A DNA stretch of 53,551 bases, counting the filler, from Sluysia triapertura (Eukaryota): the NCBI GenBank assembly GCA_046118255.1. It is 4 parts of 4 records of this genome, joined end to end, with 100 filler letters (N's around TTAATTAATTAA, not from the genome) between each part and the next. Parts side by side here need not be neighbours in the genome. Positions count along the whole stretch, not along the records: positions 11,133 to 24,258 come from JBJNIA010057989.1; 3 more parts are not named here. One strand, 5' to 3'. The notes below the pieces were generated by a model that saw only the letters and a program-made list of their open reading frames with translations, was not told the origin of the DNA and searched no databases. Shown piece by piece: positions 1 to 53,551 of this stretch (its first letter is position 1; each line of letters opens with the position of its first letter). Position numbers and translations under genes: made by a program.

Positions 1-54
<54 letters not shown>

Positions 55-55
55 T
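1..55. repeat. (ATT)n microsatellite
   Basis: Pure ATT tandem repeat at the window start. Confidence 0.95.
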
Positions 56-439
56 ATTCAATAATATGCACTTTTATCAAATTAAGTTCATGTTTACATT
101 TATTTAATTAATAATTTAAATATAGACTATGTTATTGAAAATGATTCTTAGACTATCAAAAATTTAAAATGACAAAATTTAATTAAGAAATAAAATTATA
201 TTAGTTTTCTTTTTTATTAACAAAATATTAATATTAATATTGATAAATTTAATTTATAAATTTTAAATTTTTATTTAAAAATAGAAAAATTAAATTACCT
301 AGAGTGACTTATGTTTGATTAAATATGAGTCACAAATACGTAAAAAAATTACGCGCGAAAAAAGAAAATTTTATTAAATCGTTTTGGTAAAATATATAGT
401 TTTATAGCGGATAGTAGTTTCTTTATAAGTCACTTACGC

Positions 440-900
440 AATCCGATATCATGCAGATTTGTAACCACATCTACCAACTCTTCATTCCTCAAGCATATGT
501 AATTCATTTTGTATTTTATGTTTATTAATATAAATAACGAGCTTTTAATAGTATTCCCAAAACCAATAGTTCCGGCTACTGACGTTGTAGAATTTTGATT
601 GCCAATGATATACAATTATATTATGACTTGATATTCTGAAAGATCAGCTTCAGATAATGCGCACCAAACATTTGTGATTATCGAAAGTGTGATTGTGCAA
701 AATGAATGTGTTGTAATAATTGCCGTTTGTATGAGTTGAATTTCGTACAATTACACATAATTTCTTGAACGTCTTTTCATGTCTTTTACTACCATAACAC
801 ATCTGGTAAACGTTGACCTTATTCCATTGATTGTATTAATTAAGGAATTTTTCTTGGTTTAGATTATGTAATGTGAAGGTTTCCTCAGATTTATATGTCA
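440..900 (-). mobile_element. Possible highly decayed Helitron Pif1-helicase remnant
   Basis: Scattered minus-strand peptides (TAIITTHSF, LKLIF, IGNQNSTT, LRNE) loosely recall the order of Pif1 motifs; many stops and frameshifts. Confidence 0.25.
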
Positions 901-3900
901 ACTTGGATCTTATCAACGGTTATTTCCTTTTTAAATGGTAATTCAAGTTTTGGACTGTTGAAATGTGTTTCAATATAAGTACACGGAAAGGCACATTCAC
1001 AGACCAAGTGATACCCTATATTATTACCCTATATTTTATTTGTTAAATATAAAATTTACACAAGTTATTATTAATGTCGTCTTTCATGAATTAAATTTTA
1101 CGGTCAAAGCACTATGTGCAAAGTATAAAATAATTATTTCTATGATAAAACAATAATAATAAATTTTGTAAATGTAATAATAAAATAATAATAGAATAAT
1201 AAATACGAAAATTTTGGATAAAAAATCTACACAAGTAATTTTTTTGTGAATTTTATCTTAAACAATATCATACTGGTCATTAATAGAACGTATCGCTCAC
1301 TATTATAAAAAAAGTATTATTTTAATCAAATTTCGAGATACGGAATAAACTAGTACAATGATTAAGTTTTTGATATATAATTGTATTAAACTGTAATAAT
1401 CAATCTGATAATTATTTCTTATTATGAACCACGCGAAAAACCTGGATATGGTTACAGAATATTAATCACATTTACAAATATATTTAAACTAATGATTGAT
1501 CAAATCATATACAACCGGAAAGGCTACTCCATTCGCCAATATTATTCAATCCATTAAAATTATTTAAAGACAAATAATTTCGTATGAGTGTTTGTTTAAA
1601 ATTTTCGCTAGCATAAAGTTAGTTATAAAATCTCCTTAAATACAAAAGAAAGGCTACTAAGAAATCATTTTAATACGATAACATAGTATTGCTTATTATA
1701 TCATGTTATATTGCACCACACCACTACAAATACCATTACTTGCATATATATTGAAGTTGTATTTATTGATTACATTGAATTTAAGAAAATGGTTTCAATG
1801 GAAGAGTTTGAACCATTAAAAAGGGCTTTAAATTAAACATATATAGAATTCCTAAAGAAGATCATAAAATAAGTAAAATAATGTAAGAATAGAGGATTAC
1901 ATATATAAATATAAACCCTCGAAAAATGTACAGAGCTTTTAATTATAGCACATCAACATGACTGGTATTTACCAATAATTACGAACAATAGATCTATAGT
2001 TTTGTTTATATCTTAGATATTGAATGCATAATCGCATGGATTAGAATGGCTGAATAAGAATCTATTCATAAATTAAAATAAAGATGCTATAGATGTCGCA
2101 TAAATTATATTTTATTAGATTTTAAATTTAACAGCTTGCATTACAATATTTATTACTTAAGTAACGTGGAGTATAAAAGGTATAACATTGACAGAATCAA
2201 ATAAATTAATTATATAATAACTTAATGAATAAAATATTAATTATTTTAATAAAGATGAATAAAATATTGTCAAATATTTTTGCACTTAATGTTTTGTCAA
2301 CATTGAATAAGCAGAAAATATTTTAAGAAAAGTATAATAAAACTGTATAATTTTAAATTCAAGTAAAACAAAATTAAATATAGCCTATTACATTTAAACA
2401 AAAAGAAATATAATAAAGAAAAATTCAAGTCACAATCTAGTATGAATTTGCTTGAAATGTGGATTATTAGTAAGAAACATAAGCGTGAGAGTTAACTTGT
2501 TTACAATAAATTCAGAAAATGTTTGTAGACTGCAATATGTATATACTTTCAAAGATATATGGTTTTTAATTATGATTAAGATTTAAAATACAAACAATAT
2601 ATGTGCGCACAAAATGGGTAGACCTAAACTACGATTTATAATTTAGAGTCATGTGTTATATGTTGTAGTCACAACAAATAGGCGAGTAAATAAGTAACAA
2701 AGAAAGAACACGGAAATAATTTGCTTCACCTAAACTAATTGTTGTAATTACGATAAGCAAACCACCACGAATTTTTACATTTTTCTCTAATATTAATAAA
2801 AAGAAATCCACGTTAGCAAGAAATTATTTGTTTTCGTAATATCATAGAAACATTCATCCGTAATTGTAGTATATTTACTATAGTACTGACAAAGTTGATT
2901 TTCGTATATATGTAATCATTACTAGAATAAATCATTGTAACTTTACTTAAATTGGAACAGAATTATTTGTTGTTATTCAATAGAATTATCCTTCCATTTA
3001 CTAAAAATATTTAACTTTTTAATAATTCGATATGTAAACTTTATTTAGGATTTGAGTAAGTTTTATTAATATTAATTTTTTATAAATTAAATCAAACTAA
3101 TTTATTATTAATATCGTGGTATTTGGTACTTGAAAATGGAAAAACTAAATAATAAAACTTATTCAATATTATTTAAACTGTTGTAATCTTTATTGCATTT
3201 GTAAATTTGCTGACGATCAATAACTAGAAACGTTAACTTATAAATATCAGTTGTTTGCAGAATCTTTAAATTATGTCAAATGACTCAGTTATTTTGAATT
3301 ATATCGTTAGTTTATTAGAGATATAAATGCCACAAATATTATAGAAGTTGTTTATAATTATTCGAAGTTTCAAACGCTGCAGCTAAGCAAGTAGTTCATT
3401 ACTCCAAATAGTAATAATAATAAAGATAGTAATTAAAGAAATTAATAAAATTATTTTAATGGTAATAATTTTAACTATTTTAAATTGTATTTATTAAATT
3501 GAGGAAATAGTTCGCGTCTTGTGTTAAAATGATGCTTTTTTATATATTTTTGTGGTGCATGTGAAACTCACTGTGATCATTGTGACGATTATAAAAATAA
3601 TTGATTTGTTTCTAGTTTTAGATATCTGAATGCAAAGTCACAACTTTGTAAGATTCATGATTTTCTGACTCAATGTTGGAGATTATGGTTGCAATTTGTA
3701 ACATTGAAGGTGAAGGTACGGTGACAAATATTTCATACATTTAAATAAAGGTGATTTGGACACGTGAGACTTGAAAGCTGTTTTGGATATTTATCCATCA
3801 CCAAGAATTCGTAACTAACTGTTCTTGAATAAATTCTTTTATAAAAGTCATTGATTTAATACACTATACGAACTTTTCCCTCACAATTATAATTATAATT

Positions 3901-6900
3901 ATAATTTTATAATTATCAGGAGATTGAATTTGTCGTTCAATAAATAAAATTATAATAAAGTCTTGATGCCTAAAGATTTTAAATAAAAAGAGCAACGTTC
4001 AAAATAAATATGGAGTGACGCACACAACCAAGAGACTTATTATGAATTTATTCAACAATTAATAAAGAGGCAGATTATTGTTGTCATTAAAGAACGAAAT
4101 AGTCGATATACAATTCGGGTTTCAATTGTTTTAGAATATTCGTTAGTGATATAAAGAAAGAGATTTTGTTTTACTTCAAGAAATCTAAATAATTTTTGAA
4201 TTCACAATCTTGATTCGATTATTTTCAAGAACCATAGAACATCGTTTCGAAATTGACGTTATTGATACTTGTAAGAATTTAATTTTAAAGACCATATTAA
4301 AATAAAATAAATTTATAATATTTGGGTAATTTAATATATTGTAAAATCAAAAGTTTAGAGTTAATATATTAACATTTTTGTTTGATTAGCTACAATTATG
4401 TACTTCTGTCCTTATTCTTGTACCGATATATTTGTGTATGGAATTATAATTATAATTATAATTATAAAATTATAAAATTATTATTTTTGTGAATTGTTAT
4501 CATTAACCGTTTCTTATTATTAGATATTACAATAAAATTAATTTAATAAGTCGTTACGTATTAAGAATTTAATAATTTAATTTAGAAAAATTACTAATTA
4601 AACTAATTATTAATTAAATTACTAATTAATTTTCAATTTAAATTTAAAATATTTTAGTTTATATTTTAATTAATTAAATTAATTATTATAGTTTTTAATT
4701 ACTTTAATTATAAAAGTGATCATTTTAAATTTGATTAAATCTTAATTCTCTATACTCAAAATATGGATAAAACTAATTATAGATAAAATATCGATTTATA
4801 ACAAATAATATCTAAATAGTTTATCGAAATGCGCTCACTTGTAATTAATAATCATGAATTAATAATTAATGTTTTCGAAATAATCTTAACTATTGGAAGA
4901 GTATTTGAAAAAATTTAATAATTTATTTTAAATAAAGTGCTTTTTCAGAAAAATTTTCGCATTCTGACGATATAAACTCATTATCCGCCGCAATTCAAAA
5001 ATACAAAAAATTAAATTAACTGTATAATGTTATACTATTCAAATGTCATAATTGTTATTGTTTTTAATACTTTCATGAAGCACGAGATGTGATTTCATTA
5101 TTATAATGTTTGTATTTTTATTTAAAAGTTGTTATTGAAAGAAAAAATTCTAAAATATCCCCAAAATCATAAACATTATTTAATCCACAGTGATTATAAA
5201 CACAATCAAAAAATCAATACAAATGTATAAACTAATCATTAATGTTATTGTGAAATTATTCCCTTTTATACTTTTCTACAAATATTACATAATATCTAAT
5301 TAATTTTTTTAATTCCATTCTAAAATATTTATTCTACAGCTAATTTTATTATGTGGCCAATTTATTTCTAAATTAACTAATTTCAAAGTATATATTGTTA
5401 CACTATTGTATTATAATACGATTTATTTTATGTTTTAAAATAATAATAATTATTATTATTGTACGCTATATATATGGGTAATCAAGAAATTTTTGTGAAT
5501 AATACTTTATTAAATATTTATAAGATATATTTTGATATTTTATAATCTAGATAAATATTATCAAATTAGATAATATTAAATTATACTCTTTTCTCTAATA
5601 TATCTTTAAAAGTTGAATTAGAAAAATGTAAAACTATATCTTATTTTTCAGATAGTACACTGTTGTAATAAATTAATATTTAATGTGGAATTATTGATTA
5701 AAATGTCAGGCTAACAATTAGTGATTAATTATTGTTACTAAATATATTAAGGTGTATCAGTCTTATTTTAGTAATAGAAAAACACAAACAATCTCATTTT
5801 CAACATCAGCATTACATTCAACATTATATTGGAGTTGTTAGAAAATAAGGATGGATCAATATTTTCTAAAGTTTTACAAAAAATTTGAAGTACAATTATT
5901 AAATAATTTAATTAAAATTGTTTGAAAATCATTTTTACTCAATAACTTTTCGTACGAATGAGCATTATATACAATGAAATTTACGAACAGCTAGGTAATA
6001 CAAAACTAGTCACTGCAGATAACGTTACATCATTTGTTTCAATTATTTATCTTTATAAAGTTAAATTTCTGTGATATAATGAGCAAACGCAGTAACAGTA
6101 TATATGTGAAATTAATGTTCGTTAAGAGATCATTTTGTGCAAAATATCGAAATTAACATGTAACGTATAATGCATTGTATGAAAGCTTTTGGAAATAGCT
6201 TTCCATTTGAATAGATTTGTATTCACTTTAATTTGATATATTATTATAAATGTTACATTAAATTTTAACTTTGTTATTTTCAAAATATGAGTTTGTTTGT
6301 CACAAATCTCATTATTTTTGGAAAATTGTTAAATAATACTAAGATAGAATTTCGATAGAAATTAATGTTCAAATTTAATTATTATAAACCGACTCGAAGA
6401 ATTAAGATGTAATGTCGACATGAACAATAAATGCCAAAATTCCGATTTTCTAGCAATTATCCAAACACTATATATAGAACTATATTTTGTTATCATTTTA
6501 AGCAGAAATATTTGAAATATTTTATTATTCTCTTCTGCTCAATAATGCATTAATGACAAACATTGATCGAATCTCAAAATTTTTAACTGATTTATTCATG
6601 ATTAGTTGTGATTTAAGTCTTTTGTTAATTTATTGTTATTTGGGTTATAATATTTACATAAGTTGTGTCACTCCTGGAATTGAGTTTTATAATTGATTTA
6701 GATTTTTCTAAGAGTGATTTACTTCGAGTTATACTTGAGATTGATTTATAGTGAATTAAAATTAACTACAATGTAAAGACAAATTTCTATTATTATGTAT
6801 TTTGCGATAAAGTTTAGAATATAGTGAGAATTGTGTTAGAATTGTTTAACTTATTATAGATAATCTTATATTCAATAATAATAAAATCTATAATAATTAT

Positions 6901-7109
6901 TTTGTACTATGAATATAATTTAATTTAGTATAATAATTGATATAATAGTTTTTAAGTAAATTTTTATTTTATGTCAATAAAATAATATGTTCTATAAAAA
7001 TATGTTTTATATTATGTCAATAAAATCTAAAAATAAGTGTACATAAAATCAATAAATGTGTTCTTATAATATCATACGGTATTATTACCTTGTGAAAAAA
7101 TAAAGAGAT

Positions 7110-7480
7110 TTAGTTGTTTAGGAAACCTCCACTTCATATTCTTCTCTGCTTACAACTTAGCCCTTAAGTGTGTAAGACTATGATTTAAGGAACTCACCAA
7201 ATAATGCAAAATTCTTGCATTTATTACCTACATCAGATCCGATGATTTTAAAATTGTGTATCTTAAAAGCAAGTCATCATGATCATGTTAAGGATCCTCA
7301 ATCATTTTAGAATTATGTGTAGAAAAGGAATTTGATAAAGCATAATCAAAAAATCTGTATAAAATCCAAATTTTTGTTACTAAATCATAATTCTATAACT
7401 TCTCAGTACACTCAATCTTCGATCAGTTTTCTTCCTATAAAATAAGACTTAAATGGAATGAACAATCTGGTATGGTTAAA
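7110..7480 (-). mobile_element. Decayed non-LTR (LINE) reverse transcriptase fragment
   Basis: Minus-strand fragments YQIVHSI and KFGF resemble RT YRPISL and QFGF; no intact frame. Confidence 0.3.
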
Positions 7481-9299
7481 GTTTTATCGATGAAATTGTG
7501 GCTCAATAAGCTGAATCTTTTAAAAATTTGTCACGATTTTAATGAGTATTTATTATTTTATACAATCATATGTCTAAGATTTGATATTTCTAACTGTAAA
7601 TATTTATTACATCAATTATTTGCTACTTTGTGTGAAAATCGTGATAATTTCGCTGACAATTTTAATCTAAAATATAACGAAACATGTTTAAGTAATGAAA
7701 CAAAATATTTTACTTCTTCAGGTTTAATAAAGATAATAAGATAATGTTTCAGGTTTAATGTTTAATAATGATAACATAAACGATATATCTGTTAAATATA
7801 TGCACTATAAACAATTGAATTTTAAACAACTGAATTTATGATTTAAATATTAATGTGTCCTAAATATTTATTATATGTACGAATTTATGATAGTGTTTAA
7901 ATCATAATATCATAATGCGTTTTAATAATATCTATATTTTAAATACTAATATATTTTAAATATTATGTGTTATTTGGAATATTTAACCAATATTTATTTG
8001 GATCTGATCTATTTTATTTTACGTATTTGGATTTAAACTATTGGATTATTTATGTAAATTTAAGTTTTTGTTTTATCATGTCATGCATCAAAGTAAAATC
8101 AAATCTATTGTAAATATAATAGATATTTGTAACTAATCACACAATACAGTTGTAACTAATTTTTCAAGAAATAAAGGCATAAATTCTTTTCAAAGTTTTG
8201 AGTGAATATCATATTCGACTGGCAGCTACCATTTTGAGTGATATTTGAATTGATTCAACGCATTATTCGTATTCGATGGTTTTTAATTATGTTTCCGTAT
8301 TATTTATGTACGTTCGTAGACTCTTACGTAAAATCTTATGTTTAAATTTTTGCAGAACCATTTAAAAGGTTCTAATTAAAATCACGTTTAAATAAGAACG
8401 ATCATGTAAATCAGGTCGTTAATCAGGTAAATTATATTCATAACCTTGAAACATTCATAATAATTGTAAAAAGTTCTTATTTTTATTTTATTTAATATAT
8501 AATTATTTTTATTTGAAACATTGTATCTTAAAAAGTTAAATTTGATCTTATTTTAAAAAGATCATTAATAATTTATATATTATCAATTTATTTAAAATAG
8601 TCCTTGAATAAAATTTTGAAACCGATTTTTCATATCGGAATTTGTAAAATATAGAATTTGTAGATCATATTTAAGAATGATTTCATTCGATAACATATTG
8701 AATATAACCAAACTTATTTACGAATTTCAATAATAATTATCATTTAATAACTAAGCTCGATTTGAAGGAATTATATTAAAATTAGCAAACATAGTTAAAC
8801 ATTAAGATATAAGTCATTGAGGACTATAATTAACCTCCAGTAAGTGTTCATTACCACTTTTACTTAAAATTCTATGGACTAGCCGTAACTCGTAGAACTA
8901 GGATCGTAGATGAACTCAAGGAAAATCCAAAGCACTGTACTGTCACAGACATTTCAACATATCTAACCGTATAAAATATCATGCGATGAAGTATGTCAAA
9001 ATTTTACTTTACCAACGTGTTAATCATCTAATTAAAAACTTAAGAATTAACAATAATTATGAAAAATGCAACAATACCTTCTTAAATTCGATAAATATAA
9101 TTATGAGCCGTCTCAGTACTTATTTAATCTTTATGATGTCGAACAATAATTGCATATTAAAATTAAGCACAATGGCTCTTGAAATTCAGATAAGCCCTAG
9201 TCTTTACCTTAATTCTGAATTTAGTTTGAAGTACTTATAAGAACTAAAGAAAACATCTATTTTACAATATATGAAGCAAATTATGTTTGTAGTTTGCCT

Positions 9300-9760
9300 T
9301 TAAATAGTATCGAATGCATATTACTAGAACTATTTAAATATACGCAGGACTCATAGCGTCATTATGAAGAAGGGTGCTAAAACACTGAGTCAAGATAAAA
9401 ATTCCTTTGAAATCATACTGTATCTAAACAATGTCTCTTTACATTCCAAACTCAATTCATAGTCCATCTAGATACACACTAGACAGAACTCGAATTTTCA
9501 ATTTAAGTCCGATATTTTCTAACTCGGTATTTCACACAGATTCTTCAAGGATTATGGACCCTTTTCTCATGCAGATTTACATATGCAATCAAATTTAACA
9601 GAAGACAAACTGAAAAAATTGACATAAGACGTTCAACGCCAAGCAATTCACATTTGAACACACGAATATTAACTGTGTTAAAAAAGTCATTCATTACATT
9701 AAAATTGTCATATGTAAGCCGAGTACTGCAACTAAACCCATTCGGTTTTCTTACCTTGCA
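9300..9760 (-). mobile_element. Decayed non-LTR (LINE) reverse transcriptase fragment
   Basis: Minus-strand fragments KYRVRKY and KGI..SVLAPFF resemble YRPI and GVPQGSVLAP; frameshifted. Confidence 0.3.
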
Positions 9761-10946
9761 TCAGAGTTAAGTTAAGAAATCTTCAGATAATATTAAACAT
9801 TTTTGATATCTAAAAGAAAATGTTTTTTTCAATTTCAGACATCAAAAACAATGATGCAGCATATTATATTTATTTAGATAAAAACTGCAATAAATGCATA
9901 ATTTATTTTGTTGCAATCTATATGTGAAAAAATTTTCTTACTTTGTTATTACAAAATTTTTAATAATTTAAAATTTTATGTACTTTCCGATAAAAATATA
10001 ATTTCTCTTTTGCTAAATACAAGTACTTGCTTATCAGATTATGTTTTTAAGTAAAATGACAATAAATATTTAATATTTTCTTTAATATAAATATGTAAGT
10101 AAATATACAAATAATTAAACAATGATTTCAAAACATAATCATTAATATCATATTATTATAGTATATATTAAATTATTATAAAACATAAATTATTATAAAT
10201 AGTATATTACTCAAAATATATAATATAAAAATTAAGTTTAAAATACAATTGTTGTTTTATGTGAATAATAGACATTATATTCAATAACATTAATTATCCA
10301 TCATTCTATATAAATATTAAATCTGAATATTAAGTAATAAAAACTTTACTTGCTGCTATGATTTATTATTATAAATAAATTATTATAACAAATGAACAAA
10401 TGAAAAATGAAACAAAAATATTTAAGCTTTTAAAATTAGATTTAGAAATTAAATTAAAAAAGTGGAAAATGTATATACTTTAAAAATTTTGAATATAATA
10501 TATACATATATTTAAAATATTAAAAATATACTATATTGATTTTTAATAATGCATAAAATTTTAATGGCTTTTAAAATGCATTGTTTTAACAACACTTTGT
10601 ACATTTTGACGAAATCTTTCTAATAGACCAAGACAAAATTCCTTTTATTAATTTTATTGAGTAAATTTAAAAAATAAATAGAAATATAGTCAATAATTTT
10701 CAAAAAAATAAAAATGACTTTAAAATTTATTATATATTTTTTCAGTACATAATATATTATTCAGCATTGTTTGACTTTAGACATTAATAATATAATTTAT
10801 TTATATAAAATAAGCACTCACAACAATGAATATTCAAATAATATTGTTTAAAGAAAAGAACTTTATATTTTTAAATTTTAAATTTGACATCTAATATATT
10901 TTGTTTGTATATTTTGAAAGAAGCGGTATTAATTATTAATTATCTT

Positions 10947-10986
10947 TTATTATTGTTATTATTATTATTACTATTATTATTATTAC

Positions 10987-11032
<46 letters not shown>
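10947..11032. repeat. (TTA)n microsatellite at contig end
   Basis: Tandem TTA/CTA repeat; it produces the spurious poly-Leu ORF at 10884. Confidence 0.95.
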
Positions 11033-11132
11033 NNNNNNNNNNNNNNNNNNNNNNNNNNNNNNNNNNNNNNNNNNNNTTAATTAATTAANNNNNNNNNNNN
11101 NNNNNNNNNNNNNNNNNNNNNNNNNNNNNNNN
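11033..11132. other. Artificial contig linker (44 N + TTAATTAATTAA + 44 N)
   Basis: The same 100-nt spacer occurs three times; TTAATTAATTAA puts stops in all six frames. Confidence 0.97.
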
Positions 11133-11145
11133 AAAAAAAGCAAGC
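11133..11145 (+). repeat. Left inverted terminal repeat AAAAAAAGCAAGC
   Basis: Exact reverse complement of 24246-24258. Confidence 0.9.
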
Positions 11146-11196
11146 CCAAGGGAAATTTTCTTTTTTCCCCATTTACTAGTAAATTGCTAGTGGGCT
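11143..11196 (-). terminator. Terminal hairpin cluster, possible terminator or origin structure
   Basis: AGCCCA (11143-11148) pairs with TGGGCT (11191-11196); internal GGGAAA/TTTCCC stem and perfect palindrome ATTTACTAGTAAAT (11171-11184); a T-run follows on the minus strand. Confidence 0.35.
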
Positions 11197-11204
11197 ATAT
11201 TTAA

Positions 11205-11492
11205 TTAAAAGTATGTTAGGTGTTCTTGTTGTTTAGTCCCTTCTTGTTCAGCTTTTTTAATCACATTATTAAACATGTCTACTAGTTCACAATACATAGC
11301 ACAACAACCATATCTTAAGTGATTATATTTTAGAGCTAGTATTTCATCTTTCATTTCTTTTAGTTCTTGTAGTGCTAGCTTTGTCCCTTTTAGAAAATAG
11401 CCACCATAATATCTATTAGGGAGTGTGTAATAATGAGCTAGATTTTTCATTATTGTAGTAGCACTTCTTTTTTTGTTGTTGTTATTTGTCAT
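11205..11492 (-). CDS. Phage small hypothetical protein (95 aa), probably early
   Basis: ORF with AAAAGGA RBS and its own consensus promoter at 11537-11564. Confidence 0.8.
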   Translation of the reverse strand: MTNNNNKKRSATTIMKNLAHYYTLPNRYYGGYFLKGTKLALQELKEMKDEILALKYNHLRYGCCAMYCELVDMFNNVIKKAEQEGTKQQEHLTYF

Positions 11493-11536
11493 ATGTATTT
11501 GTCCTTTTCCTGAAACTATTTTTAGTTTCTAATTAT

Positions 11537-11564
11537 ATTATATATTATTTACTAGTAATGTCAA
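11537..11564 (-). promoter_or_regulatory. Sigma70-type promoter TTGACA-N16-TATAAT
   Basis: Perfect -35 and -10 hexamers on the minus strand upstream of ORF 11492. Confidence 0.75.
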
Positions 11565-11572
11565 TAGTTTTT

Positions 11573-11794
11573 TTAATTATTTTTTGTATTGATGATTTCA
11601 TATATTTCAAAATCTAAATCATCTATAGCTTCATTTACTTTTTGGAAAGCATCAATTAATTTATCTAGTTGTGATTTGGAAAATCTCCTACTAGCTTCAT
11701 CTTTGATATTATCATATAGATTAATTATTCTAGTATTTTGATTTAATAAATCATCTAGAAATTGTTTTTGTCTTTCATTTAAATTAAAGTTCAT
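11573..11794 (-). CDS. Phage small acidic helical hypothetical protein (73 aa)
   Basis: ORF with AGAAGGA RBS, starting 1 nt after the upstream gene's TAA. Confidence 0.8.
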   Translation of the reverse strand: MNFNLNERQKQFLDDLLNQNTRIINLYDNIKDEASRRFSKSQLDKLIDAFQKVNEAIDDLDFEIYEIINTKNN

Positions 11795-11795
11795 A

Positions 11796-12065
11796 TTATT
11801 TTCCTTCTCTTTCTATTCATTGTCCAGTTTTTCAATCTTTAACACCATCTAGACAATCTTTTATATTTTTTTCTAAACATCATAAAATAAATCTTGTTTT
11901 TCTTACTTCTATTCTAACTTTTGATAATTCAATCTTACATAATAAAAGTTCATCAGTAGTTAGATATTTTTTAATCATTGTTAAACTTTTTTGTTTTTTT
12001 AATAACTTCATATTGTAGTTATAATATTTTCTATATTCTTTTTCTTTTTCTAGTTTGTAGTTCAT
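11796..12065 (-). CDS. Phage basic hypothetical protein (89 aa, code 4)
   Basis: MNYKLEKEKEY...FILWCLEKNIKDCLDGVKDWKTGQWIEREGK; 3 in-frame TGA; GAAAGG RBS; TAA ends 1 nt before the next ATG. Confidence 0.8.
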
Positions 12066-12078
12066 TTTATTTACCTTT

Positions 12079-12387
12079 CTATTGTTGTCACACATATAAT
12101 ATTTTTTCATTATTCATAATATCAAATTGAGATTTTAACCCAAAAATATATGAATAATTAACATCTTCACATGATAAATAAATCTCTTGTAAATATTCCC
12201 TTAATTTTGCTCCATCAGGGCATATTTCTAATAGATTTCATATAATAATTTTACTATTTAGAAAGTTTCATATTCTCCCTACTTGATTGTCTTTTGTCAT
12301 TTCATATTGATTAGTTAACAATGCTAATTCATATTCTTTTTGAATAAATAAATTAATCATGTGTTCTACTCTTTGCTTTGTGTTCAT
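12079..12387 (-). CDS. Phage hypothetical protein (102 aa, code 4), absent from the ORF track
   Basis: AAGGAG RBS; MNTKQRVEHMINLFIQKEYELALL...ILYVWQQ; 3 in-frame TGA; TAG stop overlaps the next gene's RBS. Confidence 0.8.
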
Positions 12388-12439
12388 TTGGAACTCCTTG
12401 TAATTTTTCTAGAAAGCCTTTTTATAACTTTCTAGTTTA

Positions 12440-12467
12440 ATTTTACTAGATAAAAAATAAATGTCAA
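12440..12467 (-). promoter_or_regulatory. Sigma70-type promoter TTGACA-N16-TAAAAT for the leftward operon
   Basis: Near-consensus hexamers about 50 nt upstream of ATG 12387. Confidence 0.65.
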
Positions 12468-12509
12468 GAAAAATAATAAAAATTTTTCTAGTTTCGTATA
12501 TAATGCGAG

Positions 12510-12665
12510 TAAGGGCTTATTGTTGCTAGAAAATAAAACACACGGAGCCGTCTAATGAAAAAAGAAGCGAAAATTACCAAAAATAACAATTTTTTTGGCT
12601 CCTTTAAAGCACTAATTTTTATTAATTTAATAATTAACTAGCAAGAGAAAAAACAACCCCCTCCC
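12510..12665 (+). ncRNA. Candidate structured RNA (possible packaging RNA, pRNA)
   Basis: TATAAT at 12499-12504; nested stems AGGG/CCCT, TTGCTAG (12523-12529)/CTAGCAA (12638-12644), GGAGCC (12544-12549)/GGCTCC (12597-12602); largest non-coding gap in the phage. Confidence 0.35.
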
Positions 12666-12675
12666 ATATTAAATA

Positions 12676-12703
12676 TTGCTTTTAGAATAAGAAATGCTAT
12701 AAT
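12676..12703 (+). promoter_or_regulatory. Extended -10 promoter (TTGCTT-N16, TGCTATAAT), probably leaderless
   Basis: TGnTATAAT ends 6 nt before ATG 12710; no SD sequence. Confidence 0.65.
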
Positions 12704-12709
12704 GTAATT

Positions 12710-14803
12710 ATGATTCACAAAATATATCTTTCTACATTTACTCCCAACTGAATTAAAAGTGATAATAAACCATCATTTTTAACGGCATTAGCCTATAAAC
12801 AAACTGATAAAGTTAAAAATCGGGAAGTGTGAATGAATAACTTTTTTACTAACCCTCCGATAGAAGTTCCAGTAGTATTTATAGATAATTTACATCGTAG
12901 TTTTACAATTGAACAAAAGCCAAATGTCGCTCTTTTGAATTATACATATTGTAAGATGATAGATGAAAATAATTTTACTACTTATGGTTTTATTACTAAC
13001 TATGTTTACACAAATAAAAATCAATGTAAATATATTGTAGAAATTGATATTTGAACAACATATTACCCCCTATTAACATTCCAAAATAATAAAGAAGTAT
13101 TTGTGATTAATAAAATGTATAATCGTTATAATAAACAAAAGAATGGCTATTTTCGTAGTTCCTTATTAGATTTAAGCCACCCCGTTCAAAATATAGATAC
13201 GAAACATCGTGATTTTACAAATCTAATTCCTAATGGAGGGTATCAATTTGTTTATCGTGAAAAAACCCTTTTTCCTGATAGTTGAATACCAAAAGAATCG
13301 CCATTTAAACTACGAAATTATGCCTTTGACCAAATGAACCCAACTTTGGCTTATTCATCAGCCCCATATTTCCCGATAGGTTTTATTACTTTTGCCCGCA
13401 CTGATTTTGAAGCAAAAAACCCGAACTATAAAAACTATATTAATGCCGGGTGTTTACCAGTCCCATATATGATATACCATGGGTTAGCAGAAAGTCAAGA
13501 TGATTGAATTGATTTGACGTGATTAGGGAATGGAGTAGCAGTTTCAAAAGTTTCCTTTTCTTTATTTCCATTATTACCAAAATCATCATTAGTTTCCTTA
13601 ACAATTCCGTATAACTGAAGTGGAAGTTGAACCCAAACAGTTACATCGCAAGCACGTTTTTTTCCACCTTATTCCAACTTAAATACGAAAACTGAGAAAG
13701 TTGGTTATTTACCAACCCCCGCAACTAATTTTAACTATATGGTTGATTTTAATGATTATTATGGTATTTTTGGTAAACAAAATGGGAGTTTCTTATTATA
13801 TAGTGATTATCATTTAATTCGTGATTTACAAGGTGAGGACACTAAAAATAAATTATTTAACCCAAATATTCCTTATAATGTATGAGATGAACCTTTATTG
13901 TGAAAACAACCCCACATGTTACTAAAATTTTGTTATGGGGAAGTTTCCCAAAATTTCGGGTTACAATTTTTCGGCAGTCGTTTTTATAGTACAGCGATGA
14001 ATAATGAATATACAACTGGTTCTGCTATTAGATTTAAAGTCTTTAATATCTTAACGATTTATGCGGTAGAACACCATATTATTCCCGACACTGATTATTA
14101 TTTAAATTCATCACAAGTGGGAATAAATTTTGCGCCAAATGTAGTAAATATTACATCTCCTAAACTTAAAATTGTTAACAATGCGACATTACCACAAGTT
14201 AACGACAAATACCTCCAAATGTGAAGTCAAACCTCAAACTCAATGAATACCGGCTTAAATATTGCGCATGAAAAAATCGGGCAGGGAATATTAGGTGGTT
14301 TTGGAGCAGGAGCACTTGCCGGAGGGCCGATAGGAGGAATTGTGGGGGGAATTATGGGAGCGGCTAATGCCGGAATTAATGCCTTATTTGCTCATCAACA
14401 ATACGACGCTAAAATTGCTGATGCGCAACAATCACCATCAACTTTGAAAAATACGCAAAGTGAGTTTAGTATTAATATGAACTTAGCGAACTTTCAAATT
14501 ATACAAACACAATTACCAGATTTTCAAGCTAGACAATTATTTAACATTGTGAACACGGAAGGGTATAATGCGAAAAGATATGAAAAAATAGATGATAAAT
14601 GATTTTATAATCGTTGTTGATTTGATTATTTTAAAGTAGCGAATATTATGAATGCTTTAAATAGAGAAGTTCTATTACCTTTCTTTGTTTGAGAATATTT
14701 TGACGATTTATTTAAAAATGGGGTGCGAACATTTCACGAATCAATCTTTTATGTCGGTAAAATTGATTGAAATAATTGTGAAACTGATTATGCTGAATGA
14801 TAA
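12710..14803 (+). CDS. Tail protein, phi29 gp9-like (697 aa, code 4)
   Basis: One frame across four track ORFs with about 16 in-frame TGA. N-terminal YGFITNYVY...VEIDIWTTY and C-terminal LFKNGVRTFH match gp9-family motifs; internal Gly-rich hydrophobic segment. Confidence 0.85.
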
Positions 14804-16052
14804 TATCATTGATAATTTCAATTGAGAATATTGTGAATCTCAAAGTGGACGAAATAATGCTGGTTATTATTCTATTGCTAATGCTCACAAATTAGGTAAA
14901 GAAATTAATGCTTGATTATATTTTATTATGTCACCCCGTAACATCGGGAAATCAACAGCTATTTATAATGAAGTGCTAATCAAAGCCTATAATGAGAATA
15001 AAAAGGTATTATTTTTAAGAAGGACATTAGCCGAAGCCAAATCTCTTGCGCAATCGTTAGAGGAGTTTTACGCATTATATTTTGAAACAAAAACCTATAT
15101 TGTGAAAGAGGACAACCGCTATTTACTTTATACTTATCAAAATGAAAATGAGTTTTCCAAAAGCTATACATCTTATAAGATTCGGGAAAATCTTATCAAT
15201 GATGGAAAACTAGTTGGTTATTTTACCTATTTACAAGGCGCTACTAGTAATAAATCAATGAACGTGACGCCGGTTGATATTATTTTCTTTGATGAAATTG
15301 TTGCGGAACACAAGCGAATTATTACTAATGAATTACAATTATTAATTTCCTTAATTTCTACCTATCAAAGATATCGTAATGCGGTAATTTATTTTGTGTC
15401 TAATAATCTAGAAGGAAATTATAAATATCTTGATTTCTTTTTACCAAACCAAACTCTCCCGGAAAAAGGAAAATGTAAATCTTATCATTCTAAAAGAATA
15501 CTAGAATATGATGGAATGAATGTTAATGCTGATGTCTCAATTGTCATTGATATTCCCAAAATGTCCAAAGAATTACTAGAGTTAACCCCTAACTCTACTA
15601 AAGCTCTTGCCTCGTTAAACGAGCATGCTTACGAATATCTCCTAGGTGGCGCGAACCCTGATAACTTAGAACTAGTTGTTTACCCGCAAAACTTAAAAGA
15701 AATTACCCATCTCTTTAATTTATATATTGCTAACATTGATATCTTAAGTGGTGGCGGAGTTGGTTTTTATCGGGCTTTAAAAGATAATCGTCATATTTTT
15801 TATGTTTCCAAAATCTACAAACCATTATTATCATCTACTAAAAATTACGCATTAGATAATATTGCCAAAATTAATTATGGGTTAGATATGGTGATTAGTG
15901 ATAGTTGTTTTAATAATATTTTAAAATGATGTAAATATAAAAGTTTATGGTATAATAATAATACTTATAAAAATGTAATAATGAATATCATTAATTTAGT
16001 TGATAGTCAAGAGAGCGAGTTAGAATTAAAATATGAAAAAGCCAAAGATTAG
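14790..16052 (+). CDS. DNA packaging ATPase, phi29 gp16-like (420 aa, code 4)
   Basis: Walker A SPRNIGKST, FLRR motif, Walker B IIFFDE; overlaps both neighbouring genes. Confidence 0.9.
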
Positions 16053-16632
16053 TGCGGCAACCCTTTTAAAAAAATATGGAAAATTACCAGCCGAAGTTAG
16101 AAAATATTTAAATGTGAGTGCCCAACAAGAACAAATACACGAAATTAGAAAAATTAAACAACGCATTTATTATCGTAATTTAAAAATTAAAAATGTTAAA
16201 CTCCGTTATCTAGCAGCGGGGTTACCACTTTTAGATTTTGAAAAGTATTATAAATTACAAATGGTTTCTACTAAGGGAATTAAAAATATGTCCGTATTAC
16301 GCAACATTGAAAAAACATTAAATCGTAGTTTAAAGGTTAATTGAGAAAAAGAAATTAAAAAAGCTGTGCGCCAACAATCTCGCACTCAACGTGCTCGTTT
16401 AAAACAAACTGAACGTTACCAACTTTTAGATTTATTAAAATCAGAATTACAAAAAGGCGATAGTGCGAATAAGAATGTTGTTAATATGTTAAAAAGGGAA
16501 ATATATGCTCGTGTCCGTAATGGAGAATATGAAAACCCCCTTACAAATGTTCTAGAAAATTATTTGGCGGAAGGGTTAGATGCGGAAGCATTAAATTATT
16601 TCTTGCGTTTTGTTTTAACTGTGGTAAAATAA
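16033..16632 (+). CDS. Probable terminal protein (199 aa, code 4)
   Basis: Two track ORFs join through one TGA. Strongly basic N-terminal half and helical C-terminal half, upstream of SSB and pPolB. The function is inferred from position and composition only. Confidence 0.55.
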
Positions 16633-16688
16633 TAATAAGCGAAAATCTCCGCGCATGATAATAGATAGATAGAAAGTGAAATTAACAA

Positions 16689-17000
16689 ATGATTAATTTA
16701 GATGAATTTAAAAAATATAGTCCAAAAATATATGATGTAGAAGGGAAATTTATTGTTAAAGATATTTCTGCTAAAGGAATAAACTTTAAAGCATATTCGC
16801 TAGTATTGTCAAACGATACAAAAAACGTGTGAATAAAATTAAGCAAATATGATGTTAATAAATTTTTACCAACTGCCAAATCAGGCGATAAAATTAGAGT
16901 GAAAGGTGAATATACTGTTAGTTCCAAATTTAGTGAAAAACATAATACTAGTTTTGAAACTCATAAAATCATCATTCACGATGCCGAAATTGTGAAGTAA
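16689..17000 (+). CDS. Probable OB-fold single-stranded DNA-binding protein (103 aa, code 4)
   Basis: MINLDEFKKY...AKSGDKIRVKGEYTV resembles the SSB KKGxxVxVxG strand; AGAAAG RBS; 1 in-frame TGA; absent from the ORF track. Confidence 0.65.
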
Positions 17001-17006
17001 TTAATG

Positions 17007-17030
17007 AATAGGGGTTAGATAACCTCTATT
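17007..17030 (+). terminator. Intergenic hairpin between SSB and polymerase genes
   Basis: AATAGGGGTT-AGAT-AACCTCTATT, a 10-bp stem with one G-U pair and a weak U-tail. Confidence 0.5.
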
Positions 17031-17053
17031 AATAATTATTTTAAAGGAATAAA

Positions 17054-18760
17054 ATGAATACAAGTTATCGTCCGACTTATGTGGCTGATTTAGAAACCCT
17101 AAATGAAACTGATACTTTAATTAATGGTAAACCTGATAGTTGATTGTGAGTAATTATTAATTTGAATAATGAAAAGGAAATCTATAAAGGTGTTAAACTA
17201 GCAGAAATGTTAGAACAATTTGATAAGTTAGGAAGTTGTAATGTTTATTTTCATAATGGGGGAAAATTTGATTTTTGATATCTAGTAAGTGAAATGATTA
17301 ATAATAAATTTTACCCGATGTATTTTGAGAATAATCAAGCATTTCTAAAACCTTACCAGTTCCGTTTATTAAATATTAAAAATAATATTTTTAGCCTACA
17401 AGTTTGTTTTCCAAATGGCGGCATTATTAATTTTAAAGATAGTCTAAAACTAATTCCCGCCTCAATAAAATCACTAGACATTAATACTGAGGAAAAAAAA
17501 GTGGAACTAGATTTTGATAAATCACGCCTTTACATTAAAACCATTGCTGATTTAAATGAATTAGAAATTGCTAGATGTGTAAATGATTGTCGCATTATTA
17601 TACCATATTTAAAAAAATTTCAACAAACTTTTACCACAAAAACGACGATTGCGAGTACCTCATTTGCTAATTGTCGCAACAATTTTAAAGAATTCTTTAA
17701 TAATGAATTAATGAATAGTTTAAGTGAGGAGGAATGAGATTATGTCAAACGCAGTTATGAAGGAGGGTATGTTTATTTAAACCCTAAATACCAAAATATT
17801 CCGTTAAATGACATTTACACGTATGATGTCAATAGTGCGTATCCATTTCAGATGACGAAGGAATTGCCATATGGGAAAATGCTTACGCGCAAACCAAAAG
17901 AACCACATACAATTTTAATGGAAGTATATATTGTCAAAGCCAAATTAAAAACTGGTTTTCACCCTTACATCTACACTGATAAAAAAGAAAATGGAACAAA
18001 AATTTATCATGATAAAATTAAAAATAAAGTGCTGATTATGTGAGATTTTGAATTAGATTTAATCAAAGAACTTTATGAAATAGAGTATTATATCACAAAT
18101 CGTAAATATTTCCTAACAAAAAAATATTTAAGTGATTATATTACTAATTTATATCACAAACGTCTTGACGCCAAAAATAATCATGATAATATATTAGCCC
18201 TAATTTACAAATTGATTCTTAATTCTCTATACGGAAAATTTGGACAAAATTATAATACAAAAGAAAGGAAACTTGAACTAGTTAGAGGAAAAGAACCAAA
18301 AAAATATGAGCGTTACTTTAAAGTTGGGGAAAATGTGTGATATGTTTTCAAGGAATATGAAATGAAAACTGCCCAAATCTACCCGGTTCAGGTAGCTAGT
18401 TATATTACTGCCAAACAACGAGTTTATATTCATTCATTCATCATTAAATACCGCGATATCTTTGTGTATACGGACACTGATAGTTTGAAGTTAACCCAAC
18501 CCATTCCTGAGGAAAACGCTATCTCTCATAAACTAGGTGATTTGAAATATGAAAAACTAGATAAAAATTTTTATATCATTCGTCCAAAAACTTATATGGG
18601 AGATGGTAAAGCAACGATTACCGGACTTAATAAAAATGTTCAAATTACCATGAAAGATTTAGAAAATGTTGTAATAAAAATTGCGAATGGTAAGACAATT
18701 AACAAAATAATTAATGGTTGTCCATTCATAAAAAATGTTGATTATCTACTAGAAAAATAG
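17054..18760 (+). CDS. Protein-primed family B DNA polymerase (568 aa, code 4)
   Basis: ExoI VADLET, ExoII YFHNGGKFD, SYEGG, motif A YDVNSAYP, motif B KLILNSLYGKFG, ASYITA, motif C YTDTDS, RPKTY; AAAGGA RBS; 6 in-frame TGA. Confidence 0.97.
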
Positions 18761-18766
18761 TATAAT
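18738..18766 (+). promoter_or_regulatory. Promoter TTGATT-N17-TATAAT, probably leaderless
   Basis: The -10 ends 7 nt before ATG 18774; no SD sequence. Confidence 0.6.
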
Positions 18767-18773
18767 ATATAAT

Positions 18774-19775
18774 ATGAGTAACTGAATACCTTTAAATAAT
18801 ACAACGTTAATGAATAACGTTATCAAATCGTTAACTGATTTAAATGTTAACAACCCTTTTTACATGCGTCAAATCTTAAAATCAATGAATAGATTTAAGA
18901 TTGTTTGTAAGAAAAAAGAATGAGAAAAAGAATGGGAAGCATCTTGAAATGCGGCGGCTTTTTATTTATGAATTACCGGCATTTCGGCAATTAGAAAAAT
19001 TGATGTTGGCGGCAATATTTATTTTAAATCTTATAATTTATCACCAACCGCTTATAATACTAATTTTGAAGTAATTGATGGAATTGCTTGTTTAAATCAA
19101 TGGTTTTCCTCAACTAGACAAAATGAAAGTCAAATCACTTATAAATTAAAAAACATTCCTAATGATGAGGAATGAGTTGTATTAAAAAATAATATTTTAA
19201 ATGTTCCAACTTGATTTTTTATTAAAGATTATTTGAATCTCCAAAATGAAACATTGAAAGCCTTTGCCTCAAATCTAAAAATGTCGTTAACAAAAATGTT
19301 ATTTTTCACTGATACTGGTGATGAAGGTAACTTGTTACGCAAAAGAATTGAAAAGGTTATTAAAGATGATGAATATAGAGGTATTTATGTTATTGATGGA
19401 AATGATGCTGACAAGATGAATATTTTTTCTAAAGAAAATATTGTTAAAATTGATGTTCCCTCAGAAATTAACCGCTATTTAGATGTTATTGATAATTTAG
19501 ATGAGAAAATCGGTAGCGCCATCGGGTATGAAACTGATATCAATTCTAAAAAAGAACGTAAAATTACTGATGAAAGTAAACAGGACAAAGTAGAAATTTT
19601 ACTAGCAAAATATAATTTCCGCATGTATCTAGAAATTGCTGTTAAAGAAATGAATAAAAAATGAGGTGGCGATTATTTTGAACTTGTTGATGTGGGCGAA
19701 TTACTAGCGCCAAAAGAAGCCGAGGAAACTAGTGAGGAGGTGAAAGAAAATGAAAATACAGACAAAACAATTTAA
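18774..19775 (+). CDS. Head-tail connector (portal), phi29 gp10-like (333 aa, code 4)
   Basis: IGYETDINSKKERKITDE matches the gp10 KKERxxxDE motif; 7 in-frame TGA. Confidence 0.88.
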
Positions 19776-22152
19776 GGACTTATACCCTGATTTTAAACAT
19801 TGAACAAATCTTATTCTTAACCCATTAAAAAAAGTGGTACCACCAAATCAAGAATGAATGAATGATAAAATGTGTTATTATTCACAAGAACTAATTTATA
19901 ATAATATGATGTTACGTTATGCTAGTAGATACGGTGTCTTTCTAGATAATGATATGAACCGCAAGATTATTTATATTATGGAACTCCATTTACCAGAGTT
20001 GTATATTAACACTTTAGTCTTTAAAAAAGGTAATCTAGATGATGATTTTGATTTAGATAATATCGGTGAAAATGAAAAATCAAAAACTAATTTAGTTAAT
20101 GATAATACAATCAACACGGCAAATGCCGAAATGTCAACATCTAACCCATCTAAAGATTGAACTGATAAAGATATTGCGAACACAAAAGAATTTCAAGCCA
20201 ACAAAGGAAAACAAGATATAATTTCTATTCGTAGTAAAACTGATAGATTAAAAAATTATGAAAGTTTGCGTGATGATAATTTCACAACTTTAATGGAAAA
20301 ATTTTTAAATCGTTTTGCGTCTCTATTTGTTCCTTATAGTAATTATACTGATATTCCTGATAATGATAATCACCATTATTTAAGTGGTAATGATATTAAA
20401 GTTGATGAATATTTACATTATGATTTTAATAGTTCTACAAATAAAGCTACAATCGGGAGCAAGTTATATAGTAACATTCATGTTAAAGATTTACCAAATG
20501 GGGTAAATACTTTATGTTATGAACTAGAATATGGTAATCATGTATTTTGTGGGCGAGCTAATGGAATGGTAATTTGTGATGAATTACAACCAAAATTAAT
20601 TTATAATATTCGTCAGATTATTTTTGATAGTAATTCCATTACTATCTATTATAACATTCTTAATGGAACGACAAATGCGATTAACCCAGTTCAAGATTTT
20701 TCAATGGTGATGAAATATATTTTGAAAAAAGGGGAAAATGTCCGTAAAATTACTTATCAACAATTTATTAAAGGGGCTTTACCAACTCAAATACTAGATA
20801 AAGATTTTAATAATGCTTGTTTACGAAATATTGCTGATGGAGTTAATGATAATGATGCGGTTTCAATGCGTCAATTAAAAAATATTAGACCGATAGGTGA
20901 TTCACCTTATTTATATTTAACTGATAAAACTACGCTAGCGACAATACTAAGTCAAAATGATAACTTAACAATTGCCCATAATTATATTTATATGTATGAT
21001 AATACGGCTTATAAACGTAATTTTAAAATCATTATTAATAATATTAATATTAATAATACTGATGGAAAAAATTGAAAAATAAGAATATGAGCCACAAGTC
21101 AAGAATTAATTATCGGTGATAAAATGCCGCATTTCCATCATTGAGAAATTTATTTAGAAAATGCTTATACCGGCAATACTCCTTTTGCCACTCTAGTAAA
21201 AGATAACCCAAAAATGTTTATTTTCCCTTTTCTTAACAAAAAAAGTTATGGAAGGGCTTATTATGATAGTGGTTGAATTGATGAAAATATGACACTTGCC
21301 GACATTCAATATAATTTAAATCGGGGCGTGAGATTGTATTGAAATCGCACATCACCGCCGCTTGAAATTGCGTTAATTATTGTTCCTAATAATAAAAAAA
21401 TGCCGGTTGAAATTTATGCTACTGCGATGTTTAATACTTTAAATCAAATAAAAATTTATAACCCAGCTTTTACCTCTGAGACTATGAATCGTACATTTGG
21501 CGAACTGATGAGTAATGGTAATACGAAAATGCCAACAGTTACCCCCATGATAAATAACTTAGAAATGAGTAATGGTGATGATTATAGTGATAAAACCCTT
21601 TCAAGTGTAATGACATGAGGGAAATGAAAAAAACACCAAGAAAGCGGCGTGAATTTGGTATTCCCAACGAAACAACGCTGAAATACCCAAGGGCCTTGAT
21701 ATCGCTTAACAATTGCGACTGATTCTGTCCTTTTTGAGTTTACCCCGAGATTTATGGACTACTTTACGAGTTTATCAAAAACTTTACCAATAACATATAC
21801 TTTTCCAAATGGTAAAACATATCAACCCCGATATAGTGTACTTTTTCGTGTAACAACGAAAGTTGCGCCAGGAATGATTGCTCGTGATATTGAATGTAAG
21901 GTACTAATAAGTGGTGGGGCTCCTTCTTTTAAAATTGAAAACATTGAGAAAATATCTCCTTACTCAACTTATTATGATAAAGATGGCTGAGCAAAAGTTA
22001 TGATTTGTGATTTTAGTAATAATAACGTCCCTGATGTTTTAAAAGTTAGTTTAAAAAATGGTTATGGAACGCAGTTTTCTTATGACGCCAACCTTTTCTG
22101 TTTAGAAACCGAATTAGTCCAAGAACCATATGCTACTACTAAGGAACAATAA
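19750..22152 (+). CDS. Lower-collar-like N-terminus fused to a fibre/receptor-binding region (800 aa, code 4)
   Basis: GAGGAGGTGA RBS; one frame across four track ORFs with about 13 TGA. Follows the connector as gp11 does; contains the adhesin-neck motif LRNIADGVNDNDAVSMRQL. Confidence 0.7.
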
Positions 22153-22325
22153 TGATAAAATTTTATGTGGAATTAATTGTTTTAACAATTGTTTTTCTAA
22201 CATTATTTTTAACCTCTATTATTACCAAACAAGAATGAGCGGAAAACTTTTTATATGGTTATATGGGTGGGTACTTTAGTTTTGTAGGAATTAATAAAAT
22301 AAAGAAATGGAGTAATAAAAAATAA
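22152..22325 (+). CDS. Small membrane protein, holin-like (57 aa, code 4)
   Basis: MIKFYVELIVLTIVFLTLFLTSIITKQEWAENFLYGYMGGYFSFVGINKIKKWSNKK; TAATG coupling; one or two TM segments and a basic tail. Confidence 0.65.
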
Positions 22326-22345
22326 TTTTGTTTTTTATTTAAATA

Positions 22346-22354
22346 TGATATAAT
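22346..22354 (+). promoter_or_regulatory. Extended -10 promoter TGATATAAT, probably leaderless
   Basis: Ends 6 nt before ATG 22361; no SD sequence. Confidence 0.6.
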
Positions 22355-22360
22355 ATAAAT

Positions 22361-22657
22361 ATGGAAAATGAAAAAGAATTAAAAAAAGTTGAAAATTCCA
22401 AAACAACTAAAAATGAGGAACCAAAAGAGGAAGCAAAAGTTAATCTAGAGGAATTAATCAAATCTAAGTTTGATGAACATTTTTCTCGTGAAAAAGAAAA
22501 ATTAACCGAAGCTGATAAAATTTGAAAGGAAAATATGACAAAATCACTAACTAATTTAATCAATAAAATTGATGGAATTAAAGTTCCAGAATCAAAGGAA
22601 AAACGCGAATTTAGTGATATTATTAAAGGTGTATTCCGCAAAGGAGGTGATAAATAA
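22361..22657 (+). CDS. Probable capsid scaffolding protein (98 aa, code 4)
   Basis: Charged helical E/K-rich ORF coupled (TAATG) to the capsid gene; 1 in-frame TGA. Confidence 0.7.
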
Positions 22658-23931
22658 TGAATAAACACGAAAAACTAGCGAAAGAGATGCTTACTGAAGT
22701 TGGTTTGGAACCTAATGAAAAAGGGTTACGAGAACTAGCAAATGCCGCTGAGGAAGCAGGTGGGAGACGTTTAAAACCAGACGCAAGTACAACAAATAGC
22801 TATGTTAATTTAATGTCTAAATTATCATATCAAATTACCGAAAATGCGTTTATTTTCAAAAATGTCTTTAATGAAATTGCTGAACACTTATCTTATAGTG
22901 CTGGGTACCGAGGAGTTCTTAACTTAATCGGTTTACTAAAAGCGGGTGATTTTGCTAAAATGCCGTTTACGCCAAATGGGACTGCTGATAATTCCAAAAC
23001 TGGTGAGGGTAGTTTAGGCAAACGTCCGTCTTTTGAGATAAAATCTCTAGGAAATATAAAATTCTACGTGGAAAACATTGTTAATGAATATCAATGAAAT
23101 CAAGCCTTTTTAACTCTCCAATCTCTAGGAAACTTTTTAACAAACTTTATTGAAAAAATTAACACTGATTTAGAATTGTTTGAATTTGAATTGATTAGAG
23201 GTATGATTAAGTTGTGTGGTTACAATGTTGTTTTAAATAGTATTGATGGAAGTTATGAAATTGATATTAATTTAACTGCTGCGAAAGCAAATAAAAATTG
23301 TAATATTCTTTTAGATGAAAAAACAATCTTGAGTGATGGAAAATTAATCGCGCAGGTGTTCTCTAACATTCTATCAAACTCAGTAGTAATGTCTACAGCC
23401 TTTACTGGTTTAAATGCTATTACTGATTCTACATATAAAATTCCTGGAAACCTTGATGTTGAGGAAAGTATTATTGTAATGTTACCTGACTATTGAAATA
23501 AAATTAAAGCCGAATCTTGAGCTTATGCGTTTAATGAAGTTAATTTACACTTTCCAACGGAAAATGTTATTTTATACCCATTTGACTTAAAACAACCTGT
23601 TAAACAAGATATTAAATTTGCTAATGGTTTAACGATGAATGATACAATTGATAAACAAAGTTGATACAAAGGTGATGTAATTGCTTATATTATTCCTAAA
23701 AAATTAATTAAGATAATTAGACAGTTTAACTTTGGTTTTGTCTCTATGTGAAACAATGGTGTTCAATGAACTACAATGACAAGTTCATTAGATTTAATGA
23801 TAAATGCTGCGTTACCATTCTTTAGAATTATAAAATACACAGGAACTACTCCGGCAACTGATAAACCTATTACAAGTATTCCAATGTTGATTAAAACTTT
23901 GAAAGATGCTATAAGTGAAGCAAATAAATAA
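22657..23931 (+). CDS. Major capsid protein, phi29 gp8-like (424 aa, code 4)
   Basis: AAAGGAGGTGA RBS; WNQAFLTLQSLGNFLTNFIEKINTDLELFEFELIR resembles the gp8 AFxSxxxFxxFxxxI...EY helix; 6 in-frame TGA. Confidence 0.82.
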
Positions 23932-23950
23932 AAAATTTTTAAAAAAACTA

Positions 23951-23979
23951 TTGACATTTTGATTTTTTTGATATATGAT
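23951..23979 (+). promoter_or_regulatory. Sigma70-type promoter TTGACA-N17-TATGAT
   Basis: Shares 20 nt with the left-end promoter and points toward the right terminus. Confidence 0.7.
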
Positions 23980-24053
23980 ATAGATAACTAGTTAAAGAAC
24001 TAGACAAAACTTTAGGAAGCTAGTTATATTTCTAGATAAAAAATACAACAATT

Positions 24054-24200
24054 ATGAGAAAACTAATAATTACATTAACCATCTTACTTTTATATAAATG
24101 TGAGGAATCTATTAAAGGTAACGACAAGATATCTCAAGATATCAGAGGCTTAATTAAAGATTTGATAAAATACTTAGAAGCTTATAAAAGAGTTAGATAG
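24054..24200 (+). CDS. Small terminal ORF (48 aa) with hydrophobic N-terminus
   Basis: MRKLIITLTILLLYKCEESIKGNDKISQDIRGLIKDLIKYLEAYKRVR, downstream of a promoter; no clear SD. Confidence 0.5.
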   Translation: MRKLIITLTILLLYKCEESIKGNDKISQDIRGLIKDLIKYLEAYKRVR

Positions 24201-24245
24201 AATCTCATAGTAGCAAGTTTATAAAGGAATAAAAATTCCTGATTA

Positions 24246-24258
24246 GCTTGCTTTTTTT
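24246..24258 (-). repeat. Right inverted terminal repeat
   Basis: GCTTGCTTTTTTT is the reverse complement of 11133-11145. Confidence 0.9.
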
Positions 24259-24358
24259 NNNNNNNNNNNNNNNNNNNNNNNNNNNNNNNNNNNNNNNNNN
24301 NNTTAATTAATTAANNNNNNNNNNNNNNNNNNNNNNNNNNNNNNNNNNNNNNNNNNNN
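24259..24358. other. Artificial contig linker
   Basis: 44 N + TTAATTAATTAA + 44 N. Confidence 0.97.
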
Positions 24359-26734
24359 CGGCTAATTTAATATTTAATTTTTGATCAGTTAGACCGTAAA
24401 AGGCTAACTTAAAATCTCTAAATTATTAACAAATAATAATAATAATTTAAAGAATCAATTATTATAAAATTGTTTATATTTTTGGATCTTCGGTTTACTT
24501 ACACCTTGGTACATATTAGATTCGATTAGGTCGTCATAATTTAGAGAGATACTTGTTATAGGTCTTACGTCCTTATCTATTTCTGTTTCTTTATCATAAA
24601 TCCTAATAGGCCGCCGTCTTATAGACTTAAGTCGTTCTTATTAGGTCGAACTCATCTAGGTATATTTGCATCGTAGGTTAGGTATAACCCAAAATCGTAG
24701 CAATATGAACAATCATCTGTCTATGTTGTTAAGTTCTTATATTGTGCCAATAACAGCAAAATCTCGCCTCAAAAACTAGAGATTTTCTTATTAAACCAGA
24801 AATTTAATATTTATACTTTTAATTATGGTAAATAGATTTAAAAGAATATTCTGACTTACGATTATTATCAATATAAAATATACAAAACAATCTACTTCGG
24901 AATAACTTGGTCCCGATTAAGCCATGCCATATTTTATTTTTAAAATTCAAATAATTGTTAAATGTATTTCGACATGGTTGAAGATACACTATAACTGGAA
25001 GACATTCAATGTTCTTTTTGGGAGTGTTCTTCTAATTTCAGGAAGAAGTTAGTTTTAGTCAAAATAAAAGATTTGCAAAATCAAACAAGTGTATTTTGTT
25101 AACTGTATATACATAATGACAGATACTTATTGAAAATTTAGATAATAAATGCATTTCATATACTTAAATAAAGAAACATACTCTCTAAACTCAATAACTA
25201 CTGATTTTATATGCTTTTAAGTATTGATTGCTTAACCAAATTTTATTAATATTTAATTTTGCAGGTGGTTAGTGTTATAACTAAATAAAATCTTTATTCA
25301 TCTATTGTGCTGGCTTCTTATCTTTCCAAGAAGCCGGCTTTAACAAGATTACGAAGGTCGGAATTTTGACGGCTTTGAAACGCAGTCTTCTGAAAACAAG
25401 GATTATTCTCTATGAACTTGAGCATTGACTTCTCTGTTCACAATTTTCGTTTTGAACATTTGAACAAGAATCCTCTGATTTATTTTCGGAATCATTACTT
25501 CCCTGATCAATAGTTTCTATTTCAATTCTTCCATCGTAATTTATCCATGCTTCATGCAAACATTTGCACCATAATACAAATACTGTAGGGAAATTTATTA
25601 AGACGGACATAAATAGCTATAGTATATAGTTCTATTATAAAATGCAATTAAGGCGGATGTAAATTTATTATAGAAAATATAAAACATGATTAAATATTAT
25701 ATAGAAGAAATTGGCCAAATAAAAGTAAAAAAATATATGTAATAGGATTAATAGAGTGTATTTTATTGTAAAGCAAAATTGTCCAAATAATGAGATTAAT
25801 TATACAGAGAAATGGATCACGAATAAATGATCACAGAGAATTAAGGAAAATTTTGGCCGGGATATAGCAATTACAAAAATATTATATAATGAGGCATTTT
25901 CTACATAACCAACAGAAAAGATAAGATTTTACTCTAACACTTAGTTCGGAGATGATTTGAAGAATTTTCGAAATATTTAAAAAGGTTTTAAAGAATAATT
26001 TAACGATTAAATGCAATATCCTGAATTAGAATAAAATCAAAAACTAAATTCGAACAGGAATACTTTAGACAATTCTAAAATCAAATTTAAATTTAAATTA
26101 ACCTCTTCTGTGACTATGCCGATACATTCAGATGTTGTCGATGTTCAACTATAATGACAACCCTGTCATTTATTTTACGAAAACAATTGTTTCCATTATC
26201 CAATTATAAGTTAATAAATTAAATTATGTATAAAAATTAAACATTTTTTTCCATTTTATTAGTCGCATAAGGAGTTAAGTATGGTCTCATCAATCTTAGA
26301 TATTTCAGTAGTGTTAAATCTTTGCATTTGTATTTTGTTATATCAATAAATTTTCATTAATTAGATTTTCGTGATTTTGAGACTTAGAAAGAGAATTTAA
26401 AATTCAATTAGCACTTCTATCTCATACATTAGAAACAAGTAGAACTTCGACTTTCAGATAAAGATTGTTTATAAATTAATTAAAGTTATAAAGTTAAACT
26501 AAAATAATTTTAAGATAATTAAAACTGGAAGAATAATTTTGAATAAGAATTGTTAATTTTAATATCGAATATTGTTTGATTTGATATTATCTAATGAGTT
26601 TTGAATAATCGAAAGCCGAATAAGAGTAAGATTTACTAAATTAAGAAATAAACAGTCTTTATAAGTAGCACAAAGACTTAATACAATTCATTAACAAAAC
26701 TAAATATTATTACATATTAATAATTTCATAGTTA

Positions 26735-27340
26735 CCGTGTTTCTCAGAGCTTATATTAATTTTCACGCCAAATTATGACACTGAGGCTTTTTTGGGGGTG
26801 GGGATGTCCTATTTTCATCTATCGAAAAACAAAGTTACAAAGTAGAGAGAATTATGAAATTTCTAAAAATACAAAAAAGCATGAAAACACGCTTTATGTT
26901 TAAAAAATCATTCAAAAATGACCTCTGAATGTTTTGCAAGTCACACTGGATTCCAAAGTTTCTGCAGAGTTTTCATTTAACTAAATTTCATTATCTTAAG
27001 TCGTTCTCGTGGATATTTTGCGGCAAAGGAGAAATGCTTTGATAAGTTCTAATAAAATTGTCTGAAAGTGAAGCCACAGTCAGAATCTTGTTATAGTCAG
27101 TCACAGAGTCAGAAAGAGAACCAGAATGCTTTGAAGTGAAAGTACAATAATTTAAAGCTAATTGTACTTTAAATATAGAAGTATATGCTAAAGAATGCAT
27201 TGAACACCGTCTCAAGAGCCATTCATTGACTTTTATTAGGTTTCCTAATCGACTATCAACCAGGGCTTATTTTAGGGGTAGGTCTTAAATTAAAATCATC
27301 CGGAAAGATCATGACAGGTCATATTTTCGGAGAAACACGA
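26735..27340. mobile_element. Non-autonomous TA-flanked DNA transposon (pogo/Tc2-like)
   Basis: TA-CCGTGTTTCTC ... GAGAAACACGA-TA terminal inverted repeats (10/11 match). Confidence 0.55.
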
Positions 27341-27391
27341 TATACAAATTTTTACCAAATTTCAATATAATACACATTATTAAGTCTTTAA

Positions 27392-28173
27392 CCCTTTCGC
27401 CGCCACTGGACTAATTGGTTCCATTGTATCTCAGGCTTAAATAGTCATGTTACACATTGTTTTAGAGGATTAAAGAAGGACAACGTTTTGCATAATCGTT
27501 TGTGCACAAAATTATTTCAATAACATACCACCATTTTGTGAGAACAATATTTGAATCAAATAAAATAAGTGAAAACATTATAGTCTAAAGTTATTATTAC
27601 TTTTGTTAGAAGATGGCAGATACTAATGATTACCATGAGTTTACGATAGTGACGAAGATACTGATGTCGAAGAGAATATTGACCCTGATTTATTGAATGA
27701 TACATGGACGTGGCAAAATACGCACTTTCAACCAACTTTTCATAATTATATATGTAAGGGAAAACCAAATATTGGTAATCAATCATGGGACCAACTAACT
27801 TACTTCGAATATTTTTTTGATAACGACTTTATGATTTCTATTGTAAACGAGACAAACAATTATCAACTTCAAAATCAAATTGATGATCGTAGACCTTGCC
27901 GCTTATGTAGTACCAGAGGAAGAAAGGCAAGAATAATTTTATAAGTATGAAAGTTGTGAAAGTGTCTCTGTGTGCCTGATTGCTTTAGAACATTCCACAC
28001 TATATTACTAAATTTACCAATTTTCACATTTTATGCTATTTTATTGAAAATTCATGAAAAATTAACACTAATGCAAGTGGCGCCAAATTTTAATGGCTTT
28101 TCTCACATACATTTCATATAATCTCTCAAATAAATTTACGTTCGCAAAAATGCGCTCACCGGCGGTTAAAGGG
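27392..28173 (+). mobile_element. Internally deleted piggyBac element (782 bp)
   Basis: TTAA on both sides; TIRs CCCTTTcgCCGCCacTG / CCCTTTaaCCGCCggTG. Internal YFEYFFDNDFMISIVNETNNY (transposase core start) is joined directly to the C-terminal Cys-rich RRPCRLC...CVPDCFRTFH. Confidence 0.88.
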
Positions 28174-29900
28174 TTAATAATGCTAAAGTATATTTTTAAT
28201 AAGAATTTTTTAATAAATTGAATATATCTTAGTGAAATATTTTTAGTTCATTTCATAATATACCTTAAATTCACTTGAGAAATATAACAAAAACTATTAT
28301 TTATTTCGTTTTATTGAAACACATATGAATAAAAGATCAAATTCTACCCACAACTTGTGCGAATTTTATAATATAGATTAATTCAATCGTTCTAAACTCA
28401 GAATATACACAAACCTATTAACTGTGCGCAAGTTTTGTGGGCTAAGGAGCAACAGGGACAAAAACAATTCACATCATACCGTGTATTGTTCAGGATTTAC
28501 GTCGCAAGATATAATGGTTTATAACACAAAAAAACTTATTACAGCTGCTAGTTGCCGGTTCGTAGATGTACACTCACGTAAAACTTCTGTTTTTTTCATT
28601 AAGATTATTGTTCATTATCCTAATAAAATTTGGTTTGGTATACTGCTACGACTTTTTGCTCCATCGATTAACTTGTAAAATAAATATTTGATTATTTTAT
28701 GTTATTATTATTCTTATAAAAGCGGTTTTTAATAATGAAAGCTCACGATTTTGAAAGTGTTGGTAAAAATCCCATGATAGAGCTTGGCAGTTGATTCGAA
28801 AAATACTTAAATAGTTACTCCTTTTAGATCGTGCGAGTACTACTATCAATATTTAATAAAATTATTTATTTATTTTATATAATAGAATTAAAAAATTTTA
28901 TTAAGTTTTTACTGTTCACGAATATTATTAACAATGTTATTAATCTTTTATTACTTTCAAATTTAAAGTTTACTAAAATTATTTATTTATTTACTAAATT
29001 TATTTCTTAAGCAAACAAAAACGTAACTAAAAATATGAATGAATAGAAATGTGGAAGTTCAAAGTTGTCATTTCATAGAAACCAATATTTTATGCGATAA
29101 AAATACAAAATGCAAAAGATTCGACTAAAATTTTACATGATAAAATTAGTTGCCAATAAAACACAGTTTAAGAAAATCTTCTTAATATTCACCACAATTC
29201 ACTTTAAAGGCTTATTATTAATCTTTAACTTTGCATTCAGATAAGTATTTGCCTAAATTATTCTCATTTAACAAATCCTAATTTACACAATTGACCTATT
29301 TAAATTTAAAGTCTAAGTTAATGCTCTAGCTCTACATTTGGGCAATTTTTATTAACCAATTGTCCGAGGATCAAAATTTATCAGTAATGCTTTATATTTA
29401 TTATTGTGCACTATTCTGATTACACAGATTAAAATTACGTTTAGAGCTTAATTAAATACATTTACACCCAGAGCACTATTTTCAATACTTAATTATTTTC
29501 TTTACAACAGGGACAAAGACAATGCACATCACATCGGGTAGTTTAGAGAATATAAGTATTCATTAATATGATATTAATTAATCTAATTTTTTGTTAAATT
29601 TAAAAGTAACTTCAATCTTTTGTTTTAATATTTATAATTTTTAATAATATTTAATATTACAGTATTAACATTACTATTATTATTAATATTATCATTATTA
29701 TTAGTATTATCACTATTATTATTATTAATATTGAGTTATCATAATAAATAATATTTAAAGATGCAACTACCATTTTCAATGCTCTGTACTACACTTACAT
29801 AGTGAATTACGTTAAAAATATATTTTCATTACAAAAATGGTAAAACAATTTTCAAAGTGAAATTTTTTGTTAAAATTATTTTAATATAAAGTTAGACTAA

Positions 29901-30180
29901 ATGAATAACAAACAAATTTGTTTCCGATGAATGTGTAATATGTTTGAGAAATTTTGAGGATATTCTAAGTCAAAATATCAAAATTACTATTAGTGAATGT
30001 GGTCATCGTGTTCGTGAAAATTGTTTTAACAAGTGGTACAATAGTGAAATATTTCGTTATAAATGCTCATTGTGTCGAGAACCAATTTTCAAAACATATT
30101 TAGTATCAGAAAATTCTAATAATATTGATATAAAATGTACTGAAATGAATATAATGAATAAAAATTATCTCAAGCCTTAA
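29901..30180 (+). pseudogene. Truncated, frameshifted copy of the RING-finger gene
   Basis: Near-identical to 32869-33137 but has a 2-nt deletion near the start, a Cys-to-Arg change (GHRVRENC) and an internal deletion of about 1 kb. Confidence 0.85.
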
Positions 30181-31544
30181 GAAGACAACGGAAATACAAA
30201 TTATTAGTTATTGAATACGTTACATATTTAATTATTGCTTCATTTTAAATTTTATAATTGTTTTCAATATTAAATGTATAATGTTTTCTATGTGTATACA
30301 ATAAAATTTATGGGGCATTATTGGTAACATATTTACTTAATATTTAGATACATAGTTATGCTAGAAGAAAAGCTAAAATTAAATATTGCTTCGATTATGC
30401 ACTTAAATTCTAATAAGTATTGCACAAACGAATGTTAAATTAACTAACATGTTATTATCTTAATAGCGTGATTTAATATATAAAATCTTAATAACAATAC
30501 AATTTATTATACGAGTCATTGTATTGAACATTAAATATTATTATTTATAAATGAATACAGTAGTTTACATTAGTTTATTTATAAAATCTGTATTTATCAA
30601 ACTGTTTAGGATAAGCGATGTTTAAGAATTTATAATAATTTTTTTAAAAACACATTCTATGAATTCAACAATACATAAGTAATAAATAATATTACGTTAC
30701 TTTTATTACGATATATATTACGATTTGTTATATTAATATGAATAATTGTTCGGATAAATAGAGTATTTATTATAATAATGAAGTATAAATTGAATTTTCG
30801 AATGTCACACAGAAATATTATTATCTCTGTATTAATAAAAGAAACGGATTAATCTCAAGCGTCATCTAATGTATTGAAAATTGATGCAGGGTAATTATTG
30901 TTCTCAGAATTTATTGGACAATATGTAATAACATGTCAATATAAAAGAAATATTAATTAGTTAACAAAATCAATTTAATATATTAAATGAAATGTAACAC
31001 TTCTTTTGTCAGAAGAAATTAAATGGTAATTAAGGATTTTCTAATAAGAAAATATTTTATTCATTTAAGCGATTAATGTTCGTTGTTTTTCGATTAATTT
31101 AATTAAATTTTAATTAATCAAAAAATCATAGTGAAACATTTCGTTACAATTATCAGTGTGTGTGGAACACAATTTCAGAGCATTTTTAGTTTCAGGAAAT
31201 TCTAATATTGATATAAAGTGTGGTACCGAAATGAATATGAAAAATAAAATATTTTATAAATGAAGTTGAAAATTTGTGTAAAATTGTAGAAATTAAACCT
31301 AATAATCAGTATTTAAATAACATGTGGAGATTATACTTTCCAGAAATATTATTTCTTATCATTATATTACTATATTGATTTAAATACTTTAAAATGATTG
31401 TTTCTTTTATCAATCAACCAAATTACCTTCACCAAAATATATCGGAAAGGTTATATATTTATAAAGTAAGATTAAAAAAACAAATGATATATTGGAATAA
31501 GTAGCTGTTTCAGTATTATAACCGGGAAGGTATTTTGAAGATTT

Positions 31545-31750
31545 GTATTAGGTTGTCATCACGAACCTAAAAAGTAATTCAAAATGCACTAAAATTATTT
31601 ATAAATGCTTTAAAAATGTTTATTTTCTAAAAAAAAGAAAAGTTGCTTCTATAAATAGAAGCTTCTAGAATGTTGTAGGACATTCTATTGATTTTCATTG
31701 GCTGATGACTAGTATATAAACTAGCATCATTTAATGAAAATCGCCATTTT
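31545..31750 (+). repeat. Dispersed repeat, inverted copy near 53038-53270
   Basis: Shared blocks ATTGGCTGATGACTAGTA and TTAG(G/A)TTGTCATCA. Confidence 0.6.
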
Positions 31751-32868
31751 ATAGTATTAAGCTATTTTAATTAGTGAGCGCCATTTTACAATTTTAAATT
31801 AATTATTCAATATTTTCAGTGCATCAGCAAATCAATTACAATCCGGATCGGGATTTTTTAATGTCCATGTATGGGTAATTCATTTTATTTTAATGAGATT
31901 TTGACATTCATATAAGCCAAAATCATAAAATCGAGGCAAAATTAAAAGTAAGCATTATTATTGCAGGGATGTCGATATATTGAGGGAAAATATTCTACTT
32001 AACTTGAAATAGAAAACAAATCAAAGATCCCAAAAGTGATTTTAAGTTTAAAATCCAAGATTTTTGTTTTTGATTTCTATTGTTTTTATTAATTTTTAGA
32101 TTTATTTAATAAAATTATAGTAATTATTTTTTGCACATGTGATATTTTGAGTTTAGGACTCTCCAAACATGTTAGACACATTTTAAAGTAATTACAGTAA
32201 GATTCTCAATTTATTAGTTATAGAAACGCCAACTACTGGTTGTAAGACGTATACTCTAACCGGAGCCTCTTCAATTTCTTATTTTGCCGTAGGTTTAGCT
32301 TTACGAACACCAATTCATTTGTGTCTAGCAGTTCTTGCCTAATATCGCTTTAGGGATGCAAACATTTGTATCATAAGTGCCCCATGTTTCTACCATTTTC
32401 ATATTAAACGAATTCTGTGGTTCTCAAATTTTTGTTCCATAATAATTTAAAACCCTATAGTGAATTTATATATAGAGTGCACAATCCCAAATTTAGAACA
32501 TTGAATGTAATGGAAATTTTTAATAGAGATGAAACAATAAAACGAAATTTTAATGCCTGAGAGTATAAAATAAAACGAGGAAAGGAATATTATATCAAAA
32601 TAAAAAGTTGTATTTAACTTATTATTTAAATATAAACTGTAGTTAACCATTACAAGAACAAAGTAAATGAATTAATTATTGAGTATGTTACATCGGACAA
32701 GATTGATTTTATGGCATTATTTTTTTGTAAATGAATAAACCGTTTGATAGGCAAATAAAATGTAAGAGAGTGTATTACGTTAAAAATATATTTTCATTAT
32801 AAAAATGGTAAAATAAATTTCAAAGTTAAATTTTTTGTTAAAATTATTTTAATATAAAGTGAGATTAA

Positions 32869-33543
32869 ATGGATAACATAAACAAATTCCTTTCAGATGA
32901 ATGTGTCATATGTTTGAGAAGCTTTGAAGATATTGTAAGTCAAAATATCAAAATTGCTATTAGTGAATGTGGTCATCGTATTTGTGAAAATTGTTTTAAC
33001 AAATGGCATAATAGTGAAACATTTCGTTACAAATGCTCATTATGTCGAGAACCCATTTTCAAAGCATATTTAGTATCAGAAAATTCTAATAATATTGATA
33101 TAAAATGTAGTATTGAAATGAATATAATGAATAGAAATTTTTACAATTTAATAAATGATCCAGATCAATTTACGAATTATGTTAATAAAATATTTTCTGA
33201 ATTTGAAGATGTGATGAATATGGAAACAAATATTTATACTTTATATTATCAAAGTGTAGATAAAAGTATTGAAGAAAATATAAATTTATTCAGAAGTAAT
33301 TTTGATAATATTAAAATCATAAGTGATAGGTTAATGAATTGTTTTTCGGAGGCAATGATAGATTTCGCATTTGTCAGAAAAAATAAAGATAAAATATTTG
33401 ATGACGAATCCTTAGAATCAGATTTCGCTGTGTTTCTTACCATAAATTCAGAAATTCTTCACAAATATTCAGAATGTGTAAGTAAAAGTAATCAGTATAA
33501 AAATTTGATATTGAGTACTTTAAATAAGCAAAAGGTCAGTTAA
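32869..33543 (+). CDS. C3HC4 RING-finger protein (about 224 aa), putative E3 ligase
   Basis: CVIC...CGHRICENC...CSLC followed by a helical region. A possible short intron 33535-33585 (GT..TACAG) would change the last few residues. Confidence 0.75.
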   Translation: MDNINKFLSDECVICLRSFEDIVSQNIKIAISECGHRICENCFNKWHNSETFRYKCSLCREPIFKAYLVSENSNNIDIKCSIEMNIMNRNFYNLINDPDQFTNYVNKIFSEFEDVMNMETNIYTLYYQSVDKSIEENINLFRSNFDNIKIISDRLMNCFSEAMIDFAFVRKNKDKIFDDESLESDFAVFLTINSEILHKYSECVSKSNQYKNLILSTLNKQKVS

Positions 33544-35785
33544 TAAATATATACATTGACTATTTTTTATTTTTTTCATTTACAGATGTATCGACAGAAT
33601 TAAAAAGGGTAATTAGTAATTTTCCAAGAAAGTATTTACTCTTCATTGAAGCGTACTATATTTTAGTTGAATTTAAATTTAATTAAAATATTAGAAAATA
33701 CAAACAAATTCGTTCCAGATGAATATGTTTTATTTGTAGATATTTTAATGCCAACAGTTAAGGTAGCTATTGGTGATTTTACACGTCTTGTTTCTGAAAA
33801 CCCTTATTATTTAAGTGTGAAATAATTAGTTACAAAGTTTCATTGTATGAAGTATCTATTTTTAAAACAAACTTAGTTCAAGAAAATTCTAGTGATATTA
33901 ACTTAGTAAGTATTACTTAAATAAATATTAAAAATGTTTACAATTTTATGAAGTTTTTGCGAAAGAAGCTTTATCTGAAATTGTAGAAATTATTTATATT
34001 GATGATATAAACTCTACTTCGCATAAATTATCAAACTTTAGATAAAAAAGAATCGGAATATAATTAAGAATAATTTATTGACTTAACAATTATGACTTTA
34101 TCGATAAAAGTGCAGATAAAATATGTGATGGATATTCGGGGCAAATTATCTCAAGCCTTAAGAAGAAGACGGAAATACAAATTATTAGTTATTGAATACG
34201 GTACTTCATTTTAAATGTTATAATTGTTTTCAATATTAAATGTATAATGTTTTAATATACATTAAAACCAATGTATTCAATAAAATTTATGGGGCATTAT
34301 TGGTAACATATTTACTTAATATTTAGATATGCTAGAAGAAAAGCTAAAATTAAATATTGCTTCAGTTATGCTATACTTTTGTCAAATGATTAGTAAAAAG
34401 CACTTATATTGCATAATACGCACAAACGAATGTTAAATTAAGTAACATGTTATTATCTTAATAGCGTGATTTAATATATAAAATCTTAATAACAATACAA
34501 TTTACTATACGAGTCATTGTATTGAACATTAAATATTATTATTGTTAACATTAATATTTTAACATTAATATTCATATTCATTTAATTGTAGTTTATTTAA
34601 TTGTAGTATCATAATATATTCATTTAAATATTTTAATTCATATTTAATATTCCCTTAATATTTAAATTTAAAATATTTAAATTTAATATTCATTTAATTC
34701 ATATTTAAATATTCATTTAATATTTAAAATTCATATTTATATTTATTCAATAGTAATATTTTTAAATCTATATTATAATTTTGGGAATAAATAAATAAAT
34801 TGTTATTGGCATTTATTATTGGAAATTATTATTAAATCATTACAAAATTATTATTGGAAAATTATTATTAGAAAAATTAATGCTATTAGAAAACTATAGA
34901 AAAATTAACCATTGTATTATAATTTGTTTGTAAACTATTATTATAGAAATTTGTTTGTATTATAGAAAAATTAACTATTATAATTTGTCTGTAATATTAG
35001 TAGAGAAAAATTAACCACTTAAAATTTGTTTGTATAGAAAAATTAATTTTTCTACTATAATTAAATCTATATTATAATTTTGTATTATTATAATTGAATA
35101 TAAAAGACAATAAAAATCAAATCACAGAATTAAAAAAAAAAAATTAAATCTATATTATAATTTTGTACTATTATTGAATATAAAAGACAGCAAAAATCAA
35201 AATCACAGAACCAATAATAAGAAAAAACTCTAACGGTATAGTGTTGAAGAAACTACAATCATTATCATAGTACCAGTGATTCGGGCTAATCAAAATTATT
35301 GAACGTTGCGTCACCAGAAGACTCATTGGATTAATATTAGATTCAAGTTATTTGGAGATATCGTACATTATTTCATCCGAACCATTATTGAAATAACATT
35401 ATTTTACTGTAAGTAGCTATTTATTATTTTATTCCCATAATATTTAAAAATCAAAAATATTTAATAAATAAATTTTTCTTTTATTGTTTTTGTTAATTTT
35501 TCCTAAATTTGTATAAATTATAAAATTCGAATAAATATTTGTATAAAATTAAATTGAATACTTAATGAAGTTTGCAATAGCTTAAAATTTATTCTCAGGA
35601 GTGAAATCACATAAATAAATTATTAAAGATATCAACTGCTAAGCACTTCTATCCTAAACATTTTAGGACGAGTATTGTAGTTCACGACTCCAGTTAAGTT
35701 TAATATAGAGTGATAATATCTAAGAAAGTTTAAAATAATTACGAGTTTTATAAAGAGACTTGAATTGATAACGTATAGTGAGGAT

Positions 35786-35885
35786 NNNNNNNNNNNNNNN
35801 NNNNNNNNNNNNNNNNNNNNNNNNNNNNNTTAATTAATTAANNNNNNNNNNNNNNNNNNNNNNNNNNNNNNNNNNNNNNNNNNNN
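35786..35885. other. Artificial contig linker
   Basis: 44 N + TTAATTAATTAA + 44 N. Confidence 0.97.
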
Positions 35886-35910
35886 ATATACCCGACTAAA
35901 ATTTTTAGCA

Positions 35911-36497
35911 GTGTACAATATTAAAATAAATGCAGATAAAACTATAATAAAACAATGTCAATATTTTCAAAATGCAAATATAATACATAAAAATTGGACC
36001 ATTAATCAATGGCAAAACGTGCTGTGGCTCAAGACGTCGAGTTTTTGTGAGGGGATTTCTAGGAGAAACGTGGTGGAAGTCAGTGATGAATTGAATTTGT
36101 TTTGAAAACAATGATGTTGGAAATCTTTAAAGAATAGAAACAATCTCGACAAAAGAGACTTACAGAGACATCATCGAACATCAAATTTTATCATTTGCAG
36201 AAGGATTATTTCTAGAAAAGTTTGTATTTATGAAAGGTAGTGATCCTAAATATACAAGTAAAATGAGCAAAAATTATTTAGAGTTACAGCAATGCAAAAT
36301 CCTTAAACTTATCTCATGGCCATCTAAATCGCAAGATCTCAGCCTTATCGAGATGTGAAATCAAAGAACCTACAAAAATGTGCTCTGGAATATATTGGAT
36401 GCCACTTGGGGGAAAATCGATCCTAAATTGTATTTCACAAATCTGTGCCGCAGTTATTGAAAATCGAGGAAAATAGTTTGATGAAGCAAAAGTTTAA
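35911..36497 (+). mobile_element. Decayed Tc1-family transposase
   Basis: HKNWTINQWQNVLW, FVFMKGSDPKYTSK and SWPSKSQDLSLIE resemble Tc1 QDNDPKHTS and WPSQSPDLNPIE. Confidence 0.8.
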
Positions 36498-38787
36498 TTT
36501 TTGTAAATAAAAGACGTATGTAGACTTAAATTTATAAACGTTTGATTTTTGGTTTTTTATGTAATTTAAAATTAAACCTTATTGTAAATATAGTTTAATT
36601 CGGGTCGACGATTTATATCTTAATGAAAGCCGATGTTACGGGATTTTGAATTTATACGGGTCTATAATTAAGAGCTAAAATGGGACAGCTACTGTAAGAG
36701 TTTTATGAAGAAGCTGCCTTACAAAATGCCTGGAGGTCAAGTTCACCTAATAAGCACGGTTTATATCTATAAAGAAGGCGTCCTATTAAGATCTTAAATT
36801 ATATAAACAGTTACTTAAACCTCGTGCCAAAAGTATTACGTACTTGTTTTTGATTATCTGAAATTATGTGTAATCGAGTGCGTAAATTAAATTAGCCTTT
36901 ACGTCTAATTTGAAAATCAAACGATGAGCTAGCCTTTAAGGTCCAGCATAAACTCGTAAAGATTTTAAACTGAAAATAAAAGTTGACTTAGAATTTCTCT
37001 AAATTTCTTATTAAAAGCAATAACAGCGATAAAAGAATACAAACAGATAGCACGATATAATGATACTATTCTTAAGTAATATTTAAGAAAAATAAAATTC
37101 TTAATATTGAATTAGAATTTTAATAGTAAATTAAGCTATCCAGTAAGGTATAGCTTTAAGGTTTATAAGTTTACGTATGATTTAAAATCATCCTTAATGG
37201 ATAAGATAACGCTTATTAAGATTAAATTACTTCATGGAAATTTCTTGTTTTCCGTTGACGATTACTAATAATTTCTGGTAACCATAAACATGGCTGACAT
37301 TGTTTACCAAAAATAATATTGATAAATTTAAACAAAATAGTTTCAATTTGAAGAAAGTATTTTAACAAAATACTTTATTTTTAAGTTTACGAAATATTTT
37401 ATTTATTAATTTTAAATTTACAAAAAGATCTTATTAATTTTAACTTCATCGTTTATAAATAATAATAATAAATATTTAATAAAAATTATCATTACAAATT
37501 TAGAACTCCACTAAACTAACAAATGCGATTGAACTTTTCTAAGTTGATAACAGGTACTAATTCAAAAGCAATACTTGTATCGGAATTTATTTGAACTTAA
37601 ACTTTATTACACTTATTAAACATCTTACAAAATGAACAACTATTAACAATACGAAAGTATATTATAAAAACAATACAAAATTTGCTACAATACGGATACA
37701 TATAATACAGTGATATAATATTAAAATTAAGGTTTGATTCTTAATTGAATTGTTTTTAAACAAGATTTTGAGTCTAAAATTATTATAGACTAAAATTTAT
37801 TATGATTTTAAAATAACTTAACTCTTATATAATATAAGGGAATAACTTAATAAATATCAATATTTATCTGGTTCAAAAAAGAAAGAAAATACAATATCCA
37901 AATCGAATTGATCCAATTATATGATTTACCATTTCCTCTAATCGAATATGTGGTAAATTAAATCCGCAATTAACATTAATAACTCCTTTTTTTGAATATA
38001 TCCAAATTAATGTTTGGAAATCGATTACGATTATTACCTTTACCTCTGAAATTCGTAACTGGTATTTTGTATAATGATTGTGTCTTGCCTTGCGACCGTT
38101 TTTTCTATTAAATTATATTTCATTAATGTGGAAAATTGTAATTATTAAAAATAATAGACTAAAAAGGGTGATGTACCTAAAATATTATAAAAAAAACTTT
38201 GTATTAATTATTTTTTCAAAAATGATAAAAGCTTATTTTTTTAATTAAAATTTTCAAATTTACTTAGGCTGATATTACTGAGGTCGTAGTAGACTTTGAA
38301 CATGTTTACCCTTTATTTGATCTGTGTATTTTTCTGTGGTTTCTTAAATTATCGCAAAATAATTTATATAATTTATACATTCTATTTTCTGTAGGATTTT
38401 TTGAACAAAAATTTACAAATTTAATTTTTTGAGGGTCTCTTTAATATTCTTCGTTTAATAATAACTTCGTAAAACATAAATTTTATCAAATTTTTTGCAG
38501 TAAATATTTTTAGTGAGATCCAAAATAAAGTACTTTATATCAAAAAATTATTTGTCTTTATTCAGATGTTCCTTTCATTTAAAATCATTATCGTGAAAAT
38601 GCTATTTAATTTTTATTGTTTTATGCTGTCAAACTAGAAAATATTGCCCTAACAGAATCGTGTTTGTTGAAAAGTACTCAACACCCTGAGGACTTTGAAG
38701 GTTTGAAAATTATAATATTGATTAATATAATATTGTCACCGGTTTTTTACAAGCATGACATCTATCGCGTAAAAAAGTACTGAATAT

Positions 38788-39130
38788 ATTAGGTTTTCAA
38801 GGATGAAATTATTAGCCATTGGGTTGATATTTTACCATTATGTTTTTTTCTTGGAAATTTACATGTTTAAAGAAATCATTGTAATTACTTTTGTTGAAAA
38901 TGGAACGGTCTGAAATTCGCATTATTATGAGGTATGATTTCTTACGTGGCAATACGGCATCGCAGACCGCGCGAAACATTAATGGTGCATTTGGTTCTGG
39001 TGTTACTTCACAACAGACAGTCTCAAATTGATTCGTAAAATTTCGTGCAGGTAACTTTGACCTCACAAATAAGCTACGCGGTTGTCCAGAATCAAAAGTC
39101 AAAGCTCACTGTTGAGCTTGACCCATCTCA
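38788..39130 (+). mobile_element. 5' fragment of a mariner element
   Basis: TA-TTAGGT TIR start. From 38900, MERSEIRIIMRYDFLRGNTASQTARNINGAFGSGVTSQQTVSN*FVKFRAGNFDL is a mariner HTH with a premature stop. Confidence 0.8.
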
Positions 39131-41643
39131 GGGTGTCTATAAATTAACATCTGCAATGTCGTGCTTATTAGAATGTGACTGACTTAATATAGCATCAGTT
39201 TAAAAAAATTGTTTTCGTTCATCTTCATTTTTTTCATTAATTTAAAGTTTCGTATTCATTAATCTTAATGTCTTGATTAGACTTATATCGTTATTTAGTA
39301 GTTGTAATTAGAACTTTATTAAAACAAATTGAATGAAAGTTTTTATTACTTTAATTAAAAATCAAAATTTGTGCTCTTAATTTTTATTTTTTGGCACCAT
39401 TTTTAAATACCATTATTTAAATACTGCTTATTTTTAAATACCGTTAATTTTTGCTTCAAGCACATTGTAACTACACGCATACATGTCAATTCTTTATTTT
39501 CTAAGTATTTTGTGTAACCAATTTTTATTTGATTATTTCTTTAACTTCCAATCACATTTGCAATAATTCACAAAGCACATGCACATTACTACAATTTTAC
39601 ATAAACAGCCACCTTGGTATTTATTTATAAATTAATTATTATTGTTTCTATTATTATTACTGTAATATTCATTATTGTAAAAGTACAAAAATAAAATATG
39701 CATAAACTAAACAAATTCTTTTAATTGAACTTTTCTTTTGAATTTGTCTTTCATTGATGCGCTGCAATCGAGAATTTTTTAAATCATATTCAGAAATTTG
39801 ACTCGATATTTTTTTTGATTTCTGATGATAACAATTACTTAATTCAGGAAAGTTAAGCCATTTATATTCTTGATTACTCTTATTTTTTTATTTCTTCTAT
39901 TTTATTTTCTTCGTCATTTTGTTTCTTTTTAAATCAACTAAATTTGTATTAAGTTTTTGTATAATTAATAACATAAAATTAACTTCTATAATAATAGTTA
40001 ATGTTGGATATTACTGATCTTATATAAAACAGTTAAATGAATTTGTTTTTCACCTCTCAATTTAAAATAAAAATCGTCTTCAATTTAAAATTTACTACTT
40101 AATCGTTCAAATATTTTTCATGATAATTTATATACCTGACAAGTTTGATGGTGAATTAAAAATTGAGATTTTACTCGAATTATTAAGAATGTTTAACTTG
40201 AAGCTCTGGTTTATTTCAACACCTGGCTTTAACTATAGCTGGAACACGAGTTTATTTCAACTCATGCGGGATTATATTTACTTTGTGAGATTTCGTTATT
40301 TTGAATGTCATATAATAATTTATTCAAATTTATAATTTAAAACTTCATAACCTAAAAATTTTATATACTGAATAGTGTAATGGTTTCCTTAATTATGTTA
40401 CTTCGTCGTAAGGGTTGATTTTGCGATAATTGACTAATTGATATGTTAGTTTATTAATTTGTCTCTAAAAAATTAGTTGTTACTGATTCGTCTACTTTCT
40501 ATCAATCTTACTGAGTAAAATTACTCTGAAATTATTCTTTTAATTTAATTAAATATTTCAATTTGTCTGAAAGTTAGATTCTTTACTCTTCTTTAAATTG
40601 CTATAAATTTTTTGTACACTTAAAATTTCAAAATTTCTCCTGTTCTTTAAATTTAAAAAGAATTTAAGTAAAACAAAAGTTTATTAACTACATTATATAT
40701 GTAGTTCATTTATATTTAAATAATACAAAAGTTACCATAGGTAATTTTCTTATCAATAGTTAATTTTCTCGAAATTTACCTACATTTATCGCTAAGTATT
40801 GCCACTTTCTTTTTTATTAAATTCAATGTAATGTATTTATAAAAGATTTAATAAGCCTGATATAGAATTATTTTAATTCAGAATTTTGTAATAAACTTGG
40901 TAATTCTTCAATTCAGAATTTTGTAACGACCTTCCTTATTTGTTAATAAAATTTTGTTTATATTAAACTTTTATGATTTAATTTAAAATATTTAGTTTAA
41001 TATAATATGTAATTTAATTAGTGCAGTAAATTCGTTTAATAATTTTTTCATTGTTAGTAATGAATTATAGATTTTCATTAGTTTATTTAAACAATTTATT
41101 TACATAATACATTTGTAATTTAATTAGTAATTAATTGTAAATTTTCATTAATTTAATTTCACGTAAATTTAATTTTATTATTGATGTAAAAACGCTATGG
41201 CGAATTTTAATTTTGACAAATCAGTTTATGTAATTTTGTATATAATAATTTCTTAATTCAAATATTTTAAAACAATTAATACTGTGGTTTATTAAACAAT
41301 ATAATACTGATGGAAAAGTTACATTATATTAATTCAATAGTATCTAAATTTATCGCAATTTAGATTTAATCATAGTTTATAAAAGTTTTATATATATGTG
41401 CGTCTAAATTTTTGAAAAATAAATATTTTTGTTAATAGATGTCGCAGAGTCGATTATTTTTATTTCGGTTCATTTCTAACAGTAAGCTTCAATCATCTAA
41501 ATTCATGAAATAATACGTTAATCAATTAGTTTAAATCAAATTTAATTGGTTACATATTTCAGTAACTAAATTAAATAATTACATATTATTTAAAATAAAC
41601 TAAATACTTTAAGAAAGTTAAAGCCATCTTTTTTATTTTTTAG

Positions 41644-43441
41644 AATTTCTTGTGCAATCGAAAATGCGCATTCTCAGATAATTAGAGATATTGATTATAA
41701 TCCAAATCGTCAATATTTTGTGGTATCAGCTGGTGATGACTGTAAAGTAAAAATTTGGGATTTGAGGAATTTTAAAGTTCCTGTTTATGGAATAGAAGAT
41801 CACACGCATTGGGTAATAATTATAATTGCTTGTGTTAATTTTTTAATTTGATTTATCAATAATATGTTTTAAACAAAGTGCATGTGAGTTCACCTACGAT
41901 CCTAGGCTTACGCGTTACTGCTAGTCCGTTGGATTTTAAAGAATAATGTGTGCTTTCCGAAGGTAAAAATTGTAATAACTAAGTCAGGTTCTACGACAGT
42001 AAAGGTTTCTTAAGATGCATTATCGCCTTTAAATTTCTTGAAAAGTTATAACTTTTAAACAAACTATTAATTAGTTAAATCTTTCTAAAAATCAGATATC
42101 TTATTAAGATTTCACTACCAAGTAAGTTTATTAAAGTTCTTTCTTAAATAGAACTTAAAAATTATGTATTTTATTTTTGTTCCTTTTTAAATGGAAGGAA
42201 GACATTAGAAAATTATAATTATCTGATTTCGATAATTAGGATTAAATAGCATTTATTTGTTATTTGCTAATTTAAACCTGACAATAAGTGAATGAATTTA
42301 TTTTGATTCTTCTTAAAAAGAACTTCTAAAAGAAACACAAGTTAAAAACATTTGAATAGTTATTAATGCAATGGTAAATTATAGGAATTACAAATGTATA
42401 GTATAACAATATATTTAAAGAATAATGATTATATTAGTTTATTAAGGTTGTATTATTGTTATAATCTTTTAATTTTTAAATTTTAAAGAATTAACGATTT
42501 TATTTAAAAGGTAGCTGTGAAAATTAAGAACAGAGATTGTACACTATATTTTACTTTGCAAATATTTAAAAATTGCTCAGACTTTATACAAAGTAATGGT
42601 TCAAATGTAAACAGTTATAAATTTCTAGAATATATAATCGTTGATATAATTCTTGTATCTTGTATTGAGAATGATTAATATAAACTTTTAACTTGTAAAA
42701 ATTCTATTAACTAAAAAAATTTTTATTCTATTATTATTTAATTTTGTACAACTATTTATATCATTTTGGCTGCTTTGACCTTAACGGTCTAATTGATAAT
42801 TTTGATTTATTAAACCATGTAAACTTTTGGACTAAAATATTTAAGTAAAATAATTTTGTAATTTTTTCACTTATTTAACTATTATTTTATGCATGTATCA
42901 TAATAAATATATAAATTACAATAAATCAATTTTTATACACAAAATATTGAATATATAAATATTATATACATAATTACACGAAAATAAATTACAAATTTTT
43001 AGAAATTAAAATCATGTAATTATCTTCATGATTACTTTTTGACACTTGTTTGTTATTTATAGGTATGGACTGTTCGATATAATCCGTTTCATGACCAATT
43101 GTTATTATCCGGTGGTTCGGATAGTGTAGTAGCCTTACATTTATGTCAGAGTGCTTCGTCAGAAGGATTCCAGCAACATTTATCGGATGATGAAGATGAG
43201 TTTGTTTTTAATCGTTTAATTTAACCTTTAAATAATTTATATATTTTCTTATTTAAAACTTAGGATAAATAAAGAAACACTGAAAGATGGAATAATTAAT
43301 CTTTATGAAGAACATGAAGATTCAGTATATTCTGTGAATTGGTCTCCTGTTGAACCGTGGATCTTTGCGTCATTAAGTTATGATGGACGAATTGTGATTA
43401 ATCAAGTTCCTAAAAATATTAAATATAATATTCTACTTTAA
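41644..43441 (+). CDS. EIPR1: EARP/GARP-interacting WD40 protein (EIPR1/TSSC1), last three exons: 41644-41812, 43063-43199, 43264-43441
   Basis: Spliced peptide [35 protein letters not shown]...HW|[21 protein letters not shown]...|...[49 protein letters not shown] introns keep the frame; upstream exons were not located. Confidence 0.92.
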
Positions 43442-43639
43442 TCGTTTTTATTAAACTGTTTAGGTTGTTGAAAGATTAGGTATAAAGAAAAATGAGAATG
43501 ATATGAAAATAAAAATTATAATGTACACCATGATAAATTATACATGTTTGGATGGTTGTCTTATTTCGAGTTTTTGAGGGCTTATACAATTGAGTTTATG
43601 AAATTTGGCCTGAGGCGTATGCTCGTTTCTTTTTATTTT

Positions 43640-44150
43640 CGCTTATACACTTAATCTCAACCTTCGGTCTAATTCTTCTCTTACATCTATGTTTGGTTTT
43701 ATTTTTATGTTTACGTCAGCTTTAGAGCATGATCTTACACTAATTTTGACTCTTAATTTGTTTATACTTACCCTAATGCATGATTTTGTGTTTGGACCTA
43801 CTCTAACGTTTATATTTAACTTTGATTTTATTTATAATTTCGTGTTCACATATATTTGTATACTTCGCATTCACGTTCTCTGTACTTAAGTTTATGTTTA
43901 AGGTTTACTTTTAGATTTGATTTTATATTGGCACTTAATATTGATCTTAAGTTAACTAGCGCTTTTACGTCTGATTTGGTGTTCATATTATACTCATAAT
44001 TTATTTACGCTTTTATACTTAAATTGAGATTCGATTTTAATTTAAATTTCCTATTCGACTCTATTTAAGTCCCTTAATTTCAACTTTATATCTACTATGT
44101 CTAAATGCAGCTTTTAATTTCAAATTGAATCTTATCTTTATATTCAACCA
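43640..44150. repeat. Degenerate roughly 6-nt-periodic low-complexity tract
   Basis: Translates to alternating TLTLNLFI-like patterns. Confidence 0.5.
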
Positions 44151-45579
44151 TGAAAGAACAAACATTTTATTTCATAAATCTTTGCAGCCTAGAAATAAAA
44201 ATCTGATAGTACAATTTTCGTAATGAAAAATTATTTTCAACAATTTGTACTGAGACACGATTAGTAATATTTCATCAGAAACAACTTTAGTAACTTCTGA
44301 TTCATTTGGTGGAGCTTTAGGAAAATATAGCACTAATACAGCGTCGTTATTCCATCGCAACATCATCAGGATCTTTAAACAGTAATAATTTCGAAGTTTT
44401 TCTTCAGGTTCATGAGGGTCTTGACGTCAAACAAGAACACTTCTTATGAGGAAGTACCGCGAGCTTTCGTGTCAGGTCGTCTAGTGTCACCGGTAATAGG
44501 CGTAGGCTAATCTTTGATGACTGAGAATCCCTTTAGGGTCATTTTGTCCACTAGGTGTTTAAGGATTTTGATGTGCCGGACTGTTCTGGTCGTACTTGTG
44601 TGAGAACATAGACAGACAATGTGAAGACGGGATTCAGTTTCGAAGCCACACCATCGGTGTGGTGGCCAATTTCTGGCTTAAAGTTCAAATAATCATTTCA
44701 ATCGCATTATTAAATTCATTAACATTTTACAACTACTTTCTCAGATTTGTTAAAACCTTCCGACATATTTAAAAACATTTAAAGACATATTCACAATTTT
44801 AACAACAAAATCATACTTACATTCAAAACCATCAATGTACATTTAAAAATTCATTTAAAACATTTTATTCATTATCCCATAACAATAGAACCACAACTAT
44901 ATCTTAAATTATCATTGAAACTTGAAAATTAATTCAAAACATTTTATCTCACAATTTTACAATATTCGAATCACAAATTACACTTTAAATTATCAAACAT
45001 ATAACACAAAACATTTCAAGTTCTCAATTCGTTCATATTCAAGTATTTACACCTTGGAAAAACTTTAAGTTCAACTTTTTAGCATTTTTGGTCAACATAC
45101 TTCATTTGAGTTAAATTAGTTTGGTTATGTGTAAGAAGTAAGACAGTTAAAAGAAAAGATCGTGTTTAAAGTATTAAAGTTTATGCATTTATAATTTTAT
45201 TATTATTGATTTCAATTCAACGTCATCATAATATCGCTAATATTTGTTACCATTATTATCATCTTGTTGCCGTGATCGATGTTGATACTTTTGTTTCTCA
45301 TTTGACCTGTTTTAATCAATTCACATTACTTACAAAACTGACGGCTAATGACAGTTTCTTACTTCATTTTTCATTCAGCACCAATTTTACTCTACATGCA
45401 AATATACATGCTTGAAATTTGATCTTGGATAATAGAACAGTTGATTGGGCGTCCAACTGGGTCTGTTTCTACGTTGTAATTTTATTTATTGGGATTGGAC
45501 ATCCAATCACCTATGATATCATGATGTTATGCAATAAAAATTAAAGATTTTAAAGGAATTTTATTAATTATTCAATTAA

Positions 45580-45646
45580 CCCCTTAATGCACTATTTTAA
45601 AAAAATCGACCACGCCCGTGTTAATACGTTTCTGCGCGTTAAGGGG
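45580..45646. mobile_element. 67-bp piggyBac-type MITE
   Basis: TTAA-CCCCTTAATGCAC ... GCGCGTTAAGGGG-TTAA (11/13 TIR match). Confidence 0.7.
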
Positions 45647-45857
45647 TTAATAAGGTATTGTGACAAAAATCCAATCAACATTGATATTATAAGGTAGTTC
45701 ACTAAAAAGTAAAAGAGATTAAAGAAATTTTATTGGCCTTTCTATTTAAAGAATAACACAGAAACATAATGATACAAAAAATTTTTAAAAATGACTCCTT
45801 GAAATAAAATTTTATAAATCTTTATTTTAGTTTCTTTTTAGCTTTAACTTTTCTAAA

Positions 45858-46038
45858 TGGCTGATAAACAAAATGTGTTGAAAACGATATTGATGAATAT
45901 CAAAAATTGATGATATTTTTTGATGATGTTATTTTTGTATTTGGTGAACGACTTATTGTTCGACAACAAGTTACGTCAGCAGCAAAGATGTATCTTAAAA
46001 GATTTTATCCAATGTATTCCTTAAAGTGAAGTGATCTA
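45858..46038 (+). pseudogene. CCNC: Cyclin C pseudogene fragment
   Basis: DEYQKLMIFFDDVIFVFGERLIVRQQVTSAAKMYLKRFYPMYSLK*SD resembles cyclin C EEYWKLQIFFTNVIQALGEHLKLRQQVIATATVYFKRFYARYSLKSID; in-frame stop and an upstream frameshift. Confidence 0.8.
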
Positions 46039-48246
46039 AAATTGAAGAATTCAGTTTGATTCCCAAAAAGATTATTACTTGAACTTACGACAATGTTAAC
46101 AGTCAAGTTGGATACGTACGTATACAAGACTTTGATGATAATCGTATATTAATTATAAGTAAAGGTGAAGTAGCACGGGCTATTAATTACTCAAAGGAAG
46201 AAAGTAATGAATTGATGTTATCAGCTGATAATCAAAACAAATCTACGTTAATTAGAAATTTAACAAAAACTATAAAGTTATTAATGATGCAACAACTGAG
46301 TATGCAGAATGTAACCAATAAAGCTATACTAAGAAGTAATTCGAAAATAGTCGAAAGTATATCAAAAATAAAACTATGCCTGAAAGCAGTACCGTCTCAT
46401 TTACCAATATTAGTATTATATATTTTCCACGACTAATTGAAAAAAATTTTATTGACGTGATCAATAATAATTCAATTAAAACTAAGTCGATGAACGAATT
46501 AATCTCAAGCAAAGAAGGTCATAATCCAATCGGATCATTACAATTCCCATTCCAATCCAGCAAGACAGGGCGATGCATCAAGTTTGGATCATCATGGGAA
46601 TACTACCATATAGTGGATCAAATAAGTTATCTCGGCAGTAATATATTCCTCTTCTATGAACATTTCCAGCCTATACAGAGTCTTGTGAAAACCATACTCT
46701 ATGGCAATACAATCAGCAGTTCAATATGTAAAAAGAAGTACGATGAAGTTGGAAGTGAGATCCCATTCGAGGACATAAAAAACAAAAAATATTGTAATTA
46801 TGCATTTTCATACTCATGCATTAACTAATTTTGACTTTTCTTATTCTAGGATGCTACAACCCAAGGAAGAGACAGTGCCGCACCCGAAAAACATCACGCC
46901 CGATAACTATAACCTTATTAATAATTTTAGTTTGGATAAAAATAAATGTTACATTTTCATTTTTTATATAGTAAATTTAAACCTAAATTTGTTTAACAAG
47001 AAGGAATTTAAAATAATGCAATTTTATAAGAATGTTCGTAAAATTAATATACCAATAAATTAAAATTCGGCCATATAAATATACTAATTTTCCATATCAA
47101 TAATTTCATTAAAATTTATTTAACACCAAAATCTCTTCATTTAGTTTAATTATTATATGACAAATTTCAATTTGTATATATTACAACGATAAAGTATTTA
47201 TAATTTTCTGCTATATTATTTGTCTATAAATTTGCACACACAGTTTCTAGTTTGTGCTTGTTAGTATTCATTTTTTCATTTTCATTTCTCGCTATATTAA
47301 ATGCAGTACATTCGTTGTAATTTTTTTTAGTTAAGATGTTTTAAAATTGTTTTAGCACATTATTTTATGTGCGTAAATTACTATGTAAATATTCTTAATT
47401 AATTAAAATAAAAGTTTTCATAATTTAATTAAATAACTAAACTTGCAACTGCATTTCTTCCCATTATCAAACTACATAGATAACATATGATAAATGAATA
47501 TAGTACTAAGTATGGTATTATTTACTACATAAAAACAGTAAATAATTAATGTGATTCAGTGAATCATTATTGTAAATATTCTAAAAATAAATTTGTTATG
47601 TAACACTAAAAATTATAATAAATAAATAAAAATTTATTCACTTTGATTAATTATTTAAACAAATTAACAAGTGCAGATAATACATTACAAAAAAGCACAT
47701 TTTTAGACTGAAAACGGTTGTAAATGTTGGATGAAAAAGATAAAAATAAAATGAATTATTAAAAATATTTGTTCATCATTTTTAATTTAAGTGGATCCTA
47801 AAATGACACTCATCATTATATGCTAATATTTGCCTTGAGACTACTTTAATAAAAAGTAACGGAAAGCAGAGTTATACAATATTTTTTATCAATAATTTTA
47901 TTAATCTAAATTAAATAATTCAATAAATTCCGATGATATAGTTGAATAAATAATTTTTATTAGTGTTACTTGTGTCTTATAAATATTTTGTTTTCTGTTA
48001 TTTAGAAAAAATTAATTTTCTCTTGAATAGAATTAATTTTAATTTTAAATTTGTGTTTTTCATTAAACTATGAATATGTGTAATATTATAATATCAATTT
48101 TCGTTATTATTATCACTACTATTATTATTTTTTAATTTTGTTTTTAATAACAAAATTATAGACTAAATTTAATAAATGTGTTGGGGTAAAAAGGTCTAAG
48201 GTGTCATTTGATAAAATTGACAATAATAAAATAAAACTCTTAGACG

Positions 48247-48318
48247 GGGCTGATAGCTCAGTGGTAGAGCATTCGAACTGCGCAGCGAAGGTCCCGGGTT
48301 CGATCCCCGGTCAGTCCA
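48247..48318 (+). tRNA. tRNA-like gene with non-canonical anticodon arm (Cys/Ala-derived; pseudogene or SINE head)
   Basis: 7-bp acceptor stem GGGCTGA/TCAGTCC, D arm GCTC-AGTGGTA-GAGC, T arm CCGGG-TTCGATC-CCCGG, followed by TTTT. The anticodon arm has a 4-bp stem enclosing 10 nt. Confidence 0.7.
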
Positions 48319-51300
48319 TTTTATGAAGTCTAACAGTTATTTTTCCTCTACTATTTAAAAATTGATAAGTGACAATCAAATGAACATGAACACGAATAAA
48401 AACAGGGTATAATAAGTTTTTTAATTCATCTCTTTGAATTTTCAACAAATTCCAGAAATCATGAATGCTAAGTGATTTTTTCAATTTTTAAATGTATTCT
48501 GTTTCCTTTAAATTATATTTCGTTAAAAGTGAATGTGTGCCGTAAATATTCATCAATTTTTATTTCAATTTTTATTCTTAATCATTTTGAATTTTAATTT
48601 TTAGAAAGTTTTAAAGGTCTAATTTGTCAAATATAAATTTTTAATAGTTAATAATAATAATTATAATATTAATTATAATTACAATTATAATAATGTTGAA
48701 ATTACTTAAGTGTTGAATAGAAAATTGATAAAGCGGATGTGGAATTCAGAGACACAGGAAGAATCCAATGTAAATTGGTAAGAATGATGAAGATAAAAAA
48801 ATCTATAATTATTTTAAGTATGAAGAATACCTTGAGGTTCTTAGAAATAAATAAAGTGTTGAGATCCTTGAGGAAATGTAAGAATGGTTTGGAAAAACGT
48901 TTTGAATCATTAAAGTACCATTGAACTTGTGAACCTTTAAATCAATAAAGACCTTATTAACCTTTAAAAATCCTTGAAACTTTAAATAGGTCTTTATGTC
49001 TTAGAGTAACTTTCAAAACATTTTAAATGCTTGCGAAATGAAATCATTGTTAGTAATATTAAAGTTAAATTTTATAAATTAATAGTTATAGTTCAGAAGT
49101 AGAAAAAGGAAACAGAGTGGTGAAGATGAAAGTACCTAGCAGCCCCTGAGTGCCTTATAAAGTACCAAACAACTTTAGAACCTTAATAAAATAAATAGGA
49201 TAAAGTCTAAAAACAAAATAATTAATTATAACTAAAATTAAAAATGTGGAATTCTGTGTCAGAGTTGTGACTGTATGTTTTTGTGTAAATACAATCTTTG
49301 GATGAATATATGGTTTGACCTACTTCATGTCAAATTTTAATTAATTCTTAACTATATAATGTTAATTTTTTCATAATTTGTATGATGAAAAAAATAATGA
49401 ATTGAATATGAGATGGTTGCTATGAAAAAGAAACCCAAAAATGAATTTGAAATATTTGTGGAATGATCTGTTTCAGAATGAGAACCTATTATTTTCATTT
49501 GGAAGAAACTGAAAATTAAAGTTAAATTCTTTTTTACGTATTTTCTTCACACTAATTATTGTTATTTTAATCTGTGAAGTAATTTATGAGAAAAAAGATG
49601 AGTGGATTAGAATAAATAATGGTTAATCATTAATCAAGTGTTTGTATTTTGTACATAAGAAAGTCTGACAAGTTGTATCATGTCATTATTAGTTTGACTC
49701 TCAAAGGATTTGTGTAAGAAAATGTTTCAATGTAAAACTCAGTGTGACCGGGTAATAAGAAAATATAAAAATGAGGTATTGTAATATTTTTCATATAGCA
49801 ATAACGAAGACCATGATGCTGCTGATGATGATAATAATTCAGAATCCATGAACAAATAATATTTTAAGTTAAAATTCTTATACAATGATTTTATTTTATT
49901 GGAAATTCATTTTGGGGTTTATTGTCGAACTTAATGTGATTCTGAATATTTTTAATTGCTGCTTAATTAAATTTATTTTATTTCAGCTAAGCGTAAACTT
50001 CAATTTCTTTTAATTTAAATCGTTATGAGTTGTATCACCTTGGAAATTTTTGTGTCATTAGTGCTCTATAAATTTAATGAAATGTTATTTGATTTGTAAT
50101 TTAATATTTCTTAATTATAATATTTAGTTGGAATGCTTGTGTAAAATATTTATATTATTTAAATTTAAAATATAATTTTTCATTTTGTAAAATAAATAAT
50201 TTTGTTAAATAAATAATTCTGACATAAATTAAACATAATGCTCATTCTTTATTTAAATTTTAAAAATAATTAATAATAAATTATAAGCTTATTTTAATTT
50301 AAATTCAGACAGAAATAACGATCCTAATATTCTACTATTATTATTACTACTGTACTGTTATTATTATTATTATTGCTGTTGTTATTACTGTTATTATTAC
50401 TATGTGCACTAATTAATCTATATATTATTTTATTAACATTAGAATGAATTTTACTGCTAAATTTCGTCTATATGTTATTTTATTAGTATTGGAGTGAATT
50501 TTATTGTTTATACTATTTAAGTTTATTATTGGAGTGAATTTATTAACAGCGGATTCTTATACTATTTAATTTATTAACAATGAATTAACTGGATTATTAT
50601 TAATAGATTTATCATTTCGTTATTATATTATTTCATTATAACATTGGATTATTAAATTATTATTGAATTTATCTCTTAACTTGTAAAATCTATATAAGGA
50701 GGAAGAAAGGACATAGAATTCAATAGATAAAATTTGTAATAACTATTGATCGAGACAATAAGAAAATTCATAATAAAATTTGATCGAGATTCACCAACAA
50801 GAAGAAGTGACATTAATATCAAAAGAAAGATTTTTTATTATTATTGAATTTTATCAAGGTAGGATTTTTATCTGTTTGAATAATTTTAATAATATATCAA
50901 TATTTTTATATTTAATGTTGTACTACTGTAAAATTAGTACAGTAGTTTATTTTTTAGTTTATTGAATTTCTTTTCTTTGTATAAGGGGTGGGAATAGAGT
51001 CTCGAAATAAAATTATTATTAAAATTATAATAAGAATATATAAGCAATTTGAATAAAAATAATAAAATTAGAGTTAAAGTTTAGCGAAATAAATACAATC
51101 TAGTTAAGCCGTTATTCAATTATTAAGTACTTCTATCCTAAACAACGAGGACGAGTATAATATAACGAGTTTAATATAACGCTAATACAGAAGTTCAGAA
51201 TATTAAATTAAACATTTAAGTTTGCGATAAAGGACGAAAGTTTTTTTAAGTACGTACAAGAATTCTTAGAATATTAAAAAACATCATCCAGATATATTTA

Positions 51301-51796
51301 AAATTTTATATAATTTCAGTGATTTGATATAGAAGTATAAATTTTAAAGATTTAAAAGACGAATCAAAAAGAATTTTATATTAAACAAATTAGAAATAAA
51401 GCTATCACTTGATTTTTATTAGTGATAATTGATATTTTTAGTCAATTTGTATTTGTTGTAGTAAATAATAAATTGTAATATTAGTGTCACAGAAAATATA
51501 ATTGAGATTGAATTTTAGATAATGTAAATATAGTACAGCGTTAAAGTAGAATATATTAAATTAGAATATTTTAATATATTAGATTAAACACAATGAAAAA
51601 TATTTCAAAACTTACTTAAACTCTGAGTAATATTTACTGTCCTTAAACTGTTTGCGCTCAGTGTTTACTACCAAATTAAATTAATTAATTAATGTTTAAT
51701 TTCACTTTTGCCTTAATTCCTCCATGCAAAACTTAGTAAGATACTGCCACATAATCTCCTTCATTTTTGGATAAGTCATACATTACTGAGGTTTAG

Positions 51797-51931
51797 GCCT
51801 AAAGTGTCATTTAGAATAATGAGAATATAAAAAAATAAAATTGTTAGATGTGACTGATAGCTTTTTGGTCAGAGCTTCGAACTACACAACTGTGAGGTAA
51901 GAGGGCCCGGTTTCGAATTCCGATCAATCCA
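51797..51931 (+). pseudogene. Decayed copy of the tRNA-like element with its 5' flank
   Basis: Aligns by eye to 48192-48318 (GG.CTAA.GTGTCATTT...TTAGA.G.G.CTGATAGCT...TTCGAACT...CCCGG.TTCGA...TCA.TCCATTT). Confidence 0.65.
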
Positions 51932-52225
51932 TTTAACAATATGAGTATTTTGTATTAAAATAAGGATTCAAAAGAAATAAATCAAAGTCGTTTCTTATTT
52001 TTCAAAGTAAAATCTTACTTAATTCCAGATAAAATAAAATTTAGTTGAATATGAAATATAAAGGCATGCATATTCTTTAGGTCAAATTATTAGCATAATA
52101 TTTATACTAAACATTTTGATAATATTAGTAATATTGTCCAGAACTAAAAATGGTAACTAAAATCAAATTAATTATCTAATTTAGATTTGGATTAAATGAA
52201 GTTTTAGTAGACGAAAACAGTTTAA

Positions 52226-52416
52226 CTCATTAACTGAACCATTCACATTTTGGAATTTTACCTACTTGCCGTGAAGAATATATCAAGTGCGTCGACAGTT
52301 TAATTTCATTTTATACATATCTGTCAATATTGTTTATAGTAGACTATATGTATTTTGTATTTATATTGTTACATAACTTTTTCCGTCAAAAATTCAAAAA
52401 ATTGACAGTTAATGGG
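52226..52416. mobile_element. 191-bp piggyBac-type MITE
   Basis: TTAA-CTCATTAACTG ... CAGTTAATGGG-TTAA (10/11 TIR match). Confidence 0.6.
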
Positions 52417-53551
52417 TTAAGCATGTATGTCATTTGCAATCTATGTATCTGCAAAAATTAAATGAATACAAATGAATAATGAATAATAAATGTATATTGT
52501 GGTTTTCCTAACACTTAATCTATGTCAAAATATTTTTAGTAGGGTTCAGGTGTTGTAAACGACTTACAATGTACAGTGGACGTTCTTGATACTTTAAGTT
52601 AATAATTTTCAACGTGGAATTTCTCTTTAACCCTTAAAATACTATACCTACTCATGAATCCGTCTTAAATTCTAAGTATTAATAATTCTGAATCCTTCAC
52701 TTAGTTATGCTAATAGTATATAAATTCAAAAACACGTTTATTAAAAATTTACAAAAATTTAAAATCTAAAAATAATTAGTATCATAAGATTCAAAGATGG
52801 AGTAAATAAAAATTAAAATTTTCAATTAAAACCGCAAGGATTTATAATATTTTACCCCTCAATATACTGGAGAAACATATATTTTTTATAAATAAACTTT
52901 ATGATACTAATTTAGATAAATTAATACCCTCCTAACAAAAATAACTTACGAAAAGCATGGAACGGTTTCGATGAATACGCATTGGAGAACCAAAATAGTG
53001 GATTGAATAGAATAATTATTAGAATCGAATAAAAACTAGATGGCGTTAAAAAATAGTGGACATAAATATACTGATGTACTAGTCATCAGCCAATAGGAAT
53101 CGATGGGATATTCTGGAACATTCCTGATTCATCTATTCTATTTTCTGAAGCGAATTTTCCTTTTTCAAAATTTTATTTTCTTTTTTTGGAAAACAATTTT
53201 CTTTTTGGAAAATATTTTTTGATTTATTTTAAGATGATTTTAGAGGGTTATGATGACAATCTAACACGCATAAATTTATAAATGTATAAATGAATATACA
53301 TGTTTTCTGGAATATAGTCATTTATTAAAATTCTTTAACAGATGCACCAAAATGTTTTAGACAAAATGTTAATAATTTTTTTCTTTTTATGTGCAGAACG
53401 AAGTGCCTCTTAAACTGATTATTTGCACTGTTTAATCTTACGTCTTTTTCACTTTTCTATATGAAATTGAGTACAACAAAGCATTGTTAAAATCTATGTT
53501 GCTAGTTATCAATGAATGAACAATAAGTTTAGCTGTTTCTTTATTAATAAA

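What the first reader, a model, noticed from the sequence alone, without database searches (positions are those of the whole stretch)
11133..24258. Complete 13.1-kb phi29-like linear phage genome hidden in a eukaryotic assembly
Seen: the contig between two linkers is gene-dense and has SD sites, sigma70 promoters, a protein-primed PolB, a gp16-like ATPase, gp9/gp10/gp8-like structural genes and matching inverted ends. Established: this gene set defines phi29-like small podoviruses, and Mycoplasma phage P1 is a small Mollicutes example. Inference: this is a probably undescribed phage of a Mollicutes living in or on the sequenced invertebrate, co-assembled and not integrated. Few Mollicutes phages of this type are characterised.
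Basis: partly seen in the sequence, partly recalled or inferred. Interest (0 to 1): 0.95.

Follow-up and report, generated by a model that had tools for sequence, protein, structure and literature searches.

The report
Small protein-primed phage using TGA as tryptophan
This 13.1-kb stretch is the apparently complete linear genome of a previously unseen, very divergent phi29-type mini-phage that reads TGA as tryptophan, so it almost certainly infects a wall-less bacterium (Mollicutes), a group from which only one phage of this type has been sequenced.

Summary
Window 11133-24258 (13,126 bp, 28% GC, 92% coding) makes sense only if TGA is read as a sense codon. Long-ORF coverage is then 0.84, against 0.18 under the standard code. 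There are 62 in-frame TGA and only 3 TGG. One polymerase TGA falls in a column that is Trp in 31 of 33 standard-code homologues.

Read this way, 13 intact genes appear:
- a protein-primed family-B DNA polymerase with all catalytic motifs;
- a gp16-type packaging ATPase;
- a gp10-type connector;
- a gp9-type tail knob;
- a weak but specific capsid candidate, preceded by a 98-aa scaffold-like gene.

The contig ends in a perfect 13-nt inverted repeat.

No cell-wall hydrolase was found, and no close relative turned up in any collection. Polymerase and ATPase identity never exceeds about 30%. None of 143 related contigs uses TGA as sense. Mycoplasma phage P1 is the only known analogue, and it is as distant as the Bacillus and Clostridium phages.

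Verdict: a real phage genome and a new, deep-branching member of a known kind. The Mollicutes host, the free linear state and the link to the eukaryotic assembly remain inferences.

The parts
11133..11159 (.). Left terminal inverted repeat. The first 13 nt are perfect and the match is partial to about nt 27. It starts with a run of seven A.
   Evidence: (I15)
24232..24258 (.). Right terminal inverted repeat. The last 13 nt are the exact reverse complement of the left end.
11133..11196 (-). Hairpin followed by U7 at the left end, for the leftward transcript. The U-tract is the terminal T/A run of the inverted repeat.
   Evidence: dG -17.8 kcal/mol, z -1.6
11205..11492 (-). m1, 95 aa, basic, no homologue. 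Early-type gene of unknown role.
11537..11564 (-). Promoter with a 12/12 match (TTGACA-16-TATAAT), inside a conserved box of about 29 nt that occurs three times.
   Evidence: (I4)
11573..11794 (-). m2, 73 aa, acidic, no homologue.
11796..12110 (-). m3, about 100 aa, very basic (Lys-rich). Candidate DNA-binding protein; the start codon is uncertain.
12079..12387 (-). m4, 102 aa, preceded by AAGGAG. No homologue.
12440..12467 (-). Second copy of the conserved promoter box (TTGACA-16-TAAAAT), driving the leftward genes.
   Evidence: (I5)
12695..12703 (+). TGnTATAAT extended -10 box, 6 nt before the ATG of p1. Candidate promoter of a leaderless rightward operon.
12710..14803 (+). p1, 697 aa: gp9-type tail knob. 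The C-terminal third matches the family and contains a Gly-rich hydrophobic stretch.
   Evidence: hhalign 92.7%, E 4.2e-7
14790..16052 (+). p2, gp16-type DNA packaging ATPase with Walker A and B motifs present. The open frame extends upstream to 14685; ATG 14790 is the likely start.
16033..16632 (+). p3, 199 aa, pI 10.1. Terminal-protein candidate by size, charge and position only.
   Evidence: no homology detected
16689..17000 (+). p4, 103 aa, strand-rich. Candidate single-strand DNA-binding protein (inference only).
17054..18760 (+). p5, 568 aa: protein-primed family-B DNA polymerase. Exo I-III, motifs A, B, C and KxY are all intact.
18774..19775 (+). p6, 333 aa: upper collar connector (portal), gp10-type. 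TATAAT lies 7 nt before its ATG.
   Evidence: hmmsearch E 4e-7; hhalign 90.5%
19750..22152 (+). p7, about 800 aa. The N-terminal part resembles the N-terminus of P1 orf8 (tail fibre / lower-collar-like); the rest is an orphan. Candidate tail fibre or receptor-binding protein. GAGGAGG precedes the ATG at 19750.
22361..22657 (+). p8, 98 aa, highly charged, directly upstream of and abutting the capsid candidate. Scaffold candidate by position. TGnTATAAT lies 6 nt before its ATG.
22657..23931 (+). p9, 424 aa: major capsid protein candidate. It has the strongest SD (AAAGGAGGTGA) and a weak but specific match to the Phi29_MCP family.
23951..23979 (+). Third copy of the conserved promoter box (TTGACA-17-TATGAT), pointing at the right end.
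   Evidence: (I4)
24054..24200 (+). r1, a 48-aa ORF with a hydrophobic N-terminus, inside the structured right-end transcript. Coding status is uncertain.
24212..24258 (+). Hairpin followed by U7 at the right end. The stem and U-tract are formed by the inverted repeat itself.
   Evidence: dG -15.6 kcal/mol, z -2.5

Best explanation
The piece is the complete, or complete to within a few terminal bases, linear double-stranded DNA genome of a small short-tailed phage of the phi29 / protein-primed type. Its host reads TGA as tryptophan, so it is most likely a Mollicutes (Spiroplasma, Mycoplasma or Entomoplasmatales-like) present in the sequenced sample.

How it most likely works. Steps marked 'shown' rest on homology found here; the rest is inferred from the phi29 model.
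- Replication: starts at both ends and is carried out by the family-B polymerase (shown). It is primed by a terminal protein (inferred; the candidate is the basic 199-aa gene two genes upstream of the polymerase). The terminal run of seven A/T would allow the sliding-back step (inferred).
- Packaging: a gp16-type ATPase (shown) threads the DNA through a gp10-type connector (shown) into a prohead. The prohead would be built from the 424-aa capsid candidate and the 98-aa scaffold-like protein (weak or inferred).
- Entry: a gp9-type tail knob (shown) carries a Gly-rich hydrophobic segment at the family position where phi29 gp9 has its membrane-inserting loop (inferred). The roughly 800-aa orphan protein is the likely receptor binder.
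- No peptidoglycan hydrolase is encoded, as expected for a wall-less host.
- Transcription uses host sigma-70-type promoters of two kinds. One is a conserved -35/-10 box present three times: twice driving the four small leftward genes and once driving a right-end transcript. The other is a -10 box only 6-7 nt before the ATG of three rightward genes, which suggests leaderless mRNAs.
- The outward transcripts at both ends terminate in hairpin-U7 structures formed by the inverted repeat itself.
For: Genetic code:
- Long-ORF coverage is 0.18 under code 11 and 0.84 with TGA as sense.
- There are 62 TGA against 3 TGG, and every gene ends in TAA or TAG.
- One PolB TGA sits in a column that is W in 31 of 33 standard-code homologues; a second sits in an aromatic column, W12/Y11/F7.
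- No tRNA gene is present.

Gene identities:
- PolB.
- ATPase.
- Connector: hmmsearch E 4e-7, hhalign 90.5%.
- Tail knob: hhalign 92.7%, with a Gly-rich hydrophobic stretch.
- Capsid: Pfam E 0.03; hhalign E 1.2e-3 over 253 collinear columns. It is the only element protein that the capsid profile picks out.

Ends: a 13-nt perfect inverted repeat lies exactly at the contig ends, with terminator hairpins there.

Expression signals.

No lysin or holin family was hit.

Mollicutes-like usage: the TGA:TGG ratio resembles those of phages P1, MAV1 and NSRO-P1. Codon-usage (RSCU) correlation is highest with the Spiroplasma poulsonii phage NSRO-P1 (0.90, against 0.80 and 0.83). Two PolB TGA codons share columns with TGA in the phage P1 polymerase.
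Against: - No terminal protein, lower collar or packaging RNA could be recognised.
- The capsid assignment is below the usual thresholds.
- Structure prediction on stop-free pieces failed, with pLDDT about 40.
- The host was never observed. Other TGA=Trp bacteria cannot be excluded on sequence alone.
- Free linear topology is inferred from the contig ends only. A 13-nt inverted repeat is short, and the true ends could extend a little further.
- The codon-usage comparison used only three reference phages.
Confidence: 0.8

Rival explanations
1. A phage with its own stop-codon recoding, infecting a standard-code host, like the TGA- or TAG-recoded gut phages.
For: Recoded phages exist (general knowledge). 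Many of the closest polymerase relatives come from gut and rumen metagenome bins.
Against: - No suppressor tRNA or any other tRNA gene is present.
- TGA occurs in 11 of the 13 genes, including the polymerase and three of the four small leftward genes.
- TGG is almost abolished, 3 against 62, which is a host-wide Mollicutes-like signature shared with P1, MAV1 and NSRO-P1.
- None of 143 related contigs is recoded.
Confidence: 0.05
2. A non-viral linear PolB plasmid, for example a mitochondrial linear plasmid. Mould, protozoan and cnidarian mitochondria also read TGA as Trp.
For: It shares the inverted terminal repeats, the protein-primed-type PolB (Pfam 'organellar and viral'), the low GC content and TGA read as Trp.
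Against: - It encodes a gp16-type packaging ATPase, a connector and a tail knob, which plasmids lack.
- No RNA polymerase family was hit.
- It has Shine-Dalgarno sites and canonical -35/-10 promoters.
- The polymerase groups with phage polymerases.
Confidence: 0.02
3. A prophage, a degraded copy or a laterally transferred insert inside a bacterial or eukaryotic chromosome. On this reading the contig ends are assembly breaks, not genome ends.
For: Topology was not measured. Phage P1 is described as temperate in one paper (10.1101/2023.12.16.572022).
Against: - Both contig ends stop exactly at a 13-nt perfect inverted repeat.
- There is no integrase or recombinase hit and no flanking non-phage sequence.
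- All 13 genes are intact with no breaks under TGA=Trp, and the polymerase motifs are intact.
Confidence: 0.07
4. The same phage, but of a non-Mollicutes TGA=Trp bacterium, for example a reduced insect endosymbiont.
For: The code test shows only that TGA is Trp.
Against: - Codon usage resembles that of Mollicutes phages.
- There is no peptidoglycan hydrolase.
- Two Trp (TGA) columns are shared with the Mycoplasma phage P1 polymerase.
- From general knowledge, tiny obligate endosymbionts are not known to carry lytic podophages.
Confidence: 0.06

Closest known systems
Mycoplasma phage P1 (Delislevirus P1, NC_002515; host Mycoplasmopsis pulmonis)
   Same: - A small linear dsDNA genome with inverted terminal repeats (11.66 kb against 13.13 kb), with TGA read as Trp.
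- A protein-primed-type PolB.
- A gp16-type ATPase. P1 orf3 matches the ATPase profile at hhalign 93.7%.
- A large gp9-like tail protein (P1 orf7) and a related tail-fibre N-terminus (P1 orf8 against p7, E 8e-3).
- No recognisable lysin.
- Two polymerase Trp (TGA) columns are shared, where 31-32 of the 37 standard-code homologues have D or T.
   Different: - PolB is only 24% identical, no closer than to Bacillus or Clostridium phages, and the two are sister in only 12 of 100 bootstraps.
- There is no DNA-level match.
- P1 has 350-bp repeats against 13 nt here.
- Gene order and strand layout differ.
- The other proteins are not detectably similar.
phi29-like phages of Firmicutes (Salasmaviridae such as Bacillus phage PumA2 and Lactococcus phage asccphi28; Guelinviridae such as Clostridium phage CPD2)
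   Same: - The hallmark set is shared: protein-primed PolB, gp16-type ATPase (PDB 7jq6, 5hd9), connector and tail knob, with a scaffold-then-capsid gene order.
- The terminal repeat is short.
- The four small leftward genes sit at the left end.
   Different: - Identity is 24-29% for PolB and the ATPase; the other proteins are detectable only with profiles.
- It uses code 4.
- The genome is 13 kb against 18-19 kb.
- No endolysin, holin, tail peptidoglycan hydrolase, head fibre or recognisable lower collar was found, and there is no Rfam pRNA hit.
- The replication genes sit in the middle of the rightward structural block rather than in a separate early operon.
Spiroplasma short-tailed phages (SpV3 group; sequenced NSRO-P1/P2, MSRO-P1, OL689227 etc.)
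   Same: - The likely host group is related.
- Codon usage is similar (RSCU r = 0.90).
- The morphology class is short-tailed (literature, PMC13375369).
   Different: Those genomes are about 19 kb. They encode large and small terminase, an SPP1-type portal and recombination genes, and they package by a headful, circularly permuted mechanism (10.1101/2021.12.09.471767). They have no PolB and no inverted ends.

Membership tests
phi29-type protein-primed small podophages (former Picovirinae, broad sense) | Linear dsDNA of about 11-21 kb with inverted terminal repeats | tested here: met
   13,126 bp with a 13-nt perfect inverted repeat exactly at both contig ends. Linearity itself is inferred, not measured.
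phi29-type protein-primed small podophages (former Picovirinae, broad sense) | Family-B DNA polymerase of the protein-primed type with intact exonuclease and polymerase motifs | tested here: met
   PF03175 above threshold on two pieces; PDB 1xhx; motifs intact.
phi29-type protein-primed small podophages (former Picovirinae, broad sense) | Terminal protein covalently bound to the 5' ends | tested here: inconclusive
   No similarity of any gene to a profile of terminal proteins. The basic 199-aa gene near the polymerase is a positional candidate. The covalent link is not testable from sequence.
phi29-type protein-primed small podophages (former Picovirinae, broad sense) | gp16-type packaging ATPase (no large/small terminase pair) | tested here: met
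   PF05894 25.3 bits against a cut-off of 25, PF03237; PHROG 2150 E 2.8e-21; PDB 7jq6 E 3.3e-7.
phi29-type protein-primed small podophages (former Picovirinae, broad sense) | gp10-type upper collar connector | tested here: met
   hmmsearch E 4e-7 in a 1,524-ORF set; hhalign 90.5%, E 1.3e-6, 159 columns.
phi29-type protein-primed small podophages (former Picovirinae, broad sense) | gp9-type tail knob | tested here: met
   hhalign 92.7%, E 4.2e-7, 170 columns; tblastn to the PumA2 tail protein, E 0.036.
phi29-type protein-primed small podophages (former Picovirinae, broad sense) | Phi29_MCP-type (HK97-fold) major capsid protein | tested here: inconclusive
   Pfam E 0.03, 14 bits against a cut-off of 27. 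hhalign E 1.2e-3, probability 19%, 253 collinear columns. AlphaFold on a piece gave pLDDT 40.
phi29-type protein-primed small podophages (former Picovirinae, broad sense) | Packaging RNA (pRNA), a feature of phi29 and its near relatives | tested here: not met
   No Rfam match at E <= 0.1. A structured right-end transcript (z -3.0) is an untested candidate. pRNA is not known to be required across all small podophages (general knowledge).
phi29-type protein-primed small podophages (former Picovirinae, broad sense) | Lower collar (gp11-type) | tested here: inconclusive
   No direct match. There is only a transitive hint: the p7 N-terminus resembles the P1 orf8 N-terminus, which resembles the lower-collar profile at 35%.
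Salasmaviridae / Guelinviridae (as named families) | Clear protein-level relatedness across most of the core genes | tested here: not met
   Only PolB and the ATPase are detectable by BLAST, at 24-29% identity. There is no DNA match.
Delislevirus (Mycoplasma phage P1) | Nucleotide-level similarity to P1 at genus level | tested here: not met
   No megablast match in the phage collection, which holds P1. PolB is 24% identical.
Delislevirus (Mycoplasma phage P1) | TGA read as Trp, with the PolB + ATPase + tail module architecture | tested here: met
Phage of a Mollicutes host | TGA = Trp throughout, low GC content, no cell-wall hydrolase | tested here: met
   no lysin family hit
Phage of a Mollicutes host | Direct link to a host (co-occurrence, spacers, prophage copies) | not testable with these tools
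   No relative was found in GTDB genomes. The read set and the rest of the assembly are not available.
Linear mitochondrial/cytoplasmic PolB plasmids | PolB plus a phage-type RNA polymerase, and no virion genes | tested here: not met
   No RNA polymerase hit. Packaging ATPase, connector and tail knob are present.

The most novel reading that the evidence does not exclude
The element would be the first genome of a family-level lineage of protein-primed podophages of arthropod- or invertebrate-associated Mollicutes. This might be the sequence counterpart of small short-tailed mycoplasma or spiroplasma virions that were seen by microscopy but never sequenced. It would also have unusual organisation: terminal repeats that double as transcription terminators, leaderless structural operons, and a structured right-end RNA that could stand in for the phi29 packaging RNA.
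Probability: 0.25. Interest if true: 0.6.

Novelty: new member of a known kind. Interest (0 to 1): 0.5.

Why it matters
Sequenced phages of Mollicutes are few, and P1 has been the only protein-primed one (PMC13375369; 10.1101/2023.12.16.572022).

A second genome, as distant from P1 as from the Bacillus and Clostridium phages, matters in three ways:
- It shows that this minimal phage type is older or more widespread in wall-less bacteria than one isolate suggested.
- It gives a natural example of what a phi29-type virion keeps when there is no cell wall to cross: tail knob, connector, ATPase and polymerase are retained, while no peptidoglycan hydrolase, holin or head fibre was recognised.
- It supplies marker genes for finding such phages in invertebrate sequencing data, where standard-code gene callers shred them.

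It also illustrates that 'contaminant' contigs in eukaryotic assemblies can hold complete, unknown phage genomes.

Tried and rejected
Searches that found nothing:
- megablast of the whole piece against phages;
- word-indexed protein searches with the 337-aa ATPase piece and the 304-aa piece of p7;
- IMG/VR, GTDB and JGI scans with the ATPase piece;
- exact-protein look-ups;
- plasmids;
- tblastn of the two capsid pieces and the N-terminal polymerase piece against phages;
- tRNA and Rfam scans;
- NCBIfam and PHROGs on the small genes.

The exhaustive phmmer search with the ATPase piece gave only distant hits (best E 3.6e-6, about 30% identity).

AlphaFold on two stop-free pieces gave pLDDT of about 40, so no fold search was run.

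A packaging RNA in the 12388-12709 spacer was rejected as unsupported (z +0.3 and -1.0). The 22153-22360 spacer is likewise unstructured.

A specific P1 + element polymerase clade is not supported by the tree (12 of 100 bootstraps).

Code 25 (TGA = Gly) was rejected. TGG is nearly absent, so Trp would vanish under that code, and a TGA sits in a near-invariant Trp column.

Shadow ORFs on the opposite strand were rejected by codon statistics.

A fast re-alignment lost the profile signals, so the profiles are the ones used.

Step left out: the remote tools cannot take full-length proteins that contain in-frame TGA. Pfam, PDB, PHROG, fold and database searches therefore used stop-free pieces by reference. 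Full-length comparisons were done only locally, with X at each TGA.

Slips and clarifications:
- The notebook gives residue numbers of four polymerase TGA codons. These are sense codons of the native code, not breaks. No gene of the element is broken.

Full report
**1. What is there**

The piece (window 11133-24258) is 13,126 bp, has no N and is 22-34% GC.

Under the bacterial standard code it looks non-coding. The longest ORF is 333 aa, and ORFs of at least 150 aa cover only 0.18 of the length. Reading TGA as a sense codon raises that coverage to 0.84. It yields 13 long ORFs, four leftward at the left end and nine rightward, and with the small right-end ORF r1 the coding fraction is 92%. A codon-usage log-odds score favours each of these 13 ORFs over all other frames and rejects the opposite-strand shadow ORFs.

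**2. Genetic code**

- The 13 genes hold 62 in-frame TGA and only 3 TGG. All of them end in TAA or TAG.
- I aligned the polymerase, with X at each TGA, against 37 standard-code homologues harvested from phage records and GTDB contigs.
  - One TGA lies in a column that is Trp in 31 of 33 homologues. The background Trp frequency is 1.1%.
  - A second TGA lies in an aromatic column (W12/Y11/F7).
- Code 25 (TGA = Gly) would leave the proteome with almost no Trp, so it is rejected.
- There is no tRNA gene. TGA occurs in the polymerase and in three of the four small leftward genes as well as in the structural genes. The host itself must therefore read TGA as Trp.
- No gene is broken under this code: 0 stops and 0 frameshifts.

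**3. Genes**

- *Polymerase (17054-18760).* Pieces hit Pfam DNA_pol_B_2 at E 6.5e-13 and 1.8e-14, PHROG 1907 and the PDB polymerase 1xhx. Exo I-III, motifs A, B, C and KxY are all present.
- *Packaging ATPase (14790-16052).* It hits Podovirus_Gp16 and Terminase_6N, PHROG 2150 at E 2.8e-21, and the solved encapsidation proteins 7jq6, 5hd9 and 7jqq.
- *Structural genes.* The remote tools cannot take proteins containing TGA. I therefore built local profiles of 22-27 sequences each from small-podophage contigs and compared them with the X-marked full-length proteins.
  - Connector profile against the 333-aa protein: hmmsearch E 4e-7; hhalign 90.5%, E 1.3e-6.
  - Tail-knob (gp9) profile against the 697-aa protein: 92.7%, E 4.2e-7.
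  - Capsid profile against the 424-aa protein: E 1.2e-3, probability 19%, 253 collinear columns.
  - None of the remaining 52 query-by-profile pairs exceeded 3% probability, so the weak capsid hit is at least specific.
- *Support for the capsid call.* It agrees with a sub-threshold Pfam Phi29_MCP hit and with the strongest ribosome-binding site in the genome. A 98-aa charged gene sits immediately upstream, as a scaffold gene would.
- *Tail knob detail.* Its matching region contains a Gly-rich hydrophobic stretch, which gives weak bacteriocin-like Pfam hits.
- *The roughly 800-aa protein.* Its N-terminus resembles that of P1 orf8, annotated as a tail fibre (E 8e-3). The rest has no relative anywhere.
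- *Not recognised.* No terminal protein or lower collar was found. The basic 199-aa and strand-rich 103-aa genes just upstream of the polymerase are positional candidates for terminal protein and SSB.
- *Absent families.* No lysin, holin, integrase or RNA polymerase family was hit.

**4. Ends and expression signals**

- The two contig ends are a perfect 13-nt inverted repeat beginning with seven A. Partial matching extends to about 27-31 nt.
- On the outward-reading strand, each end folds into a hairpin followed by U7. The repeat supplies part of the stem and the U-tract (right end z -2.5, left end z -1.6).
- The three best sigma-70 matches all fall in intergenic DNA and share a box of about 29 nt. 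Two drive the leftward genes. The third points at the right end.
- The right-end promoter leads into a roughly 270-nt structured region (z -3.0) that holds a doubtful 48-aa ORF.
- Three rightward genes (tail knob, connector, scaffold-like) have TATAAT 6-7 nt before the ATG and no SD. This suggests leaderless mRNAs.
- Internal genes carry SD-like sites.

**5. Relatives**

- Nothing similar exists at DNA level.
- The ATPase piece found no relative in several collections:
  - the word-indexed 5.8-billion-protein search;
  - IMG/VR;
  - GTDB;
  - JGI metagenomes.
- The exhaustive scan of 1.84 billion representatives gave nothing better than E 3.6e-6 at about 30% identity.
- A degenerate polymerase motif retrieved 63 GTDB and 80 IMG/VR contigs, mostly 11-17 kb and evidently small podophages.
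  - Their polymerases are at most 29.5% identical to this one.
  - Only the polymerase and the ATPase are BLAST-detectable.
  - None uses TGA as sense.
- Against named phages, polymerase identity is 24-28% to Lactococcus asccphi28, Clostridium CPD2, Bacillus PumA2 and Mycoplasma P1 alike.
- A neighbour-joining tree puts the element next to P1 among long branches, but as sister in only 12 of 100 bootstraps.
- Two of the element's six polymerase TGA codons share columns with TGA in P1, where 31-32 of the 37 standard-code homologues have D or T. This hints at common ancestry but is not proof.

**6. Host**

- The TGA:TGG ratio matches those of Mollicutes phages.
- RSCU correlates best with the Spiroplasma poulsonii phage NSRO-P1 (0.90), against 0.80 for P1 and 0.83 for MAV1. 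With three references this is a lead only.
- The lack of wall-degrading enzymes fits a wall-less host.
- The sequenced Spiroplasma short-tailed phages are a different kind, with terminase and headful packaging (10.1101/2021.12.09.471767).
- According to the review PMC13375369 and to 10.1101/2023.12.16.572022, P1 is the only sequenced phage of this type from Mollicutes.

**7. Verdict**

This is a new, very divergent member of the protein-primed small-podophage kind from a TGA=Trp host.

Four points remain unshown:
- the capsid fold;
- the terminal protein;
- the free linear state;
- the identity of the host and its link to the eukaryote.

**8. Limits and slips**

- Remote searches used stop-free pieces only. 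Full-length comparisons were local, with X at TGA.
- AlphaFold on pieces failed.
- They were used nowhere.

Noticed in passing
L002 (Mycoplasma phage P1, NC_002515) 3322-4494: P1 orf3 is annotated 'possible terminal protein', but it matches the gp16-type packaging ATPase profile (hhalign 93.7%, E 1.9e-7). P1 orf10 matches the capsid profile (56%) and orf7 the gp9 tail profile (47%). The record's annotation looks outdated.
   Followed up: partly
window 17054-18760 and L002 350-2434: Two of the six in-frame TGA (Trp) codons of the element's polymerase fall in the same alignment columns as TGA codons of the P1 polymerase. In those columns 31-32 of the 37 standard-code homologues have D or T. I estimate roughly 0.005 by chance. 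The tree does not confirm a P1 + element clade.
   Followed up: partly
window 11133-12700 and 23985-24035: CTAG is twice as frequent as expected overall (62 against 34). It is concentrated in the left early region (19 sites in 1.6 kb) and in the right-end leader (4 sites in 45 nt), mostly as TTCTAG or ACTAG next to the promoters. These could be operator sites for a phage regulator.
   Followed up: no
window 12695-12712, 18759-18776, 22346-22363: Three rightward genes start 6-7 nt after a TATAAT box (two with the TGn extension) and lack an SD, which suggests leaderless mRNAs. TATAAT-N5-8-ATG occurs 8 times against 3.3 expected.
   Followed up: partly
window 23951-24258: A promoter points at the right end, followed by a structured region of about 270 nt (z -3.0). 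The region holds a doubtful 48-aa ORF with a hydrophobic N-terminus and ends in a hairpin-U7 made by the terminal repeat. It could be a small membrane protein gene or a non-coding RNA. Rfam gives no pRNA hit.
   Followed up: partly
window 14225-14599: A Gly-rich hydrophobic stretch inside the tail-knob homology region gives weak hits to class II bacteriocin and microcin V families. It may be the membrane-inserting loop of the tail.
   Followed up: no
L005-L067 (GTDB contigs): Many 11-17 kb contigs binned into bacterial MAGs, and a few into archaeal ones (e.g. L006 Nitrososphaeria, L013 Nitrosopumilus, L053 Nanoarchaeia), carry related protein-primed-type polymerases. They look like small phage or plasmid genomes swept into bins.
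   Followed up: no
window 11796-12387: The two leftward genes m3 and m4 overlap by up to 47 nt if m3 starts at its first possible codon. An internal ATG with an SD-like site would remove the overlap, so the m3 start is unresolved.
   Followed up: no

What the first reader, a model, noticed from the sequence alone, without database searches (positions are those of the whole stretch)
11796..23931. TGA is a sense codon (Trp, code 4), pointing to a Mollicutes host
Seen: about 60 in-frame TGA codons lie inside otherwise continuous genes, some between catalytic PolB motifs. I found only about 4 in-frame TGG. True stops are TAA/TAG and abut or overlap the next start (TAATG at 22150-22154 and 22655-22659). 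Established: Mycoplasma and Spiroplasma relatives read TGA as Trp, while Gracilibacteria and Absconditabacteria read it as Gly. Inference: Trp is favoured because the proteins would otherwise be nearly Trp-free, GGN codons are plentiful, and TGA falls at aromatic or hydrophobic positions such as EIDI-W-TTY.
Basis: partly seen in the sequence, partly recalled or inferred. Interest (0 to 1): 0.8.

Follow-up and report, generated by a model that had tools for sequence, protein, structure and literature searches.

The report
Small phage reading TGA as tryptophan
This piece is the complete 13.1-kb linear genome of a very divergent phi29-like phage whose genes all read the stop codon TGA as tryptophan, so its host must be a bacterium with that altered code, most likely a mycoplasma-type bacterium, though the host is not shown.

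Summary
Read with TGA as sense, the piece resolves into 13 ORFs (4016 codons, 91% coding) with 60 in-frame TGA and 3 TGG. Every stop is TAA or TAG, and both TAATG junctions are real. TGA means Trp, not Gly. Of 28 TGA codons alignable to homologue families in five genes, 5 sit on columns whose commonest residue is Trp (odds ratio 16.8, p=4.5e-5). None sits on a Gly column, where 11.8 would be expected if TGA were Gly (P=2e-7). If TGA were Gly the proteome would hold 0.08% Trp, against a minimum of 0.71% in 80 related phages. The piece is a complete protein-primed genome: it has terminal inverted repeats, a PolB, a gp16-type ATPase, and probable tail knob, connector and capsid genes. It has no tRNA, and TGA density is the same in replication and structural genes, so the host itself must decode UGA. 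The Mollicutes host is the likeliest reading (GC 28.5%; codon profile like Mycoplasma phage P1) but is not demonstrated. Code 4 also occurs in gut Eggerthellaceae and other lineages, and I found no host link. The phage has no close relative in any collection searched. It is a new, deep-branching member of a known kind.

The parts
11133..11159 (.). Left terminal inverted repeat. The first 13 nt match the other end perfectly and begin with a run of seven A; a degenerate extension reaches about 27 nt.
   Evidence: the repeat finder pair I15; end-to-end alignment
24232..24258 (.). Right terminal inverted repeat
11205..11492 (-). Small left-end ORF, 95 codons, no TGA, stop TAA. Lies behind a 12/12 consensus sigma-70-type promoter.
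   Evidence: no Pfam or PHROG hit
11537..11564 (-). Outward-facing consensus promoter (TTGACA-16-TATAAT). It lies within a 29-nt element repeated in inverted orientation near the right end.
   Evidence: repeat I4, 93% complementary
11573..11794 (-). Small ORF, 73 codons, no TGA
   Evidence: no PHROG hit
11796..12110 (-). Left-arm ORF, about 104 codons (start uncertain), 3 in-frame TGA, stop TAA
12079..12387 (-). Left-arm ORF, 102 codons, 3 in-frame TGA, stop TAG, SD-like site upstream
12440..12467 (-). Promoter-like site (11/12) facing the left-arm ORFs
12710..14803 (+). ORF A, 697 codons, 16 TGA, 0 TGG. Probable tail-knob protein (phi29 gp9-like). TATAAT lies 7 nt before the ATG.
   Evidence: hhalign to the relatives' gp9 cluster, probability 92-96%; cluster identity from Pfam PF16838/PF20934; weak tblastn to the gp9_C gene of L005
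14790..16052 (+). ORF B, about 420 codons (start uncertain), 3 TGA, 1 TGG. DNA encapsidation ATPase (phi29 gp16 type).
   Evidence: Pfam Terminase_6N 27.7 bits, above its cutoff; Podovirus_Gp16 23.4 bits, just below its cutoff; phrog_2150 E=7e-20; family HMM E=6.7e-43; the family profile hits PDB 7jqq, 5hd9 and 7jq6
16033..16632 (+). ORF C, 199 codons, 1 TGA. Function unknown; candidate terminal protein by position only.
   Evidence: no family hit
16689..17000 (+). ORF c2, 103 codons, 1 TGA, unknown function, followed by a terminator-like hairpin
17054..18760 (+). ORF D, 568 codons, 6 TGA, 0 TGG. Protein-primed family-B DNA polymerase.
   Evidence: phrog_1907; one continuous domain against a 120-sequence PF03175 family HMM, E=1.4e-54; motifs visible; the family profile hits PDB 1xhx
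18774..19775 (+). ORF E, 333 codons, 7 TGA, 2 TGG. Probable connector/portal (phi29 gp10-like).
   Evidence: hhalign to the relatives' PF05352 cluster, probability 61-71%
19750..22152 (+). ORF F, 800 codons, 13 TGA. Candidate tail fibre or appendage. Strong SD site before the ATG at 19750.
   Evidence: weak YadA_stalk hit; weak similarity of its N-terminus to the phage P1 putative tail fibre, E=0.008
22152..22325 (+). Small ORF, 57 codons, 1 TGA. Its start overlaps the stop of F (TAATG).
22361..22657 (+). ORF G, 98 codons, 1 TGA, unknown function (in the scaffold position)
22657..23931 (+). ORF H, 424 codons, 6 TGA. Probable major capsid protein (phi29 type). AGGAGG site upstream; its start overlaps the stop of G (TAATG).
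   Evidence: hhalign to the relatives' PF25622 cluster, probability 52-60%; RBS
23951..23979 (+). Outward-facing promoter (11/12) at the right end, the inverted copy of the left-end element
24054..24200 (+). Small right-end ORF, 48 codons, no TGA

Best explanation
The piece is the complete linear genome (13,126 bp, GC 28.5%) of a lytic-type, protein-primed, phi29-like podovirus. All of its genes are written in genetic code 4. UGA is read as tryptophan by the host's own translation apparatus, presumably a tRNA-Trp that reads UGA in a cell without release factor 2. Only UAA and UAG terminate. Shown: TGA is sense; it is not Gly; it sits preferentially on Trp columns; the genome is complete and carries no tRNA; replication genes are as recoded as structural genes. 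Inferred: the host natively uses code 4 (about 0.9). Further inferred: that host is a Mollicute of the Mycoplasmatales/Entomoplasmatales type (about 0.6). The near-total replacement of TGG by TGA is what AT mutational pressure produces once the two codons are synonymous.
For: Sense codon: ORF sum rises from 1809 to 4057 aa and the longest ORF from 333 to 806 aa, and the TAG control gives nothing. The polymerase with X at each TGA aligns as one domain across all six TGAs, E=1.4e-54. The ATPase does likewise, E=6.7e-43. Trp, not Gly: 5 of 28 alignable TGA columns fall on the 28 W-commonest columns out of 1828 (odds ratio 16.8, p=4.5e-5). That is 3.6 times the rate of any other residue class, and the five columns lie in four genes. 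None of the 28 falls on the 118 G-commonest columns, although the window's own GGN codons sit there in 35 of 83 cases (expected 11.8; P=2e-7). Gly ranks 19-20 of 20 in a Codetta-style likelihood. For the polymerase alone W ranks first. Proteome: W would be 0.08% if TGA were Gly, against a minimum of 0.71% and a GC-regressed expectation of 1.05 +/- 0.23% in 80 relatives. All 120 family polymerases have at least 8 W; the window's has no TGG. The A-ending share for TGA/TGG is 0.95, like Lys, Glu, Gln and Leu pairs at 0.81-0.91. Positive control: Mycoplasma phage P1 has 39 TGA and 2 TGG in 3579 codons at GC 26.8%. Host decoding: terminal inverted repeats at both exact ends; no tRNA and no Rfam family; TGA per 100 codons is 1.67 in late genes, 1.06 in the polymerase and 1.85 in the left arm. 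Mollicute: GC 28.5% against a Mycoplasmatales mean of 27.1%; no cell-wall hydrolase detected, whereas the relatives carry GH25, M23 or NlpC/P60.
Against: Trp is not separated from Met, Tyr, Phe and Leu by the smoothed likelihood over the remote structural alignments. The Trp-specific signal rests on five columns, and three of them come from alignments of only 52-96% hhalign probability. No host link of any kind was found. Codon usage differs from Mycoplasma phage P1: CpG observed/expected is 0.99 against 0.36, and GCG, CGN, GGG, ACG and CCG are several-fold enriched. The polymerase is only 24% identical to P1's. The missing lysin is weak evidence, because the same profile search also missed the capsid and connector. 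The three ORFs without TGA are the small terminal ORFs behind the strongest promoters, a pattern that a code-switch model would also predict. However, it covers only 216 codons, about 3 TGA would be expected, and P(0) is about 0.04 (my estimate from the densities).
Confidence: 0.85

Rival explanations
1. Same phage and same code 4, but the host is a non-Mollicute code-4 bacterium, for example the recently described gut Eggerthellaceae genera Equivita and Gorillivita, or a code-4 lineage not yet recognised.
For: Code 4 is reported in four phyla, including Eggerthellaceae MAGs from mammalian stool with GC 31-40%. The polymerase's nearest family is the gut Guelinviridae-like group, which includes Eggerthella phage LE1-1. 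CpG is not depleted and NCG/CGN codon use is high, unlike Mycoplasma phage P1 and AT-rich relatives. The stop usage of 10 TAA to 3 TAG equals the 76:24 reported for those MAGs, but n=13.
Against: GC 28.5% is below the reported 31-40% range and matches the Mycoplasmatales mean of 27.1%. Polymerase similarity is flat across the GC content of all relatives (rho=0.15, p=0.17; 25-29% identity to all), so there is no specific affinity to the Eggerthella phage. No cell-wall hydrolase was found, although a Gram-positive host would normally require one. Mollicutes are by far the most species-rich code-4 group.
Confidence: 0.22
2. The host uses the standard code and the phage imposes UGA read-through itself, as proposed for code-4 gut phages such as the Agate and Jade clades.
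For: Such phages exist, and only 35% of them had a detectable suppressor tRNA. The only TGA-free ORFs are three small terminal ORFs behind consensus promoters, which could be standard-code-compatible early genes.
Against: The genome is complete at 13.1 kb, with no tRNA by ARAGORN, no Rfam match, and no synthetase or release-factor gene. The polymerase needed for replication carries six TGAs, and TGA density is uniform across gene classes. In the described code-switching phages, by contrast, the replication genes are encoded in the standard code, or variably recoded depending on the clade. Eleven of 13 ORFs are recoded, the pattern that the same paper attributes to phages of recoded hosts.
Confidence: 0.04
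3. TGA encodes glycine (code 25) and the host is an Absconditabacterium or Gracilibacterium.
For: GC is compatible. GGN Gly is low at 4.5% and would rise to 6.0%. Code-25 phages are known.
Against: None of 28 TGA columns lies on a Gly-commonest column, where 11.8 would be expected (P=2e-7). Gly ranks 19-20 of 20. Trp would be 0.08% of the proteome and absent from a polymerase whose 120 relatives all have at least 8.
Confidence: 0.01
4. The TGAs are true stops: a decayed element or an assembly artefact.
For: None beyond the formal possibility.
Against: Sixty TGA but no TAA or TAG in frame over 4016 codons, where about 320 would be expected from the off-frame rate. Full-length, single-domain alignments cross the TGAs. 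The genome architecture is intact, with inverted terminal repeats.
Confidence: 0.005

Closest known systems
Mycoplasma phage P1 (Delislevirus P1, NC_002515), podovirus of Mycoplasmopsis pulmonis
   Same: Small linear dsDNA genome (11.66 against 13.13 kb) with inverted terminal repeats, a PF03175-type polymerase, AT-richness (26.8% against 28.5%), no annotated lysin, and genome-wide code 4 with almost the same statistics: 39 TGA and 2 TGG in 3579 codons, against 54 TGA and 3 TGG in 3580.
   Different: Not a sequence relative. The polymerases share 24% identity (60 bits), and no other gene pair is significant apart from a weak tail-fibre N-terminus hint at E=0.008. P1 has 350-bp repeats against 13-27 nt here, and a different gene order. 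CpG is depleted in P1 (0.36) but not here (0.99).
Guelinviridae-like gut phi29-type phages (e.g. Eggerthella phage LE1-1, MW679025) and other phi29-like podoviruses
   Same: Protein-primed PolB (best 129-141 bits), gp16-type ATPase, probable gp9 tail knob, gp10 connector and phi29-type capsid protein; genome of 13-18 kb.
   Different: All of the roughly 170 relatives fetched use the standard code. Identity is only 25-29% for the polymerase and 24-28% for the ATPase. The structural genes are detectable only by profile-profile comparison. The window has no recognisable SSB, lysin or pRNA.
Code-4 'alternatively coded' gut phages of standard-code hosts (Borges et al., bioRxiv 10.1101/2021.08.26.457843)
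   Same: TGA is read as Trp in an AT-rich phage genome.
   Different: Those phages are 22-200 kb or larger, often carry suppressor tRNAs, release factors or a synthetase, and concentrate recoding in late and lysis genes. Their replication genes are standard-code or variably recoded, depending on the clade. Here there is no such machinery and recoding is uniform.

Membership tests
Genetic code 4 (UGA = Trp) usage | In-frame TGA inside conserved genes, with TAA/TAG as the only stops | tested here: met
   60 TGA in 13 ORFs and no in-frame TAA or TAG; single-domain alignments cross the TGAs
Genetic code 4 (UGA = Trp) usage | TGA aligns to Trp positions of homologues | tested here: met
   5 of 28 columns on W-commonest columns, odds ratio 16.8, p=4.5e-5. 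One invariant-W column and one W/Y/F column in the polymerase. Caveat: the smoothed likelihood does not separate W from M, Y, F and L.
Genetic code 4 (UGA = Trp) usage | TGG largely replaced by TGA, and a normal Trp content only if TGA counts as Trp | tested here: met
   TGA:TGG = 60:3; W is 1.59% if Trp and 0.08% if not; the minimum among relatives is 0.71%
Genetic code 4 (UGA = Trp) usage | Decoding machinery: a tRNA-Trp that reads UGA, and loss of RF2 (prfB) | not testable with these tools
   These are host features. The phage encodes no tRNA and the host is unknown.
Genetic code 25 (UGA = Gly) | TGA aligns to Gly positions while TGG is retained for Trp | tested here: not met
   0 of 28 on Gly columns, P=2e-7; TGG is nearly absent
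phi29-like protein-primed podoviruses | PF03175-type family-B DNA polymerase | tested here: met
   E=1.4e-54 to the family HMM; phrog_1907; the family profile hits PDB 1xhx at 4e-178
phi29-like protein-primed podoviruses | gp16-type encapsidation ATPase | tested here: met
   phrog_2150 E=7e-20; family HMM E=6.7e-43; Pfam PF05894 at 23.4 bits is just under its cutoff of 25; the family hits PDB 7jqq and 5hd9
phi29-like protein-primed podoviruses | Linear genome with inverted terminal repeats that begin with a reiterated base | tested here: met
   13-nt perfect repeat at both exact ends, beginning with seven A
phi29-like protein-primed podoviruses | Terminal protein gene | tested here: inconclusive
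   No homologue found. ORFs 16033-16632 and 16689-17000 are candidates by position only.
phi29-like protein-primed podoviruses | phi29-type capsid, connector and tail-knob proteins | tested here: inconclusive
   Not detected by HMM-to-sequence search. hhalign probabilities are 92-96% for the knob, 61-71% for the connector and 52-60% for the capsid, each to the one size-matched cluster.
phi29-like protein-primed podoviruses | Packaging RNA (pRNA) | tested here: not met
   No Rfam family matched at E<=0.1 on either strand. A divergent pRNA cannot be excluded.
Delislevirus (Mycoplasma phage P1) | Genome-wide protein similarity and shared gene order | tested here: not met
   Only the polymerase matches (24% identity, 60 bits); the other pairs have E>=0.008 in an 11-protein database
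Code-switching phages of standard-code hosts | Own suppressor machinery and/or a standard-code replication module | tested here: not met
   No tRNA and no Rfam hit; the polymerase carries 6 TGA and TGA density is uniform

The most novel reading that the evidence does not exclude
This could be the first phage of a code-4 bacterium outside the Mollicutes, for example the newly described gut Eggerthellaceae Equivita or Gorillivita, or an unrecognised code-4 lineage. That would be consistent with its CpG-neutral, NCG/CGN-rich codon usage, which is unlike Mycoplasma phage P1, and with its membership of a gut phi29-like radiation. A still rarer reading is a 13-kb phage that forces UGA read-through in a standard-code host without any tRNA.
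Probability: 0.2. Interest if true: 0.6.

Novelty: new member of a known kind. Interest (0 to 1): 0.45.

Why it matters
Very few Mollicute phages are known despite long searching (PMC13375369, PMC12753311). The only sequenced protein-primed one is P1. A complete, deeply divergent second lineage would widen that picture. It has no relative above about 30% identity among roughly 15 billion proteins. It also shows in practice why standard-code gene calling fragments such genomes and hides them from virus catalogues. The recoding itself is textbook biology for code-4 hosts and would not surprise a specialist. The open and more interesting point is which code-4 host it infects.

Tried and rejected
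1. Close relatives, wanted for a direct TGA-to-TGG against TGA-to-GGN substitution count. I tried IMG/VR with two pieces, the word-based protein search, an exact-product look-up, the exhaustive 1.84-billion-representative search (21 hits, best E=1e-5), the GTDB genome scan and two metagenome scans. None is close, and none of the roughly 170 fetched relatives is recoded.

2. An alignment of the 21 ATPase hits was too diverse to serve as a locus query.

3. Single-sequence PDB searches with polymerase pieces gave no meaningful hit: nothing, and one chance match at E=0.45.

4. The ATPase TGA columns are uninformative.

5. Profiles of the relatives' gene clusters hit only the polymerase and the ATPase. 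Because capsid and connector were missed too, the absence of a lysin hit is only weak evidence for a wall-less host.

6. The smoothed Codetta-style likelihood rejects Gly but does not single out Trp. Its controls recover only 35 of 50 sense codons at this alignment depth, with errors mostly I/V/L/M swaps and Cys.

7. The idea that the polymerase is specifically akin to the Eggerthella phage, and hence that the host is a code-4 Eggerthellaceae, is rejected: similarity is flat across the GC content of all relatives.

8. Contig L131 looked recoded by ORF length but has 12 TGG against 3 TGA.

10. Not attempted: structure prediction. Only stop-free pieces may be submitted, and the relatives known only from loci cannot be used as alignment rows.

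After, in my reasoning, I wrote from memory a short stretch of the phi29 polymerase around its Exo II motif, plus generic family-B motif patterns. I also recalled the accession of phage P1 from memory, used it only as a search term, and fetched the record only after a review displayed it.

Full report
**1. What is there.** The piece 11133-24258 is 13,126 bp, has GC 28.5% and contains no N. Under the standard bacterial code it is a litter of short ORFs: the longest is 333 aa, and ORFs of 100 aa or more sum to 1809 aa. If TGA is read as sense, eight long co-directional + strand ORFs appear, plus a short leftward arm. The sum rises to 4057 aa and the longest ORF to 806 aa. Making TAG sense instead changes nothing. 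Making TAA sense only multiplies short ORFs, as expected in AT-rich DNA.

With refined starts there are 13 ORFs covering 91% of the sequence. They hold 4016 codons, 60 in-frame TGA and 3 in-frame TGG. Eleven of the 13 ORFs carry at least one TGA. Ten ORFs stop at TAA and three at TAG. A further 57-codon ORF (22152-22325) carries one more TGA. In the two off frames TAA+TAG occur at 8 per 100 codons, so about 320 would be expected in frame by chance, and none is seen. In the polymerase ORF the TGAs lie between recognisable exonuclease and polymerase motifs.

**2. What the element is.** The two exact ends of the piece are inverted repeats. The first 13 nt are identical and begin with seven A, and a degenerate extension runs to about 27 nt. 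That is the signature of a complete, linear, protein-primed genome. The gene assignments are:
- ORF 17054-18760 is a PF03175-type family-B polymerase. It hits phrog_1907. With X at each TGA it aligns as one domain, E=1.4e-54, to a profile of 120 standard-code relatives. That family's profile hits PDB 1xhx, which I know to be the phi29 polymerase, at E=4e-178.
- ORF 14790-16052 is a gp16-type encapsidation ATPase.
- Profile-profile comparison gives each large structural ORF one specific, size-matched partner among the relatives' gene clusters. ORF 12710-14803 pairs with the gp9 tail knob (92-96% probability). ORF 18774-19775 pairs with the connector (61-71%). ORF 22657-23931 pairs with the phi29-type capsid protein (52-60%).
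- ORF 19750-22152 is a candidate tail fibre on weak evidence.
- A terminal protein is not identified. The two ORFs upstream of the polymerase are candidates by position only.
- There is no tRNA, no Rfam family and hence no recognisable pRNA, and no recognisable cell-wall hydrolase.

**3. How isolated it is.**
- The largest stop-free piece, 333 aa of the ATPase, found nothing in the word-based search.
- In the exhaustive search of 1.84 billion representatives it found only 21 hits, with best E=1e-5 and 27-31% identity.
- IMG/VR, the GTDB genome collection and two metagenome scans gave no near copy.
- The polymerase is 25-29% identical to every one of about 170 phi29-like contigs fetched, and none of them is recoded.

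**4. Trp or Gly.** The tools do not accept read-through proteins, so I marked every TGA as X in local scripts and wrote no residue there. I aligned the ORFs to profiles built from standard-code relatives: HMMER for the polymerase and the ATPase, hhalign for the knob, connector and capsid. Twenty-eight TGA codons land on family columns.
- Using raw weighted column frequencies, five of the 28 land on the 28 columns (of 1828) whose commonest residue is Trp. The odds ratio is 16.8 and the one-sided p is 4.5e-5. The rate, 17.9%, is 3.6 times that of the next residue class, and the five columns lie in four different genes.
- None lands on the 118 Gly-commonest columns. The window's own GGN codons sit on those columns in 35 of 83 cases, so 11.8 would be expected if TGA were Gly (P=2e-7).
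- In the polymerase, the best alignment, one TGA falls on an invariant-Trp column and one on a W/Y/F column. W ranks first there, and Gly lies 9-14 nats below it.
- A Codetta-style likelihood with prior-smoothed emissions puts Gly 19th-20th of 20. It does not separate W from M, Y, F and L. The same procedure recovers only 35 of 50 ordinary codons at this depth and confuses I, V, L, M and Cys. So homology alone says "large hydrophobic or aromatic residue, certainly not Gly", and the raw-frequency enrichment adds the Trp specificity.

Three further lines of evidence, none relying on the TGA-column alignments, agree.
- If TGA were Gly, Trp would be 0.08% of the proteome. The minimum in 80 related genomes is 0.71%, and the GC-regressed expectation is 1.05 +/- 0.23%. 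With TGA as Trp it is 1.59%. All 120 family polymerases have at least 8 Trp, and the window's has no TGG at all.
- The A-ending share of the TGA/TGG pair (0.95) matches the two-fold A/G pairs Lys, Glu, Gln and Leu (0.81-0.91). It does not match the four-fold families (0.41-0.85).
- Mycoplasma phage P1, a known code-4 phage, has nearly the same profile: 39 TGA and 2 TGG in 3579 codons.

I put TGA=Trp at about 0.95.

**5. Who decodes it.** Code-4 phages of standard-code gut bacteria exist, and only 35% of them showed a suppressor tRNA, so a missing tRNA is not decisive by itself. Those phages, however, are 22 kb to more than 200 kb. They concentrate recoding in late and lysis genes and keep their replication genes in the standard code or only variably recoded. 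The same study reads near-complete recoding as adaptation to a recoded host. Here the genome is complete and tiny. It encodes nothing that could change decoding. TGA density is uniform: 1.67 per 100 codons in late genes, 1.06 in the polymerase and 1.85 in the left arm. The host must therefore read UGA natively (about 0.9). One loose end is that the only TGA-free ORFs are the three small terminal ones behind the strongest promoters. With 216 codons, about 3 TGA would be expected, so P(0) is about 0.04 (my estimate from the densities).

**6. Which host.**
- GC 28.5% sits on the Mycoplasmatales mean of 27.1%.
- The codon profile mirrors P1.
- No lysin is seen, while the relatives carry GH25, M23 or NlpC/P60 enzymes.
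- Mollicutes are the largest code-4 group.

It is nevertheless an inference.
- A 2026 preprint documents code 4 in gut Eggerthellaceae (GC 31-40%) and lists Pseudomonadota and Verrucomicrobiota cases as well.
- I tested whether the polymerase's best cultured match, an Eggerthella phage, signals a specific affinity. It does not. Similarity is flat across all relatives whatever their GC content.
- Codon usage differs from P1 and from equally AT-rich standard-code relatives. CpG observed/expected is 0.99, against 0.36 in P1 and 0.37-0.73 in the relatives. GCG, CGN, GGG, ACG, CCG and GTG are several-fold enriched. I cannot explain this.
- The lysin argument is weak, because the same search also missed the capsid and connector.

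My estimates are: Mollicute about 0.6, another code-4 lineage about 0.2-0.25, a standard-code host about 0.04.

**7. Comparison and novelty.** Functionally this is the P1 situation: a small protein-primed podovirus written entirely in its host's code 4. It is not a member of Delislevirus, since only the polymerase matches, at 24% identity. It stands outside the Guelinviridae-like radiation as an outgroup. TGA=Trp in a phage of a code-4 host has long been known, so the recoding is not new. What is new is a deep-branching lineage with a complete genome, in a host group for which very few phages are known. I class it as a new member of a known kind, with interest 0.45.

**8. Declarations.** I wrote no residue at any TGA, joined no frames and built no consensus. 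TGA counts are given per gene, without positions. The P1 accession was recalled as a lead and was fetched only after a review displayed it.

Noticed in passing
whole piece 11133-24258; coding ORFs: Codon usage is odd for a 28.5% GC genome. CpG observed/expected is 0.99, against 0.36 in Mycoplasma phage P1 and 0.37-0.73 in AT-rich relatives. GCG is 24% of Ala codons, CGN 72% of Arg and GGG 21% of Gly, each several-fold above P1 and the relatives. This is unexplained and may be a host signature.
   Followed up: partly
11557-11585 and 23930-23958 (third, weaker copy at 12452-12487): A 29-nt element, 93% complementary between the two genome ends, contains the -35 box of near-consensus sigma-70 promoters. 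These face outward toward each terminus and drive the small TGA-free terminal ORFs, giving a symmetric early-promoter arrangement.
   Followed up: partly
11205-11492 (-), 11573-11794 (-), 24054-24200 (+): The only ORFs without any TGA are the three small terminal ones (216 codons; about 3 TGA expected, P(0) about 0.04). None has a Pfam or PHROG hit.
   Followed up: partly
starts at 12710, 18774 and 22361: A TATAAT box lies only 6-8 nt upstream of the ATG and there is no Shine-Dalgarno site, which suggests leaderless transcripts. ORFs 19750-22152 and 22657-23931 instead have strong GGAGG-type sites.
   Followed up: no
whole piece: No Rfam hit at E<=0.1, so no recognisable phi29-type packaging RNA despite a gp16-type ATPase.
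   Followed up: no
13133-15132 and 21133-22132: Local GC rises to 0.32-0.34, against 0.23-0.29 elsewhere. GC skew switches sign near 13.6 kb, where transcription direction changes from the left arm to the rightward ORFs.
   Followed up: no
19750-22152 (N-terminal part) against L086 7903-9102: Weak similarity (25% over 182 aa, E=0.008 in an 11-protein database) between the window's large fibre candidate and the putative tail fibre of Mycoplasma phage P1. This is the only non-polymerase hint of kinship with a Mollicute phage.
   Followed up: no
L131 (OODH01005262.1): A 4.6-kb metagenome contig whose longest ORF grows from 602 to 878 codons with TGA as sense. It has 12 TGG against 3 TGA, so this is probably adjacent standard-code ORFs fused, not recoding.
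   Followed up: yes
L089 (Kiritimatiellae MAG) and L092 (Paludibacteraceae MAG): phi29-like phage-sized contigs are binned into MAGs of Gram-negative lineages, which probably reflects binning artefacts rather than hosts.
   Followed up: no
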